From NCBI GenBank assembly GCA_016218105.1, contig JACRET010000032.1:17175-81174 (forward strand): 64,000 nucleotides of DNA, in the 5' to 3' direction. The stretch is from Deltaproteobacteria bacterium (GTDB lineage Bacteria; Desulfobacterota; GWC2-55-46). The notes below the pieces were generated by a model. That model saw only the letters and a program-made list of their open reading frames with translations. It was not told the origin of the DNA and made no database searches. The position numbers were made by a program, and so were the translations under genes. This document shows positions 1 through 64,000 of the stretch, one piece after another. How positions within the stretch are numbered: position 1 is the first letter of the stretch; each line of letters starts with the position of its first letter.

Positions 1-9
1 ATATCGCGT

Positions 10-1917
10 ATGCTGAGAGACGAGGATCCCTATGTAAGAAGGGATGCCTGCGAAGCCATAAGTGATACTAAGGATATAAGCTTTATCTCGGAACTCGTTT
101 CCGTGCTTAAAGATGAAAACCCGAGTGTCCAGGAGGCCGCGCTGAACGCGCTTACGCTGATAGGGGGTAAGCACGTTGCAGATGCTATAACGCCTCTGCT
201 GAGGCTCGAAGATGTCTCCTTGAGGAACATGGGGATCGAAATACTGCAGCAGATAGGCCCTGAGGCTATCGATGCCCTTTCCGTGCTTCTTAAGGACAGC
301 GACGATGACGTCGTGAAATTCGCGGTGGATATACTCGCCAATATTAAAGAAGCTCAGGCGGCTGGGCTTCTTTCAACGCTTGTGGATCATAAGAACGCGA
401 ACGTGAGGGCGTCGGTAGCGGTTTGCCTTGGGCGGATAAAGGCCCCTGTTTCAGCAGAGGTACTCTTTAAAATATTACATGATTCCGAAGAATGGGTCAA
501 GTTTTCAGCTATTGAAGGTCTCGGACTATTGCAGGACAAGAGCGCGTTCGGCCCGCTGCTTGAGATAATAAGCAGCGACTCGGGCCTCCTTAAGGAGGCG
601 GCGATAGAGGCTGTCAGCAAGATCGCCTCAAGCTCCGATGCCGCGGATATACTCATAAAATTACAGGAATTCATAAGAAAAGGCGGGGTGATAAATCCCG
701 CTTCAATTGTAGAACTGATGGACAAGGCTTCTGCTCCGGGGTCGAATTTCAAGCCATCGACGGAATTCAAGGAAGCTTATTTTAATTTTTTCTCAAAGGC
801 GCTCGAGGAGAGCGAAAAGGGCTCAAAACAGAGCGCCCTCAAGGGATTTGGCCTTCTTAAGGCGACTGAAGGGCTTAAAAAGGTCTTTGATTTCGTGGGG
901 ATCCTTAACGAGATAGACGAGGATACGGAATCCCTTCTGGTAGAGACCATCGTTTCGATTTCAGGACATGGCCCTCTGCCGCAGGCAATTAAAGACGAGA
1001 TCGTAAAAGGCGGCAAATCCCTTAAGCTTATCATAAAGGCGCTTGGGGAGCTTAAGACAGAAGAAGCGGTGCCGATACTGGCCGGGTTTATGAGCACGGT
1101 TGCCAAGCATGAGCTCCGTGAGGTCGTCTCTGCCCTCGAAGCTATCGGCTCTCCAGACTCGGTGGAGGTGCTTCTCAAGGCGCTTAAGTCCTCCGACGGG
1201 CATACCAGAAAAATCTCAGCCAGGGCCCTTGGCGCGCTCGCCGGAGAAGAATCTGTAGAGACGCTGTTCGAGTCTTTAATAAAGGAAACTTACAGGGATG
1301 TGCTTGAGGAGATCACGGATGTGCTCGCCTCCATACCGTCGGAATCAGTAAAAAAAGGCTTTTGCGGCCTCCTTTCTGACGATAAGGAACAGCTGAGGGA
1401 GATGGGGGCCAGGGGGCTTGGGCTGATTGGCGATGAGGAGGCGCTCCGGTTCCTCCGTAAGGCCGCTCAGGACGAGAGCCCGAATGTAAGGAGGATGTCT
1501 TACAAATCAATGGCCAGGCTGGGTATCCCGGAAGCGGTTGATGCCATCATAAGCGGGCTTAGCGACGTACACGATGACGTAAAGCTCTCCGTGCTGAAGG
1601 CGCTCGGAGGCTGGTCGGGCGAGAAGATAAAGGCAGCACTCATAGGGGCGTTGAAGGACAAGAATATCTGGGTCAGGTACCATTCTGTGCTTTTGCTGGG
1701 CGAGCTGGAGGAGCCGGATATCGAAGGTCTTATAATCGATATCCTGAGGAAAGACGAGGCTCCGGTAAAAGCCGCCGCGGCAAAAGCCTTAGAAAGGATC
1801 GGCAGCCCTGAAGCCATATCAGTGCTGAAGGAATTCGTTTCCCATCCCGACCCTAGTGTAAGGACGGCTGTTGAGAACGCAATAGGTACATTGAATGCTG
1901 ACTCTTGGAATAAATAG
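10..1917 (+). CDS. HEAT-repeat (PBS-lyase HEAT-like) protein, first gene of the che operon in this window; 5' end possibly outside the window
   Basis: 635-aa ORF built from reiterated ~30-aa units (D..VR..A..ALG.IG....V..L...LKD), typical of HEAT/PBS-lyase repeats. The reading frame is open back to base 1. The 3' end overlaps the cheR start by 23 nt. Confidence 0.75.
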   Translation: MLRDEDPYVRRDACEAISDTKDISFISELVSVLKDENPSVQEAALNALTLIGGKHVADAITPLLRLEDVSLRNMGIEILQQIGPEAIDALSVLLKDSDDDVVKFAVDILANIKEAQAAGLLSTLVDHKNANVRASVAVCLGRIKAPVSAEVLFKILHDSEEWVKFSAIEGLGLLQDKSAFGPLLEIISSDSGLLKEAAIEAVSKIASSSDAADILIKLQEFIRKGGVINPASIVELMDKASAPGSNFKPSTEFKEAYFNFFSKALEESEKGSKQSALKGFGLLKATEGLKKVFDFVGILNEIDEDTESLLVETIVSISGHGPLPQAIKDEIVKGGKSLKLIIKALGELKTEEAVPILAGFMSTVAKHELREVVSALEAIGSPDSVEVLLKALKSSDGHTRKISARALGALAGEESVETLFESLIKETYRDVLEEITDVLASIPSESVKKGFCGLLSDDKEQLREMGARGLGLIGDEEALRFLRKAAQDESPNVRRMSYKSMARLGIPEAVDAIISGLSDVHDDVKLSVLKALGGWSGEKIKAALIGALKDKNIWVRYHSVLLLGELEEPDIEGLIIDILRKDEAPVKAAAAKALERIGSPEAISVLKEFVSHPDPSVRTAVENAIGTLNADSWNK

Positions 1918-2755
1918 CAAACCAAAGCTCTCCTACGAGACTTTTTGCTTACTCAGGGATATCATCTACGCCAAGTGCGGGATATTCTTCGCGGATACTA
2001 AAAAGTACCTGCTTGAGACAAGGCTTTTAAGGAGACTCGAGGAAAAAAACCTCAAGACATTCGAGGATTACTATTATTTCCTCATGTACGACCCCGAAAA
2101 GACGAAGGAGCTCTCCAACGTCCTTAATTCGATCGTGACGAATGAGACGAGTTTTTTCAGGGACAACGCGCAGCTTGACGCCTTCAGACGAGGTGTCATA
2201 CCAAAGGTGCTTGAGGAGAAGGCCAAGTCGGGGAGCAAATCCCTCAAGATATGGAGCGCGGCCTGCTCGACCGGCGAAGAGCCTTATACGCTGGGGATGA
2301 TGCTTATGGATGACGCGCTCCCGGCTAAAGGTTATTTGATAGACATCCTAGGAAGCGACATAAGCGACATAGTGCTTAAGTCAGCGGAAGCCGGCGTGTA
2401 TGAAAAGTACGCGCTAAGGAACACCCCGGAGGCATTTCTCAGGAAATACTTCGTCAGCAACGGCGGCGATTCCTATTCCGTAAGCAGGAAAGTGCATGAA
2501 ATTGTCAAATACAGGAAGGTGAACCTGGTAGATTCGCTCGAAACAAGGATGGTCAAGGGCATTGACGTAATATTCTGCAGAAACGTCCTAATCTACTTCG
2601 ACGACGCCTCGAAGAAAAAGGCGGTCACGCACCTCTATGACAGTTTAAACAAGGGCGGTTACCTTTTTGTAGGTTTTTCTGAGACCTTGCATAATATCAC
2701 AAGGCTGTTCAGGCCAGTTAGCATCGAGAGGTCTGTGGTCTACCAAAAAGTATAG
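1895..2755 (+). CDS. cheR: Chemotaxis protein methyltransferase CheR
   Basis: 286 aa. SAM-binding region IWSAACSTGEEPYTLGMML and VIFCRNVLIYFD are typical of CheR. Sits in a che operon. Confidence 0.9.
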   Translation: MLTLGINSKPKLSYETFCLLRDIIYAKCGIFFADTKKYLLETRLLRRLEEKNLKTFEDYYYFLMYDPEKTKELSNVLNSIVTNETSFFRDNAQLDAFRRGVIPKVLEEKAKSGSKSLKIWSAACSTGEEPYTLGMMLMDDALPAKGYLIDILGSDISDIVLKSAEAGVYEKYALRNTPEAFLRKYFVSNGGDSYSVSRKVHEIVKYRKVNLVDSLETRMVKGIDVIFCRNVLIYFDDASKKKAVTHLYDSLNKGGYLFVGFSETLHNITRLFRPVSIERSVVYQKV

Positions 2756-2758
2756 AGG

Positions 2759-3127
2759 ATGGCTATGGATAAGAAAATCCTGATAGTTGACGACTGCGAC
2801 ACTACCAGAAAGCTCCTATCGTACATAATCCGGGAGAGGGGATACAAGATCATCGGGGCCTCAAACGGGATAGAGGCGCTGGAGGTCATGGCCGCGAATC
2901 CCGTGGATCTCGTGGTGACGGACCTTAACATGCCGCAGATGGACGGTTTCGAACTGTCCAAGAGCTTAAGGGGCCAGCCTGAGTATCATGAGTTGCCGAT
3001 CATAATGATCACGACCGAATCGAGCGACGCGGACAAGAAGGCCGGGATGGAGGCAGGCGTCACTACATATCTTTCAAAGCCTATATCTCCCCAGAGGCTC
3101 ATCTATGAAATAGAAAAGCTTATTTGA
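2759..3127 (+). CDS. Single-domain response regulator (CheY-like receiver)
   Basis: 122 aa. Receiver signatures ILIVDD, VVTDLNMPQMDG and YLSKP. No output domain. Confidence 0.85.
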   Translation: MAMDKKILIVDDCDTTRKLLSYIIRERGYKIIGASNGIEALEVMAANPVDLVVTDLNMPQMDGFELSKSLRGQPEYHELPIIMITTESSDADKKAGMEAGVTTYLSKPISPQRLIYEIEKLI

Positions 3128-3177
3128 GACATTTTCATAATATATCCTGCAAAGGTTACTGAGAATAAGGAGGCAGC

Positions 3178-3573
3178 ATGTACGATCAGAACATGAAGAT
3201 ACTGGTAGTCGATGATTTTTCCACGATGAGAAGGATAATCAAGAATATCCTTAAAGAGATCGGCTATGTGAATGTCGATGAGGCGGACGATGGGACAACG
3301 GCCCTTGAGAAGCTTAAGGGCGCAAAGTTCGATTTTGTCGTGACAGACTGGAACATGCCCAATATGCCGGGCATCGAGCTCCTGAAGGCAATACGCCAGG
3401 ACCCGGACCTTAAGGCAACGCCTGTTCTCATGGTCACCGCGGAAGCGGCCAAGGAGAATGTCGTTACCGCCGTAGCCGCGGGGGTAAATAACTACATCGT
3501 AAAGCCTTTCACGGCCGCGGCGCTCAAGGAAAGGATAGATCTTATCCTTGAGAAGCTGAAAAGCCCTCAATAG
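3178..3573 (+). CDS. cheY: Chemotaxis response regulator CheY
   Basis: 131 aa. [33 protein letters not shown] and YIVKPF give a near-canonical CheY. AGGAGG-like RBS upstream. Confidence 0.9.
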
Positions 3574-3615
3574 CAATAATATTCTCTATTAAATTGATAC
3601 ATCGGAAAGGAGAAG

Positions 3616-4212
3616 ATGATTATGAGCGGAAATAACTGGAATGAAGTGATGATAAAGATAAAGGGAGAGCTTGCAAGTCTGGCACAGTTTATCGACAAGA
3701 CAAGAAATGGGATAGACACCCTGGAGACGACAGTCAAGGTAGGCTCTGAGAGGTTTCCGGAGGCCTCTAACCAGATAGCGGCAGTAACGGGAGACCTTGA
3801 GAACGCGGCGAATAACATTATGACGATACTTGAGGACCTTATGGCCGAGCAGGATAAGATGCATGCCAGTCTGGCCGATCTGACGCAGTGGGCCGGGAGC
3901 CTTGGCGAGGCGGACGGCGTAAAAGGCCTTAAGATGATCGGCGATATGGAGAAGGTGCACAATAAGACTAAAACGGAGCTGATGGAGATCTTCACGAACA
4001 TGTCCTTCCATGACCTTTCCGGACAGAAGCTTAAGAAGGTAATCGGTTCGCTCGCTGTTGTGGAATCCAAGCTCCTGGAAATGGCCCTGAGTTTTGGTTT
4101 TGAGGATAAACTCAACACCCATGCGCCGGGTGGCTTCATACCGCAGGCGCAGCCGGAAAAGCCTATCGACCAGAATGTCGTCGATAAGCTGCTCAAGGAA
4201 CTTGGCGCTTAA
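3616..4212 (+). CDS. cheZ: CheY-P phosphatase CheZ
   Basis: 198 aa. FHDLSGQKLKKV resembles the E. coli CheZ active-site segment FQDLTGQVIKRM. The C-terminal DQNVVDKLLKELGA resembles the CheY-binding tail DQVDDLLDSLGF. ATG at 3622 is an alternative start. Confidence 0.8.
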   Translation: MIMSGNNWNEVMIKIKGELASLAQFIDKTRNGIDTLETTVKVGSERFPEASNQIAAVTGDLENAANNIMTILEDLMAEQDKMHASLADLTQWAGSLGEADGVKGLKMIGDMEKVHNKTKTELMEIFTNMSFHDLSGQKLKKVIGSLAVVESKLLEMALSFGFEDKLNTHAPGGFIPQAQPEKPIDQNVVDKLLKELGA

Positions 4213-4239
4213 GTCTATTATTTAAGTACCGGAGGCTGT

Positions 4240-6048
4240 ATGTCTTTTCCATCAAACGAGATGGATGAAATTATAAACGATTTCATATCCGAATCGACCG
4301 AAGGGCTTGAGTCGCTCGACCAGAAGTTCATCGAGCTTGAAAAAAACCCGGGCGATACGGTTCTTTTGAATGACATTTTCAGGTCGGTCCATACCATAAA
4401 AGGGGCGGCTGGTTTTCTTGGTTTTCAGCAGATGGTCGATGTCACCCATGTCGCCGAGGACGTCCTTAACAAGCTCAGAAAAGGCGAGATGGCTGTGGAC
4501 GCAGTCATTATGGACGCGATACTCGAGACCATAGACCTGATAAAGGTGCTCCTTCAGAACATTAAGGAAAAGAATGGAAAAGAAGAGGATGTAGCCCCTG
4601 TAATCTCTTCACTCAGGGTAATACTCGAGGGTAAGGTCGTCCAAGAGGTCAAGTCCGTTCAAGCCGCCTCAGAGCCCCTGAACCCTGTCATACTATTGGA
4701 GGAACAGAAAGTAATAGAGATAAAAGCCCCTGACGCTCCGCCCCAAAAACCGCGGGCGGCTGAGGCGTTGTTAAGACCTGCGGATGACGTGAAACCTGTT
4801 AGCGAGGCCGCCAGAGCGCCCAAGCCTGAGGAAGGCGCCCATTCGAAAGACAAGGAGCAGTCGATCAGGGTTGATATTGACAGGCTCGACAGCGTCCTTA
4901 ACCTTGCGGGTGAGCTGGTGCTTGCCAGAAACAGATTGATGAGGCTGGGCACAAAGATGAGCGAATTGGACGGCGAAAGCGAACTCGTCTCTCATATGGA
5001 GGAAGGGATTTCTCAGCTTGACCTCGTCACGACAGACCTTCAGCTTGCCGTGATGAAGATGAGGATGCAGCCTATAGCGAAGGTATTCAATAAATTCCCG
5101 AGGATGGTAAGGGATCTTGCAAGGCAGAATAACAAGGAAGTCGAGCTTGTAATAAGCGGCGAAGAGACGGAGCTTGATAAGACTGTTATCGAGGAGCTGG
5201 GAGACCCGCTCGTTCATCTTATCAGGAACGCCCTCGACCATGGCATGGAAACCCCTGAAGAGCGCGTTGCCGCCGGGAAACCCAGGTGCGGCACCTTGCG
5301 GCTTTCCGCGTACCAGGAGGGAAGGAACATAATAGTATCGGTAGCCGAGGACGGGAGAGGTATCGACCCCGCTGCGATAAAGAGGTCGGCTGTCGAGAAA
5401 GGGCTTATTTCACAGGACGAGGCCGATAAATTATCAAATAAGGACGCGTTTAACCTCATCTTCATTCCAGGCTTTTCCACCGCCAAGAAGGTAAGCAACA
5501 TATCAGGCCGGGGAGTCGGGATGGATGTGGTTAAAACCAATATTACGAGGATCAACGGCGCCATAGCCATAGATTCCGAAATCGGGCACGGCACAAAGAT
5601 AACCTTCAGCCTGCCGCTTACGCTGGCTATCATCCAGGCCCTCACCGTGGAAGCGGGCGGCGAGGTCTACGGGATACCGCTTTCCACGGTAATTGAGAAC
5701 ATCAGGGTAACAGATGATGAGATAAAGACGGTGGAAGGAAAAGAGGTAATACATATCAGGGACAGGGTTTTTCCTGTCGTAAGGCTCGGATCGCTCGTCT
5801 CCGGCAATGCCTCAAGGGCAAGGTCGGAATGGAAATACATCGTCATAATAGGTATCGGTGAAAAGAAGTTTGGTATCCTCGTTGACAGGCTTCACGGCCA
5901 GGAGGAGATAGTGATGAAGTCAATGGGCGAGTACCTTAAGGGGACTGAGGGGATCGCCGGGGCCTGTATTACCGGCGATGGAAACGTGATTTTAATTCTT
6001 GACCTGGCGGGGCTTCTTGAAGCGCTGCAGAGGTCTAAAGCGATTTAG
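4240..6048 (+). CDS. cheA: Chemotaxis histidine kinase CheA
   Basis: 602 aa. HPt box SVHTIKGAAGFLGF, kinase core (DPLVHLIRNALDHG, GRGVGMDVV) and a C-terminal CheW-like domain. P1 is joined to the dimerisation domain by a Pro/Ala-rich linker and I see no obvious P2 domain. Confidence 0.92.
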   Translation: MSFPSNEMDEIINDFISESTEGLESLDQKFIELEKNPGDTVLLNDIFRSVHTIKGAAGFLGFQQMVDVTHVAEDVLNKLRKGEMAVDAVIMDAILETIDLIKVLLQNIKEKNGKEEDVAPVISSLRVILEGKVVQEVKSVQAASEPLNPVILLEEQKVIEIKAPDAPPQKPRAAEALLRPADDVKPVSEAARAPKPEEGAHSKDKEQSIRVDIDRLDSVLNLAGELVLARNRLMRLGTKMSELDGESELVSHMEEGISQLDLVTTDLQLAVMKMRMQPIAKVFNKFPRMVRDLARQNNKEVELVISGEETELDKTVIEELGDPLVHLIRNALDHGMETPEERVAAGKPRCGTLRLSAYQEGRNIIVSVAEDGRGIDPAAIKRSAVEKGLISQDEADKLSNKDAFNLIFIPGFSTAKKVSNISGRGVGMDVVKTNITRINGAIAIDSEIGHGTKITFSLPLTLAIIQALTVEAGGEVYGIPLSTVIENIRVTDDEIKTVEGKEVIHIRDRVFPVVRLGSLVSGNASRARSEWKYIVIIGIGEKKFGILVDRLHGQEEIVMKSMGEYLKGTEGIAGACITGDGNVILILDLAGLLEALQRSKAI

Positions 6049-6055
6049 GAGCTTT

Positions 6056-7108
6056 ATGCTTAATAAAAAAATAAGGGTCCTGATAGTCGATGATTCCGCT
6101 TTCATGCGCAAGGTGATAAAGCAGATGATCGAGACCGACCCTGAGATAGAGGTCGTAGGCAGCGCGCGCGATGGCCGTGAAGGTGTTGAGCTTGCCTTGT
6201 CGCTTAACCCGGACGTCATCACCATGGATCTGGAAATGCCCAGGATGAATGGACTTGAAGCGACCGAAATAATAATGGATAAGTCGCCAACACCCATAAT
6301 AATGGTAAGCTCGCTGACCAAAGAGGGCGCGAAGGCTACATTCGAGGCGCTGGACAAGGGCGCGGCGGATTATATCTCGAAGAACCTTACGAGTTCCTCT
6401 TTCGACATGATGAAGATACAGGAAGAGCTGATAGGCAAGGTCAAGGCGGTCTCGCGCAAGAAGAACAGGCTTTTCGGCCTGAGAAGTTTTGTCCCCAGGC
6501 CGCCGCTGCCCTCCGTAAAGAAAAGTTTCGCTACTCAAAAGATCGGCTTTGTCGCGATAGGCGCGTCCACAGGCGGCCCCAGGGCGATACAGGAAGTGTT
6601 GTCGCACCTGCCGGGAGACATGACGACCCCCTTTCTGGTGGCTATACATATGCCGAGGGCATTTACAGGGGCCTTTGCCGAACGTTTGAACGAGCTTTGC
6701 AAGCTGGAGGTAAAAGAGGCGGCGCAGGGCGATTATGTAAGGGCCGGCCAGATACTGTTAACCCCCGGCGGCAGCCAGACAAGGATCAGGAAAAGAGGGG
6801 GGATCGATTTCTGTGTTGAGATAAACGACGAACCCCATAATTCGCTCTATAAGCCGTCGGTCGATATCTGCATGACCTCGGTAGCGGACTGCTACCCTGG
6901 AAGATCTTTAGGCGTCATACTGACCGGGATGGGCCATGATGGCAGGGAAGGGATGAGGCTTATAAAGGAAAAAGGCGGAAAGACCCTCGCCCAGAATGAA
7001 GAGACATGTACAGTGTATGGTATGCCCAAGGCGGTCGTGGACGCCGGGCTTGCGGACAAGATAGTCCCCTTGGACCATATCGCCGCTGAAATCGTCAACA
7101 TGATTTAA
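6056..7108 (+). CDS. cheB: Chemotaxis methylesterase/response regulator CheB
   Basis: Receiver (IRVLIVDDSAFMR, ITMDLEMPRMNG) plus methylesterase (GASTGGP, LTGMGHDG). I moved the start to ATG 6056 (MLNKKIRVL) because the ORF-track start at 5999 would overlap cheA by 50 nt. Confidence 0.9.
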   Translation: MLNKKIRVLIVDDSAFMRKVIKQMIETDPEIEVVGSARDGREGVELALSLNPDVITMDLEMPRMNGLEATEIIMDKSPTPIIMVSSLTKEGAKATFEALDKGAADYISKNLTSSSFDMMKIQEELIGKVKAVSRKKNRLFGLRSFVPRPPLPSVKKSFATQKIGFVAIGASTGGPRAIQEVLSHLPGDMTTPFLVAIHMPRAFTGAFAERLNELCKLEVKEAAQGDYVRAGQILLTPGGSQTRIRKRGGIDFCVEINDEPHNSLYKPSVDICMTSVADCYPGRSLGVILTGMGHDGREGMRLIKEKGGKTLAQNEETCTVYGMPKAVVDAGLADKIVPLDHIAAEIVNMI

Positions 7109-7122
7109 TAAGAGATGCCGGA

Positions 7123-7878
7123 ATGGATTTCCTTACAATAATAGGGCTGGTGCTTGGGTTCGGCGCCATCATCGGGGGGCAGGTACTCGAAGGCGGTTCG
7201 CTTCATTCGATACTCCAGATAACCGCCGCGATCATAGTCATCGGCGGCACTGTCGGGGCCGTGTGCGTGCATTATTCGTTCCCTACCTTTATCCTCGCGC
7301 TCAAGAACGCGAAGATGGCCATTTTCAACGGGAAGAACGACCCCAAAGCGATAATAAGACAGATAACCGAGCTTGCCGGCATAGCCAGAAAAGACGGGCT
7401 GCTCGCGCTCGAGTCGAAGATAAAGAAAATAGACGACCCCTTCCTGAGAAAAGGCCTTCAGCTGGTAGTTGACGGCGCTGAGCCGAAGCTTACGAGGGAG
7501 ATCCTTGAAATTGAGATAGCTTATTCCGAAGAATATCATCTCGCCTCAGCCAAGGTCTTCGAATCCGCCGGAGGTTACGCCCCGACCATCGGCATCCTGG
7601 GCGCCGTGCTTGGCCTAATCCATGTGATGGAAAACCTCGCCGACCCGAGCAAGCTCGGCTCCGGCATAGCCGTGGCGTTCGTCGCTACGGTTTACGGCGT
7701 GGGTACCGCAAACCTCCTCTGGCTTCCTCTCGCCGGCAAGCTCAAGTTCAAGATCAGGGAGGAGGTTATCGTCAAGGAGCTGATCATCGAAGGGCTGATC
7801 TCTCTGTCGGAAGGCGAGAACCCCCACAGGGTAGAGGAAAAACTTTCAGGATTTCTAAAGGAATCCGAAAAGAAATGA
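7123..7878 (+). CDS. motA: Flagellar stator protein MotA
   Basis: 251 aa with multiple TM segments. The C-terminal channel region GILGAVLGLIHVM...AFVATVYGVGTANLLWLP is typical of MotA/PomA. Confidence 0.88.
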   Translation: MDFLTIIGLVLGFGAIIGGQVLEGGSLHSILQITAAIIVIGGTVGAVCVHYSFPTFILALKNAKMAIFNGKNDPKAIIRQITELAGIARKDGLLALESKIKKIDDPFLRKGLQLVVDGAEPKLTREILEIEIAYSEEYHLASAKVFESAGGYAPTIGILGAVLGLIHVMENLADPSKLGSGIAVAFVATVYGVGTANLLWLPLAGKLKFKIREEVIVKELIIEGLISLSEGENPHRVEEKLSGFLKESEKK

Positions 7879-7931
7879 TAAGGCGTAGAACCGCGGGGCC
7901 AAACGCCCTGTTGTGGAAGCGGAGCGGCTCA

Positions 7932-8645
7932 ATGGCAAGGAAGAAAAGGCACGAGGAACATGAGAACCACGAAAGATGGCTGGTGTCTTACGCTGACTTC
8001 ATAACGCTTCTTTTCGCCTTTTTTACAAGCATGTACGCCATGTCTACCGTAAATGAGGGCAAGTTCAGGATCTTAAGCGAGGCCCTTGCCATATCCTTTA
8101 ATCCATCGCTCTATACCTCCACTAAAATGAACGAAGGCCCTCGCTTTGTAAAGGAGCAGCGGCCAAGTATCGCAAGTGAGTTCAACGAGATGTATACCGG
8201 CAGCTATCAGAAGATACAGAACGCGCTTAAGGATCTTGAGAAGGACAAAAAGCTTACTTTCGTCATGGACGGGCAGAAGATAATCATAAGGATATCGGAA
8301 TCCATGCTGTTCGAACCGGCAAGCGATGTGCTCCTGGAAGAAGCGTTGCCGGCCCTGGCGGAAATAAGCGCGGTAGTCAAGGACATGCCGAATTTCATCA
8401 GGATAGAGGGCCATACGGATAACATCCCGGTTAATACCGAGAGGTTCCCGTCGAACTGGGATTTATCGAGCGCCAGGGCCATAAAGATCTTGAAATATCT
8501 TGTCGAGGAGGGGAATTTAGACCCCAGAAGACTTTCTGCCGTAGGTCACGGCGAGTTCAGGCCGCTTGATTCAAACGACACCCCGGCCGGCAGAATAAAG
8601 AACAGAAGGGTAGATTTGATGATCTTGACCGGCTCAGACAATTAA
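7932..8645 (+). CDS. motB: Flagellar stator protein MotB (OmpA-like peptidoglycan anchor)
   Basis: HERWLVSYADFITLLFAFF TM/plug segment plus a C-terminal OmpA-like domain (IEGHTDNIP, NWDLSSARA, NRRVDL). GGAG lies 7 nt upstream of ATG 7932. ATG 7875 (ATGA overlap with the motA stop) is the alternative start. Confidence 0.88.
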   Translation: MARKKRHEEHENHERWLVSYADFITLLFAFFTSMYAMSTVNEGKFRILSEALAISFNPSLYTSTKMNEGPRFVKEQRPSIASEFNEMYTGSYQKIQNALKDLEKDKKLTFVMDGQKIIIRISESMLFEPASDVLLEEALPALAEISAVVKDMPNFIRIEGHTDNIPVNTERFPSNWDLSSARAIKILKYLVEEGNLDPRRLSAVGHGEFRPLDSNDTPAGRIKNRRVDLMILTGSDN

Positions 8646-8796
8646 TATCCGCTCATTCGCCATTCCGCTTTCACCCGTCCTTCTCCTTAACCTTCGATAA
8701 ATAAAATATTTTTTTTCAAGTTTTTTCTTAAAACGCCGAAGAAGTAATTATAAAAAAGATTGAAAGCTCATTATCTCGCTATCCCTGGAGGCGGAC

Positions 8797-9288
8797 ATGG
8801 ACTTAAAAAAGGATTTTGATTCGAAAGAAGTGCTGCAGCTTGTTACGTTCAGGCTCGGACATGAGGAATTCTCACTTGATATCCTGAAAGTACAGGAGAT
8901 CATCAGGCACATGGAGCTTACAAGGGTGCCACGCACGCCAGACTTTGTGGATGGCGTTATAAATCTAAGGGGCAGGGTGATACCCGTGCTTGACCTGAGA
9001 AAGCGTTTCGGCCTGCCTGCGGATGAGAAGACTAACGAGACCAGGATAATAGTCGTGGATGTAGACAACAGGACCGTTGGTCTGAAAGTAGACGCGGTCT
9101 CAGAGGTTTTAAGGCTTCCGGCCGATACGGTTGAGCCTCCGCCCTCGATAGTGACGGGGGCTGAATCGGATTATATAAAGGGCGTTGGAAAGCTTGACGG
9201 ACGGCTTTTGATCCTGCTGGATGTTTCGAAGATATTGTCGCGTACGGAGAGAGACGCACTTGGCAATGTCTTAAACGCAGTGGCTTAG
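8797..9288 (+). CDS. cheW: Chemotaxis coupling protein CheW
   Basis: 163 aa. LVTFRLGHEEFSLDILKVQEI, INLRGRVIPVLDLRKRFG and IIVV are a typical CheW fold signature. GGAGG RBS. Confidence 0.9.
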   Translation: MDLKKDFDSKEVLQLVTFRLGHEEFSLDILKVQEIIRHMELTRVPRTPDFVDGVINLRGRVIPVLDLRKRFGLPADEKTNETRIIVVDVDNRTVGLKVDAVSEVLRLPADTVEPPPSIVTGAESDYIKGVGKLDGRLLILLDVSKILSRTERDALGNVLNAVA

Positions 9289-9376
9289 GAAGGCCGGAGC
9301 GCGCGAGGAGAGACGCGCCTGTAAGGCCAGTGGTATCCGCTAAAAACTTAGAGAGAGCGCTTGGAGGAGAGAGGGT

Positions 9377-11461
9377 ATGGACCTGCATTCAATTAAATCG
9401 CGGTTTCTTGGCAGTTATGTATTTCTGATTTTGCTCTTCGTAATCCAACTCCCTATCATATATCTGCTTGTTGGGGGGATGAGTGAAAAATACTCGCAGG
9501 TTGTAGAGGCAAGCGCGCTAAGAAAACGGGCGGTCGAGCTGAATTACGTGCTTAATCGTCATATCATGAACGGAGAAGAAGAACTTGAAAAGGTCTTCCA
9601 GGACAAAAAGGCTGAATACGGAAAGGTAATCGAGAACTTGAGAAACGGGACGCCTGACCTTCCGGCCATAAAGGACACCGGAGCGCTCGCGAAGCTCGAC
9701 ATCGTAAGCCAGAAGTGGGCGGGGATGCTCGCCGCGATGGACAGGGCTATGGAGAGCGGCGACAGCCTTTCAATAATTATGAGGGATATCGAGGATACAA
9801 CCTATCCGATGGTGGATAAGATGAACGGGCTTGTAAAGGGGTTTGTGGCCCTGAACGACCCGGGGTACAGCAAATCCATAGACCTCGCGGGCCTGCAGAG
9901 GATGAGGACTGTAAACATGGCCTATCTTATGGAGCGCTACGCCAGGTCCAATTACGACCTGGAGAACGTTTCAGCGAATTTAAATAAGACTATAAACGAT
10001 TTCGAGGGCACAATTAAGGGCTTAAGGTACGGCTCATCCGAACTGGGGCTCAGGCCGGTCCACAACACGGAACTCCTGCATAAATTCACCGACGCGGAGG
10101 AACTCTGGAGTAAACGCAAGGGTCTTGTATTCACCGGCATTAAAGACAAGGATCTCTTTTACAAGAATGTAATGGATCTTGCCAACAACCATACGCCGGA
10201 GATAGTCAATGCCGCGGATGACCTTACCAAGGTGATCGCGGCTAACGCCAGAAAATCAGCCATGAAAGGCATATTGGTCATGGCCGCCGCCGTATTCGTA
10301 TCAGCCGCCCTGTCAATATTCTTCATGTGGTCGACAAATACCCACATAATCAAGCCGATCTTCAGGATAAAGGAGACGGTTGAAGGCTTCTCGCAAGGGG
10401 ATCTTTCAAGAAGGTCGGAAATAAAGATCAAGTTCCTCGGAAAAGAGCTGAAGGACGAGGTCACAAGCCTCGGAGACAGTGTTGACACGATGGTCGAACA
10501 GATGTCCGGGGTGATCGGGCGCATAACCGATTCATCAAACCTACTGGCATCGGCGGCCGAACAGCTCTCAGCATCTTCCACACAGATAGAAGAGGGCGCT
10601 AACAGGCAGTCAGGCCAGACAGCCCAGGCGGCTACTTCGATGGAGCAGATGAACGCCACGGTAATAGAGGTAGCCAAGAATTCGAGCCAGGTCTCCGAAT
10701 CCGCCAGGAGCGCTCAGCAGATAGCGTCAAAAGGAGGTGAGGTCGTTTCAGAGGCGATTCTCGCGATGCAGGAAGTCGCCGCCTCTACCTCAGTTACAGC
10801 CGATACTATAAAGAGGCTTGGCAGGAGCTCCGAGGAAATCGGCACGATAGTGTCCGTCATAAACGACATAGCGGACCAGACCAACCTCCTTGCCTTGAAC
10901 GCCGCTATCGAGGCGGCCAGGGCCGGAGAGCAGGGCCGCGGCTTTGCCGTTGTCGCCGACGAAGTCCGTAAGCTCGCTGAGAGGACTACAAAGGCAACAA
11001 AGGAAATAAGCTCCATGATCAATACCATTCAGGCTGAAACAGGCACGGCCGTCTCAGCGATGGACGAGGGCACATCGAAGGTTGAAAATGGGGTCAGGCT
11101 CGCCAACGAAGCGGGGGATGCCCTTAAGAAGATCGTGACCGGAGTTGAGAACGTAACAGATATGATAAGCCATATAGCCACATCCGCCGAGGAGCAGAGC
11201 GCCACGACCGATGAGATTACCCAGAATATGGATTCGATAGCCGAGGTGGCGAAGGGTAACGTATCAGCGGTCGCCGAGGTCGCAAAGGCCACAAACGAGA
11301 TGGCGCGCCTCGCTACAGAGCTTAAAGGCCTTGTTTCCAACTTCAAGATATCAAGGACAGGCGAATTTGGGGAAATTAAGGTGGTCGAGGGTGGAAAGAA
11401 AAGGACGGCGCACGTCAGGTCGCTGCCTTATACAAAGAGAGCCAGCGGGGATTTATCCTAG
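9377..11461 (+). CDS. Methyl-accepting chemotaxis protein (two TM segments, ~280-aa periplasmic sensor, HAMP, signalling domain)
   Basis: 694 aa. Conserved MCP hairpin tip [40 protein letters not shown]. An N-terminal TM and a second TM ([20 protein letters not shown]) precede a HAMP-like segment. Confidence 0.9.
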
Positions 11462-11498
11462 GCTTGCGGCTTAACCGGCAAAAAAGAAGGAGTTTGAA

Positions 11499-12344
11499 AT
11501 GATAAAGGAAAAGGCCAAGGTGTCTGAAGTCGCCCTTAAGGCGGCTGAGCTGCCAGTTCTGCCGGTAACTACTCAGAAAGTGTTATCGCTTATGGCGGAC
11601 CCTGACGTCTCGATAGAGAAGATAAAGAGGCTCATAAGCACTGATCCTGGGCTCGCGACCAAGATACTCAAGGTGGCAAACTCCGCTTTTTACGGCAGTT
11701 ACAGGAATATCCAGAACCTGACACAGGCTATTTTAAGGCTTGGACTGAATGCCGTCAGGTCGATAGTGGTGGCCACCTCGATGAAGAATGTTTATAAGAG
11801 GTTCGGCCTTACCGAAAAACTCCTGTGGGAACAGCTCATCGGCTCAGCCCTGGCTTCAAACATAATAGCCAAGCATACACGCCTGGTAGACGCTGAAGAT
11901 GCCTTTATCGGCGGGCTCCTCCATGACGTAGGGAAGGTAGTCCTCAATAATGAGTACCCGGAAGCGTTCGCCCGCGTAATGGAGAGGGTCTACAACGACG
12001 GCGTGCCGTTCTCAGAGGCTGAGGCGGAGGTGTTTGATTTCCCGCAGAGGAAAGTAGGGGCCGAGGTCGTTAAAAAATGGGGCTTCCCGGAAAACCTGGA
12101 GAAGCTCCTTTTGTATTTTGACGACCAGGAAGCGATGAAAAAAGAGCGTTATCTCTACAACCTCGTCACAATTATAACCATGTCTGACAGGATGTGCCAA
12201 AAGTTTGGCATGGGATGGAGGTCGCCATCCGAAAATGTTGATTTCGGCAACCTCCCGGAGATACTTGGCATTGACGAAGCCAATATGAAGGAGATAGCAG
12301 AGAAGGTGCAGGTCACTTTCACACAGGGTATAGAGCTTTATTAG
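11499..12344 (+). CDS. HDOD domain protein
   Basis: 281 aa. LPVLPVTTQKVLSLMADPDVSIEKIKRLISTDPGLATKILKVANSAFYG and GGLLHDVGK are typical of HDOD (an HD-related output domain). Confidence 0.8.
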   Translation: MIKEKAKVSEVALKAAELPVLPVTTQKVLSLMADPDVSIEKIKRLISTDPGLATKILKVANSAFYGSYRNIQNLTQAILRLGLNAVRSIVVATSMKNVYKRFGLTEKLLWEQLIGSALASNIIAKHTRLVDAEDAFIGGLLHDVGKVVLNNEYPEAFARVMERVYNDGVPFSEAEAEVFDFPQRKVGAEVVKKWGFPENLEKLLLYFDDQEAMKKERYLYNLVTIITMSDRMCQKFGMGWRSPSENVDFGNLPEILGIDEANMKEIAEKVQVTFTQGIELY

Positions 12345-12393
12345 CAGTTATCATGCCTTTTGCACAACCTCGAACTGTCTACGGCATTTTATT

Positions 12394-12409
12394 GGGCATA
12401 TATCTTGCA
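12394..12409 (+). promoter_or_regulatory. Sigma-54 (-24/-12) promoter-like element upstream of ORF 12476
   Basis: gGGCAt-ATATC-TTGCA against the consensus TGGCAC-N5-TTGCA. The GG and GC dinucleotides have the correct spacing. Lies about 70 nt upstream of the ORF. Confidence 0.5.
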
Positions 12410-12475
12410 TATCCTTACTGTTGCTAAAATATACCGCTGCTTCGTGAGTATTTTGACGGCTGAAGCGGGAGGGGG

Positions 12476-12943
12476 ATGTGCATGGAACTCTGGGTAGTTG
12501 TCCTTTCTGTAGTGGACATCGCAATTATGGGCGGGATCTTCTTTATAATGGCCGGCAGAAGGACGAAATTTGCGGACAACCTGGTAAAAGGTTCGAGCGA
12601 GTCCAGGTCTGATGCCTCGACGGCATTGATCCTATCGCTTAAAGATGAAATAGCCGGCGTAAAAAGGCTTTATGCCGAGCTTGAGAAGAAAAAGCTGGAC
12701 CTCGATTGGAACGAAAGGGCGTTAGTAGAAAAGAACGTAAGGCTTGATTCCCTCATAAGACAGGCGGACGAGGGCGCAAAGAAAATAGAAGCCCTTTACG
12801 TCAATCAAAAATCAGATGAGGCTTACTCAAAGGCTGTAAGGATGCTCAAGACCGGCATCCCTGCGAATGAAGTGATTCAGAACCTTGGACTCCTTAACGG
12901 GGAGGTCGAGCTTATCTCAGCTTTGAATAATTACAGGGTATAA
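12476..12943 (+). CDS. Small membrane-anchored protein, possibly DUF2802-like (flagellar-locus associated)
   Basis: 155 aa with an N-terminal TM (LWVVVLSVVDIAIMGGIFFIMAG), a coiled-coil middle and a C-terminal helix-turn-helix-like tail (GIPANEVIQNLGLLNGEVELISAL). That tail resembles my memory of DUF2802 proteins next to che/fla genes. ATG 12482 is an alternative start. Confidence 0.45.
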   Translation: MCMELWVVVLSVVDIAIMGGIFFIMAGRRTKFADNLVKGSSESRSDASTALILSLKDEIAGVKRLYAELEKKKLDLDWNERALVEKNVRLDSLIRQADEGAKKIEALYVNQKSDEAYSKAVRMLKTGIPANEVIQNLGLLNGEVELISALNNYRV

Positions 12944-13129
12944 GCGTTTCCGCACGTTCCGTAAACCCCCAAACAACTCCTGGCCATCCGATCCGGATTT
13001 CTGGCTTTCATGGAGGCAAAATCTTCTCACCAGGAATTTTATTCCCTTCATGTCAAATTCTTCCATTGTATTCCCCCATTTTTTTTAAATAAACCTCTCT
13101 TTTTTGCCCTGATTCCCTGATCCTCCATT

Positions 13130-13145
13130 TGGCACATTTGTTGCA
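13130..13145 (+). promoter_or_regulatory. Sigma-54 promoter upstream of flgF
   Basis: TGGCAC-ATTTG-TTGCA is a perfect match to the -24/-12 consensus. It lies 31 nt upstream of the flgF ATG, at the end of a 230-nt intergenic region. Confidence 0.65.
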
Positions 13146-13175
13146 TTATCGAATACCAGAGAAACGGAGGAAGAT

Positions 13176-13883
13176 ATGGACAGAGGCATCTATGTAGCGC
13201 TTTCAGGGGTCGTTCTTCAGGAGAAGAGGCTTGAAGTGCTTACCGACAACCTCGCTAACGTAAACACCGTAGGGTTTAAGAAGCAGAAGCCGCTCTTTGA
13301 GGATTCGATGCCTGATGTTTACGGCGCACGGACGTTCGCCATGATGGATAAGGTAGTAAATGATATGTCCCAGGGCATTACGGAGAAGACTGACAGGCGT
13401 CTCGACGTAGCGATAAAGGGGGATGGGTTCTTCGCTGTAAACACGAATAACGGCCCTAGATTTACGCGTGACGGTTCTTTTACCCTTGGTACAGACGGCA
13501 CCCTCCTCTCCAGGGAGGGGAACCCTGTGTTGGGAGAGAAAGGTGTCATTAAGTTGACTTCCCCGGATGTTGCTATTGACGCTCAAGGCGATATCAGGGA
13601 AAAAGGCGCTGTAATTGACAGGCTTAAGCTGGTTAAATTTACCAATTCCATGGAACTTAAAAGGGAGGGCAATTTTTTTGTCCCCATGGACGGGATTAAG
13701 GAAAGCGGCGTTGGGACCGGCACCCAGGTCGAGCAGGGATATGTAGAGGTCTCCAACGTAAACGCCATCAGGGCGATGACTACGATGATAGAGGCCATGA
13801 GGTCTTACGAGACCAGCACCAAGATGATACAGACAATGGACGATATTACGAGGAAGGCCATAGATGAAGTCGGAAAAGTCTAA
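13176..13883 (+). CDS. flgF: Flagellar basal-body rod protein FlgF
   Basis: 235 aa. N-terminal rod signature LTDNLANVNTVGFKK and C-terminal GYVEVSNVN...MIEAMRSYE. Directly precedes flgG. Confidence 0.85.
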   Translation: MDRGIYVALSGVVLQEKRLEVLTDNLANVNTVGFKKQKPLFEDSMPDVYGARTFAMMDKVVNDMSQGITEKTDRRLDVAIKGDGFFAVNTNNGPRFTRDGSFTLGTDGTLLSREGNPVLGEKGVIKLTSPDVAIDAQGDIREKGAVIDRLKLVKFTNSMELKREGNFFVPMDGIKESGVGTGTQVEQGYVEVSNVNAIRAMTTMIEAMRSYETSTKMIQTMDDITRKAIDEVGKV

Positions 13884-13908
13884 TTAAGGATCAAGGAGGC
13901 CAAAATAC

Positions 13909-14697
13909 ATGATAAGGGCATTATGGACCGCTTCCACAGGCATGGAAGCCCAGCAGACAAACATAGACGTTATCGCCAACAACCTGGCCAACGTAAACAC
14001 GACCGGGTTTAAAAAGAGCAGGGCCGATTATCAGGACCTCCTTTATCAGGAGCTTAAGGCGGCGGGTGCCGCGTCATCTCCATCAACGACTATACCGACG
14101 GGCATCCAGATAGGCCAGGGTGTAAGGACGGTCTCCGTGGAGAAGGTGTTTAACCAGGGAAATTTCAAGGAAACACAGAACTCATATGATGTCGCGATAG
14201 AGGGTGATGGATTCATACAGATCACAAAGCCTGACGGGCAGCTGGCTTATACAAGGAACGGAGAGCTTAAGGTCGACAGCGAGGGCAGGCTCGTGACGTC
14301 TGACGGCTACCTTGTGGAGCCGCAGATAACGATACCGTCGGACGCGCTTACGCTGACGATAAGCTCGGACGGAATAGTATCCGTGACGCAGCCAAGTTCC
14401 ACGACAGCCGCGCAGGTAGGGACTCTGGAGCTCGCGAGGTTCATAAACCCTTCCGGACTGCAGTCGATAGGCAAAAACCTTTACCTTCCGACAGGCGCTT
14501 CAGGCGATCCCATTACAGGCACACCCGGGTCAGAAGGTTTCGGCACAATGTCGCAGGGTTTTCTTGAGATGTCAAACGTGAGCGTCGTAGAGGAAATGGT
14601 CGCCATGATAGCGGCCCAGAGGGCTTATGAGATAAACTCAAAGTCCATTCAGACGACCGATGAGATGCTCCAGACAGCCAATTCGATGAAGAGGTAG
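13909..14697 (+). CDS. flgG: Flagellar distal rod protein FlgG
   Basis: 262 aa. [36 protein letters not shown] and [29 protein letters not shown] give a canonical FlgG. Confidence 0.92.
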
Positions 14698-14699
14698 GC

Positions 14700-15380
14700 G
14701 TGAATAAGGCACTGCTCATATTTTTCATCCTGTTGACCGTTCTCGCCGGGGCCGCCCATGCCGAGGTTAACATCAACGCGGAGATTAAACGGCAGCTGCT
14801 GGAGAACTCTCCCTGGGACGAGGGACAGGCCGAGGTGGAGGATATCCAGATACCAGGGCTTACCGGAGATGAAAAATATGACGAGGCTATCGTAAGGATA
14901 CCCAACGGGGCCAAAAATACCGGCAAGGTCGCTGTTCAGGTCACGCTCATGCTTAACGGTAAAGAGGTCAAGAACACATGGGCGTCAGCGAGGGTAAGGA
15001 TTTACAAAACTGTTGTAGTAGCCATTAACACCCTTAAGATGAACCATAAGGTTACGAAAGACGATTTAAGGCTCGTAAGGACCGAGATGAGGGATATGCC
15101 TGACGCTTTGACGTCGCTTGATGAGGCCGAGGGCATGATGATCAAACGCCCCATATCGGCAGGCACGGTGGTAAAGAAGGACTATCTTAAGCCCGAGACG
15201 ATGATAAAACGCGGTGAACGCATAATAGTATGGATCAGCAGTGACAAGATCAAGGTCAAAACCGGTGCTGTAGCCATGCAGGACGGATATAAGGGCGGCG
15301 TGCTTACGGCCCGTTCGGCGTCCGGCAAGGAAATCTCAGGCAAAGTGACAGGCCAGGGCGAGTTGGCAGTGGAGTTTTAA
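14700..15380 (+). CDS. flgA: Flagellar P-ring assembly chaperone FlgA
   Basis: 226 aa with a GTG start and a signal peptide (LLTVLAGAAHA). The SAF-like C-terminus (ISAGTVVKKDYL, IKRGERI, AMQDGYKGGVL, GKVTGQGELAV) fits FlgA, as does the position between flgG and flgH. Confidence 0.8.
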   Translation: MNKALLIFFILLTVLAGAAHAEVNINAEIKRQLLENSPWDEGQAEVEDIQIPGLTGDEKYDEAIVRIPNGAKNTGKVAVQVTLMLNGKEVKNTWASARVRIYKTVVVAINTLKMNHKVTKDDLRLVRTEMRDMPDALTSLDEAEGMMIKRPISAGTVVKKDYLKPETMIKRGERIIVWISSDKIKVKTGAVAMQDGYKGGVLTARSASGKEISGKVTGQGELAVEF

Positions 15381-15426
15381 TCGGGTGCTCGGCGGAAATC
15401 CCGCCGTTTTAAGGTCAAGTCAAAGC
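15379..15426 (+). repeat. Gene-end repeat, family 1, copy A (contains the flgA stop codon and a terminator hairpin)
   Basis: AATCGGGTGCTCGGCGGAAATCCCGCCGTTTTAAGGTCAAGTCAAAGC is about 85 percent identical by eye to 62917-62963. Confidence 0.7.
15390..15410 (+). terminator. Rho-independent terminator-like hairpin after flgA
   Basis: CGGCGG-AAATC-CCGCCG followed by TTTT. Confidence 0.55.
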
Positions 15427-15449
15427 TCAATTCTTAAAGAGGGATGCGT

Positions 15450-16145
15450 ATGAAAATTTTAAAGCCGATTGCTTCCGTAGCGCTTGCGTTAGCCCTTTCC
15501 GGCTGCGCGATACCGGAACCCAAGAAGATCGATGTGTCAAACATCCCGGTGCAGGGAAGCTCCATTCCGTCAACGCCTGGCTCCATATGGCCGGGCGAGA
15601 CTTCGAGGAATACCTTATTCCAGGATTTGAGGGCGAGGAACGTCGGAGACATTATCACTATAGAGATATCTGAAAAGACCAGCGCCGTTAAGGAAGCCAC
15701 CACGTCCACCTCACGCACATCAGCCAATGACATAGCGATATCAAAGCTCCTGGGGCTGCCTACCAGCCTCGGCATGAAGAACTTTCTGAACCAGGGCAAT
15801 GCCTTCAGCCCGGAGATACAGGCAAGCTACGATTCAAGCTTTGACGGGTCAGGCAAGACCAAGAGGACGGGAGAGTTGAGCGCGACTATTACCGCGAGGG
15901 TGGTGAAGGTATTGTCGAACGGCAACCTTGTGCTGGAGGGGAAGAAGGACACGGTGGTGAATAACGAGATGCAGTACATAATATTGAGCGGCATAGCGAG
16001 GCCCGAAGACATTACAGAGTCAAACATCGTCTCTTCGAGCCAGTTGTCAGACGCGAGGATTGAGTATTCAGGCAAAGGTGTCTTGGCCGACGAACAGGGA
16101 CAGGGCTGGTTAGGGAGGGTACTTGATAATGTCTGGCCATTCTAA
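15450..16145 (+). CDS. flgH: Flagellar L-ring lipoprotein FlgH
   Basis: MKILKPIASVALALALSGC carries a lipobox. GDIITIEISE, SGKTKRTGELSATITARV and LEGKK...ILSGIARPEDI are typical FlgH. I prefer ATG 15450 over 15444 because of RBS spacing. Confidence 0.9.
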   Translation: MKILKPIASVALALALSGCAIPEPKKIDVSNIPVQGSSIPSTPGSIWPGETSRNTLFQDLRARNVGDIITIEISEKTSAVKEATTSTSRTSANDIAISKLLGLPTSLGMKNFLNQGNAFSPEIQASYDSSFDGSGKTKRTGELSATITARVVKVLSNGNLVLEGKKDTVVNNEMQYIILSGIARPEDITESNIVSSSQLSDARIEYSGKGVLADEQGQGWLGRVLDNVWPF

Positions 16146-17235
16146 AATATCGACACTTGTAATATCGCTTGTTGCCCTTTTACTCTTTGCCGGTAACTCG
16201 AACGCGGCCAGGATAAAGGACATCGCCTTCGTAGAGGGCGTAAGGGCGAACCAGCTCGTGGGTTACGGGCTTGTCGTGGGGCTCGGCGGGACGGGCGATA
16301 AATCAAGCAGCGCCACCACTCAATCCATATCGAACATGCTTAACCGCATGGGGATGAAGATCGAACCCAAGAACATAAAGGTGAAAAATACGGCCTCCGT
16401 GCTCGTCACGGCCGAGATACCGCCTTTTATAAAGCCGGGCAGCAAGATAGACATACTCGTATCCTCGCTTGGCGACGCGTCAAGCCTGCAGGGCGGCACG
16501 CTGATATCGACTCCATTGAGAGGCCCTGACGGGGCGGTGTACGCGATGGCTCAGGGCTCCGTTGCGCTTGCGGGTTTTACTGCCGGCGCGAAGGGCGCGA
16601 GCGTTACAAAGAACCACCAGACGGCGGGAAAGATCCCCGGAGGGGCGATCATAGAAAAGGAAGTGCCATTCACGTTAACCGCGAAGGACGGGTTTTTCCT
16701 GTCTCTCAGGAACCCTGATTTCACGACCGCCAGGAGGATGGTAAGCACTATCAACGCCGAGCTTAAAGACGAGGCCGCGGCGGCCGTTGACGCAGGCAAG
16801 GTCAGGATCATCCCCCCGGCCAATTACTCCGGGGACATGATAGGCCTGATATCGAATATTGAGCTCATGGACATCAAGACCGACAGTGTCACAAAGGTCG
16901 TCGTAAACGAGAGGACTGGCACCGTCGTAATGGGCGAGAACGTAAGCATCTCAAGTGTAGCGATCTCTCACGGGGATATCAGCATAGAAGTTAAGACCCA
17001 GTATTACATCTCTCAGCCTGCCCCGTTCTCCAAAGGGGAGACAGTGGTGCAGCCTGTTGAGGAGACAAAGGTGCAGGAAGACAGGTCAAGGCTCATTGTG
17101 CTTCCGGAGAGCGTGACCCTCGGGGATGTCGTAAGGGCGCTCAATCTCGTAGGAGTGACTCCGAGAGACCTTGTCGCGATACTCCAGGCCATAAAGGCCG
17201 CCGGTGCGCTGCAGGCGGAGTTGGAGATCATTTAA
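16129..17235 (+). CDS. flgI: Flagellar P-ring protein FlgI
   Basis: Signal peptide followed by RIKDIAFVEGVRANQLVGYGLVVGLGGTGD, and C-terminal LVAILQAIKAAGALQAELEII. I prefer ATG 16129 (GGGAGGG 9 nt upstream) over the TTG at 16123. Confidence 0.92.
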   Translation: MSGHSKISTLVISLVALLLFAGNSNAARIKDIAFVEGVRANQLVGYGLVVGLGGTGDKSSSATTQSISNMLNRMGMKIEPKNIKVKNTASVLVTAEIPPFIKPGSKIDILVSSLGDASSLQGGTLISTPLRGPDGAVYAMAQGSVALAGFTAGAKGASVTKNHQTAGKIPGGAIIEKEVPFTLTAKDGFFLSLRNPDFTTARRMVSTINAELKDEAAAAVDAGKVRIIPPANYSGDMIGLISNIELMDIKTDSVTKVVVNERTGTVVMGENVSISSVAISHGDISIEVKTQYYISQPAPFSKGETVVQPVEETKVQEDRSRLIVLPESVTLGDVVRALNLVGVTPRDLVAILQAIKAAGALQAELEII

Positions 17236-17249
17236 AAAGGAGAATGGAA

Positions 17250-17462
17250 ATGGGAGTAAAAATGATTGACGAGGAGCTTGCCATTCAGAGGTCATGCGAC
17301 ATACCGAGGGAATGCAAGAGATATATCTCCCACCACGTGAGGAACGGGCTCGTATCCATTATGGGGCTGGCCATGAAGATAAAGGATGAGCCTGATGCCA
17401 TAAAGGAGCTTGAGGTGCACATAAGGCATATCGCCGGCGACCTCGAAAAGGTCGGCCTTTAA
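17250..17462 (+). CDS. Small protein with a histidine-kinase DHp/H-box-like segment and no catalytic domain
   Basis: 70-72 aa. YISHHVRNGLVSIMGLAMKI resembles the HK H-box (hSHE.RNPL..I.G). GGAG lies 7 nt upstream of ATG 17250. Sits between flgI and flgJ. Confidence 0.45.
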   Translation: MGVKMIDEELAIQRSCDIPRECKRYISHHVRNGLVSIMGLAMKIKDEPDAIKELEVHIRHIAGDLEKVGL

Positions 17463-17482
17463 ACAAGAGAGAATATATCGTT

Positions 17483-18289
17483 ATGAATGAAATCGGTTCG
17501 GTAAACAGCGTAAGAACGCCCGATGCCAACGGGCTTAAGAAGGACAGCCAGGCGGAGCTTAAAAAGGCTCTTTCAGAGTTCGAATCCCTGTTTATTAATT
17601 ATATGCTTAAGACGATGAAAGAGACGGTTTCGGAAGGCGATCTCTTTCACGGCGGCAGCGGAGAGGATGTTTACTCCTCTCTTTTTGACGCTGAACTCTC
17701 CAGGCTTATGGCTTCCGGAAACGGGATGGGTCTTAAGACTATGATGATGCAGCAGCTTTCCAATGAACATAAGATCAGCATGCCGGATGAGATAAGCAGG
17801 AGCCTTGAGCCGATGATCAGGCCTGAGAGGGCCTTTGAGCCAAAAAAAGAAGAGGCCTCAACCAGGGTCCCTGACATAAATGAAAATGGAGACGATCCAT
17901 TTAAATTTCCGTTACACAAAAAAGGCGTAAGGATCAGCTCGGGCTATGGACTGAGGGAAGACCCGTTGACGAAGGCTGAGCGGTTCCATCACGGCATAGA
18001 TATCGCGGCGAGCAAGGGGAGCCCGATATATCCGGCGGCACGGGGCGAGGTGATATTCAGCGGTGAGAAGGGTGGGTACGGCAATGTCGTTGAAGTCCTC
18101 CATGATAACGGAGTGGTCACAAGGTATGGGCATAACTCCAAAAATCTGGTTAAAAAAGGCGACAAGGTCAGCCCGGGTGATCCGATAGCGTATGTGGGTT
18201 CCACCGGGAGGTCAACAGGGCCGCATGTACACTTTGAGGTAATCAAAAACGGTGAGGCTGTAGACCCCGAAAAGATCACATACGGTTAG
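17483..18289 (+). CDS. flgJ: FlgJ-type rod-binding domain fused to an M23 (LytM) peptidase domain
   Basis: The N-terminus KKALSEFESLFINYMLKTMKE matches the rod-binding domain. The C-terminus carries the M23 zinc motifs HHGIDIAA and GSTGRSTGPHVHFEV. Confidence 0.85.
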   Translation: MNEIGSVNSVRTPDANGLKKDSQAELKKALSEFESLFINYMLKTMKETVSEGDLFHGGSGEDVYSSLFDAELSRLMASGNGMGLKTMMMQQLSNEHKISMPDEISRSLEPMIRPERAFEPKKEEASTRVPDINENGDDPFKFPLHKKGVRISSGYGLREDPLTKAERFHHGIDIAASKGSPIYPAARGEVIFSGEKGGYGNVVEVLHDNGVVTRYGHNSKNLVKKGDKVSPGDPIAYVGSTGRSTGPHVHFEVIKNGEAVDPEKITYG

Positions 18290-18347
18290 AACAATGTTAA
18301 TTAGTTGTGGTTGGTTTAAACTTAATTACCATATTTAGTGGTCTTGC

Positions 18348-18375
18348 TAAAGTTTTTCCGGCTTGTAACCGATAT
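18348..18375 (+). promoter_or_regulatory. Sigma-28 promoter-like element upstream of flgM
   Basis: TAAAGTTT, then aCCGATAt 16 nt after the TAAA, against the consensus TAAAGTTT-N11-GCCGATAA. Lies about 45 nt upstream of the flgM ATG. Confidence 0.55.
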
Positions 18376-18418
18376 TAGAATTAGAGAGCGGAAACGCTGG
18401 AAAACTTAGGAGGACTCA

Positions 18419-18733
18419 ATGAAAGTAGGCGGAAAAAAGACAGGGGTTGGGACTGACAATTACGTCAAAAAGGCAGGGGGCGCCGGAGACCAGATAAAAA
18501 AGGCGGAGAACTCCCCAAAACCTTCTGCTGGAGACAATGTAGATATTTCTCCGAAGGCCAAGGACCTTAATAAGGCAAAAACCCTGCTCGAATCGGTTCC
18601 TGAGCTGAGGGGAGAAATAGTAGGAAAGCTTAAGACAGACATAGAGAATGGTAATTACGAGGTCGATTCAGGCAAGGTGGCGGAAAAAATAATAGAGAGG
18701 GCGATTACAAACGCGCTTTCGGTAAAGAAATAA
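18419..18733 (+). CDS. flgM: Anti-sigma-28 factor FlgM
   Basis: 104 aa. DNVDISPKAKDL followed by GEIVGKLKTDIENGNYEVDSGKVAEKII is the typical FlgM C-terminus. Precedes flgN. Confidence 0.8.
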   Translation: MKVGGKKTGVGTDNYVKKAGGAGDQIKKAENSPKPSAGDNVDISPKAKDLNKAKTLLESVPELRGEIVGKLKTDIENGNYEVDSGKVAEKIIERAITNALSVKK

Positions 18734-18742
18734 TAAAACCCT

Positions 18743-19240
18743 ATGGAAATAAAGCTGATACTGGATCATCTTAAAAAAGAGACAGCCCTGTACAAGGAAT
18801 TTATCGGGATACTTCAGAAAGAGACCGAAAATCTTGTAAACAGGGATTTCAAGGGGCTTTATGAGACGGTCGCCTTGAAAGAGCATGCGCTTAAGAGGAT
18901 CGAATCCCTGGGAACGCTTCGCGCCAAGCTCATAAAGAACGGCGGCGCGGCGCTCGGCGTAAGGCCAGGCGCGAAAGGCGAGGTTACCCTCATGATGGTC
19001 ATAGAGGCCCTTGGTGAGCGCAGGGTTGAGATCGAGGCGGAGAGAAATATTATAATTTCACTTATAGAGAGCATAAAAGAGATAAACAAGGTCAACAGCC
19101 TCGTTGTAACCGGCTCCCTTGAGAATATAAATAAGACCCTTGGTTTTCTGGGCAACTTCCTGCAGACAAGCGTTTACAAGCCGAGCGGGGCTTTTGAAGG
19201 ATTTTCTCCCAAAGGCTCCCGCTTAAGCGAAGGGGCGTAA
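18743..19240 (+). CDS. flgN: Flagellar export chaperone FlgN
   Basis: 165 aa, helical. LKKETALYKEFIGILQKETENLVNRDFKGL fits the FlgN pattern. Conserved position between flgM and flgK. Confidence 0.7.
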   Translation: MEIKLILDHLKKETALYKEFIGILQKETENLVNRDFKGLYETVALKEHALKRIESLGTLRAKLIKNGGAALGVRPGAKGEVTLMMVIEALGERRVEIEAERNIIISLIESIKEINKVNSLVVTGSLENINKTLGFLGNFLQTSVYKPSGAFEGFSPKGSRLSEGA

Positions 19241-19242
19241 AA

Positions 19243-20877
19243 GTGGCGTCACTGAATTCAGTCCTCGACATCGCGAAGACCGCCTTGCTCGCCAACCAGA
19301 AGGCCATTAACGTAACATCCCACAATATTTCCAACGCGAATACCGAAGGCTATACAAGGCAAAAGGCTGTGCTTGAGCCTATGAACTCCGTCCGCAACGG
19401 CGGTCTTTATTTCGGCACAGGCGTTGATGTCACCAGCATTGAGAGGGTCTACGACAGGTTCCAGTCCGTTCAGATAAGGACTGCCGCGTCGGCCCTTGGC
19501 AGGTACGAGACCAAAGGCGAGCACCTGACCGGGCTGGAGGCCCTTGTCAACGACATGGACGGCGCAGGGTTAAGCTCCAAGATCACGGATTTTTTCAATT
19601 CTTTTCAGGACCTGGGCAACGACCCGTCCTCCTATTCCGAAAGATCGGCCCTTCTTTCGAACGCCTCGCTTCTTACAGACGCATTTAATACCATCGACGC
19701 TACCATAAGGCTCAACCTTGAGAGCATCAATAAGGAGCTCGAATCCGCAGTACAAGAGATAAACATAACGGCCAGCCAGATAGCCGACTTAAATCACGGT
19801 ATATCCTCCATAGAAGCCAGCGGCATGAAGGCCAATGACCTGAGGGATAAAAGGGACCTTCTATTGGAAAACCTCTCTTCCATGGTGGATATTTCCACCA
19901 TGGAAGGGGATACAGGGCAGATAGATGTTTATATAGGCGGGTTTTTCCTTGTCACGGGTGTCAACACAGCCCCTCTCGAGCTTGATATAAACCCGGAAAA
20001 CCAGGTATACGACATAGTAAGCAACGGCACCGTCTTGAATTCCAGGATTACGGGCGGAAGCATTAAGGGGCACATAGAGGGAAGCCAGATATACACGGAC
20101 GCGCAGGATAAGCTCAATCTCCTGGCGGTTAGCATCACAAAGGAAGTAAATATCCAGCATCAGGCAGGATATGGGCTTGACGGCTCTACGGGAGTGGATT
20201 TTTTTGCCTCGCCGTCGGTTTATACGCAGGCAGGCACCAATAATACTGGCGGGGCCGTGATCTCCGGCGGGACTGTGACCGATTTAAACCTCCTTACTCT
20301 TGACGATTATGAAGTAAGGTTCTCAGGGGCCGCGAATTACACGGTAGTGAATACCGATACGAACGCGGTTGTGACCAGCGGCGCGTATACCTCAGGCGGC
20401 TCCATAACCTTTGAAGGGCTGAGTTTTACGGTGACGAGCACGGCAGGAGCCCCCGCCGCGGGTGACAAGTTCACGGTAAGCTCCAGAAAAAACGCGGCCG
20501 AGAACATAGGCTTAAGCATAACCGACCCGAATAAAATAGCTGCGGCGGCAACACTTGCCGGAACCCCAGGAGATAATACGAACGCCATGGCCCTTGCCGA
20601 CTTAAAGGATTCATTGGCCGTGGACGGCGCGACTTTCAGCGAATACTATAACGGTTTAGTCTCGGACGTAGGTTTCGATACGAGCGAGGCATCAGGTAAT
20701 TATGCCGCCAACACTAGGCTCCTTGAGCAGCTTAAGGCATCCAGGGAGTCGGTGTCGGGAGTGTCCATTGAAGAAGAGGCCATCAATCTCATAAAGCTCC
20801 AGCGCGCTTACGAAGCGGCGGCCAAGATCATGACGACAGCGGATCAGATGTTAGAGACCATAATAAACATTATATAG
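19243..20877 (+). CDS. flgK: Hook-filament junction protein FlgK (HAP1)
   Basis: 544 aa with a GTG start. LANQKAINVTSHNISNANTEGYTRQ at the N-terminus and SGVSIEEEAINLIKLQRAYEAAAK at the C-terminus. Confidence 0.9.
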   Translation: MASLNSVLDIAKTALLANQKAINVTSHNISNANTEGYTRQKAVLEPMNSVRNGGLYFGTGVDVTSIERVYDRFQSVQIRTAASALGRYETKGEHLTGLEALVNDMDGAGLSSKITDFFNSFQDLGNDPSSYSERSALLSNASLLTDAFNTIDATIRLNLESINKELESAVQEINITASQIADLNHGISSIEASGMKANDLRDKRDLLLENLSSMVDISTMEGDTGQIDVYIGGFFLVTGVNTAPLELDINPENQVYDIVSNGTVLNSRITGGSIKGHIEGSQIYTDAQDKLNLLAVSITKEVNIQHQAGYGLDGSTGVDFFASPSVYTQAGTNNTGGAVISGGTVTDLNLLTLDDYEVRFSGAANYTVVNTDTNAVVTSGAYTSGGSITFEGLSFTVTSTAGAPAAGDKFTVSSRKNAAENIGLSITDPNKIAAAATLAGTPGDNTNAMALADLKDSLAVDGATFSEYYNGLVSDVGFDTSEASGNYAANTRLLEQLKASRESVSGVSIEEEAINLIKLQRAYEAAAKIMTTADQMLETIINII

Positions 20878-20885
20878 GATAAAAT

Positions 20886-21767
20886 ATGCGGGTAACCCAG
20901 AATATCACATACAATACCTATATGAATGACATCATGAGGCGGCAGGAATCCCTCTACAAGGTGAGTAAAAAACTCTCCACCGGTAAGGATATCAACGCCC
21001 CCTCGGATGACCCTGTAAAGACCGACAAGATACTCACTTCACGCGGATTACTCGCGACTTACGATCAGTACGAAAAGAACATAGATTCAGGCCTGTCTTA
21101 CCTGAATACAGCCGAAGATGCCCTCGACAGCGTAAAAGACGTGATTTCAAGCATCCAGGAGCTTGCAACGTCCGCGGCTACGGGCACAGCGGACGCGACC
21201 TCAAGGGCGAACACGGCCATGAGCGTGAGTAATCTTTATGACCAGCTTGTAAGCCTCGCGAACACGAGTTTTGACAATAAATACATCTTCGCCGGATTCG
21301 AGACAAGTACCATTCCTTTTGATTCCGCGGGGGCTTACCTCGGAGATACCAATAAACAGCAGATAAGGATCAGCTCCAGCAGTTATATGACCATCGGCAT
21401 CAACGGAGGCGAGGCCTTCAAGGGCAGCGCCGGAGGTGTCGATATAATGACGGCCGTGTCTGACCTTGTTACCGCGCTTAATAATAACGATTCAACAGGC
21501 ATACAGACCGCCATAGGCACCCTTGATTCGTCTTTCACCCAGATATCCAACACAGTGTCAGACGTGGGCGGTAAGATCTCCAGGCTTACAGCGTCCAGGG
21601 ACGATATCTCAAGCTCAAAAACAGAAGTGGCTTCGATGATCTCTACGCTAGAGGATGCCGATATCGCCAAGGTCATATCCGAGCTTAAGCTCGGCCAGAT
21701 CGCCCTTGAGGCGGCTATGACATCCGCGGGTAAGGTGATAAGCGTAAATATCTTCGATTATATATAG
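20886..21767 (+). CDS. flgL: Hook-filament junction protein FlgL (HAP3)
   Basis: 293 aa. MRVTQN...LSTGKDINAPSDDP at the N-terminus and a flagellin-like C-terminus (DADIAKVISELKLGQIALEAAM). Confidence 0.85.
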   Translation: MRVTQNITYNTYMNDIMRRQESLYKVSKKLSTGKDINAPSDDPVKTDKILTSRGLLATYDQYEKNIDSGLSYLNTAEDALDSVKDVISSIQELATSAATGTADATSRANTAMSVSNLYDQLVSLANTSFDNKYIFAGFETSTIPFDSAGAYLGDTNKQQIRISSSSYMTIGINGGEAFKGSAGGVDIMTAVSDLVTALNNNDSTGIQTAIGTLDSSFTQISNTVSDVGGKISRLTASRDDISSSKTEVASMISTLEDADIAKVISELKLGQIALEAAMTSAGKVISVNIFDYI

Positions 21768-21859
21768 GGGGTTTTGCCGCTCATGGATAAAGCGAAAGAG
21801 ACGGTTTAAAATGTACTTTTCACGATAAGATTGCATTTTCAGATGCCAGGGAGGGCGAT

Positions 21860-22087
21860 ATGCTTGTATTGACAAGGAAGTCAGGCGAGGGGATACGGAT
21901 CGGCGACGATATCAAGATCGTGGTCATAGAAGTCAAGGAGAACCATGTGAAGCTTGGGATAGAGGCCCCGCATTCGCTTAGCGTACACAGGGAGGAGATA
22001 TATCTTAAGATACAGGAAGAGAATATACGGGCCGCTGTGCTTCCAGCCGAAATATCCGATACTTTAAAGAGGTTAAAAAATAAATGA
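21860..22087 (+). CDS. csrA: Carbon storage regulator CsrA with a C-terminal extension (FliW-partnered type)
   Basis: [48 protein letters not shown] is canonical CsrA. At 75 aa it is longer than the 61-aa E. coli protein. The stop overlaps the fliW ATG (ATGA). Confidence 0.92.
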
Positions 22088-22536
22088 ACGCAACCCAGGA
22101 AACCACTCACGATGTCGTCTTCAGCACTATGAGGTTCGGAACGCTTTCTATCGCGGAGGACAAGGTCATATACTTTGTCCAGGGGATCCCAGGCTTCAAG
22201 AATCTCAGGCGTTTCATACTGATCGACCATGACTCAGAGGGGCTTTTCAAGTGGCTCCAGTCGGTAGAGGACCCGCTCGTCGCTTTTCTCCTTACGAACC
22301 CGAATGTCTACAAGCCGGACTACACGGTTCCTCTAAGAAAGTCCGATGTCGAGGGGTTGGGCGTAAAAGACGCCGGGAACCTGGTGACGCTGGCAATGGT
22401 CTGCTTCTCGAACAACAATAACCAGGTAAGCATCAATCTTAAGGGCCCGGTACTCTTTAACTCAGAGAACATGACCGCCATGCAGTGCATTATAGACAGG
22501 GAAGACTATCCCTCGCACTTCATAATAAAGATCTGA
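22084..22536 (+). CDS. fliW: Flagellar assembly factor FliW (CsrA antagonist)
   Basis: 150 aa. [30 protein letters not shown] and NLKGPVLFN are typical FliW. Translationally coupled to csrA. Confidence 0.9.
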
Positions 22537-22611
22537 CAGGCTGCCGTAAAAAGCCTATTAGCGGTGTTAACCGCACCGGAGTATTTTGAGCAGCCTGGTT
22601 TCGTTTTTTTT
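22537..22611 (+). terminator. Possible compound terminator after fliW
   Basis: An 8-bp outer stem CAGGCTGC/GCAGCCTG (22537-44 and 22590-97) encloses an inner hairpin GCGGT-GTTA-ACCGC. GTTTCGTTTTTTTT follows. Confidence 0.4.
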
Positions 22612-22623
22612 AGTAGTCACCCA

Positions 22624-22661
22624 AAATCTCTTCCTCGAACCATGCTTCGGGGAAGAGATTT
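22624..22661. other. Perfect 11-bp inverted repeat / stem-loop in the fliW-pseB intergenic region
   Basis: AAATCTCTTCC (22624-34) pairs with GGAAGAGATTT (22651-61). The 16-nt loop can itself pair CGAA/TTCG. No T-run follows on either strand. Confidence 0.6.
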
Positions 22662-22787
22662 GCCCCGCTCCTTTCCAGTAAAAAACACCCCGGAAAAAAA
22701 CTCCCTGCGCCACGTCAAATTGCATTAATTTCCCGGGTCATTATTTTGACTCTCCGTCTCAAGCCTTTTAAAAAACCCAAAAAAACT

Positions 22788-25083
<2,296 letters not shown>

Positions 25084-25112
25084 AATGTCTTAAGCCTCAA
25101 AGGAGGAAGAAA

Positions 25113-25295
25113 ATGATGCCCAAATACGTTTGCAAAAGATGCCGTCACGAGTTCGCGGGCTGGGGAGTTCACTATGTCTCAAGGACAGGCAACAGGCTCA
25201 TATGCCCGGATTGTGCCGGGAACCTTGTTGAAAAAGCGGATAACGAGAAGCCTGAGGGGATAATATCAAAGCTCCTTAAAGGCAACGCAGCCTGA
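25113..25295 (+). CDS. Small zinc-ribbon protein (two CxxC pairs)
   Basis: 60 aa with CKRC and CPDC. GGAGG RBS. Embedded in the operon. Confidence 0.5.
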   Translation: MMPKYVCKRCRHEFAGWGVHYVSRTGNRLICPDCAGNLVEKADNEKPEGIISKLLKGNAA

Positions 25296-25321
25296 TTTTA
25301 CGAAGGGGATTTTTTTATTAA

Positions 25322-26359
25322 ATGAGCTACAGGGCTTCGATAATCGGATGCGGAAGGGTCGCCTGGATGCTTGAGGATGACCCGCTTGAGCAGAAACCAT
25401 GCACGCACATGGGAGCGTACCAGTCTTTAAGAGATATGGTTGAAGTCACCTCCGCGTCCGATACGGACAACGCAAGGCTCGATGCCTTCGGCAAGAGATA
25501 CGGAGTTTCGGCGCTCTACAATGATTACAAAAAGATGCTTTTGAAGGAAGAGCCGGAAATAGTTAGCGTTTGCGCGTATGCCACGGAGCGCTTTACGATG
25601 GTGATGGATTCGATCGACGCTGGCGTAAAGGGTATCTGGTGCGAAAAGGCTCTTGCCGCGAACCTCGATGAGGCGAGGTTGATGAGCGAGGCGGCGGAGG
25701 CCAAAGGCGTAAAGGTAATAGTATCCCACTTGAGAAGGTGGAGCGGAGAGTACGCGAAGGTAAAAGAAATAATCGAGCGTAAACGGATAGGCAACCTTCA
25801 GTCCATTGTCTGCCATTTTGGAGGCAGCCTGCTCCATACCGGAACTCACGCATTTGACGTCCTCCTCTGGTTATGCGGCCCGGCGCTCTGGGTAGAGGGC
25901 GAGTTGGAGGCTGCAAGGGGACATAAGCTCTGGGACAATATTGAAGACCTCGGCGGAAGGGCGGTAGTAAAATTTAAAAATAACGTGTACGCAACGGTAC
26001 ACGCCGAGTCAAAGGCATACTTTTTTTTTGAGTTCGACATTATAGGCGACAGCGGCAGGGTAAGGATCGGCAATAACGGAGTACTTGAATATTACATACC
26101 GAAAGACAGCGCTTATTATACAGGAATAAAGGAACTCCATCCAAAACCATTCCCGGAATATGAACTGAAGAATATCTGGGTCGAAGCCCTCGGGAACCTC
26201 ATAGGGGCGGTCGAAGGGAGAGAGGAATCAAAGAACACGCTCAGAGACGGGCTCAACGCGCTTGAACTGGCGCTCGCGATACATGAATCATCCAGGAACA
26301 ACGGCATGAGGGTCAACCTGCCGCTAAAAGATTGCAATATCACGGTAAGGAGCAGATAA
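25322..26359 (+). CDS. Gfo/Idh/MocA-family NAD(P)-dependent oxidoreductase
   Basis: 345 aa. An N-terminal Rossmann segment (ASIIGCGRVA) and the characteristic EKAL motif region (IWCEKALA). Confidence 0.8.
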   Translation: MSYRASIIGCGRVAWMLEDDPLEQKPCTHMGAYQSLRDMVEVTSASDTDNARLDAFGKRYGVSALYNDYKKMLLKEEPEIVSVCAYATERFTMVMDSIDAGVKGIWCEKALAANLDEARLMSEAAEAKGVKVIVSHLRRWSGEYAKVKEIIERKRIGNLQSIVCHFGGSLLHTGTHAFDVLLWLCGPALWVEGELEAARGHKLWDNIEDLGGRAVVKFKNNVYATVHAESKAYFFFEFDIIGDSGRVRIGNNGVLEYYIPKDSAYYTGIKELHPKPFPEYELKNIWVEALGNLIGAVEGREESKNTLRDGLNALELALAIHESSRNNGMRVNLPLKDCNITVRSR

Positions 26360-27403
26360 ATGAGGAGCGTAATAAACATAGGCGGAAGGAAGATCGGCAA
26401 CGGCAATCCCACTTACGTAATAGCCGAGATTGGCTCAAATCACGACTGCGATATCGAAAAAGCGAAGGAACTCGTGAGGGCCGCCATGTACGCCGGCGCT
26501 GATGCGTTCAAGATACAGTCTTTTACGGCAGAGGGGTTGCTGAACAGGCTCCGCCCGGACGACTCCGGCAAGTGGGTCGAACACCCGGCATACCCTGTTA
26601 TAGAGAAGCTTACTGTGCCGAGGGAATGGCATTTCACCCTAATGGAATACTCCAAGGCGATAGGGATAACATTCCTTTCGGCGCCCTTTGAAACAGAGAG
26701 GGTGGAGCTGTTGAATTCGATAGGCGTGGCGGCTTTTAAGATTGCTTCGGGCGACCTTACAAACGAGCCATTATTGAAAGAGATCGCCCGCTGCAAAAAG
26801 CCGATTATATTATCGACCGGGGCCTCGTACCTTGAAGAGGTAAAAAGGGCGGTAGACGTCATTATGGCCGAGGACAACTTCGAGATCGCGCTCCTCCACT
26901 GCGCCTCGCTCTACCCGCCGTCATACGAAGACGTTAATATACGCGCCATGGTTACGTTGAAGCAGACATTCAGGTGTCCGGTAGGCTTTTCAGACCACAC
27001 CCCGGGATACACGATTCCAGTCGCGGCAGTGGCCCTTGGCGGGACGATCATCGAAAAGCACATCACGCTTGACAGGAATTTAAAGGGCCCTGACCATCCA
27101 TACGCGATGGAGGTGGAGGAATTCAAAGGGATGGTAAGCGAGATAAGGCACATTGAGAAGGCTCTCGGCGACGGGGTCAAGCAGCCGTCGAAGCATGAGA
27201 TGGGCGAAAGGGCCGGCGCCAGGAGGTCGATATACGCCAGGGCCGATATACGCAAAGGTTCCGTTATAGATCCGTCGATGGTAAAGCTTGTCCGCCATGC
27301 TTACGGGCTTGCGCCCAGGGACTTTGAAGAGGTCGTCGGAAAGACGGCCTCAAGAGACCTCGTAAAAGACATGCCTATAAGGAGCGAGGACATATGCCTT
27401 TAG
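26360..27403 (+). CDS. pseI: NeuB-family nonulosonic acid synthase (PseI-like) with a C-terminal SAF domain
   Basis: 347 aa. YVIAEIGSNHDCDIEKAKELV..AGADAFKIQ, FKIASGDL, SDHT and the C-terminal SAF-like ARADIRKGSVI. Confidence 0.85.
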   Translation: MRSVINIGGRKIGNGNPTYVIAEIGSNHDCDIEKAKELVRAAMYAGADAFKIQSFTAEGLLNRLRPDDSGKWVEHPAYPVIEKLTVPREWHFTLMEYSKAIGITFLSAPFETERVELLNSIGVAAFKIASGDLTNEPLLKEIARCKKPIILSTGASYLEEVKRAVDVIMAEDNFEIALLHCASLYPPSYEDVNIRAMVTLKQTFRCPVGFSDHTPGYTIPVAAVALGGTIIEKHITLDRNLKGPDHPYAMEVEEFKGMVSEIRHIEKALGDGVKQPSKHEMGERAGARRSIYARADIRKGSVIDPSMVKLVRHAYGLAPRDFEEVVGKTASRDLVKDMPIRSEDICL

Positions 27404-28179
27404 GAAAAGACATGGCACCGGTAGTAGCGATAATACAGGCCAGGATGAGCTCTACAAGGCTGCCTTCGAAGGTCATGAAGACCGTCTGCGGCAATCCCAT
27501 ACTCTGGCACGTGGTCAACCGGCTCAAGGCCTCCAGGCTCATAGAAGATATCATGGTCGCGACAACCACGGACCCTTCCGACGATGTCATCGAAGAGTGG
27601 TGCGCCCTTACAGGCACGGCATCATACAGGGGAAGCCTCGAAGACGTGCTGGACAGGTACTATAACGCGGCCAGGAAGATCGGAGCGAAGACGATAGTCA
27701 GGATAACGGCGGACTGTCCGCTGATCGACCCTGAGCTGGTAGACAAGGTTATCGGGAAATTTTCCGAAGGCGGATACGACCATACAGGGATCGATTCCTC
27801 ATACCCGGACGGGCTTGATGCCGAGGTTTTTTCCTTTGCCGCCCTGGAGAAGGCGCATAAAGAAGCGCGTCTTGCGTCGGAACGGGAGCATGTTACCCCT
27901 TATATCTGGAAAAATCCCGGGTTTTTCAGGCTCTCTTCGATCAAGAACGATAAAGACCTTTCACATCTGCGCTGGACGGTGGATGACGCCAAAGACTTTC
28001 TCCTTGTTACAAGGATATTTGAGGGGATGAGCTCCTTTGACGGGGTTTTTCATATGAATGACATACTTGAGTTTCTGGACAAGAACCCCGGGCTCCTTGA
28101 GATAAATTCGAAGACCATGAGGAATGAGGGGTACGCGAAATCGCTCAAGGAAGACAAGGTAATAGATAAAGCTGTCTAA
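27394..28179 (+). CDS. SpsF-type cytidylyltransferase-family protein (CMP-sugar activation)
   Basis: 261 aa. VAIIQARMSSTRLPSKVM...G.P and RITADCPLIDP resemble the spore-coat SpsF / acylneuraminate cytidylyltransferase-like family. Confidence 0.75.
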   Translation: MPLGKDMAPVVAIIQARMSSTRLPSKVMKTVCGNPILWHVVNRLKASRLIEDIMVATTTDPSDDVIEEWCALTGTASYRGSLEDVLDRYYNAARKIGAKTIVRITADCPLIDPELVDKVIGKFSEGGYDHTGIDSSYPDGLDAEVFSFAALEKAHKEARLASEREHVTPYIWKNPGFFRLSSIKNDKDLSHLRWTVDDAKDFLLVTRIFEGMSSFDGVFHMNDILEFLDKNPGLLEINSKTMRNEGYAKSLKEDKVIDKAV

Positions 28180-28205
28180 AAAGACGACTTAAAAATACGA
28201 GGTGC

Positions 28206-29519
28206 GTGATGAAGGTGCTGACAAATCATTTTCCGGTGTCCGAAGACCTATGGGAGAGGGCGGTAAAACTTATACCCGCCGGGACCCAGACGCTAAGCAA
28301 GGGGCCTGACCAGTTCGTAAGGGGCGTAACGCCCAAATACTTGAAGAGCGGGTCAGGGTGCCATGTATGGGACGCTGACGGCAATGTCTATATCGACTAT
28401 CCGCTTGCATTGGGGCCGATACTCCTCGGGTATGATTATAAGCCTGTCGTTGACGCCGTTATCAATCAGGTGAGGGAGGGCACAACGTTCACGCTGATGC
28501 ATCCTCTGGAGGTAGAGGTCGCCGAGATGCTCGCCTCTGTCATACCCTCAGCCGAAATGGTAAGGTTCGGAAAGAACGGAGCGGATGTAACGAGCGCCGC
28601 TATAAAGGTCGCCAGGGCGTATACTGGAAAAGACCATATCGCGTACTGCGGTTATCACGGCTGCCAGGACTGGTACGCTGTAACCACGCCCAGGAATAAG
28701 GGCATCCCGAAGGTCTTCGGGAGCTTTATGCATTCCTTTGAGTACAATAAGATAGAATCTCTCGAAAGGGCGTTCGCCGAAAACCCGGGCCAGATCGCCT
28801 GTGTCATCATGGAAGTCCCCGGCACGGACCCTGCCGTAGACCACGTAACCGGGAAGAATTTTCTACAATTGGTCAAGGAACTGGCGCACAGGAACGGCGC
28901 TCTTTTCATCATGGATGAAATAGTGACGGGCTTCAGGTACTCGATAGGCGGAGCACAGAAGTTCTACAACGTAACGCCTGACCTTTCGTGTTTCGGCAAG
29001 GGCATGGCTAACGGGTTCGCGATATCGGCCCTGGTCGGGAAGATGGAGTTCATGAAGGAGCTGAACGAGGTCTTTTTCTCGATGACGTATTCAGGCGATA
29101 CCATAGGCCTGGCGGCGGCGAAGGCGACCATTACTGAGCTTCTGAACAAACCTGTCCTCGACCATATCTGGTCGATGGGCGAGATCCTCCATAAGGAGAT
29201 AAATTCGTTTGCCGAGGAAGAGGGCGTCAACTTCAGGATCTCGGGCAAACCGCCGAGGGCGGGACTTTCGATCAAAAATTCAAAGGGCGAGGACGACCTG
29301 CTCCTGAAGAGCATATTCCTTCAGGAGACCATAAAGAGGGGTGTGCTCTTTGGCGGGCCGGTGTTTATAAGCTACTCACACGGATCAGCCGACATAGAAA
29401 AGACCATAGACGCCTCATGCGCCGCCATAGAGAAGCTCAAGGAGGCGGAGGAGAGCGGCAACCCTGCGTCGTTCCTCGAAGGCGAGCCGGTCGGCGTAGT
29501 ATTCAGGCAAAGGACTTAA
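28206..29519 (+). CDS. Class-III (glutamate-1-semialdehyde aminomutase-like) PLP aminotransferase
   Basis: 437 aa. HemL-like layout: GSGCHVWDADGNVYIDY, FIMDEIVTGFR and CFGKGMANGF (PLP lysine). Confidence 0.85.
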   Translation: MMKVLTNHFPVSEDLWERAVKLIPAGTQTLSKGPDQFVRGVTPKYLKSGSGCHVWDADGNVYIDYPLALGPILLGYDYKPVVDAVINQVREGTTFTLMHPLEVEVAEMLASVIPSAEMVRFGKNGADVTSAAIKVARAYTGKDHIAYCGYHGCQDWYAVTTPRNKGIPKVFGSFMHSFEYNKIESLERAFAENPGQIACVIMEVPGTDPAVDHVTGKNFLQLVKELAHRNGALFIMDEIVTGFRYSIGGAQKFYNVTPDLSCFGKGMANGFAISALVGKMEFMKELNEVFFSMTYSGDTIGLAAAKATITELLNKPVLDHIWSMGEILHKEINSFAEEEGVNFRISGKPPRAGLSIKNSKGEDDLLLKSIFLQETIKRGVLFGGPVFISYSHGSADIEKTIDASCAAIEKLKEAEESGNPASFLEGEPVGVVFRQRT

Positions 29520-29543
29520 AAAAAACTCGAAAGGCGCTTCGCG

Positions 29544-30557
29544 ATGATAACTGAATCAAAGGTGCTCGTGGTCGGATGCGGCTCTATAGGGCGCAGGCAC
29601 ATAAAAAATCTCAGATCCCTCGGCATAAAGCATTTCATATTGTGCGATACCAGTCAGGCTATGCTGGAAAGGGCCGCGGAAGGCATGGAAGGGGCCGTAC
29701 TTACCACTGACTTCAAGGAGGCGCTCAAGGAAAATCCTGACGCGGCCGTTATATGCACCCCGTCGTCCATGCACCTTTCCATGGCGACGACGCTTGTGGA
29801 AAAGGGCGTCCACGTGATCATAGAAAAACCGCTCTCGCATAACCTTGAAGGCTTTGACGCCCTTGAGAGGCTGGTGGCTGAAAAAGGGGTCGTAGCGATG
29901 ATGGCCATGTGCTACAGATTCCATCCAGCCTTCCTGCACATAAAAGGGTTATTGGATTCAAAGGCCATAGGGAAGGTATACCATGCCAATTATTACGGCG
30001 GCCATTATCTGCCGGACTGGCACCCCAACGCCGATTACAGGAAGGAATACGCCGCTCAAAAGTCGCTGGGCGGAGGAGTTGTGCTTACGAGCATCCACGG
30101 GCTTGACAATGTAAGGTGGCTTTTCGGCGATGTCGAAGAGGCGCACGCGTTCGTTGACAGGGTAAGCCCCCTTGAGATGGACGTCGAAGACCTGGCGCTC
30201 GGCATATTCAGGATGAAAAACGGCGTCTACGTCAGCTGGCAGACGGATTTCCTCCAGAGGATAAACCAGCACAGGCTGGTTGTCGCCGGCGAGAAAGGGA
30301 CGCTGAGAGCGAACCTCGTTGACGGTTCCATCGAGGTCTACCATATCGAGACGGGCAAGTGGCAGTCCGAAAGGATACTCTTTGAGATAAACACCATGTA
30401 TGTGAAAGAGATGAGGCACTTCCTCGAGTGCATCGAGAATAAGGTGCATCCCTGCGTCGATCTTAGGGAGGGCTATAAAACCCTTAAGCTAGCGCTCGAT
30501 TTGAAAGAGGCCGGTAACCGTATGGACGAGGATGGAGAAGTATGCGTAACGGCGTAA
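29544..30557 (+). CDS. Gfo/Idh/MocA-family oxidoreductase (second copy)
   Basis: 337 aa. VLVVGCGSIGRRH Rossmann segment and VIIEKPLS motif. Confidence 0.8.
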   Translation: MITESKVLVVGCGSIGRRHIKNLRSLGIKHFILCDTSQAMLERAAEGMEGAVLTTDFKEALKENPDAAVICTPSSMHLSMATTLVEKGVHVIIEKPLSHNLEGFDALERLVAEKGVVAMMAMCYRFHPAFLHIKGLLDSKAIGKVYHANYYGGHYLPDWHPNADYRKEYAAQKSLGGGVVLTSIHGLDNVRWLFGDVEEAHAFVDRVSPLEMDVEDLALGIFRMKNGVYVSWQTDFLQRINQHRLVVAGEKGTLRANLVDGSIEVYHIETGKWQSERILFEINTMYVKEMRHFLECIENKVHPCVDLREGYKTLKLALDLKEAGNRMDEDGEVCVTA

Positions 30558-31543
30558 CCTTCTGGACGGAAGGCGGAAGCGTAATAGGGATGGGGCACGT
30601 CGTAAGGTCTATAAATGTAGCCCGCGCGATAAGCTCTCGCGAGATACCCGTACACTTCCTTGTAAACTCCGACAAGGCTGTAACTGAGAGGCTGGAATCC
30701 TTCGGGATGCCTCATATCTCATATACGTTGGAGAAGACTCACGCCTCAAGGCTTACGAAGGATATCGTCGTGATCGACACAAAGAGAGATGTCAGCGGGC
30801 AGATATCCGCCTTAAAGGCCGAGGGAAAAAAGGTGGTACTTATCGACAATTCGCTCTCCGCTGGATACGCGGATATACATATAATGCCGTCGGCGTTTAA
30901 TAAGGGCGACTGTGGGGTCAACCTTTTTGCCGGAAGCCGTTTCGTGATAATCGGCCAGAACTTCCTGAACCATTGCCAGGCTGAGAAGAAGTTTTCGCTT
31001 CCGCTCAAAGTGCTTGTGACAATGGGCGGCGCGGACCCGTTTAAGCTCACCGAGCTTGTCATGGAAGGCCTTAAGGATATAAAAGACATCGAGGTTACGG
31101 TTGTGATAGGCCCTGCCTTTGACCCTGACAGAGGCCTGGCGGAATCTCTTGGACGCGACAATAAGATTGAGGTTTTACCGGACGTAAGGGACATGGCGCC
31201 TGTTATAGACAAGGCCCACATAGCATTTACGGCTGTAGGCACGACGATCTATGAGCTCGCCTATATGGGGGTGCCTTCGATCATCGTCGGCAATTACAGG
31301 ACAGATGAAAGTGATCTAAGGGAGATCGACGCCCTCGGTATCGGTGTCAGCCTAGGCTATTATGCGGATTTGAAGATCGATAAGGTCAAAGAGGCCGTTG
31401 AAAGATTTAAGAAAGCTACGGAATGGGAGTCATTTTCAAAAAATGGCAGGGCCCTTGTGGACGGAAGAGGGGCTTCACGGATCGCGGAGCTTATCGACGC
31501 GCTCTATAACGAAAAAACGGATATCTCGCCTGAAGGGATTTAG
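30542..31543 (+). CDS. pseG: PseG/SpsG-like UDP-sugar hydrolase (GT-B-like)
   Basis: 333 aa. The N-terminus FWTEGGSVIGMGHVVRS matches the GxGHxxR signature of PseG/SpsG. The C-terminal half is GT28-like (VLVTMGGADP). Confidence 0.7.
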   Translation: MRNGVTFWTEGGSVIGMGHVVRSINVARAISSREIPVHFLVNSDKAVTERLESFGMPHISYTLEKTHASRLTKDIVVIDTKRDVSGQISALKAEGKKVVLIDNSLSAGYADIHIMPSAFNKGDCGVNLFAGSRFVIIGQNFLNHCQAEKKFSLPLKVLVTMGGADPFKLTELVMEGLKDIKDIEVTVVIGPAFDPDRGLAESLGRDNKIEVLPDVRDMAPVIDKAHIAFTAVGTTIYELAYMGVPSIIVGNYRTDESDLREIDALGIGVSLGYYADLKIDKVKEAVERFKKATEWESFSKNGRALVDGRGASRIAELIDALYNEKTDISPEGI

Positions 31544-32457
31544 TGATGGCATCCACCGCGCATAATGGAAGGCTTATAGACAGGGCAAACGGATACGGCA
31601 TTATCGAATGCGAGCTTTGCGGCTTTATCCATACCGACCCGATCCCTTCCAAAGAGGAGCTGGATAAGCTCTACAGGGACGAATATTACAAGGAAGAAAA
31701 GCCTTTGTATATAGAACGCACCATTGAAGACCTGAGGTGGTGGGAGGCTGTTTACGACGACCGCTACGATTTCTTTGAAGCGCATCTCCCAGCAGGCAGG
31801 CGGGCGATACTCGACGTGGGCTGCGGCCCCGGATACTTCCTTAAAAGGGGGCTTGAGAGGCGCTGGATGTGCCTTGGCATAGAGCCCTCCAGGCAGGCGT
31901 CTTCGCACGCTATATCTCTGGGGGTTGAGGTGCTCAATACCTTCCTCGACGGGAATCTCGCGAGAGAGATTGGAAGGAAGTTCGACGCGATACATCTGTC
32001 TGAAGTCCTCGAACACGTGCCTGATCCGGCCCGGATACTTGACGCCGCATCCGGCCTTTTAAACGAAGGCGGGTTAATCTGCTGTGTGGTGCCGAACGAC
32101 TACAGCCCCGTGCAAAAGACCCTTAGAGGCAAGCTTGATTACAAGCCTTACTGGCTCGCTCCGCCTCACCATATAAACTATTTCAGCCACGCCTCCCTCT
32201 CGCGTCTTTTTAAAAAGACAGGTTTTGAGGTTATCGGAGAATCATCCATGTTCCCGATAGATTTCTTTCTGCTCATGGGAGACAACTATATCGGCAATGA
32301 CGAGCTGGGGAGGGCAAGCCATTTGAGGAGGAAGAGGCTCGACATAATGCTTGACGAACCTGAGCTTAAAGGGTTCAAGAGAGACATGTACGGGATAATG
32401 GCAAAGCACGGAATCGGACGAGAGGCCGTGATTTACGGTAAAAAGGAGAGTAAGTGA
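31543..32457 (+). CDS. Class-I SAM-dependent methyltransferase with an N-terminal Cys-containing segment
   Basis: 304 aa. ILDVGCGPGYF (motif I) and FDAIHLSEVLEHVPDP. Confidence 0.8.
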   Translation: MMASTAHNGRLIDRANGYGIIECELCGFIHTDPIPSKEELDKLYRDEYYKEEKPLYIERTIEDLRWWEAVYDDRYDFFEAHLPAGRRAILDVGCGPGYFLKRGLERRWMCLGIEPSRQASSHAISLGVEVLNTFLDGNLAREIGRKFDAIHLSEVLEHVPDPARILDAASGLLNEGGLICCVVPNDYSPVQKTLRGKLDYKPYWLAPPHHINYFSHASLSRLFKKTGFEVIGESSMFPIDFFLLMGDNYIGNDELGRASHLRRKRLDIMLDEPELKGFKRDMYGIMAKHGIGREAVIYGKKESK

Positions 32458-33716
32458 TGGACAAGACCCTGATAATGCTTCCTGAATCGTATCCTGTGGC
32501 GAGGCTTCTTTGCGAGTATGTGTTCAAGGAGCACGGCGGAAGTCCTGACCTCCTGATACTCAAGAAACAGAGGGCTGGCTTCGAGCGGATATTAAAGGAA
32601 TTTGATTTTAACAAGGTCTACGAGATAGACGAGGAATATTACGGCAGGATCACCGGGGAAGAATCCGCCGCCTTTATAAGGGAGAGGATGAAGTCGCCTT
32701 ACGATGTCGCTTACTTCCCGTTCAATACCTTCAGGGCCAACGCGTTTCTCTTCGGCTCAGTGATAGCCAGGGAAGTAAAGGCCGTAAACTCGTCCCTCTA
32801 CCACAAAAAAGAGCTGCCGATCGTAAGTTTCAAATTAAGCGGCGGCAAAAGACATGAATCAAACGTGCCGTGGGCCCCGATAATGGATGAGGTCGTAAAG
32901 GCAAAGGACAGGATAGTCTCGATACTTGAGGAAAAGCAGGATTCCTTCGAGGTCTCCGGCGAGCGCCCGACCTTCGGCATCCTCCACGGGTTTGCCCATG
33001 ACCTTGAGATATTCTGCAAATACGCGCTCGGCTCGATGTACTCGATGGACAAGAAGGTCCTTGACATCGGGGGCGGCCTCGGTTTCGGGTCGTTCCTCCT
33101 TTCCAAATTTGCGGATAAGACTTTTTTTGTAGATAGATCGAAAGACGCCGTGAATTTCGTCGAAAAGATGTGGGTCGAGAACTCTCCGAACATCGTTCCT
33201 ATCTGCGGGGACGCGGACAGCCTCTATGCGGCTGAGGCGTCTTTCGACGTGATATTCCTGATGGATGTCATCGAGCACGTGCCTGACCCGCAGGACGTGC
33301 TCAATAAGGTAAATAAACTCCTCAAGAAAGACGGGAAGCTCATTATAACCACGCCGGAAGAGGATTATTACCCCTATAGCGTCTGCCCGAAGGAGCGCTG
33401 GTCCGACCCCGAGGATAAGCTCATAAGCGAGGCGATATGGCCGTGGCATATTCAGGCACTCGGCGAAGAAAAGTTGCTCCCGATGCTGAAGAAGGCCGAT
33501 TTCATGGTTGAGGAGAAGAGCTATACCACATACGTAAAGGGTTATGACTTCCAGAGCGAGCTGAGGAAGGCCAGCGAAAGAGGGGACGACGCCTCCGTGA
33601 TACGCTCGTTGAACGACCTTACAAAATGGGACATAAGGGATTTTGGACTCACAACAGAGAGAGACCCTTACTTTTCAGCCGCGTCATATAATGTCGTAGC
33701 AAGGAAAGCCTCGTAA
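32454..33716 (+). CDS. Class-I SAM-dependent methyltransferase with a ~200-aa N-terminal domain of unknown function
   Basis: 420 aa. VLDIGGGLGFGS (motif I) and FDVIFLMDVIEHVPDP. I recognise nothing in the N-terminal half. Confidence 0.7.
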   Translation: MMDKTLIMLPESYPVARLLCEYVFKEHGGSPDLLILKKQRAGFERILKEFDFNKVYEIDEEYYGRITGEESAAFIRERMKSPYDVAYFPFNTFRANAFLFGSVIAREVKAVNSSLYHKKELPIVSFKLSGGKRHESNVPWAPIMDEVVKAKDRIVSILEEKQDSFEVSGERPTFGILHGFAHDLEIFCKYALGSMYSMDKKVLDIGGGLGFGSFLLSKFADKTFFVDRSKDAVNFVEKMWVENSPNIVPICGDADSLYAAEASFDVIFLMDVIEHVPDPQDVLNKVNKLLKKDGKLIITTPEEDYYPYSVCPKERWSDPEDKLISEAIWPWHIQALGEEKLLPMLKKADFMVEEKSYTTYVKGYDFQSELRKASERGDDASVIRSLNDLTKWDIRDFGLTTERDPYFSAASYNVVARKAS

Positions 33717-33717
33717 A

Positions 33718-34812
33718 ATGCCGATCAAGACCAAAGCCGCTCTGCTCGAAGCAAAGAATCAGCCCTTGACCGTGAAGGAGATATCCCTTAATCCCCCGAA
33801 GGACAGGGAAGTCCTCGTCAAGGTCGAGATGGCCGGTCTTTGCAGGAGCGATTTGAACGCCATCGTCGGACATACCAGATACGACATGCCTCTGGTGCTT
33901 GGGCATGAGGGCGCAGGGACGGTTGTTGATATTGGCCCGAACGTAAAGTCTCTTAAAAAAGGCGACCGCGTGGTCTTAAGCTGGGCCGCATTTTGCGGTG
34001 ATTGCTTTTTCTGCAATAAAGGCCTTACGCACCAGTGCCATACGGTAGCGTGGCCGAGGGGCAAGGGGTTGCTGCCTGACTGGACGACAAGGTTCAGCGA
34101 TAACGGAAAAGAGGTCTTCCATTTCAACGGGGTTTCGTCATTCAGCGAATACACGGTCGTATATGAGACTGGCTGCGTCCCCATAGGAAACGATATCTCC
34201 TTTGATGTGGCGTCGGTTGTCGGTTGTTCGGTAGTAACAGGCATAGGCGCAGTCTATAACACCGCGAATGTCCCGGAGGGAGCAACCTCTCTGGTGGTCG
34301 GCGGAGGCAACGTCGGCCTTAGCATCATCCAGGCGCTTAAGATAAAAGGCGCCGGGGTCATAATCGCCGTAGACCCGAACAAAGAGAAATGGCATGCGAT
34401 AGCGGAGGCAGGCGCGGACATCGTCCTTCCGGAGATATCCATGGATGAGATTAATAAGGCGACCGGCGGCTTCGGGGTAGATTACGCCTTCGACGGCGTG
34501 GCCACCGAAGAGACCCTCAATCAATCCCTTGCCGCCGTTCGGAGGGCAGGGACGGTGGTTATGGTCGGTTCTCCCCATCCGCTCGCCAAGTATGCCTTGA
34601 GCCCGATCGAGTTCCATCTTGAGAAAAAAATAATCGGCTCACTGTACGGCTCAAGCAACCCCGGAAGGGATATACCGAGGCTTTTGGATTTTTATAGAAA
34701 TGGACAACTGAAGCTCGACGGGTTTACCACGGCAAGCTTCAGCCTTGACGATATCAACAACGCCATCAAGGCGCTTGAAGACAGCGGCGGAAAATACACG
34801 ATAACTTTTTAA
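33718..34812 (+). CDS. Zinc-dependent alcohol dehydrogenase family protein
   Basis: 364 aa. CRSDL, GHEGAGTVVDIG, structural-zinc cysteines CGDCFFCNKGLTHQC and VVGGGNVGL. Confidence 0.85.
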   Translation: MPIKTKAALLEAKNQPLTVKEISLNPPKDREVLVKVEMAGLCRSDLNAIVGHTRYDMPLVLGHEGAGTVVDIGPNVKSLKKGDRVVLSWAAFCGDCFFCNKGLTHQCHTVAWPRGKGLLPDWTTRFSDNGKEVFHFNGVSSFSEYTVVYETGCVPIGNDISFDVASVVGCSVVTGIGAVYNTANVPEGATSLVVGGGNVGLSIIQALKIKGAGVIIAVDPNKEKWHAIAEAGADIVLPEISMDEINKATGGFGVDYAFDGVATEETLNQSLAAVRRAGTVVMVGSPHPLAKYALSPIEFHLEKKIIGSLYGSSNPGRDIPRLLDFYRNGQLKLDGFTTASFSLDDINNAIKALEDSGGKYTITF

Positions 34813-34841
34813 TATAACTGAGTCCAAAGGAGGGTTTTGAG

Positions 34842-35537
34842 ATGAATATATTCCTTGATACGGCGAATATCGAAGAGATCAAGAAGGCAAAGAGGTGGGG
34901 CGTTTTAAGAGGCCTTACAACAAACCCTTCCATAGTGGCGAGAGAGGGCAAGGAATTCCTCGATCTCGCTACTGAGCTCTGCGAACTCGTAAGCCCGTTC
35001 CCCGTAAGCCTTGAGGTCGTAGACAGGACAGGCGAGGGCATGGCTGAGCAGGCAAGGGCTATCTCCGCTCTCGCGCGCAATGTCGTCGTAAAGCTCCCGA
35101 CAAATCCGGAAGGCCTCGCGGCCCTGAACCTCCTTAAGGGAGAGGGCGTAAAGACAAACCTTACGCTGATATTTTCCACTTCGCAGGCGATACTCGCGAT
35201 GAGCGGCGGCGCTACTTACATAAGCCCGTTTATCGGAAGGCTTGAGGACAGGGGTTATGAAGGCATGGGGCTCGTGCGCGATATTATGAACATCCATTCC
35301 GCCTACAATTTCAAGACCGAAGTCATCGCCGCGTCCATACGCGACCCGCATCAGGTCATCGAGATAGCTAAGACAGGCGCGCATATCGTGACGCTGCCCT
35401 TTGCCGTATTGGAGAAGATGCTCCTTAACACCATGACCGACGCCGACCTCGATAAATTCCTTAACGACTGGGAAAAGGTACCGGGCAGGGAGAACGCTTT
35501 TAAAGGCACAAGGAGGCTTGAAAAAGTTGGCGCATAA
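34842..35537 (+). CDS. Fructose-6-phosphate aldolase / TalC-type transaldolase-family class-I aldolase
   Basis: 231 aa. MNIFLDTANIEEIKKAKRWGVLRGLTTNPSI, VVVKLP (Schiff-base Lys context) and ATYISPFIGRLED. Confidence 0.88.
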   Translation: MNIFLDTANIEEIKKAKRWGVLRGLTTNPSIVAREGKEFLDLATELCELVSPFPVSLEVVDRTGEGMAEQARAISALARNVVVKLPTNPEGLAALNLLKGEGVKTNLTLIFSTSQAILAMSGGATYISPFIGRLEDRGYEGMGLVRDIMNIHSAYNFKTEVIAASIRDPHQVIEIAKTGAHIVTLPFAVLEKMLLNTMTDADLDKFLNDWEKVPGRENAFKGTRRLEKVGA

Positions 35538-36561
35538 TTTCAGGGCGGCCATCTTCAAAGGGCCGGGAGAATTGGAGATAAATGACGTAACCGCGCCTGA
35601 GCTTAACCCGGGCGAAGTCCTCGTAAGGGTAAAGGCCTGCGGCATCTGCGGAAGCGACCTTAACATCTTTAAAAGGAACCCGCCGATCCCCAAATTCTGG
35701 GGAGGCCATGAGATAAGCGGCGAAGTCGCCGGGCTCGGCCCCGGTGTTGATGGGTTTAAGACAGGAGAGAAGGTCAGTGTCGCTCCTTTGATACCATGCG
35801 GCGAGTGCGAACAGTGCAGGGCCGGTCTTGAGAATATCTGCTCGAAGTGCCTCTTTATAAGTTTTAACGTAAGGGGCGGTTTTTCGGAGTATGTTACTGC
35901 GCCGAAAGAGAATATATACAGATTGCCAGAGAGCGCGGCCCTCGATGAAGCCGTGCTCCTTGAGCCTTTGGCGGACGTTATTCATTCGTTCAAACGGGCG
36001 GGAGGCGTACAAGGCAAGCGCGTAGTGGTGGTAGGAAGCGGAACCATCGGGCTACTGACGGTAAACGCCGCGAAGGCGCTCGGCGCTTTAAAGGCGCTTA
36101 GCGTAGGTAAATATCCTCATCAGAGGTCCAAGGCCATGGAGCTTGGCGCTGACGGCGTCTTCGACCCCGCCGGGGGCGGGCTGGAAGAGGCCATACTAGA
36201 GAAGTTCGAAGGCACGAAGGCTGACCTCGTATTCGAGACGGTCGGCGGCTACGAGAGCGAGTCGATAACCCAGGCGATAAACATACTCCGTCCCGGCGGG
36301 ACCATAATCCTCTCGGGCGTCCATTATAAGACCCCGAACATGAACCTGAAGAATCTGACCGAGAGAGAGATCGAAGTAAAAGGTACACAGAGGTACAGGA
36401 GAGAGGACTTCGCCGAGGCGGTAGAGCTATTTGGCAGGGGCGTCATAAAAGCCGGCCTTCTGGTGACCCACAGAGTATCACTGGACAGGATAATGGAAGG
36501 ATACTCTATAGCTTTTGACAAGCATGCGAACAAGGCCGTAAAGGTGGTAGTATGTCCGTAA
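35518..36561 (+). CDS. Zinc-dependent dehydrogenase (threonine/sorbitol dehydrogenase-like)
   Basis: 347 aa. CGICGSDL, GHEISGEV, CGECEQCRAGLENIC and VVVGSGTIGL. TTG start is uncertain. Confidence 0.85.
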   Translation: MKKLAHNFRAAIFKGPGELEINDVTAPELNPGEVLVRVKACGICGSDLNIFKRNPPIPKFWGGHEISGEVAGLGPGVDGFKTGEKVSVAPLIPCGECEQCRAGLENICSKCLFISFNVRGGFSEYVTAPKENIYRLPESAALDEAVLLEPLADVIHSFKRAGGVQGKRVVVVGSGTIGLLTVNAAKALGALKALSVGKYPHQRSKAMELGADGVFDPAGGGLEEAILEKFEGTKADLVFETVGGYESESITQAINILRPGGTIILSGVHYKTPNMNLKNLTEREIEVKGTQRYRREDFAEAVELFGRGVIKAGLLVTHRVSLDRIMEGYSIAFDKHANKAVKVVVCP

Positions 36562-37778
36562 AGGGAAAGACCATACTGATAATCTCAGGCGGCGTAGAGG
36601 CTGTCCCGATAATAGCCGAGGCAAAGGCGATGGGCCTTAATGTCGCTGTTTCCGACGGGAACGCCGCGGCCCCCGGTTTCGATCTCGCCGACTTCAGGCT
36701 TGTGGCGAGCACGTATGAGCCGGAAAAGACGGCTGAGCTTGCCAGGGATCTCAGCGCCAGGCATAGGATCGACGGAGTAATGGCCGCCGCGGCAGATGTG
36801 CCGTGCACGGTCGCGGCGGTGGCTGAGGCGCTGGGGCTGCCGTCCACAGGACATGACGCGGCCAGGATTGTCTCCGATAAATTTCTTATGAAAGAGATTT
36901 TTAAAAACCACGGTGTGCCGATACCGTGGTTTGGCCTTGTCGAGAGCGGAGCGCATTTAAAGGTCATCCTCCAGGCCAGAAACGTTGTAATAAAACCGGT
37001 AGACAGCCGCGGTGCCAGGGGGGTTATAAGGGTCACGCCCGGAGTCGACCCTGAGTGGGCATATTCTGAATCCCTGAAGCATTCGCCTTCGGGCAGGGTA
37101 ATGGCTGAGGAGTGGGTTTCAGGCCGCCAGATCAGCACGGAGTCTATCGTGACCGAGGACGGTGTGATGACGCCGGGCCTCTCCGACAGGAATTACCAAT
37201 ATCTGGAGAGGTTCGCGCCTTTCGTAATAGAAGACGGCGGGGATCTGCCAGCCCTCCTTACGGATGATGAGAGGAAAGCCATAGATACGGTCATCTCCTG
37301 CGTGGCGGATTCGCTCTCTATCAGGAGAGGCACCATAAAGGGTGATATTGTAATGGGCAAGGACGGCCCTGTTGTGATCGAGGTGGCTATTCGCCTCTCC
37401 GGCGGATATTTCTGCAGCCATACGATACCCCTTTCCACAGGCGCTAACTTCGTGGAGGCGGCGATATTGCTCGCGCTTGGCGAGAAGATAGACATAAACG
37501 AATACAGGCCCAGGTTTTCCAGAAGCGTCTGCCAGAGGTTCATATTCCCGGAACCCGGCACTATCACCAGGGTGGAGGTCCCGGAAATAAAGGATGAAAA
37601 CCTGATGATGATGCGGGTCTATGTGAAGGAAGGGGACAAGGTCGTTAAAATGACGAGCCATCCATGCAGGGCAGGCATGGCGATAACGTCAGGCGACACC
37701 AGGGAAGAAGCTCAGAAGACGATGGCGAGGGCTCTGTCAAAGATCATAGTTGAGGTCTCACCGGCCATGACGGTTTAA
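36552..37778 (+). CDS. ATP-grasp family carboxylate-amine ligase
   Basis: 408 aa. A pre-ATP-grasp N-terminus (KTILIISGG), then KPVDSRGARGV and EEWVSGRQISTES, typical of ATP-grasp cores. Confidence 0.75.
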   Translation: MSVKGKTILIISGGVEAVPIIAEAKAMGLNVAVSDGNAAAPGFDLADFRLVASTYEPEKTAELARDLSARHRIDGVMAAAADVPCTVAAVAEALGLPSTGHDAARIVSDKFLMKEIFKNHGVPIPWFGLVESGAHLKVILQARNVVIKPVDSRGARGVIRVTPGVDPEWAYSESLKHSPSGRVMAEEWVSGRQISTESIVTEDGVMTPGLSDRNYQYLERFAPFVIEDGGDLPALLTDDERKAIDTVISCVADSLSIRRGTIKGDIVMGKDGPVVIEVAIRLSGGYFCSHTIPLSTGANFVEAAILLALGEKIDINEYRPRFSRSVCQRFIFPEPGTITRVEVPEIKDENLMMMRVYVKEGDKVVKMTSHPCRAGMAITSGDTREEAQKTMARALSKIIVEVSPAMTV

Positions 37779-37806
37779 CACAGTCTACTTGAAAGAGGTA
37801 CCCCGG

Positions 37807-39312
37807 ATGAAAAAGATACTGCTTATACAACCGAATATGAGAGTAGCCACATCGGGCCAGAGGATAGTCTATCCGCCGATCGGCATCATGTATCTCGCGG
37901 CGGTTCTTGAAAAGAAAGGCTATAATGTCCAGATCCTCGACTGTCAGACAGAAGGGCTCGACAAGGATGCCGAAGTCATAGACGGCTACGTGGAAGTAGG
38001 TATCCCCCTGGCGGAGATACGCGAAAAGATCGCCGCCTTCGGCCCCGACCTTGTAGGCATAACCTGCAACTTCTCCGTAATGGTTCCGCATATGAACGAA
38101 ACAGCAAGGCTCGTCAAGGAGATGAGCCCTGCCGTCCCGGTCGTGGCAGGCGGCAATCACCCCACATCGCTTCCCGAAGAGGTGATGGAGAACGGGGCCA
38201 TAGATTACATCATCATGGGCGAGGGCGAGATATCCTTCCCGATGCTTTTGGAGTCCATACAGGCGGGAAGGCCTCCTGAAAATGTCCCCGGCCTTGTCTG
38301 GAGAAAAGAAGGGGCGCTGGTCAAGAACGCGATGGGCTCTTTTATACATGATCTTGACAGCCTCCCTTATCCGGCATGGCATCTTTTTCCGTACGAGAAG
38401 TACAGCCGCCATTACCAGCCGCGGACAGTCACCTGGGGAGAGCCGCAGGCCATGCCATCGGTTATGACCACCAGGGGGTGCGCCGGAGGGTGCGTATTCT
38501 GCTCGGTGCACAAGACAATGGGGAGAAAATTCAGGGCCCGTAAGCTAGATGAGGTCTTCAAGGAGATAAGGTTCCTTGTAGATACTTATAAGATAAAGAA
38601 GTTGATGATCATAGACGACAACTTCACCCATAACAAAAACAGGGCAAAGGAATTCTGCGACGAGTTCAAGAAGCAGGGGCTCGATATCGAGCTTCACTTC
38701 ATGGTTTTGGCGCTCTGGTGCATGGATGAGGAGCTGATAGATAAACTCAAGTCCATCGGATGCACTTCGATGGGATTCGCCATAGAATCAGGCGTGCAGG
38801 AGATACTCACGAATGTCGTAAAAAAGCCCTTGAAGCTGCCGCGCGCCATGGAGCTTCTCAGGTACGCCAGGTCAAAGGGGATACATTTGACGGGGACTTT
38901 TGTCATAGGGTTTCCCGGCGAAACGAAGAAGGACATCAGGAGAAGCCTCTACATGGCCAACTACAGCGGCCTGTTCGACAGCCGCGAGATATATATCGCG
39001 ACCCCGCTCCCCGGTTCCGAGCTTTTTGAGAAGTGCAGGAAGGAAGGGCTGCTCGCCGACGGGTTCTCGTACAGCAAGGTCGAGGTCGTCAAGCCTAATA
39101 TAAGGACGAAGGATTTCTCTCCCGGATTCATTCTTACCATACTTGAGGCTGACAGGACGCACCACCTCATCAAGGCAAACCCGAAGAGGCTTGTCAGATG
39201 CGTCCGTGACGTCTGGAAGAGGAAGAGGGATTATTTCTTTCAGGTGTTGTTTGAGACCTTCAAGATGTTCGTTAAATACGACTTCCTTAAGATAAGGGAA
39301 CAGTACCCCTGA
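37807..39312 (+). CDS. B12-binding-domain radical SAM enzyme
   Basis: 501 aa from ATG 37807 (MKKILLIQPN). An N-terminal cobalamin-binding-like domain is followed by the CxxxCxxC cluster motif in TTRGCAGGCVFCSV. Confidence 0.85.
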   Translation: MKKILLIQPNMRVATSGQRIVYPPIGIMYLAAVLEKKGYNVQILDCQTEGLDKDAEVIDGYVEVGIPLAEIREKIAAFGPDLVGITCNFSVMVPHMNETARLVKEMSPAVPVVAGGNHPTSLPEEVMENGAIDYIIMGEGEISFPMLLESIQAGRPPENVPGLVWRKEGALVKNAMGSFIHDLDSLPYPAWHLFPYEKYSRHYQPRTVTWGEPQAMPSVMTTRGCAGGCVFCSVHKTMGRKFRARKLDEVFKEIRFLVDTYKIKKLMIIDDNFTHNKNRAKEFCDEFKKQGLDIELHFMVLALWCMDEELIDKLKSIGCTSMGFAIESGVQEILTNVVKKPLKLPRAMELLRYARSKGIHLTGTFVIGFPGETKKDIRRSLYMANYSGLFDSREIYIATPLPGSELFEKCRKEGLLADGFSYSKVEVVKPNIRTKDFSPGFILTILEADRTHHLIKANPKRLVRCVRDVWKRKRDYFFQVLFETFKMFVKYDFLKIREQYP

Positions 39313-39317
39313 TAACC

Positions 39318-41333
39318 ATGCACAGACTTCATCTGTATACGCTTTTTCATTGCAACCTTGCGTTCTCGATGATAGAGAGGGCCTCTTTCCCCTCTATTGT
39401 CCAGAGATGCTATTGGCCTGTCTTAAGGCTTGCGGAAGATGATTTTCCGGTTGCGATCGAGATGCCCGCATGGACATTAAAAGAGGTAAACTCAATCGAT
39501 CCGTCTTTTGTGCTCAAGCTTAAAGAGCTTTGGAGGGCGGGGAAGTGCGAGTTTGTCGGCTCAGGGTATTCGCAGGCCATATTCCCGCTTATACCAGCCG
39601 AGGTCAACAGGTGGAATCTGGAGCTGGGGAACAAGCATTACCAGGAACTCCTTGGAAAAAAGCCCGAGGTAGCGCTCGTCAATGAGCAGACTTTTTCCCG
39701 CGGGCTCGTTGACCTGTATAAAAAAGCAGGCTATAAAACCATCATAATGGACTGGAACAACTCGCATAAATATAATAATTACCCCAAGGAATATGTCTAT
39801 TTTCCGCAAAAAGCCGTCGGGAACATTAAGGACATTGACGTTATCTGGAGCCATTCTATCGCCTTTCAGAAGTTTCAGAGATGCGTTCACGGGAGCGTCA
39901 CTGAGGAGGAATATTTCGACTTCCTTAATAGCCATTACTCCCCGACAGAGGACAGGGCCTTTGTCCTCTATACCAACGACGCCGAGGTCTTTGATTTCAG
40001 GCCTGGCGCTGAGGAGATTCGTACCGGCGAGTGGGAGCGGCTTAAGGCCCTGCTTGCAAAGATAAAGGCGGATGAGAGATTTTTACTGGTAACGCCAAAT
40101 GACGTCGCGGGGGCTTTTAAAGGCAGGCACAAGGCGTTTAACAAGATAAGCCTTGAATCTCCTGAGACGCCGATCGTATGCAAAAAGCAGGAGAAATACA
40201 ACCCGACCCGTTGGGCGGTTGCCGGCAGGGACAGCGTCCATGTCAATACGGAGTGCTACAAGGTATACAGGAACATCAAAGCTCTTTTAGATGGCGGCGG
40301 CCTTCCTGAGCATACGGCGGACGAGTTTAAGGAGACTATATGCGACCTGTGGGGAAGCGACTTCAGATCGAACACGATAGACGAAAAATTCATATACTTC
40401 CAGAATAAGGCCGGCTGGCTGAAAATGGAAACCGAAAGGCTGCTGAAAGGAACGCCTTGCGGGGCAGGCGCGCCGGGGTCTTTTCAATACCCGGGAGACA
40501 AGGCGGATGATACTGTAATTAACGGAGCCTCCGCGAACGCCAGATTGACAAAGACCGACAGCTCGGTAAAGATAATAACGGATACGGTTGAGGCGGAGTT
40601 TCTCACGCACAAAGGGTTTGCCCTTAAATCCCTTGCCTTCCCGGGAGTTTTCGATAAGCCGCTCCTTGGCACACTGGCCCACGGCTATTACGATGACATA
40701 AGGCTTGGGGCCGATTTCTTCAGCGGGCATATCATCCACGTTTCAAAAGATGGCAAAAAGACGACCGATCTTAAAGGCGCTGAAATGCAGATAGAGGAAG
40801 GTGCCGATAATCTCATCATAAAGGTTCATACCTCTCTTGATATAGGCACGCTTACCAAGATGTATGATGTCTCCAGGACAAAACCCTCGATTTCCGTTAC
40901 TTACAGGCTTAAGGTCAATGGACTCGTCGCCTCATCCCTGCGTCTTGGGATATTTACCTTTATGCCTTCATCGTTCGATAAAGACACGCTCTGGTTTGAA
41001 ACGGTAAACGGCGGCGCGGCGCCGGAGAGGTTCTCTCTTAAAGGCCGCGCGCTGTCACACGACGAGCCGGTCAGTCAGAGCGTTTCCGCCTCAAGCTGCC
41101 TCGGCGCAACCGAAGGGTGGGTTAAGATAGGGGATAAGGACAAGTCTATAAAGATATCTACGGATAAATCCAGGCTCTACTCGGTTCCGATGCTTAAGTT
41201 TATGGAGCTTAAGGAAGAGGATTCGTTCTTTTTAAGGCTTTATCATTCCGTTGGAGAGGTAGACGACACGGCGTGGTGGGTCTGGAGGGGCGTAAACGAG
41301 ATAACATTCGATATCAGCGCCAATAAGGAATAG
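39318..41333 (+). CDS. GH57-like (glycoside hydrolase/deacetylase beta/alpha-barrel) protein with a large C-terminal domain of unknown function
   Basis: 671 aa. The N-terminal ~330 aa resemble family-57 glycoside hydrolases: FHCNLAFS, EFVGSGYSQAIFPLIP, VALVNEQTF (candidate nucleophile Glu) and LYTNDAEVFDF (candidate acid/base Asp). Assignment is by eye only. Confidence 0.5.
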   Translation: MHRLHLYTLFHCNLAFSMIERASFPSIVQRCYWPVLRLAEDDFPVAIEMPAWTLKEVNSIDPSFVLKLKELWRAGKCEFVGSGYSQAIFPLIPAEVNRWNLELGNKHYQELLGKKPEVALVNEQTFSRGLVDLYKKAGYKTIIMDWNNSHKYNNYPKEYVYFPQKAVGNIKDIDVIWSHSIAFQKFQRCVHGSVTEEEYFDFLNSHYSPTEDRAFVLYTNDAEVFDFRPGAEEIRTGEWERLKALLAKIKADERFLLVTPNDVAGAFKGRHKAFNKISLESPETPIVCKKQEKYNPTRWAVAGRDSVHVNTECYKVYRNIKALLDGGGLPEHTADEFKETICDLWGSDFRSNTIDEKFIYFQNKAGWLKMETERLLKGTPCGAGAPGSFQYPGDKADDTVINGASANARLTKTDSSVKIITDTVEAEFLTHKGFALKSLAFPGVFDKPLLGTLAHGYYDDIRLGADFFSGHIIHVSKDGKKTTDLKGAEMQIEEGADNLIIKVHTSLDIGTLTKMYDVSRTKPSISVTYRLKVNGLVASSLRLGIFTFMPSSFDKDTLWFETVNGGAAPERFSLKGRALSHDEPVSQSVSASSCLGATEGWVKIGDKDKSIKISTDKSRLYSVPMLKFMELKEEDSFFLRLYHSVGEVDDTAWWVWRGVNEITFDISANKE

Positions 41334-41334
41334 T

Positions 41335-43221
41335 ATGTCGATTTTTGATAAAAACCTTTTGAGCATAGGTCTCAAAGACAAGGCTCTCTCCGACAGGCTG
41401 CGGTCTCTCGACAAATGGGTTGAGACGGAGGAGGCCAAAAACAGGGAGCATACCTTCAAGTATGGCGGGATTTATTTTCACAGCCGTTACGACCCGGCAA
41501 AAGAGGCCTCTGTGCAGGCCGAGGAGATAGCGTCAAAAAAAACTGATTGGGTGCTGCTGTTCGGGCTCGGGTGCGGGTACCTGCTTAAGGCCCTTCTGGA
41601 AAAAGGCCAGAAAAAGGTCATGGTCTTTGAGCCTTCTGAGGAGATACTCGCCGGGGTGCTCCGCAATATTGACCTCTCGGAAGAGCTTTCGCTGGACGGT
41701 GTATTTCTCCTTACGGACATGGTTGCGTTCATAAGCAATCTACGGTCCTCCGCCGAGGGGTTTGACAACCTTTTGTGCTTCAGCCCCACCCCTTACAGGT
41801 TGACATTTCCCGCCGAGCTTAGAGATTTCACGAACAGGGTGAATAACGCGCACACGACGAGCAAGGTCGGGATAAAGACAGACCTTGTGTCAAGGCTTGA
41901 CTGGATAGAGAACTATCTGGAGAACGTCAGGCATTTTCCGGAAACTCCGCTCGTGGACGATCTGCGGGACAGGTTCAAGGGCAAGCCTATGGTGATAGTC
42001 GGGGCAGGGCCTTCATTAAAGAAGAACGCGCATCTTTTGCGCGAGTTCAAGGGAAAGGCCGTTATTATGGCCGCGGTGACGGCCTACAAGCCGCTGCTCA
42101 AGTTCGGCGTTATACCGGATTTTGTGATAGCCTCGGAGAGGGTGGACCTGCCTGAATATTTTACATCAGGGGATGAGGACAGGCAGACAAGGCTTATCCT
42201 TGCGGAGGTGTCCCACCCGAAGATGTTTGAAAGAGAAGTCCTGGGAAAACTGGTATACTTCTCCCCGTCGATATCTTTCAGCCGCGAGCATGCCAGGCTC
42301 TGGGGCAGCTCATACTTCCCGAATATGGGCGGCAGCGTGACTACAGCCGCTCTTGATATGGGGATCATGTTGGGTTGCAGCCCGATAGTCTTTATAGGTC
42401 AGGACCTCTGTTTCGGGGACAACGAGACCCATGTCGGAGGAGGCGTGTACGTTGCACAGAACGTCAGGATAGACAAGGAGAAGGGGCTCATCACGATAGA
42501 GGACGAGTACATAAACGACAAGCAGACGTATGTTTATGATCTGCAGTGGCTCAAGGGCCTTAATGGCGCTCAGGTGCCCAGCAAATACGACTGGACTACC
42601 TTCCATCAGTGGTTTGAAGCCTATATGCTCAGCCTTAGAAGGTCAGGCTCCCCTGTCAAGGTGATAAATGCCACTGAAGGCGGCGCATATATAGAGGGGA
42701 TGGAGCATTCCACGCTTAAAGAGGTCCTTGCCGGATATATCAGGGACGGTCTTGACATAGACAAGATAGTGAGAGAGGCTAAAGAGGCGCGTACGAAGAC
42801 GGATTATCCGGCCCTGATCGAATCGTTTACGCAGATGAAAAAGAGCCTTGGCGTTATCCGGAAGACCGCGCAAGGGATATTCAAAGAGGTGAGGGGCGCA
42901 AGGACGGAGCTTAAGAGAAATGGGCTTACCCTGGGACTTAAAAAGCATGCCGACAGGATAAAGGCTCTTGAGGAGGACGTCTTCAGGGAATCCGAAAACG
43001 CCCGCTTCATCTGGGAGGCGCTCATTGAAAATACTTATAAGCTGAAGCAGTACCTTCGCGATGAGGGTGAGACGTCAGCGACCGGATTTGAGAAAGACCT
43101 TGATGCCATCGAGGCCTCGTACAAGAGGATCGATGAGATCTGCCAGAGATTTGGGCCGAAGCTTGAGGGGGCCGCGTCTGTTCTGGGGAGCCGTGAGAGC
43201 TTGACAAAAAAGGCGTTGTAG
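41335..43221 (+). CDS. maf: Motility-associated factor (Maf; DUF115/MptE-like) putative flagellin nonulosonate glycosyltransferase
   Basis: 628 aa. MVIVGAGPSLKKN, IPDFVIASERVD and GGSVTTAALDMGIMLGCSPIVFIGQDLCF form the typical Maf core. Starts 1 nt after the preceding gene ends. Confidence 0.8.
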   Translation: MSIFDKNLLSIGLKDKALSDRLRSLDKWVETEEAKNREHTFKYGGIYFHSRYDPAKEASVQAEEIASKKTDWVLLFGLGCGYLLKALLEKGQKKVMVFEPSEEILAGVLRNIDLSEELSLDGVFLLTDMVAFISNLRSSAEGFDNLLCFSPTPYRLTFPAELRDFTNRVNNAHTTSKVGIKTDLVSRLDWIENYLENVRHFPETPLVDDLRDRFKGKPMVIVGAGPSLKKNAHLLREFKGKAVIMAAVTAYKPLLKFGVIPDFVIASERVDLPEYFTSGDEDRQTRLILAEVSHPKMFEREVLGKLVYFSPSISFSREHARLWGSSYFPNMGGSVTTAALDMGIMLGCSPIVFIGQDLCFGDNETHVGGGVYVAQNVRIDKEKGLITIEDEYINDKQTYVYDLQWLKGLNGAQVPSKYDWTTFHQWFEAYMLSLRRSGSPVKVINATEGGAYIEGMEHSTLKEVLAGYIRDGLDIDKIVREAKEARTKTDYPALIESFTQMKKSLGVIRKTAQGIFKEVRGARTELKRNGLTLGLKKHADRIKALEEDVFRESENARFIWEALIENTYKLKQYLRDEGETSATGFEKDLDAIEASYKRIDEICQRFGPKLEGAASVLGSRESLTKKAL

Positions 43222-43301
43222 TTTTTTGCTGTAGTTTTTTTAAACCATAATATTTACTGACCGTCATAACTATTTGTTTTTATTTTGTTAAGGGAGAGGA
43301 T

Positions 43302-43895
43302 ATGCCCACAGTGCATCTGGATGATATAAAGGTAGAATTCGAGGATAAAGAGAAGAGCGCCACCGTAGGCGAGCTTGTTGACGCACTTGAAAAAGAGCTG
43401 ATGAGCATCAAGAGGTTTATCATGGAGATCTCTATAGACGGCGAGGATGTGCCTGAGTGGAGGGGTAGCGCCGCGATGTCGAAGAAGATATCGGTACACG
43501 GAGAGATCAGGCTCAAGACCGCATCTATCGAAGATATGGCTTCGGTCGGCCTTGAGACGGTAAAGGAATATATAAATGTGATAAAGGACAATATGGACGC
43601 TTGCGTTAGGGATTTAAGGGTTGGCTCTGAAAAGACCGCCGATACAGCGTTCCTCTCGATATTCGAGGGTGTCGTAGAGGTAGTAAAGACCATGGACGCC
43701 TTGAGCCATGGGACTGCGAGGTATAAGATGGATCTTTTTAAAAAAAACCCTCTCGAGTATTATGTGGCGCTCCATCAGAAACTGGAAACAATTAAAAATA
43801 TTAAGCTTTCGGGAGATACGGTCCTGCTGGCTGATGTGCTCGAGTATGAGCTTAAGCCGCTCCTGGAAGAGATAGAGGAAAATATTTTCAATTAA
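43302..43895 (+). CDS. Hypothetical acidic protein between maf and the flagellin gene
   Basis: 197 aa with a GGGAGAGG RBS. No recognisable motif. Confidence 0.55.
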   Translation: MPTVHLDDIKVEFEDKEKSATVGELVDALEKELMSIKRFIMEISIDGEDVPEWRGSAAMSKKISVHGEIRLKTASIEDMASVGLETVKEYINVIKDNMDACVRDLRVGSEKTADTAFLSIFEGVVEVVKTMDALSHGTARYKMDLFKKNPLEYYVALHQKLETIKNIKLSGDTVLLADVLEYELKPLLEEIEENIFN

Positions 43896-43919
43896 AAAAG
43901 CCGGTGTTGGATTTTTTTT

Positions 43920-43946
43920 TAAAGTTCCCATAAACCCGGCCGATAA
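43920..43946 (+). promoter_or_regulatory. Sigma-28 promoter of the flagellin gene
   Basis: TAAAGTT-N-GCCGATAA with exactly 15 nt between TAAA and GCCGATAA, a full consensus match. Lies 120 nt upstream of the flagellin ATG. Confidence 0.8.
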
Positions 43947-44024
43947 GGGTAGTAAGAGGCAGAAAGCGAATCAGGCCGAAAAGGAGGGTTGGAAAAGGCT
44001 GAAGCTTGAAACCTCAAAAAAACA

Positions 44025-44038
44025 CGGCAAGGATGCCG
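44025..44038 (+). promoter_or_regulatory. Candidate CsrA-binding hairpin in the flagellin 5'UTR
   Basis: CGGCA-AGGA-TGCCG presents GGA in a tetraloop. A second GGA lies inside the Shine-Dalgarno sequence ACGGAGGGT (44053-44061). Confidence 0.5.
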
Positions 44039-44065
44039 AATAAAAAACACTACGGAGGGTACACC

Positions 44066-44896
44066 ATGTCAATGGTTATCAACACAAACGTCGCCGCATT
44101 AATAGCCCAGCAGAACCTCGCAACTTCAAACTCCCAGCTCAAAGTAAGCGTACAGAGACTTTCATCGGGTTACAGGGTAAACAGCGCCGCCGATGACGCA
44201 GCCGGCCTCGGCAGGGCCGACCAGCTGAAGAGCCAGTCAAGGATGATCCAGGCCTCACAGAGGAACATTAATGACGGCATAAGCGCCATGGAAATAAGCG
44301 ATAAGGTCGCCGAGCAGATCTCGAACATCGTAACAAGGATGGGCGAGCTTGCGGCAAGCGCGGCGCAGGGCACTTTGGACACAACGAACAGGACATACTA
44401 CAGCAACGAGTTCGACAAACTGAAACAGGAAATCGACAGGATCGCCAGCACAACAGAGTTCGGCGGCTACAAGCTCATCAGCGGAGACACGACATCGCTT
44501 ACGATGTACATAGGCTTCAAGAACACCACCGCTGACCAGCTCGCCGTAAGTCTGAATGTTTTGACGACAGGCGCAAACGGCCTCAACCTTTCGTCAGGCA
44601 TACTCGCTTCGATCACGGGCGCCCTTAGCGCGGTTGATTCACTCAGCTCCGCTCTTAAGACAATCAACGACGCCAGAGCCATCTACGGTGCCTCGACAAA
44701 CAGGCTTACCGCGGCTCTCTCCAACTTACAGGTAACATTCACAAACTACCAGGCCGCGGAATCAAGGATCAGGGACGCGGACTTCGCTTACGAGACCGCC
44801 CAGTACACAAGAAACCAGATAATGGTACAGGCGGGCACATCGGTTCTAGCGCAGGCCAACACGCTGCCCCAGAACGCCTTGTCGCTTCTCAGGTAG
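44066..44896 (+). CDS. Flagellin (short, 276 aa)
   Basis: MSMVINTNVAALIAQQNL...RLSSGYRVNSAADDAAGL at the N-terminus and RIRDADFAYETAQYTRNQIMVQAGTSVLAQANTLPQNALSLLR at the C-terminus. I chose ATG 44066 because GGAGGG lies 6 nt upstream. The 44006 TTG start is unlikely. Confidence 0.92.
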   Translation: MSMVINTNVAALIAQQNLATSNSQLKVSVQRLSSGYRVNSAADDAAGLGRADQLKSQSRMIQASQRNINDGISAMEISDKVAEQISNIVTRMGELAASAAQGTLDTTNRTYYSNEFDKLKQEIDRIASTTEFGGYKLISGDTTSLTMYIGFKNTTADQLAVSLNVLTTGANGLNLSSGILASITGALSAVDSLSSALKTINDARAIYGASTNRLTAALSNLQVTFTNYQAAESRIRDADFAYETAQYTRNQIMVQAGTSVLAQANTLPQNALSLLR

Positions 44897-44927
44897 TAAC
44901 GAACGGGATATCCATGCCTTAGGACTG

Positions 44928-44953
44928 GCGGGGAGGGCTGATGGCCTCCCCGC
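44928..44953 (+). terminator. GC-rich hairpin after the flagellin gene (attenuator or 3' stabiliser; no T-run)
   Basis: 9-bp stem GCGGGGAGG/CCTCCCCGC with an 8-nt loop, 32 nt after the stop codon. Confidence 0.45.
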
Positions 44954-44971
44954 GATATCTCTGGAGGCTTT

Positions 44972-45340
44972 ATGAGTATAGATTTAGGCATAAAAGATGT
45001 AACAAGACCCGGAGACCGCGTCGGAGAAACAGCTGCTAAAACGTTTTCGGCAAAGAAGGCCTCTGTAGAGCGCGCCTCTTTTATTGCGGATCCCGCTGAA
45101 GTGAAAAAGGACCTGCCGCCGAAAGAACTTGAGGAGATCGCCTCTGACGTGCAGATACAGCTCAAGAGGCTCAATACCGAGCTTAGATTCGAGCTCGATA
45201 AGAGTTCTGACGAAATGGTGGTCAAGATCATAGACCCTGAGACCGATCAGGTCATCCGGCAGATACCATCCGAAGAGCTCCTGGCCATAAGGGCGCGGAT
45301 GAAAGATCTCATAGGGGTGCTCTACAACTCGCAGACTTAG
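44972..45340 (+). CDS. flaG: Flagellar protein FlaG
   Basis: 122 aa. LRFELDKSSDEMVVKIIDPETDQVIRQIPSEELLAI is the typical FlaG core. Position between flagellin and fliD. Confidence 0.85.
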   Translation: MSIDLGIKDVTRPGDRVGETAAKTFSAKKASVERASFIADPAEVKKDLPPKELEEIASDVQIQLKRLNTELRFELDKSSDEMVVKIIDPETDQVIRQIPSEELLAIRARMKDLIGVLYNSQT

Positions 45341-45384
45341 TATTCTGATTTTTCGGGTCTTTTTAAAATGGGAGAGGCATCTCT

Positions 45385-46716
45385 ATGAGCATATCCGCGA
45401 CCTCCGGTGTAGTCAGCAATATAGATTACCAGAGCCTTATAAGCCAGCTCGTCGGGTTGAAGAAACAGGCCATAACGAACCTTAACACGGAAAAGAAGAC
45501 GCTTGAGAAGACAAACTCGGCGTATTCCAGCCTGAGCACTAAAATACAGGACCTTAAGACCGCGGCTGACGGCGTAAGGACGGCCACGGGCTTTAAAGTT
45601 TTCAAAACCTCGTCAACGGATGATGCTATCCTTGGCGCGACCGCAACCTCATCGGCGTCATCAGGGTCTTACTCAATAGTAGTAACCAATATAGCCAAGG
45701 CCCATAAGATCGCCGCGGACGGAGTCGCGGCAAGCACATCCACGATAGCCGCCGGCGCAGGTTCCTTCAAGTTTACCGTAGGCTCAGGCGTCGAACAGAC
45801 GGTGAGCGTGGACGCCACGACAACTCTTACCGGACTCAAGGACGCCATAAACGCCCTGAGCGCGGGCGTAACGGCCACGGTTATAAATGACGGTTCAGCG
45901 ACAAGCCCCTACAGGTTAATACTTACAAGCGGTTCAACCGGCGCGTCAAACGGCGTAACCATCACGCAGAATGACACGAGCCTCCTTTTCCCGACAACGC
46001 TCCAGGCCGCCCAGGACGCTTCATTCACTGTCGACACCATGAGCTTCACGCGGTCGTCAAATTCCGTCTCCGATGTCATCACAGGGGTTACTTTTGACCT
46101 CAAGAGCGGTGACGCGGCCAAGACGGTCACCCTTTCGGTCGAGAGGGATTCAACCGAGATATCAAAGAAGGTCACGGCAATGGTGGACGCGTACAACTCG
46201 GTGGTAAGCTACATAAAGGCCAATAACAGATATAACAGCGAGACAAAGACCGCCGGCGCTTTTTTCGGGGATTCGGTGGCCAAGTCCGTCTGGGATGATT
46301 TAAGGAAGGTGATGACATCCGCGGTAAGCGGCCTGCCTGACACAATGAACAGGCTTCTGCACATAGGGGTTACGAGCGATACCGAAGGCGTATTCACGCT
46401 CGACAGCTCAAAGCTTAAAACCGCGCTTTCGACCAGTTTTGACGATGTGGTCAAGCTCTTTGAGGACGGCACGACCACTGACGGCTTTGGCGCCCTTTTC
46501 TACGACCTGGCGAGCAATATAGATGATTCCGTTGACGGAAGGATAAAAGGCAGGCAGAACGGGCTCAATAAAAATATAGACAAGATCGAATCTGACATAT
46601 TGAATAAAGAAACGGCTGCTGCGGCCTATGAGGAGCAGTTAAGGGCGCAGTTCACGGGGCTTGAAACCATGCTGGCGAGCCTCCAGCACCAGTCCAGTTT
46701 CCTTTCGCGATTATAG
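45385..46716 (+). CDS. fliD: Flagellar filament cap protein FliD (HAP2)
   Basis: 443 aa. N-terminal GVVSNIDYQSLISQLVGLKKQAITNL and a C-terminal coiled coil (YEEQLRAQFTGLETMLASLQ). Confidence 0.9.
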   Translation: MSISATSGVVSNIDYQSLISQLVGLKKQAITNLNTEKKTLEKTNSAYSSLSTKIQDLKTAADGVRTATGFKVFKTSSTDDAILGATATSSASSGSYSIVVTNIAKAHKIAADGVAASTSTIAAGAGSFKFTVGSGVEQTVSVDATTTLTGLKDAINALSAGVTATVINDGSATSPYRLILTSGSTGASNGVTITQNDTSLLFPTTLQAAQDASFTVDTMSFTRSSNSVSDVITGVTFDLKSGDAAKTVTLSVERDSTEISKKVTAMVDAYNSVVSYIKANNRYNSETKTAGAFFGDSVAKSVWDDLRKVMTSAVSGLPDTMNRLLHIGVTSDTEGVFTLDSSKLKTALSTSFDDVVKLFEDGTTTDGFGALFYDLASNIDDSVDGRIKGRQNGLNKNIDKIESDILNKETAAAAYEEQLRAQFTGLETMLASLQHQSSFLSRL

Positions 46717-46725
46717 GGGGATTTT

Positions 46726-47139
46726 ATGAACAGCCTCAGGCAGTATCAGAATATACAGGTCATGACCGCCGATAAGGTACGGCTGATAATAATGATGTAC
46801 GATGGAGTAATACGGTTCAACAAGTGCGCCCAGAAGGCTATACAGGAAAAACATATCGAGGCCCGGAACACTTACATCAACAAGTCCCTTGCCATCGTAA
46901 GCGAGCTTGCCAACTCACTTAATATGGAAGAGGGCGGTGAAGTGGCTAGAAATCTTTCAAGGCTTTACGACTTCGCTACGCGTGAGCTTACTCAGGCCAA
47001 TATAAATAACGATAGCGCCGCTCTCGATACCGTAAATAAGATAATATTCGAACTTAAGTCCGGTTGGGAAGGGATAGCGGCGGAAAGGTCGAAGCCGGCG
47101 GTCTCTCAGGCGGCGACAGGGATAAGCTATGGCATCTGA
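46726..47139 (+). CDS. fliS: Flagellin-specific chaperone FliS
   Basis: 137 aa. YQNIQVMTADKVRLIIMMYDGVIRF, IVSELANSLNME.GGEVARNL and LYDF. Confidence 0.9.
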   Translation: MNSLRQYQNIQVMTADKVRLIIMMYDGVIRFNKCAQKAIQEKHIEARNTYINKSLAIVSELANSLNMEEGGEVARNLSRLYDFATRELTQANINNDSAALDTVNKIIFELKSGWEGIAAERSKPAVSQAATGISYGI

Positions 47140-47446
47140 GAACAGGCGCATAGAGATACTCAACAAGATACTTGAGCTCTCGGCCCGGCAGAAACGTTTC
47201 CTTGACGAAAAGAGGTTTGAAGAGCTCTTCGTAAGCCAGAAGGAGAGGGAAGGGCTTTTCACGGAACTTAAAGGGCTGGGTGACGACAGATATAAAGAAG
47301 AGCCGTTGAAGGGGCTTATAGCTCGTGTCCTTGAGCAGGACAAGGTGCTCTCTCTGTCGATAGAGTCGTCGATGGGCGAGATCATCGGAAAGATCGGAAT
47401 GATAAGAAAAGGCTCAAAGGCTTCCAAGGCATACAGCGCAAGATAG
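47129..47446 (+). CDS. Small helical protein, possibly a FliT-like export chaperone
   Basis: 105 aa, predicted helical. Overlaps the fliS end by 11 nt. The call rests on position only. Confidence 0.4.
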   Translation: MASENRRIEILNKILELSARQKRFLDEKRFEELFVSQKEREGLFTELKGLGDDRYKEEPLKGLIARVLEQDKVLSLSIESSMGEIIGKIGMIRKGSKASKAYSAR

Positions 47447-47591
47447 CTGGTAATGATTTTTAACTTATGTGCAATCCACTAGCATTTACGGTATGTTAGA
47501 CTGCTATCCTATGATTATGGTTTAGGTCGTTTTTTTCTGCATGGCAGGCAACACCACTTCGAAAAAAACCCAAAAAAAATTGAAAAAAAAT

Positions 47592-47619
47592 TAAAGTTTC
47601 ACTCTCCAGCGGCCGATAA
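47592..47619 (+). promoter_or_regulatory. Sigma-28 promoter upstream of the 66-aa ORF
   Basis: TAAAGTTT, then GCCGATAA 16 nt after the TAAA. The -10 core CCGATAATAAAA is duplicated 4 nt downstream (47613-24 and 47629-40). Confidence 0.7.
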
Positions 47620-47654
47620 TAAAAGAGTCCGATAATAAAAAAAGGAGGCGGCCT

Positions 47655-47855
47655 ATGTTCAAGATCAATTCGGTCGTAGGGCATAATTTGACACTTTCCG
47701 ATAAAGTATCGGATAAGGGCTCCAGGCCCCATCACGACGACTCCAGGACGAATGACAGCGATAGTGTCGTCATCTCTGAAGAAGGCAAGAAGAAGCATAT
47801 ATTGGGGCAGCTCATGGCGAGGATATCCGACCAGGGGAGCGGGAAGAAGATATAA
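47655..47855 (+). CDS. Sigma-28-dependent small hydrophilic protein (possible FlgM-N-terminal-like)
   Basis: 66 aa with an AAAGGAGG RBS 6 nt upstream. SDSVVISEEGKKK resembles GDNVDISPKAKD of the flgM product in this window. Confidence 0.5.
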   Translation: MFKINSVVGHNLTLSDKVSDKGSRPHHDDSRTNDSDSVVISEEGKKKHILGQLMARISDQGSGKKI

Positions 47856-47864
47856 AATGGCATA

Positions 47865-47894
47865 TTGACAGGCAATACGCCCAAATTGTATCAT
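47865..47894 (+). promoter_or_regulatory. Sigma-70-like promoter upstream of the REC / HD-GYP / PilZ genes
   Basis: TTGACA-N18-TATCAT, 44 nt upstream of ATG 47938. Confidence 0.45.
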
Positions 47895-47937
47895 TTAGGA
47901 ATACTAAAGCCGAAGGAAAGCTATTCTCATTTAAACC

Positions 47938-48558
47938 ATGTCAGCGGATAATTTCAAAATACTTATTACGGATGACGATGTCGATCTCCGGGAGCTTCTT
48001 ACAGAGGCTGTAAAGAACTGGGGCTATACCGTCTCTGTCGCGAAAGAAGGCGAAGAGGCCTTGAGGAAGCTCAGGATGGAAAGATATGACATCGTTATTA
48101 CGGATCTCATGATGCCCGGAATGGACGGGCTTGCCCTCCTTAAGAAGATTAAGGAACTGGACAGGGAGATACTGGTTATAATAATAACAGGGTACGCGAC
48201 TATTGAAACCGCTGTCAAGGCGATCGAATCCGGCGCTTATGATTATATCGCGAAACCATTCAGGCTTGACGAACTTATGATCGTGATAAAGAACGCCTGT
48301 GAGAGGCTCAGGCTTACCCTTCAGAATAAAGGGCTTTTAGACGAGCTCCGTACCGCGTACGGGGAGATAGCCGTCCTTAAGAACGCCCTTGCCCAGGTTA
48401 ACGGGAACATAGCTCAATCGACGGGCGAACAATCAAGCGCCCTTGACAGAAGCATGATCGCTCATCCGAAAGAAGGGCTTTCTCCCCAGAAACAGCAGGA
48501 ATACCTGAAGGAAGCGGATAGATTTATAAGGACAAAGCCGCTCCTGAAAACGACATAA
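47938..48558 (+). CDS. Response regulator: receiver domain plus a coiled-coil tail, no recognisable output domain
   Basis: 206 aa. ILITDDDVDLRE, IVITDLMMPGMDG, IIITGYAT and YIAKPF. Confidence 0.85.
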   Translation: MSADNFKILITDDDVDLRELLTEAVKNWGYTVSVAKEGEEALRKLRMERYDIVITDLMMPGMDGLALLKKIKELDREILVIIITGYATIETAVKAIESGAYDYIAKPFRLDELMIVIKNACERLRLTLQNKGLLDELRTAYGEIAVLKNALAQVNGNIAQSTGEQSSALDRSMIAHPKEGLSPQKQQEYLKEADRFIRTKPLLKTT

Positions 48559-48585
48559 CTTTTCAGAAGAGAGAGGACAACAAGA

Positions 48586-50124
48586 GTGCAGGCCGCGGTT
48601 GCCACATTAGACCAATTCAGGATAATGCTCATTGACGATGACGATTCCGTCCGTGAAGCCGTGGGTGAAATATTGACCAGGAAGGGCTGGAAGGTTGACG
48701 CGTTCTCGTCTGCCGAGGCCGCTATTCTAGCGCTTAGGGATAATCCATATGACGTCGTCCTGGCAGACATAAACATGCCAGGCCTCAGCGGTATGAATTT
48801 TCTTCTTATGGCGAAAGACGCCGCGCCGGATGTGCCTGTCGTTATGGTAACAGGATATCCCTCCATTGATCTCGCCGTTGAGGCCATGAAGATCGGAGCG
48901 GTAGATTTCCTTGCCAAGCCGTTTAAATCCGAGGAGCTTGAGATCATCGTCCGGAAAGCCGTCAGCGAGGCGCGTGTAGTAAGGACAGAGCACCCGGACA
49001 AAAAGACCAGGGCTGTTGAGAGCATGCCTGAAGTGGCCAGGAGAAGGCTGGAGGACAAGATAAAAGAGCTTTCGATACTCCACACGATAAGCGAAACGCT
49101 TGATGAGGTAAGCGAGAAGGATGACATATTCAGAAAGACGATGGATATAGCACAGATAATAGCCGATGCCGACAGGTCGTTTATAATGGTATTCGAGCGT
49201 GATAGCAATACCTTGACCGTGCACGCGGCATCCGGATACGAAGGGAATATAATCGGAGCCAATTTTTCGGCGTCTGAAGAGCCTTTTCACAGCGTCATCA
49301 GGAATAAATGCTATTCGCACCTTCTGGTAAACAGCAGTGAATTGGCCCCGCTTACCTCTGATTCAGCAGGCCCTAACAAGAGAAAGTCCCTCCTGCTCGC
49401 CCCCCTTATGATCAACAGAGAGGTTGTGGTGGTGCTCGGCCTTACCTGTAAGGAGGGAGGCAGCGATCTTAGGAACGACGAGCTTACGCTGCTGCTTAAC
49501 CTTACGGCGAAGGCGTCTCTCAAGTTAGAGAATATCGCGTTGTCCGACAATATTTTTTCGTCTATCATCGCCGCGTTGAATTCGCTCATAAACGCCCTGG
49601 ACGCGCGCGATACTTATACTAAAGATCACTCCAACAGGGTCACGCAGTACGCTTTAAAAATAGCCAGGGAGCTCGACTCCCATCAGGATATAATCGACAG
49701 CATCAGTTTCGCCGGCCCCCTTCATGATATAGGCAAGATCGGCGTCAGGGACGATATCCTTCTCAAGAAGGGACACTTCTCTGTTGACGAACGGGAGGTG
49801 ATGAAGTCCCACGTCGTAAGGGGAGAGGAGATACTTCGCCCCCTTAACCTTCTGTCGCTGGAAAGGGCGGTAGTCCTTTACCATCACGAGCGGTGGGACG
49901 GCACCGGTTATCCCAACGGGCTGGCCAGGAATGAAATACCGATGGTCGCCAGGATATTCAGCGTCGCGGATACCTTTGACGCGATGACATCCACCAGGCC
50001 GTATCGTAACGCCTTAAGCTTCGACGTGGCAAGGGACGAGATACTCAGGTGCTCCGGGACGCAATTTGACCCGGAGATCGTTGACGCTTTCATAAAATCG
50101 GATATTTCAAAAGGGAATGGCTGA
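48586..50124 (+). CDS. REC-GAF-HD-GYP response regulator (putative c-di-GMP phosphodiesterase, RpfG family)
   Basis: 512 aa with a GTG start. Receiver (MLIDDDD, VVLADINMPGLSG, FLAKPF), a central GAF-like region, and the HD-GYP signatures HSNRV, GPLHDIGKIGV and HHERWDGTGYPNG. Confidence 0.88.
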   Translation: MQAAVATLDQFRIMLIDDDDSVREAVGEILTRKGWKVDAFSSAEAAILALRDNPYDVVLADINMPGLSGMNFLLMAKDAAPDVPVVMVTGYPSIDLAVEAMKIGAVDFLAKPFKSEELEIIVRKAVSEARVVRTEHPDKKTRAVESMPEVARRRLEDKIKELSILHTISETLDEVSEKDDIFRKTMDIAQIIADADRSFIMVFERDSNTLTVHAASGYEGNIIGANFSASEEPFHSVIRNKCYSHLLVNSSELAPLTSDSAGPNKRKSLLLAPLMINREVVVVLGLTCKEGGSDLRNDELTLLLNLTAKASLKLENIALSDNIFSSIIAALNSLINALDARDTYTKDHSNRVTQYALKIARELDSHQDIIDSISFAGPLHDIGKIGVRDDILLKKGHFSVDEREVMKSHVVRGEEILRPLNLLSLERAVVLYHHERWDGTGYPNGLARNEIPMVARIFSVADTFDAMTSTRPYRNALSFDVARDEILRCSGTQFDPEIVDAFIKSDISKGNG

Positions 50125-50665
50125 TCACCACTCTCTAGGGTCGACCATGGACGATAAGAACGAACGTGCGTTTGTCCGGACAAATGACAACATACCCGTA
50201 TATTATGAGGTGTTGACCGACGGGGCCTTGCCGGGAGTTCAGTCCGATTGGGAGCTCCTTTTCGACGATATTGAACCTAAACCGGAAGAGAACCCGAGGC
50301 TATATGAGCTCCTTTTCGATATAAATCAGAAGCTCAATATCCTTTTGAACCACATGGCGGGCAAAAAGGATTTTAACCTGCCTGAAGCCAGGGACGTAAA
50401 TATCAGCGGCGGCGGGCTGAGGTTTTTCGCCAGTGAGTCGTTCCCGCCCGGGGAGAAACTCTTCCTGAAGACGTTCCTTCCGACACATGCCCGTGTGATA
50501 AATATCAAGTGCGAGGTCGTAAGGAGTATCCCAAACGGACAGGGAGGCTATGAGGTCGCAGTAAAATATGTCGACATGGATGAGACCACGCGCGACAAGA
50601 TCATCAAGTACATCTTCGCGAAGCAGAGAAAACTCCTGAGGTCGGAGAAGGATCCCGGCAAGTAA
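50117..50665 (+). CDS. PilZ-domain c-di-GMP receptor
   Basis: RAFVR (RxxxR) and NISGGG (D/NxSxxG) are present with a ~75-aa helical insert between them. ATG 50147 is an alternative start. Confidence 0.8.
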   Translation: MADHHSLGSTMDDKNERAFVRTNDNIPVYYEVLTDGALPGVQSDWELLFDDIEPKPEENPRLYELLFDINQKLNILLNHMAGKKDFNLPEARDVNISGGGLRFFASESFPPGEKLFLKTFLPTHARVINIKCEVVRSIPNGQGGYEVAVKYVDMDETTRDKIIKYIFAKQRKLLRSEKDPGK

Positions 50666-50708
50666 TATTACAAAGCCGTTTGAAGACCCTGGACCTTTAA
50701 ACCAAGGT
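50666..50708 (+). repeat. Gene-end repeat, family 2, copy (after pilZ)
   Basis: TATTACAAAGCCGTTTGAAGACCCTGGACCTTTAAACCAAGG aligns by eye with 59019-59061 and 63038-63085. Confidence 0.6.
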
Positions 50709-50859
50709 GGACAGAACCTGTTTATCCCGTACGATCCAACGCTTCCGCCATCCCCACCTTCTTACATATATCAAACGACAGCCCCGGTATAAACACCCCT
50801 GTAAATCCTCTTTCCTTTTAAGTATAATAAATACATTCCAACTTTTCCCGGCGGATCAA

Positions 50860-52236
50860 ATGATGGTTGAAAAGAAATTCAGGGATACAATAAAGCGCTA
50901 CAATATGCTTGATAAAGGCGACACGGTCATTGCCGCCGTATCTGGCGGCGCCGATTCTATGGTAATGCTGCATCTTCTCCTTCGGCTCAAGGGTGAGTTG
51001 AGCCTCAATGTCATTGTCTGCCACCTTAACCACGGTTTAAGGGGGGCTGAATCAAAGAGGGATTTTAAATTTGTGAGGGATGCCGCCACAAGGCTCCCCC
51101 TGAATTTCGAGGGAAGGACGCTCCGTAAGGGGGAGCTTAAAGAGAAAGGGCGTTCAACCCAGGAGGCTGCAAGAGAGGCGAGATACGGGTTTTTCATGGA
51201 GACCGCTAAAAAGCACGGGGCCCAAAGGGTCGCCCTGGGGCATACCCTTGACGATCAGGCGGAGACGGCGCTTATGAGGTTCATAAAAGGGAGCGCGCTT
51301 GGCGGGCTCTCCGGCATCCCGCCTGTAAGGGATATTTTCATAAGGCCCCTGATAGACGTATCAAGAGAAGATATAGAGGGGTTCGCATCTGAAAATGGCG
51401 TGGACTACATTACAGATTCAACAAACCTGAGTACAAAGTATCTAAGGAATAAGGTAAGGCTGGGGCTGATTCCTTATATCAGGGAGAACTTCAATTGCAA
51501 TATCACTGAAACCCTGGCAAGGACAGTCCGCGTTTTGGCGGAAGACCGTGACTTTTTGGAAAAATATGCCCATGATGCCTGCGCGCGCGCCATTCTCGAA
51601 CAGGATAAAAGGCAGGTTGTGCTTGACCGTCTTTACCTTGCAGGGCTTCACAAGGCGGTTGCGTCAAGGGTTTTTCTCATGGCCGCAAGCTCCCTTACGG
51701 GGGAGGATATCTACAGCGTACACGTCGATTCTATTATGGATATGGTCGCTGGCGATAACCCTTCGGCATCCCTGCGCTTGCCCGGAGGGTTAAGAGCGCT
51801 CAGGGAATACGACCGCTTAATACTTACGAGGACAAGGCTGAAACCTCCAAAACCCTTCGAGGTGGCCTTGAAAATCCCCGGGGCTACGGCTGTTAAAGGC
51901 GCAGGCGTTTTCAATTCGAGCATCCTTAAAAAGCCTCCTGCCTCTCTGGCTGGCGCGCCTGATGAGGCGTATTTTGATCTTGAGGAGGCCGGAGGAGGTC
52001 TGACGCTACGGCCTATGGAGCCGGGAGACAGGATCGTACCGTTCGGAATGAAAGGGCATAAAAAGATAAAAGAGATATTTATCGAGCAGAAGGTCCCGAA
52101 GGAGCGGAGATCAGCTTACCCGCTCCTGTGCAAGGGCGACGTCATACTTTGGATACCCGGAATAAGGAGGTCAGGCCTTTTTAAGGTGACTGGCAGGACA
52201 AACCGTGTATTGAAGATATCATGGTCTCCGAAGTAA
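50860..52236 (+). CDS. tilS: tRNA(Ile)-lysidine synthase TilS
   Basis: PP-loop AAVSGGADSMVMLHLL and HLNHGLRG. I moved the start to ATG 50860 (MMVEKKF) because the 50707 extension has no TilS-like sequence. Confidence 0.88.
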   Translation: MMVEKKFRDTIKRYNMLDKGDTVIAAVSGGADSMVMLHLLLRLKGELSLNVIVCHLNHGLRGAESKRDFKFVRDAATRLPLNFEGRTLRKGELKEKGRSTQEAAREARYGFFMETAKKHGAQRVALGHTLDDQAETALMRFIKGSALGGLSGIPPVRDIFIRPLIDVSREDIEGFASENGVDYITDSTNLSTKYLRNKVRLGLIPYIRENFNCNITETLARTVRVLAEDRDFLEKYAHDACARAILEQDKRQVVLDRLYLAGLHKAVASRVFLMAASSLTGEDIYSVHVDSIMDMVAGDNPSASLRLPGGLRALREYDRLILTRTRLKPPKPFEVALKIPGATAVKGAGVFNSSILKKPPASLAGAPDEAYFDLEEAGGGLTLRPMEPGDRIVPFGMKGHKKIKEIFIEQKVPKERRSAYPLLCKGDVILWIPGIRRSGLFKVTGRTNRVLKISWSPK

Positions 52237-52349
52237 AGGCCTCTATTGGTCGCAGCCTTGAAAAATTTTCTTTAAATACAGCCGAAAAAGATATAAAATA
52301 TACGGTTTAAATATCTGAATTAAGGGGGCGGATTCTTCCGGCATATAAA

Positions 52350-52868
52350 ATGATAATGTCCTATAAAGGCATATGGCCGAAGCTCCATGATACTGTGTTT
52401 GTGGAAGAGAGCGCCAGGATCATAGGCGATGTGGAGATCGGGGAGAAATCCAGTATATGGTTTAACGCAGTCGTCCGCGGTGACGTCCACTATATAAGGA
52501 TCGGGGCGCGCACCAACGTTCAGGACAATTCGACCCTTCATGTCACCAAGGATATATTCCCGCTCATAATCGGAAACGACATAACGATAGGGCATAACGT
52601 GATACTCCACGGCTGCACCGTAAAGGACAGGTGCCTTATCGGGATGGGGGCTATCGTACTCGATAACGCCGAGATAGGCGAGGATTCGATAATCGGCGCC
52701 GGCGCGCTTGTTAAGGAAGGCATGAAGGTGCCTCCAGGAAGCCTCGTTGTGGGGGTTCCCGGCAAGATCGTAAGGGAGATCAGGCCGGATGAAAAAGACC
52801 GGATACTGAAATCCGCCAATAACTATATCGAGTACGCGAAGAACTACGTCGTTTATAAGGGCGTCTGA
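52350..52868 (+). CDS. Gamma-carbonic-anhydrase-like left-handed beta-helix (hexapeptide) protein
   Basis: 172 aa. VFVEESARIIGDVEIGEKSSIWFNAVVRGDV..IRIGARTNVQDNSTLH is typical of the YrdA/PaaY family. Confidence 0.85.
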   Translation: MIMSYKGIWPKLHDTVFVEESARIIGDVEIGEKSSIWFNAVVRGDVHYIRIGARTNVQDNSTLHVTKDIFPLIIGNDITIGHNVILHGCTVKDRCLIGMGAIVLDNAEIGEDSIIGAGALVKEGMKVPPGSLVVGVPGKIVREIRPDEKDRILKSANNYIEYAKNYVVYKGV

Positions 52869-52870
52869 CC

Positions 52871-53521
52871 ATGTTCGGGAATCTATCTTTTATAGGACTG
52901 CTTCAGAAGGGCGGGATAACCGTAATCATACTGGGCATCCTCTCAGTCGTCTCTATTACTATAATACTTGAACGCATATGGGCCTTTCGGAAGTTCAAGG
53001 CAGGCCTTGCGGCATTTTTCGATACGCTCGAAAGGACGTTTAAAGAGGGCGGGCTTACAGCGGCGGCGGGGCTTTGCGGCGGCATTAAATCTCCGTTAAG
53101 CCAGGTATTTCTATCCGGATACAAAAAGCGGGGGAAGAAAAAAGAGACGATAGCCGAGGCGATGGAGCTTGCCGGAAGGGCGGAACTTCAAAAGCTCGAA
53201 AGATTTCTAGGGGTGCTCGGCACTATCGGCTCCACAGCCCCGTTCATTGGTCTTTTCGGGACGGTACTGGGCATCATAAGGGCCTTCAGCGACATGGCGT
53301 TGACGCAGGGCGCGAGCCCCGCGGCGGTAGCGGACGGAATAGCGGAGGCGCTTGTGGCAACGGCCGCGGGCCTCTTTGTGGCGGTGCCGGCGGTAGCGGC
53401 ATATAACTATTTTGTAAGGACTATATCAAAGCATGGTCTGGAACTTGAGACCTGCGCCTCGGAATTCATAGACCCCTTAACGGCTCCTTCTGAAGTCGAA
53501 GAGGGACGCGGCAAACCTTGA
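52871..53521 (+). CDS. MotA/TolQ/ExbB-family proton channel protein
   Basis: 216 aa with 3 TM segments. LGTIGSTAPFIGLFGTVLGIIRAF is typical of ExbB/TolQ. Confidence 0.85.
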   Translation: MFGNLSFIGLLQKGGITVIILGILSVVSITIILERIWAFRKFKAGLAAFFDTLERTFKEGGLTAAAGLCGGIKSPLSQVFLSGYKKRGKKKETIAEAMELAGRAELQKLERFLGVLGTIGSTAPFIGLFGTVLGIIRAFSDMALTQGASPAAVADGIAEALVATAAGLFVAVPAVAAYNYFVRTISKHGLELETCASEFIDPLTAPSEVEEGRGKP

Positions 53522-53531
53522 AAAGAGCCAG

Positions 53532-53936
53532 ATGGGCTGGAAGATAAACGATAGAGACAGGATAATGGCAGAGATAAATATCACGCCTCTTACGGACGTG
53601 ATGCTGGTCCTCCTCGTGATCTTCATGGTAACAACCCCTCTCATAATGACGGAATCCTTTAAGCTTAAACTCCCGAAGGCGGTCACGTCCGATGCCGAAC
53701 CCGGCAAAGGCGCGGTAGTCGCGATAAGCCCCGGCGGCATCATTAATCTGAACGGCAAAGGCATAAGCATGGACGACCTTTATTCGGAATTGAAAAAGGG
53801 CTTTGATGAAGGCAGTGACAGGACGGTGGTCGTAAAGGCCGACGGAGACGCGCGCCACAGCCTGGTCGTCAAGGTGCTCGATACCGCGAAGTCCGCCGGG
53901 GCGGTCAAACTCTCTATCGCCACGGAGCGGGAATAG
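53532..53936 (+). CDS. ExbD/TolR-family biopolymer transport protein
   Basis: 134 aa. EINITPLTDVMLVLLVIFMV is the canonical ExbD/TolR N-terminus. Confidence 0.85.
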   Translation: MGWKINDRDRIMAEINITPLTDVMLVLLVIFMVTTPLIMTESFKLKLPKAVTSDAEPGKGAVVAISPGGIINLNGKGISMDDLYSELKKGFDEGSDRTVVVKADGDARHSLVVKVLDTAKSAGAVKLSIATERE

Positions 53937-53949
53937 ATCTCAGGGGCTG

Positions 53950-54927
53950 ATGTTGGGTAATCAAAGATACGCTTCAATCGACATAGGGACGAATACCTTA
54001 AGGCTCCTTATCGCCGAAGCCGATGAGGGCGGAAGGCTCAAGCCCCTCATATATAAGCGGGCGATAACACGCCTCGGCGGAAGCTACACGGAAGACCGTG
54101 GAATAGACCCGGGCTCAGCCGAGCGCACCTTGAAGGTGCTTGAGGACTTTGCAAAAGTCATCTCCGGTAACGGAGTCTGCCGTGTGCTTGCCTTCGCCAC
54201 AAGCATCGTGCGGCGGGCCAAAAACAGAGGGTTTTTTCTGGAGGCCGTAAGGGAGCGCACCGGTATCGGGATCACGGTCATCTCAGGCGTAGAGGAGGCG
54301 CGGCTCTCTTTACTGGGAGTACTTTCGGTAATCGACGATTCAGGCGGAGACAAGCTTGTAATTGACATAGGCGGCGGTTCGACGGAGTTCATTTTTACGA
54401 AAGATACCGGGATAGCAGGCGAATGGTCGATGGAGATGGGGGTAGTACACCTCTCCGAGAAATATCTCAAGGGCGACCCGCCGAAAAGAAGCGAGCTTGA
54501 TTCCCTTGAGCATGATATAAAAAGAGTGATCAAAGGCCTTAAAGTCCAGATGAATACGGGCGGGGTTGACCCGCTTGATTATTGCGGCTCCAGGGGGGCT
54601 GTTTTCGTAGGCACGGCCGGGACGATCACCACACTGGCGGCGCTCGACCAGAATCTGGAGGTTTACGACAGGTCGAGGATAAACAATTATACGCTCACGG
54701 TGAAACGGGTAAGGGAGATATACGGTTATTTGTGCTCGCTTACCCTTAAGGAGCGTGAAGAAGTCCTGACCCTTGAGAAAGGCAGGGAAGACCTCATAAT
54801 ACCCGGAACGGCCATAACTCTTCTGGTTATGGATGAGTTCGGTTTTGACGAGCTTAAGGTGAGCGACGCCGGGCTCCTCGAGGGTATTATAATCAGGGAA
54901 TTCAATAATGAAAAAAAGACCGCATAA
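53950..54927 (+). CDS. Ppx/GppA-family phosphatase
   Basis: 325 aa. [16 protein letters not shown] and DIGGGSTEF are actin-like ATPase motifs of Ppx/GppA. Confidence 0.85.
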
Positions 54928-54944
54928 CGTGGAGGTTCATATAT

Positions 54945-56402
54945 ATGGAGTATCTTAAAGTAAAAACTGCTTTGACCTTTGACGACGTGCTCCTGGAGCC
55001 TTCGTTCTCAAAGGTGCTTCCGAGGGACGTGGATGTGTCAACGAGGCTTACAAACGAGATCAGGCTCAATATTCCGCTGATGAGCGCGGCTATGGATACG
55101 GTCACGGAGTCCAAGCTGGCGATAGCGATAGCGCAGGCCGGCGGCATAGGCGTGATACACAAGAACCTCACCATTGAAGAGCAGGCCGCGATGGTCGACA
55201 AGGTCAAGAAGTACGAGTCGGTCATGATCATAAAGCCGATGACCTTGAATCCGGAGCAGAAGGTCGCTGACGCGCTAGAGATAATGAAAAAGGAGCAGAT
55301 ATCGGGCTTCCCCATAGTCAAAGACGGCGTCCTTGTAGGAATACTTACCAACAGGGACTTGAGATTCGAGACAAACCCTTCGCGCAAGATTTCAGAGATC
55401 ATGACCAAGAAGGTGATCACGGCCCCGTTCGGGATAGCTATCGAGAAGGCGAAAGAGATACTCCACAAGCACCGGATAGAGAAGCTGCCGGTAGTGGATA
55501 AGAAGAACCACCTCAAAGGCCTTATTACCGTGACGGACATCGAAAAGAGGGAGAAGTTCCCGAATTCATGCAAGGATAATCTGGGGAGATTAAGGGTCGG
55601 GGCGGCCGTAGGCGTTTCATTCGACAGGGAGGCGCGGATCGAAGCTCTCCTTAAGGCCGGGGCCGACTGCATCTTTATAGATACGGCGCACGGGCACAGC
55701 AGCGGGGTTATCGCCGCCGTAAAGTCCACGAAGAAGAGCTTCAACTGCCAGCTTATAGCCGGGAATATCGCCACGGCCGCGGCCGCGGAGGCGCTTATAA
55801 AAGCTGGTGTGGATGCCGTAAAGGTCGGTGTGGGCCCAGGCTCCATCTGCACCACCAGGATAGTCACCGGCATAGGGGTGCCCCAGATAACCGCCGTAAG
55901 CGACGTCGTCAATGTGGCTAAGAAGAAAAATATACCGGTCATATCGGACGGCGGCATAAAGTACTCGGGCGACATCACGAAGGCGCTCGCCGCAGGCGCG
56001 GACTCAATAATGATCGGCGGGCTTTTCGCCGGAACGGATGAAAGCCCGGGAGAGACGATCCTTTATCAGGGCCGCACATTCAAAGTCTACAGGGGCATGG
56101 GCTCGATAGAGGCGATGAAGAAGGGGAGCAAGGACAGGTACTTCCAGGAGGACGTGGAGAGCGAACTTAAGCTTGTGCCTGAAGGCATAGAAGGAAGGGT
56201 TGCGCATAAGGGGCCGATCGCTTCGACTATCTTCCAGCTCATAGGCGGCCTTAAGGCAGGCATGGGGTACTGCGGTTCAAAGACTATAACGGAGCTTCAC
56301 GAGAAGGCGCGGTTCGTAAAGATAACATCGTCCGGCTTGAGGGAAAGCCATGTGCACGATGTCACCATCACAAAAGAAGCCCCGAATTACAAGCAGGAAT
56401 AA
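54945..56402 (+). CDS. guaB: IMP dehydrogenase
   Basis: 485 aa. [10 protein letters not shown], a CBS pair, [12 protein letters not shown] (catalytic Cys loop) and [13 protein letters not shown]. Confidence 0.95.
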
Positions 56403-56454
56403 GCTCTGCGGCATTAGAAAGAATAATAAAATAACCGGATAGGAAAAATTTCAA

Positions 56455-58002
56455 ATGGACATACACGCACAGAAGATCCTGATACTTGATTTCGGCTCTC
56501 AGTACACACAGCTCATCGCCAGAAGGGTCAGGGAAGCAAAGGTCTACTCCGAGATACATCCGTTTAACTGCGGCATGGATTTCATAAAGGCGTTTAACCC
56601 GAAGGGCATCATACTGTCAGGCGGGCCTTCGAGCGTCTATGACAAGGGCGCTCCAACTGTTCATAAGTCCATTTTTGACCTCGATATCCCTATCCTCGGC
56701 ATCTGCTACGGCATGCAGCTTACCGCAAAGCTGCTCGGCGGCAAGGTCGAGAAGTCTAAAAAGAGGGAGTACGGCGGGGCGGATCTGATAATAGGAAACG
56801 CCGGCGATCTGTTTTTTGGTCTTGGCATGGGCGGGTTAAAGGTCTGGATGAGCCATGGGGACAAGGTAGAGGTACTGCCGCCTGGTTTTAAGACCATAGC
56901 GCGGAGCGCGAACTCCGATATCTGCGCGATCAAGGATGACACCCGTAAGATATACGGGGTGCAGTTCCATCCGGAGGTCGTCCATACGCCCAAGGGCGGC
57001 AGGATACTCAAGAACTTCGTATTCAGGATATGCGGGTGCGAGCCGGCATGGACGATGAAGTCCTTTATCGAGACCGCAATCTCCGACATACAGGCAAAGG
57101 CAGGCGCTGACAAGGTCGTTTGCGGCATCAGCGGCGGCGTCGATTCGGCGGTCGCGGCCCTCCTCGTCCACAAGGCCATAGGGAAAAACCTGACCTGCAT
57201 ATTCGTAGATAACGGGGTTTTACGCAAGGGCGAGGCGGATAAGGTCGAGGCGACCCTTAAGAAGAGCTTCCATATGAACATCAGGAGGATCGACGCCTCT
57301 AAAAGGTTTTTAGGGAAGTTAAAAGGCATTGAAGACCCGGAAAAGAAGAGAAAGATAATCGGCGGCGAGTTCGTAAGGGTCTTTGAAGAAGAGGCCGGAA
57401 AAATAAAGAACGTGAAGTTCCTCGCGCAGGGGACCCTCTATCCCGATGTCATTGAGAGCGTCTCTTTCAAGGGCCCTTCGGCCACTATCAAGAGCCATCA
57501 TAATGTCGGCGGGTTGCTGAAAAAGATGAAATTGAAGCTCGTTGAGCCTTTAAGGGAGCTCTTTAAAGACGAGGTGAGGGCTCTGGGCAGGGAGATGGGC
57601 ATGCCGGATGAGATCATAGACAGGCAGCCGTTCCCGGGGCCGGGGCTCGCGATAAGAATTATCGGTGAAGTAAACGCGAAAAGATGCGATATATTAAGAG
57701 AGGCCGACGCCATAGTCCTGGAAGAGATAAAAAAGGCCGGCCTATATAAAAAGATGTGGCAGTCGTTCGCGGTGCTACTCCCCATAAAGACGGTCGGCGT
57801 CATGGGTGATGAGAGGACGTATGAGAACACTGTCGCATTAAGGGCCGTGGACAGCGTTGACGGCATGACGGCCGACTGGGTAAAGCTTCCTTACGAGGTC
57901 ATGGAGAGTATCTCAAGGCGGGTAATAAACGAGGTGAGGGGCGTAAACAGGGTCGTTTACGACATAAGCTCGAAACCCCCGTCCACTATAGAATGGGAGT
58001 AG
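56455..58002 (+). CDS. guaA: GMP synthase (glutamine-hydrolysing)
   Basis: 515 aa. GATase ([15 protein letters not shown]), PP-loop ([10 protein letters not shown]) and C-terminal PPSTIEWE. Confidence 0.95.
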
Positions 58003-58007
58003 CTGAC

Positions 58008-58724
58008 ATGGTCGAGGATCTTAAGGGCAAGGAAACCTGGCGTCTGTTCAGGATCATGAGCGAGTTCATAGAGGGTTTCGACGAGCTCTCGGAGATCGGG
58101 CCGGCGGTATCCATATTCGGCTCAGCCCGGATAGGGAAGAACAACAAGTATTACAAGAAGACCGTAGAGGTCTCGCACCTGCTCTCAAAAAACGGTTATA
58201 CCATAATAACAGGCGGAGGCCCGGGGATAATGGAGGCGGCCAATAAAGGCGCTTCGTTGAACGGCGGGGCCTCAATAGGCCTGAACATAACCCTTCCTAA
58301 GGAGCAGAAGCCGAACAGGTATCAGAACAGATCCCTCCATTTCAAATACTTTTTCGCGAGAAAAGTGATGTTCGTGAAGTACGCCATAGGGTATGTCTGC
58401 ATGCCAGGCGGATACGGCACGCTCGATGAGTTCTTCGAGGCGCTGACGCTTATCCAGACACACAAGATATACCCGTTCCCGCTCATCCTGTTCGGGCGGG
58501 AGTACTGGGCGCCTCTTCTTGATTTTATGAAAAAGACGATGATGAAGCACAAGACCATCACGCCGGAAGACCTTAATTTTATCGATATCACCGACAGCCC
58601 CAAAGAGGTGCTGAATATTATCAACAGGCATATGGACAAAAAGATGAAGCTCATAAAAGGCTCTCAGGCACAAGACAGGGAGAGTGGAGCTTCAAAGGTC
58701 AAAAACAGGAAGCTTGTGCCATAA
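58008..58724 (+). CDS. LOG-family (TIGR00730-type) Rossmann-fold nucleotide-binding protein
   Basis: VSIFGSAR, ITGGGPGIMEAANKGA and PGGYGTLDEFFE. I prefer ATG 58008 over 57993. Confidence 0.85.
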   Translation: MVEDLKGKETWRLFRIMSEFIEGFDELSEIGPAVSIFGSARIGKNNKYYKKTVEVSHLLSKNGYTIITGGGPGIMEAANKGASLNGGASIGLNITLPKEQKPNRYQNRSLHFKYFFARKVMFVKYAIGYVCMPGGYGTLDEFFEALTLIQTHKIYPFPLILFGREYWAPLLDFMKKTMMKHKTITPEDLNFIDITDSPKEVLNIINRHMDKKMKLIKGSQAQDRESGASKVKNRKLVP

Positions 58725-58734
58725 GGAGTAAGAC

Positions 58735-58947
58735 ATGCGGGATAACCATAATCACGGACACGATGAAGGCCACGGACATAACGAAGAGCTTAAAAAAATA
58801 AGCGTCTCTCTTGAGGAAGATCAGATAGAGATGCTTAAGGAGCTTGCCTCAGAGTACAAGTCCAGGCTCGGGCAGAGGTGGACCCTAAGCGCGATGGTCA
58901 GGGTTGCCGTAGGGGATTTTCTTACAAAGATGGGAAAGATGAGCTAG
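58735..58947 (+). CDS. Ribbon-helix-helix (CopG-like) protein with a His-rich N-terminus
   Basis: 70 aa. HNHGHDEGHGHNEE, then KKISVSLEEDQIEMLKELA...SAMVRVAVGDFL, which has an RHH pattern. Confidence 0.55.
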   Translation: MRDNHNHGHDEGHGHNEELKKISVSLEEDQIEMLKELASEYKSRLGQRWTLSAMVRVAVGDFLTKMGKMS

Positions 58948-59018
58948 ACTTGCCCGGAGCGCCGCCTCTCTAGACCTGTTCAGCTTTCCTCGATACCCCC
59001 ATCCCTTTTTGTCATGCC

Positions 59019-59061
59019 TTTATAAAGCCGGTTGGAATAACCCGGGCTTTAGAACCGGCGG
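59019..59061 (+). repeat. Gene-end repeat, family 2, copy (upstream of ORF 59076)
   Basis: TTTATAAAGCCGGTTGGAATAACCCGGGCTTTAGAACCGGCGG. Its first 30 nt differ from 63038-63068 at 3 positions plus 1 indel. Confidence 0.65.
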
Positions 59062-59075
59062 TTATTAAGGAGCGC

Positions 59076-60152
59076 TTGATGTTTTCTAATTACCTGACGG
59101 CTGTAAAAGGGCGTGTAGACTCCAGCAAGGAAATATCCTTGAGCGAGAGGAACAGGCTGGTGGCCCTTGCCGAAGCCACGCTGTCCGACGGTTTTGAGAC
59201 TTATCATTGGAACGCCAATATACACGGCATCATCGTAAGGCTTTATACAAATTCCGCGCACCTCTATGATTTCTGGGTGGAGAACTGGTTTCCAGGCCCG
59301 AGGGCTCAAAATGTCCTGCCTCACGGGATCATCTACGCCGTATCAGGCATAGAAGGGCATGAGCCGCACGCCTACTATCACCACGACACAAAAACCGCCA
59401 TATTCATAAATACCGAATACTATGGCCAGTGCAAATCATGGGCCCTCGGCATGGCCGCCGATATTTTAGAGACGCAGCACGGCGTCCACTCGATACACGG
59501 CTCCTGCGCGGTCTTGGGCGGCAGGGGTGTAGTCATCGTCGCGCCTACCGGAACAGGCAAGTCCACCCATACCTGGGGTCTCATGCAACTCCCGGACGGA
59601 AAGATTCATTCGGACGACTGGGTCTTTCTGCAGTATAAAAAGGGGCTTGCGATGGCGGATATCTCGGAGAGGAAGTTCTACCTGAGGACCGACATGGTGC
59701 GGAGCTTCCCGAATATCGAAGGCCTCCTGAAGAGATGTAAGTGCGAGAACGTGGAGAATAACGACTTCGGCGCCTTCGCCAACTCGCGCGCCATACTTGA
59801 CCCTGAGTGGATAGCGGGAAGGGACAAATTTGTCGAGAGGGCTGTAGTAAAGTCTGTTATACTGTTACGGAGGGATAGTACCTCGCCTGCCGAGGTTTGC
59901 CTCGGCCCCGATGAGGCGATAGATGTGCTGGAAGAAGGCAAATGCCAGATACTCGCAGGGGCTGGAAAGGATATGGGTTCGTTTAAGTATGAGCCTTTTT
60001 ACAACCCTTATCTGCTGATAAAAAGGAACGAGCTACAGCGGTCTTTTTTTACAGAGCTTTTTGAATCCGCCAGCTGCCATGTGCTTAACACAGGCGTGGA
60101 GACCGTTGAAGAGAGCCAGAAGAGGATCAGACGCATAATAAAAGACGCCTGA
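59076..60152 (+). CDS. HPr-kinase/PEPCK-fold-like P-loop protein of unknown function
   Basis: 358 aa. HGSCAVLGGRGVVIVAPTGTGKSTHTWGLMQLPDGKIHSDDWVFL resembles the HprK C-terminal pattern G.SG.GKSE.AL.L...GH.LV.DD. Confidence 0.5.
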   Translation: MMFSNYLTAVKGRVDSSKEISLSERNRLVALAEATLSDGFETYHWNANIHGIIVRLYTNSAHLYDFWVENWFPGPRAQNVLPHGIIYAVSGIEGHEPHAYYHHDTKTAIFINTEYYGQCKSWALGMAADILETQHGVHSIHGSCAVLGGRGVVIVAPTGTGKSTHTWGLMQLPDGKIHSDDWVFLQYKKGLAMADISERKFYLRTDMVRSFPNIEGLLKRCKCENVENNDFGAFANSRAILDPEWIAGRDKFVERAVVKSVILLRRDSTSPAEVCLGPDEAIDVLEEGKCQILAGAGKDMGSFKYEPFYNPYLLIKRNELQRSFFTELFESASCHVLNTGVETVEESQKRIRRIIKDA

Positions 60153-60164
60153 CGTGATAAACCT

Positions 60165-61124
60165 GTGAAAAAAGCCTTCATACTCCTTATCCTCCTTACT
60201 GTTTTTCTTGGTGGCTGCGTTATCATCTCGCTGCCGGGCGTGGAGCCGCTTACCGAGAAGGTCGTAGGCGGCAAGGGCGATGACAAAGTCCTCCTGATAG
60301 ACATCTCCGGCATTATTACGGATGCCGACGCCAACGGCGGTATCTTCAAGTCAAAGCAAAGCCTGACAGCCCGCATAAAGGAAGAGCTCGACAACGCCTC
60401 TGAGGATAAGGCCATCAAGGCTATCGTCCTTAGAATAGACACCCCCGGCGGCTCTGTCACCACCTGCGATATCGTCACGCACGAGATACTCAGGTTCAAG
60501 AAGAAAAGGAACACCCCTGTAATCGCTCAATTCATGGATGTGGCGGCTTCCGGCGGGTACTATATAGCTTCAGCCGCGGCGGACAGGATCATAGCGCACC
60601 CGACGACAGTTACCGGCAGTATCGGCGTCGTCGCATTCAGCATGAACGCGAGCGGACTCCTTGATAAAATAGGCATCGCCAACCAGACCATCAAGTCCGG
60701 CGATAAAAAGGACATAGGCTCGCCTCTGCGCCCGATGACGGAGGAGGAGAGGCGGATACTTCAGGGCATAATAGACGATATGTACGAGAGATTCCTTGAT
60801 GTTATCATCGAAGGGCGCAAGGCTTTTTTTACAAAGGATGAACTGAGGAAGATCGCCGACGGCAGGGTCTTTACAGCCCAGCAGGCCGTCAAGCTCAAGC
60901 TCATCGATTCAATAGGATATCTGGACGACGCCATAGACGCCGCGAAGGAAAAGGCAGGGATAAAGGAAGCGACCATAGTCACCTATTCCTCCCCGCGCTC
61001 TTATAAGAATAATATCTACTCGAGTCTTGAGCAGTTGCCCTCGCAGGTAAACCTTATTAATATTGATGCTGGCGCGTTCTCAAGGAAGATGGGCTTAAGC
61101 TTCATGTATCTCTGGATGCCGTAA
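60165..61124 (+). CDS. sppA: Signal peptide peptidase SppA (36K type)
   Basis: 319 aa with a GTG start. IVLRIDTPGGSV, AASGGYYIA and GSIGV are ClpP/crotonase-fold SppA motifs. Confidence 0.85.
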   Translation: MKKAFILLILLTVFLGGCVIISLPGVEPLTEKVVGGKGDDKVLLIDISGIITDADANGGIFKSKQSLTARIKEELDNASEDKAIKAIVLRIDTPGGSVTTCDIVTHEILRFKKKRNTPVIAQFMDVAASGGYYIASAAADRIIAHPTTVTGSIGVVAFSMNASGLLDKIGIANQTIKSGDKKDIGSPLRPMTEEERRILQGIIDDMYERFLDVIIEGRKAFFTKDELRKIADGRVFTAQQAVKLKLIDSIGYLDDAIDAAKEKAGIKEATIVTYSSPRSYKNNIYSSLEQLPSQVNLINIDAGAFSRKMGLSFMYLWMP

Positions 61125-61136
61125 GCCGAAGACAGG

Positions 61137-63044
61137 TTGCCGATGCTTTGCATGGAAGATATCTATAAGGCAGGTTTTGTTCTCGGCGGTTTAAGCCTCC
61201 TTATTTTCGCGCTAGGCCATCTCGGCCTTATCACACCGCCTTTCCTGATTGTCCCGGCCCTACTGGCCTTTGCGGTGCTCGCAGCCATTTTTTTCAAAAG
61301 CAAAAGACCTTCAACGCCGGAGCAGTCTTCATCGAGAACAGACCTGCCCCTTAAGGTCGCCATAATAATCCTTATAATATCAATACTCCCGCTCGCGCTC
61401 ACGCCTCCAACGGTCAGGGATGAGCTTATCCAGCATCTAGCCGTTCCGAAACTCTACCTGTTGAAAGGAAGGATATTCGAGCTCAAGGCCCTCGGGTTTT
61501 CATACCTGCCTCAGAATATCGACCTGCTATACCTGATCCCGCTGGGGCTCGGCAATGACATTGTGCCCAGACTTACGCACTTTTTGTTCGGAGTCCTTAC
61601 GGGGCTTCTGATCTATTTTTATCTCTTGAAAGAGGCGGGGCGCTCCTACGGGCTTCTTGGGATGCTTCTGTATCTGTCAACCCCGCTTATACTCAACCTT
61701 GGGAGAACCGCATATATAGACCACGGTGCCGCGCTCTATTCGATGCTCTCCCTTGTCGCGGCGCTTAAGTGGAAAGACGGGGGAGACAAAAAGTGGCTCA
61801 TCTATTCCGCGGTCTCGATGGGGTTAGCACTGGGGGCAAAATATAACACCCTCTTAAGCCTCGTTCTTATAAATGCCTTCATAGTGTTTGTCTGTCTGAA
61901 AAAAGGAAAAGTGGGAGACGCGGTTAAATTCGGGACCTTATATCTTATAATCTCCCTGTTAATACTGTCGCCGTGGCTGGTGCGCAACTATATATGGACG
62001 GGCAGTCCTCTTTATCCCCTGTATGAGAGCGTAGTTTCGGCAACCGCGAAAGGAGAGGGGGTACACGTTACGAGCGAGATGGCCCCGCTGGCGAAGAGGC
62101 TGGTACTCTACAACGAGGGTATAATCGACTTGATACTCCTGCCTTTCAGGGTTTTCTGGGAGGGGGCGGACAATTCGATCGAGAGGTTCGACGGCGTATT
62201 AAATCCGCTCTTTTTGGCGTTTATCCCGATAGCATTCATCAAGAGGAAGAAAAGATACGCAGACCTTAAATATCTTGCGGTGTTTTCTGTGCTTTTTTTC
62301 GCAATGGCCGCGCTTACCGTGGATCTGGTGACGAGATACCTCCTCCCGATAATGCCCGTCCTGGTAATAATATCGGTATTCGGCATAAGGAATATGTTTG
62401 AATCGAGGTTCAAATGGGTCTCGGCAATACTTCTCATGGCCGCGTTCGTCTTTAATATAAATTACGAGGCGGGGCTTTACAGGAAGTACACGCCGTTCAC
62501 ATATCTTACGGGACAGGAATCAAGGGATGATTACCTCGGGAGGATGCTCCCTGATTATAAGGCCGTAAGCTACGCGAATAAAAACCTGCCGCCTGAATCA
62601 AAGGTGTTTTTTCTTTTTGCAGGCGATAGGGGGTATTACTGGGACAGGGAATATTCATACGGCGACCGGATGGGGGTTTTTTTTAAGGCGCTTATGTCCG
62701 CCTCAAAAGACGATGCCGATCTAACGGCGCGCATATCGAGGCTTAAGATAACCCACATTTTCATGAATGACGCGATAATGGAGAGGTTTTCGAATGAAAA
62801 CTACGATCAGAGCGACCTGATGACGCTGGCGGGATTTTTTAACCGCCATACCGTACGCCTATACAGCGCGAACGGTTTTTCATTGTATGAGATAAAGCAG
62901 GCCGCTCTAGGGAATCAATCGGGTGCCCGGCGGAATCCCGCCCTTTTAAGGGCGGTCAAAGCCGGGCTATATAAAAGAACAGGTACCTTGCCGACAATCC
63001 CTGCCATTTATGGCAGGGGAATTGAATCTCATGTTGGTTTATAA
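61137..63044 (+). CDS. GT-C-fold (ArnT/PMT-like) polytopic membrane glycosyltransferase; the last 42 codons are encoded by repeat DNA
   Basis: 635 aa with more than 10 TM segments. A DE motif sits in the first loop (VRDELIQH). The hydrophilic C-terminal tail from 62919 onward runs through repeat families 1 and 2. Confidence 0.7.
   Translation: MPMLCMEDIYKAGFVLGGLSLLIFALGHLGLITPPFLIVPALLAFAVLAAIFFKSKRPSTPEQSSSRTDLPLKVAIIILIISILPLALTPPTVRDELIQHLAVPKLYLLKGRIFELKALGFSYLPQNIDLLYLIPLGLGNDIVPRLTHFLFGVLTGLLIYFYLLKEAGRSYGLLGMLLYLSTPLILNLGRTAYIDHGAALYSMLSLVAALKWKDGGDKKWLIYSAVSMGLALGAKYNTLLSLVLINAFIVFVCLKKGKVGDAVKFGTLYLIISLLILSPWLVRNYIWTGSPLYPLYESVVSATAKGEGVHVTSEMAPLAKRLVLYNEGIIDLILLPFRVFWEGADNSIERFDGVLNPLFLAFIPIAFIKRKKRYADLKYLAVFSVLFFAMAALTVDLVTRYLLPIMPVLVIISVFGIRNMFESRFKWVSAILLMAAFVFNINYEAGLYRKYTPFTYLTGQESRDDYLGRMLPDYKAVSYANKNLPPESKVFFLFAGDRGYYWDREYSYGDRMGVFFKALMSASKDDADLTARISRLKITHIFMNDAIMERFSNENYDQSDLMTLAGFFNRHTVRLYSANGFSLYEIKQAALGNQSGARRNPALLRAVKAGLYKRTGTLPTIPAIYGRGIESHVGL
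62917..62963 (+). repeat. Gene-end repeat, family 1, copy B (inside the 3' end of ORF 61137-63044)
   Basis: AATCGGGTGCCCGGCGGAATCCCGCCCTTTTAAGGGCGGTCAAAGCC matches 15379-15426. Confidence 0.7.
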
Positions 63045-63085
63045 GGCAGGTTGGAAGAACCCTGGGCCTTAAAGCCCAGGGTCCC
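63038..63085 (+). repeat. Gene-end repeat, family 2, copy (contains the GT-C stop codon and a bidirectional terminator hairpin)
   Basis: TTTATAAGGCAGGTTGGAAGAACCCTGGGCCTTAAAGCCCAGGGTCCC. Confidence 0.65.
63059..63082. terminator. Hairpin between convergent genes (possible bidirectional terminator)
   Basis: ACCCTGGGC-CTTAAA-GCCCAGGGT is a perfect 9-bp stem lying between the + strand stop at 63044 and the - strand stop at 63113. Confidence 0.55.
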
Positions 63086-63112
63086 ATTCAAACGTTCAGC
63101 GGTCGATCTCTT

Positions 63113-64000
63113 TTACTTCTTCTCCCCGGTTCCCCCGCCGTTAGGCCCTACTATCGAGATAGTATAGGCGTTTAAATCTATGTATTTGCGGGCTACCCTC
63201 AGCACATCATCGGCTGTAACCGCGTTTATCCTTTCGGGGAATAACTTGTAGAAGTTGTATCCGAGGCCGTAAAGCTCGTTGTTTGTCATGTCTCCGGCCT
63301 GGCTCGAGACTTCCTGAAGCCCTATTTCGTAGCCGCCTATAAGTGACCTCTTGGCCCTGTTAAGCTCATCCTCAGTGACCCTGTTTTCCGTTATTTCTTT
63401 AAGCTCTTTCATAAGCGCCTCTATCGCCTCCGCCTTCTTGTCAGGCGCTGACGCGATATATACAGCCAGAATGCCCGGGTCAGCGGCCTCTTTTTCGATG
63501 GCGCTTACCGAGTACGCAAGGCTCAGCCTGTCCCTGAGATTTAAGAACAGCCTTCCGCCCTGGCCCGAAAGGACTTCACTCATTACCTTAAGGGCGTAGC
63601 TGTCTTCGCTCCCGATAGTGGTGCCCAGAAACCCTATTGCAGTATGGGTCTGCTCCTTATCTTTTACCTCGCCGGTACGGCGTATTTCATTCTGCCGCTC
63701 TTCAACCGGCGGGGGAGGCAGCTGGACGCCCGATCTCTTGAAATCCTTAAACAAGGCGGTCACTTTCTCAATAGCGTATTCGGTCTTGATGTCTCCTGCG
63801 ATCGTCAATACCATCCTTTCAGGCACAAAAAACTTCTCATAATGGCTTATGAGGTCTTCGCGCGTAAGGGCTGATACGGTATCGACAGTCCCGACCGATG
63901 GCATTCCGTAAGGGTGTTTCCTGTAAAGCTCTTTGTAGAAGAGTTTGAAGGTATATCCCGGAAGATAATCCTCCTGCCTGTTTATCGCCGCGATAGTGTC
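63113..64000 (-). CDS. M16 (pitrilysin/insulinase) family peptidase, C-terminal part; the N-terminus lies beyond the window
   Basis: The frame stays open upstream of the listed Met to base 64000 (...LFYKELYRKHPYGMPSVGT...). The domain layout matches the inactive/C-terminal half of M16 peptidases. Confidence 0.8.
   Translation of the reverse strand, partial: DTIAAINRQEDYLPGYTFKLFYKELYRKHPYGMPSVGTVDTVSALTREDLISHYEKFFVPERMVLTIAGDIKTEYAIEKVTALFKDFKRSGVQLPPPPVEERQNEIRRTGEVKDKEQTHTAIGFLGTTIGSEDSYALKVMSEVLSGQGGRLFLNLRDRLSLAYSVSAIEKEAADPGILAVYIASAPDKKAEAIEALMKELKEITENRVTEDELNRAKRSLIGGYEIGLQEVSSQAGDMTNNELYGLGYNFYKLFPERINAVTADDVLRVARKYIDLNAYTISIVGPNGGGTGEKK

Follow-up and report, generated by a model that had tools for sequence, protein, structure and literature searches.

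A transaldolase-containing cassette in a flagellin nonulosonate operon of a deltaproteobacterium is a lineage-specific form of a widespread ATP-grasp/GH57 gene module

Results

We analysed a 64,000-nucleotide window from a Deltaproteobacteria bacterium (assembly GCA_016218105.1, contig JACRET010000032.1), in which all genes from PseB to a short flagellin lie on the + strand and form one operon that encloses a block of seven genes. A terminator-like site (22562-22578) was located directly upstream of PseB, after FliW; promoter-like and terminator-like sites showed no excess over shuffled sequence. The operon opens with PseB, an inverting UDP-GlcNAc 4,6-dehydratase (22872-23888; TIGR03589, 522.5 bits versus a cut-off of 407.75), followed by the PseC aminotransferase that makes the 4-amino sugar (23845-25083; TIGR03588, 498.2 bits versus 423.5). 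While these two exceeded their equivalog cut-offs, the PseI-, PseF- and PseG-like genes were divergent. Specifically, the PseI-like nonulosonate synthase of the NeuB family (26360-27403; NeuB and SAF domains) reached 318.9 bits with the PseI model (cut-off 340.25) and 355.4 bits with the NeuB model (cut-off 399.65), and the PseG-like GT-B protein (30542-31543), which was present in 46 of the 73 loci that carry the ATP-grasp ligase described below, scored 104 bits with TIGR03590 (cut-off 153.55). The cytidylyltransferase (27394-28179; CTP_transf_3, Pfam E 9e-32) was rejected as a canonical PseF, the PseF model giving just 29.9 bits versus a cut-off of 205.7. Together with a class-III, GSA-aminomutase-like aminotransferase (28206-29519; NF004856, 417 bits versus 486), an oxidoreductase and PseG, it constitutes a recurrent set that is also found in the Legionella pneumophila Sg6 O-antigen locus. 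The operon also encodes two GFO/IDH/MocA oxidoreductases. The first (25322-26359; Pfam GFO_IDH_MocA) has equally placed homologues in two related loci (L068 and L075), and the second, sugar dehydrogenase-like (29544-30557; Pfam and NCBIfam matches), is mostly replaced by an aldo-keto reductase in loci lacking the transaldolase cassette. As an earlier note on this DNA had reported, no PseH (GNAT) was found in the operon or in the rest of the window, and the related loci contained no recurrent acetyltransferase.

The seven genes of the block are separated by junctions of -20 to +29 nt. Strong family matches confirmed the seven + strand reading frames of the earlier note and its domain calls, except for the aldolase subtype. 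MT1 (31543-32457; Methyltransf_23, E 7e-26) is a class I SAM methyltransferase that was found in 28 of the 73 loci and is therefore not specific to this cassette. MT2 (32454-33716) carries a class I SAM methyltransferase domain at residues 198-350, preceded by an N-terminal part that the earlier note had left unrecognised. Its ~195 residues indeed gave no match in Pfam; nevertheless, in the AF2 model (pLDDT 90) they are an alpha/beta Rossmann-like domain, nearly confined to this family of ~400-430-aa methyltransferases. In a set of 1.84 billion proteins the domain matched only ~20 representative clusters, almost all with the same architecture. The MT2 and B12 radical SAM genes co-occurred in 17 out of 17 loci.

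The aldolase gene (34842-35537; TAL_FSA, E 1.6e-52) encodes a small (subfamily-5) transaldolase whose Schiff-base lysine is K84, in the motif VVVKLP. It matched the Thermotoga maritima transaldolase 1VPX (237 bits, E 1.4e-69) and that of T. acidophilum (199 bits) better than Escherichia coli FSA (~126 bits). Residues D6, E58, K84, T108, F130, R133 and R167 were all kept, including intact phosphate-binding arginines. The FSA/TalC assignment made earlier was discarded, as the enzyme bears the Glu58/Phe130 signature of a true transaldolase. Judging from these residues, it should move a dihydroxyacetone unit between sugar phosphates, as opposed to the free donors of FSA. The flanking genes encode two zinc alcohol dehydrogenases. 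ADH1 (33718-34812; ADH_N and ADH_zinc_N) resembles class I/III primary-alcohol dehydrogenases (TIGR03989, 281 bits, under its cut-off; human ADH5, 216 bits), and ADH2 (35518-36561) resembles polyol dehydrogenases, ketose reductases and threonine dehydrogenases (ketose reductase 1E3J, 166 bits), with further matches to Tdh, sorbitol dehydrogenase and galactitol-1-P 5-dehydrogenase.

The last two genes of the block encode a ligase and a radical SAM enzyme. The LAL/PurD-like ATP-grasp carboxylate-amine ligase (36552-37778; LAL_C2, ATP-grasp_3 and ATPgrasp_N) has more than 2000 homologues and, among solved structures, comes closest to an L-amino-acid ligase and a PurD-like enzyme (3VOT, E 1e-17; 4DIM, E 2e-13). 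Ligases of these kinds activate a small carboxylate that is then attacked by an amine, which in the case of PurD sits on a sugar. The class B, B12-binding radical SAM enzyme (37789-39312; B12-binding 92.8 bits, Radical_SAM 77.3 bits) contains the CxxxCxxC motif as CAGGCVFC at residues 231-238. Its start codon is probably the ATG at 37807, which yields a protein of 501 aa, a length like that of its homologues. It is probably a methyltransferase, with PDB matches to 9CCB, AprD4, TsrM and TokK, although it missed every equivalog cut-off, including that of its top NCBIfam family (NF038361, 266.7 bits versus 575).

The functional unit does not end with the block at 39312, because the next gene (39318-41333) encodes a GH57-like protein, which accompanies the ATP-grasp more constantly than any other partner (61 of the 73 loci). 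Its AF2 model (pLDDT 91) retrieved a GH57 4-alpha-glucanotransferase as the top Foldseek match, along with GH38 mannosidases (TM 0.65). E123 and D221 aligned with the catalytic E123 and D214 of the T. litoralis enzyme and were invariant across 35 sequences. With its glycosidase catalytic residues intact, this protein is nonetheless without a role in the pathway proposed below. It is followed by Maf, the motility accessory factor and putative flagellin nonulosonate transferase (41335-43221; MptE-like E 4.5e-37, Maf_flag10_N, PseD-like domain), by a small DUF8042-like protein (43302-43895; homologues carry PF26154), which occupies the position between Maf and flagellin in those flagellar loci that reach that far, and by a short flagellin (44006-44896; Flagellin_N and Flagellin_C), the presumed glycosylation target. 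Apart from Maf and the PseG-like protein, the operon contains no glycosyltransferases. With PseB and PseC above their cut-offs and Maf and flagellin downstream, these data support the earlier view of the seven genes as a tailoring unit dedicated to the flagellin nonulosonate operon.

Further conservation analyses identified the block, in identical order, in 15 other Deltaproteobacteria/Thermodesulfobacteriota MAG loci (47-89% identity), indicating that it did not arise by chance. In these loci the GH57-like and Maf genes came next wherever the contig reached them, followed by flagellin where it continued. The wider ATP-grasp/GH57 core was found across many phyla and mostly outside flagellar loci, lacking nearby flagellar genes in 49 of 73 loci. 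The variable part of the module consists of a C-C bond enzyme, at least one reductase and methyltransferases. The C-C bond enzyme is a transaldolase in the window and elsewhere a split transketolase, an AHAS-like ThDP enzyme or a ComDE-like decarboxylase; one type or another adjoined the ATP-grasp in 55 of the 73 loci, and 53 of the 73 contained methyltransferases. A combination that the earlier note had taken for undescribed is therefore a cassette variant of a widespread module. In the ATP-grasp tree, grouping followed the cassette type and not the flanking genes. All the members from transaldolase cassettes fell into one clade, suggesting that ligase specificity follows the cassette product. 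The L075 locus illustrates the exchange: its flanks are 57-77% identical to the window, yet it carries MT409-TPP-SDR-ATP-grasp in the cassette position, and its ATP-grasp is 48% identical to that of the window, compared with 54-60% in more distant loci sharing our cassette. L059 likewise combines window-like flanks with a different cassette, and in both loci the whole ADH-transaldolase-ADH set is missing.

Discussion

What we observed concerns the genes present and the families they belong to, their active-site signatures, their synteny and flagellar linkage, and the modular exchange of cassettes; the substrates, step order and amide linkage of the pathway that follows are inferred. The reading that we tentatively prefer, at somewhat under even chances, is that the cassette is a lineage-specific, interchangeable tailoring version in a PseH-less, pseudaminic-acid-type operon and builds an acyl unit that the ATP-grasp attaches through an amide. 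With fructose-6-P or sedoheptulose-7-P as donor, the transaldolase would pass a dihydroxyacetone unit to an aldehyde acceptor, the polyol-dehydrogenase-like ADH2 would reduce the new 2-keto group and the primary-ADH-like ADH1 would shift the oxidation state of a terminal carbon towards a hydroxy-acid. MT1 and MT2 would then O-methylate the unit, and the B12 radical SAM enzyme, the constant companion of MT2, would methylate an unactivated carbon. The ATP-grasp would couple the finished unit to the nonulosonate through an amino group, either the one installed by PseC and left free without PseH or one from the class-III aminotransferase and GFO oxidoreductase, and Maf would move the decorated sugar onto flagellin. 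In this scheme the acid itself, the amine that accepts it and the substrate of the radical SAM enzyme are pure conjecture. The seven-gene block encodes neither an aldehyde dehydrogenase to produce the carboxylate nor a phosphatase. The route outlined by the earlier note is plausible and partly supported, since both ADH subtypes appear compatible with the processing of an aldolase-made ketose and the glycan of the one studied look-alike carries an O-methylated unit (see below), while its chemistry is unproven.

The closest studied system, likened to ours by gene sizes and order alone, is sfmABCDE of Shewanella oneidensis, which in these respects matches the TPP-type cassette, whereas the window carries the transaldolase type. 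These genes are needed for flagellin modification, and the glycan consists of mono-N-acetyl Pse with an O-methylated unit of 236-264 Da (PMC3765264). This extra unit corresponds to C9H16O7 with up to two further methyl groups, NMR showed O-methyl signals, and it is easily lost in the ion source, the 274-Da inner unit retaining a basic group (PMC3765264). All modification was lost in the TPP, SDR and methyltransferase mutants, whereas the ATP-grasp mutant kept part of it, together with motility (PMC3765264). This difference suggests that the cassette enzymes may act on the core sugar and not only make an acyl donor. By analogy, a labile outer unit on a basic inner unit would fit better with a glycosidic or ester link and a free amine than with an amide. 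Altogether, these observations speak against the simple, early amide-linked acyl group envisaged before.

They also bear on an alternative that, taken as a whole, we consider unlikely although it deserves weight. Here, the transaldolase (elsewhere the transketolase or ThDP enzyme) and the reductases would add a C2 or C3 ketol unit to a sugar intermediate, as an extension or a branch, with its reduction and methylation to follow. The product would be a sugar with a longer or branched carbon chain, or else a second, sugar-like unit in glycosidic linkage, possibly with the help of the GH57-like protein, and the ATP-grasp would perform a separate peripheral acylation, such as the addition of an amino acid. 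Besides the mutant phenotypes, the labile S. oneidensis unit has a sugar-like composition (free form C9H18O8), which by our arithmetic equals a 6-deoxyhexose plus C3H6O3 or a heptose plus C2H4O. The GH57-like protein has kept the Glu and Asp on which catalysis by retaining glycosidases and transglycosylases depends, and the TPP and SDR pairs resemble the branched-sugar enzymes YerE/YerF. Moreover, closely related ATP-grasps adjoin TK-type and TPP-type cassettes (L027 versus L001, L028 and L032), suggesting that the ligase substrate is independent of the C-C bond enzyme. However, the ATP-grasps of transaldolase cassettes are a clade by themselves, apart from that of the more closely flanked L075, consistent with recognition of the cassette product by the ligase. 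In addition, the transaldolase keeps sugar-phosphate-binding residues, whereas nonulosonate intermediates are nucleotide or free sugars, and Maf and the PseG-like protein are the sole glycosyltransferases of the operon.

The co-occurrence of a class-III aminotransferase, sugar-phosphate enzymes and an ATP-grasp in one operon could also be explained, rather improbably in our judgement, if the transaldolase and ADHs made a ketose or polyol phosphate that the aminotransferase converted into an amino-polyol, with which the ATP-grasp amidated a glycan carboxylate such as C1 of the nonulosonate. A precedent is the Campylobacter jejuni capsule, where, according to work reportedly from the Raushel laboratory, Cj1437 converts DHAP into serinol phosphate and Cj1438 catalyses the ATP-dependent amidation of glucuronate. 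However, the aminotransferase lies outside the swappable cassette and is associated instead with the genes for the cytidylyltransferase, oxidoreductase and PseG-like protein. This association recurs in the Sg6 cluster of L. pneumophila, for which the gene table lists no ATP-grasp; a phosphatase is absent, and we know of no nonulosonate C1 amide.

Given its normal active site and closeness to housekeeping enzymes such as that of T. maritima, the transaldolase might simply supply ordinary sugar phosphate. That it and the ADHs entered the operon by accident, the block not being one functional unit, is nevertheless very improbable, as 15 loci, the least similar at ~50% identity, preserve the MT2-flanked ADH-transaldolase-ADH-ATP-grasp order, with reading frames that overlap or almost touch, and the similarly flanked L075 and L059 replace the whole set with a different cassette. 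Least credible of all is a P-methylated group made with the radical SAM enzyme as P-methyltransferase: its top family is indeed that of the Sden_1168 P-methyltransferases, and ComDE-like split ThDP decarboxylases are found together with Fe-ADHs in some distant loci, a pairing that resembles phosphonopyruvate decarboxylase with phosphonoacetaldehyde reductase, but the score of the radical SAM enzyme lies far under the family cut-off and neither PEP mutase nor other phosphonate genes were found among the ORFs of at least 150 aa in the 64-kb window.

Altogether, these results indicate that the seven-gene block is a rare, lineage-specific form of a widespread and unstudied gene module, whose product is probably a methylated, sugar-derived side group on a pseudaminic-acid-like sugar.

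A seven-gene block within a flagellin glycosylation operon

The seven open reading frames that the earlier note had placed at 31543-39312 on the forward strand were all found exactly there, and the family of each was confirmed with Pfam and NCBIfam. The block opens with a class I SAM methyltransferase (MT1, 31543-32457) and a second methyltransferase (MT2, 32454-33716), followed by a zinc alcohol dehydrogenase (ADH1, 33718-34812), an aldolase matching TAL_FSA with an E-value of 1.6e-52 (34842-35537), another zinc alcohol dehydrogenase (ADH2, 35518-36561), an ATP-grasp enzyme (36552-37778) and a radical SAM enzyme with a B12-binding domain (37789-39312). The junctions between consecutive genes range from -20 to +29 nt. 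The next gene on the same strand (39318-41333) encodes a 671-aa GH57-like protein and precedes Maf (starting at 41335), a DUF8042-like ORF and a 296-aa flagellin. On the upstream side, the order is PseB, PseC, a GFO oxidoreductase, a NeuB-family synthase, a CTP_transf_3 enzyme, a class-III aminotransferase, a second GFO oxidoreductase and a PseG-like protein. From 21.5 to 41.4 kb, sites resembling promoters or terminators were no more frequent than in shuffled sequence; the junctions are also tight, and we read the genes from the PseB region on as one operon.

The block is surrounded by the flagellar and chemotaxis region of the window, with CheR, CheA, CheB, CheW, MCP, FlgF/G/A/H/I/J, FlgN, FlgK, FlgL and FliW encoded upstream. 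A 635-aa HEAT-repeat protein (10-1917) lies directly upstream of CheR, and a PMT_2-family glycosyltransferase-like membrane protein (61137-63044) is found near the window end. The DUF8042-like ORF (43302-43895, 197 aa) gave no Pfam match in its window copy; the domain is carried by its homologues, which sit between Maf and flagellin in those related flagellar loci that are long enough. From 31.5 to 39 kb, the real genes are overlapped by antisense ORFs of 150-260 aa that have no homology support; one of them (34905-35693, reverse strand) is longer than the aldolase gene.

A pseudaminic acid-type gene set without PseH in the window

PseB, the inverting 4,6-dehydratase, and the aminotransferase PseC both reached equivalog level (TIGR03589, 522.5 bits against a cut-off of 407.75; TIGR03588, 498.2 bits against 423.5). 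The remaining proteins of the core were more divergent. The PseG-like protein, a candidate UDP-sugar hydrolase with a Glyco_tran_28_C match, scored 104 bits with TIGR03590 (cut-off 153.55), and the NeuB-family synthase (Pfam NeuB, 284.6 bits) stayed just under the PseI cut-off (TIGR03586, 318.9 against 340.25 bits). No canonical PseF was found in the operon, where the corresponding gene encodes a generic CTP_transf_3 enzyme that is not PseF-like (TIGR03584, 29.9 bits, cut-off 205.7). The claimed absence of PseH was borne out: neither the operon nor any other of the scanned ORFs of the 64-kb window encodes a GNAT-type PseH, and the sole acyltransferase-like ORF, an LbH protein (52350-52868), lies outside the operon, next to a TolQ-like gene some 8 kb downstream. 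The window shares with the canonical PseB-C-H-G-I-F pathway and Maf/PseD/PseE of Campylobacter and Helicobacter an equivalog-level PseB and PseC and, in a single operon, a NeuB-family synthase, a CTP_transf_3 enzyme, a PseG-like protein, Maf and flagellin. It differs in lacking PseH, in having PseG-, PseI- and PseF-like proteins that all fall under the family cut-offs, and in adding a class-III aminotransferase, two GFO oxidoreductases, the ATP-grasp enzyme, the GH57-like protein and the seven-gene cassette.

A set formed by the cytidylyltransferase, a GSA-aminomutase-like aminotransferase and a GFO oxidoreductase (elsewhere an AKR), beside the PseG-like gene (27394-30557), recurs in about 30 of 73 related loci, and its chemistry in Pse-type pathways appears to be uncharacterised. 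The Pse-type O-antigen cluster of Legionella pneumophila serogroups 6/12 has the same set, namely PseG, a GSA-aminomutase-like aminotransferase, an acylneuraminate cytidylyltransferase and an aryl-alcohol-dehydrogenase-like oxidoreductase, together with DegT and CapD (PMC3694923). Unlike the window, that cluster is an LPS locus with GNAT and other acetyltransferases and acetimidoyl genes, and its gene table lists no ATP-grasp, GH57-like gene or C-C bond cassette. Since the set also occurs in this locus, whose table shows no ATP-grasp, it appears to be part of the sugar core and not of the cassette.

Enzymes of the cassette

The aldolase had been described as an FSA/TalC enzyme, which its active site contradicts. 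E58 and F130 stand where FSA has Gln59 and Tyr131 (E. coli numbering), as they do in the transaldolases of Thermoplasma acidophilum and Thermotoga maritima. FSA has Gln and Tyr at the positions of the transaldolase Glu and Phe, and the roles of these residues are known through TalB F178Y and TacTal E60Q/F132Y. The ranking of PDB matches likewise ruled out FSA, with 237 bits for the T. maritima transaldolase (1VPX), 199 for that of T. acidophilum (3S0C), 186 for that of Bacillus subtilis and about 126 for E. coli FSA. By alignment, the active site comprises D6, E58, the Schiff-base K84, T108 and F130, with R133 and R167 binding phosphate, and the protein scored 258.5 bits with TIGR00875 (cut-off 245.95), which places it among the small subfamily 5 transaldolases. 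The enzyme is thus, as judged from its residues, a true small transaldolase and not FSA and, given this signature and the phosphate-binding Arg, it should shuttle a dihydroxyacetone unit between sugar phosphates.

ADH1 is most like class I/III primary-alcohol dehydrogenases, and ADH2 resembles ketose reductase, sorbitol dehydrogenase, threonine dehydrogenase and galactitol-1-phosphate 5-dehydrogenase, enzymes that convert, in either direction, between a 2-ketone and a secondary alcohol adjoining a terminal CH2OH. The ATP-grasp protein (408 aa) carries ATP-grasp_3 (PF02655, 41.9), ATPgrasp_N and LAL_C2 (PF18603, LAL C-terminal domain 2, 52.8 against a cut-off of 29.4). Its nearest solved structures are the L-amino-acid ligase 3VOT (E = 1.3e-17) and the PurD-like 4DIM (E = 2e-13), and its domains would place it among the L-amino-acid-ligase-like carboxylate-amine ligases.

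The radical SAM enzyme has the class B architecture, with an N-terminal B12-binding domain (PF02310, 92.8 bits) and PF04055 (77.3 bits). The cluster motif CAGGCVFC was present as claimed, at residues 231-238, its cysteines being C231, C235 and C238. Homologues are 501 aa long, so that the true start is probably the ATG at 37807. None of the characterised methyltransferase equivalogs of NCBIfam was reached (best NF038361, the Sden_1168 P-methyltransferase family, at 266.7 far under its cut-off of 575; others lower), and the PDB relatives include TsrM and TokK.

In MT2 (420 aa), the methyltransferase domain spans residues 198-350. The preceding stretch of about 195 residues, previously described as an unrecognised domain of about 200 aa, indeed has no Pfam match, but the AF2 model (pLDDT 90) shows a predicted alpha/beta Rossmann-like domain. 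In a collection of 1.84 billion proteins, this domain matched no more than about 20 representative clusters (50% identity), nearly all of them methyltransferases of 400-430 aa with identical architecture, and full-length MT2 had only about 28 homologues in a collection of 5.8 billion proteins. The methyltransferase domain dominated the whole-chain fold search, and a resemblance of the N-terminal domain to the vestigial first domain of two-domain phosphoethanolamine methyltransferases was a weak hint (TM 0.35). MT2 and the B12 radical SAM enzyme co-occurred in 17 out of 17 loci, including two with a transketolase-type cassette (L046 and L081), and the two may work as a pair.

The GH57-like partner

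The GH57-like protein matched PF03065 with 60.7 bits and has the (beta/alpha)7 domain, Glu nucleophile and Asp acid/base of the GH57 family. Its AF2 model (pLDDT 91, pTM 0.90) retrieved with Foldseek the 4-alpha-glucanotransferase of Thermococcus litoralis (1K1X, E = 3e-24) and GH38 mannosidases (TM about 0.65). In the profile alignment, E123 is matched to the nucleophile of the T. litoralis enzyme, also E123, and D221 to its acid/base, D214, and both residues were invariant in 35 homologues. From the model, the protein looks like a competent retaining glycosidase or transglycosylase. A role as de-N-acetylase was considered, as the fold clan includes deacetylases, and rejected as first choice on account of the invariant catalytic Glu and Asp and of a whole-chain fold that is GH57/GH38. 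No NCBIfam model matched the protein, so no curated family covers it. The genomic context of nonulosonate genes and ATP-grasp argues for a substrate other than alpha-glucans. Across many phyla, this protein is the most constant ATP-grasp neighbour, with no obvious role in the nonulosonate pathway.

The block as one version of a wider module

For the window ATP-grasp, more than 2000 homologues were found. Looking up their neighbourhoods and scanning genomes yielded about 80 distinct related loci, nearly all from MAGs; the genome scan returned none from Shewanella. Synteny was taken from a tblastn matrix, the reliable record, as length-based ORF picking missed the transaldolase in three rows because of a longer antisense ORF. 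By this matrix and ORF clustering, the full order MT1-MT2-ADH-Tal-ADH-ATP-grasp-rSAM-GH57-Maf-DUF8042-flagellin was present in 15 other loci (L003, L004, L006-L010 and L012-L019) of Deltaproteobacteria/Thermodesulfobacteriota, with 47-89% identity. The earlier note had raised the possibility that orthologous blocks belong for the most part to capsule or LPS loci; this was not so for the seven-gene block, all 15 being flagellar wherever the contig reaches far enough.

A broader picture emerged from the 73 loci containing the ATP-grasp family of the window. The GH57-like gene, usually the next one, was present in 61 of them, a PseG-like gene in 46, NeuB in 37, an SDR in 36, the class-III aminotransferase in 31 and the cytidylyltransferase in 30. 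Split transketolase (21 loci), an AHAS-like ThDP enzyme (15) or a ComDE-like split ThDP decarboxylase with Fe-ADH (4) also accompanied the ligase; overall, a C-C bond module of some type lay beside it in 55 out of 73 loci, and methyltransferases were found in 53. Flagellar genes were nearby in only 24 loci, 16 of which are of the transaldolase type; the loci outside these 24 are Wzx/Wzy/glycosyltransferase-type loci from Acidobacteriota, Solirubrobacteraceae, Binatia, Dehalococcoidia, a Methanothrix MAG and further groups. The generic module runs from [PseB PseC], NeuB, cytidylyltransferase, aminotransferase, (AKR or GFO) and PseG-like to methyltransferases, an AHAS-like ThDP enzyme (TPP) or transketolase (TK), SDR, ATP-grasp and GH57-like. 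In the window clade, ADH-Tal-ADH takes the place of (TPP or TK) and SDR, MT2 comes in as an extra gene, and the ATP-grasp and GH57-like genes are separated by that of the B12 radical SAM enzyme. By gene content, the seven-gene block is one of several exchangeable C-C cassettes within a larger module built around ATP-grasp and the GH57-like protein.

The ligase appears to follow the cassette. L075, a sister locus whose flanks are closer to the window than those of many loci with the same cassette (aminotransferase 77%, NeuB 70%, flagellin 77% and GH57 59% identity), has at the same position MT409-TPP-SDR-ATP-grasp, MT409 being a methyltransferase cluster, and its ATP-grasp is just 48% identical to that of the window, against 54-60% in more distant transaldolase-type loci. 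In a neighbour-joining tree, all the transaldolase-cassette ligases formed one clade, and those of L075 and L059 fell within a TPP clade. As ATP-grasp similarity follows cassette type and not flank closeness, this is evidence that the ligase may read the cassette product. TK- and TPP-type ligases were intermixed in the same tree (the TPP-type L027, for example, is sister to the TK-type L001, L028 and L032), which would speak against a strict rule of one cassette, one substrate.

The loci with a fourth cassette type (L057, L065, L072 and L036) carry two Fe-ADHs and the split ComDE-like ThDP decarboxylase, with a longer NeuB directly upstream of ATP-grasp where the contig reaches; L065 has two NeuB genes. 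A more distant ATP-grasp (28% identity) lies within an otherwise near-canonical Pse cluster on plasmid pAT1 of Aureibacter tunicatorum (L087, NZ_AP025306.1 553705-574877), arranged as pseB-pseC-pseF-ATP-grasp-hypothetical-acyltransferase-pseI in a Wzx/glycosyltransferase locus, where the hypothetical protein is 26% identical to the PseG-like protein of the window.

One carrier is in culture. Solidesulfovibrio carbinolicus DSM 3852, of the same phylum, has the module on plasmid pDCAR1 (NZ_CP026539.1, about 86-99 kb), with identities to the window of 40% for the MT1 homologue, 42% for ATP-grasp, 35% for the GH57-like protein, 60% for PseB and 43% for PseC. The locus (L086, 81538-106761) comprises a short NeuB, pseF, PseG-like, a methyltransferase, FabG, split transketolase, a 415-aa methyltransferase, ATP-grasp, GH57-like, pseB and pseC. 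As known from annotation alone, its cassette is of the transketolase and FabG type and its pseF canonical, unlike the window, and the annotation of the 25 kb examined includes no class-III aminotransferase. Near the module there are several radical SAM genes. This strain, as a cultured carrier of the transketolase-type module, provides an experimental entry point.

Comparison with characterised systems

By gene sizes and order, the closest studied system appears to be sfmABCDE of Shewanella oneidensis MR-1, which lies beside Maf and encodes a NeuB-like protein (290 aa), a TPP enzyme (581), an SDR (255), a methyltransferase (395) and an ATP-grasp protein (412), in a strain that has PseB and PseC and is without clear PseH, PseG, PseI or PseF (PMC3765264). 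Its flagellin carries a 274-Da mono-N-acetyl Pse-like sugar and a C9H16O7 unit with up to two additional methyls, and O-methyl signals were seen by NMR (PMC3765264). The sfm sizes and order mirror those of the TPP-type cassettes around relatives of the window ATP-grasp, a likeness by size and order. With the window, sfm shares an adjacent Maf, a NeuB-like synthase of divergent type and, in a Pse context that lacks PseH, a methyltransferase close to 400 aa and an ATP-grasp close to 410 aa, which in the window are MT2 and the 408-aa ligase. The ThDP (IlvB-like) enzyme and the SDR of 3-oxoacyl-ACP-reductase type were not found at the window cassette, where the transaldolase and two zinc ADHs stand instead; TPP and SDR occur in sister loci such as L075. 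Relative to sfm, the window also adds MT1 and the B12 radical SAM enzyme, and has the GH57-like gene, of which the sfm paper reports none. By analogy, the S. oneidensis data support the broad view that a nonulosonate made without PseH receives a methylated polyhydroxy unit.

Pse does bear N-acyl groups derived from hydroxy acids, in some cases O-methylated. Campylobacter jejuni reportedly carries di-O-methylglyceroyl Pse. Tannerella forsythia has the N-glyceroyl derivative Pse5Am7Gra, for which the responsible enzymes were stated as unknown, as are largely those that modify nonulosonates (PMC5378307). The likeness is at the glycan level, and no gene-level link to the window cassette is known. 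The literature searched gave no account of this gene combination, and the only related matches were the S. oneidensis paper, a Campylobacter phase-variation list and the Legionella tables.

Proposed function of the cassette

We tentatively favour a model in which the cassette makes a methylated unit that ATP-grasp amide-links to a nonulosonate amine before Maf transfers the product to flagellin. The transaldolase would produce a ketose-type unit from sugar phosphates, ADH2 would reduce the ketone and ADH1 would set the terminal oxidation state. MT1 and MT2 would O-methylate the unit and the B12 radical SAM enzyme would C-methylate it. ATP-grasp would then form the amide bond to the free nonulosonate amine and Maf would place the finished product onto flagellin. 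The model has weak points: the block has neither an aldehyde dehydrogenase nor a phosphatase, the transaldolase is, to all appearances, entirely ordinary, and the GH57-like protein would be left with no role.

Further doubts come from S. oneidensis. The ATP-grasp mutant still showed partial modification and motility, whereas all modification was lost in mutants of the TPP enzyme, the SDR and the methyltransferase, and the outer glycan unit was readily lost in the ion source while the inner unit kept a basic group (PMC3765264). Such easy loss, with the basic group retained, suggests a glycosidic or ester link to the outer unit and, by analogy, the lability and the mutant phenotype raise doubts about amide ligation as the central step. 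It is possible, if rather improbable, that the cassette extends a chain, branches it or makes a second sugar, and that the ligase acts in a peripheral step.

It is less probable still that a glycan carboxylate is amidated by an amino-polyol, as by C. jejuni Cj1437/Cj1438. In the HS:2 capsule of that species, Cj1435-Cj1438 reportedly decorate a sugar acid by means of an ATP-grasp-type amidoligase and an aminotransferase acting on triose phosphate, and the likeness to the window, by described function only, is that of an ATP-grasp ligase and an aminotransferase. The carboxylate there is said to be the glucuronate of the capsule, and no transaldolase, radical SAM or GH57-like protein is reported. 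That the block is a run of housekeeping genes and not one functional unit would account for an ordinary transaldolase and is very unlikely for an order found in 15 other loci. A phosphonate reading of the block, with P-methylation by the radical SAM enzyme, can be dismissed almost entirely, as none of the window ORFs of 150 aa or more that were scanned encodes a PEP mutase and the enzyme scores far below the NF038361 cut-off.

The window belongs to a known kind of locus, the flagellin nonulosonate glycosylation islands with tailoring genes, of which its cassette is a new version. The general ATP-grasp/GH57 module with exchangeable C-C cassettes is the result of greater interest. It spans many phyla, in flagellar and polysaccharide loci alike, with a constant core. 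In a broader and rather speculative proposal, which we hold to be doubtful, the ATP-grasp/GH57 pair with swappable ketol-transfer cassettes (transaldolase, transketolase, AHAS-like or ComDE-like ThDP) would constitute a widespread and so far unrecognised modular pathway. In it, C-C enzymes of the pentose-phosphate type would have been taken over for making or lengthening carbon chains on nonulosonate glycans of PseH-less type. The products would be a family of new methylated nonulosonates, either higher-carbon or polyhydroxyacyl, borne by flagella and cell-surface polysaccharides in more than 10 phyla, with the window representing the transaldolase/B12-radical-SAM branch. The sfm operon of S. 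oneidensis would fit, by analogy, as one member of this larger family, and the side group is predicted to differ from one cassette type to the next.

The decorations on nonulosonates influence how flagella are assembled, how cells are recognised by the immune system and how they interact with phages or hosts. The enzymes that add non-acetyl groups to pseudaminic and legionaminic acids are largely unknown, and the locus bears on that gap. If confirmed, these findings would give transaldolase a biosynthetic role and B12 radical SAM enzymes a new substrate class, and would provide sequence markers for predicting glycan diversity from genomes.
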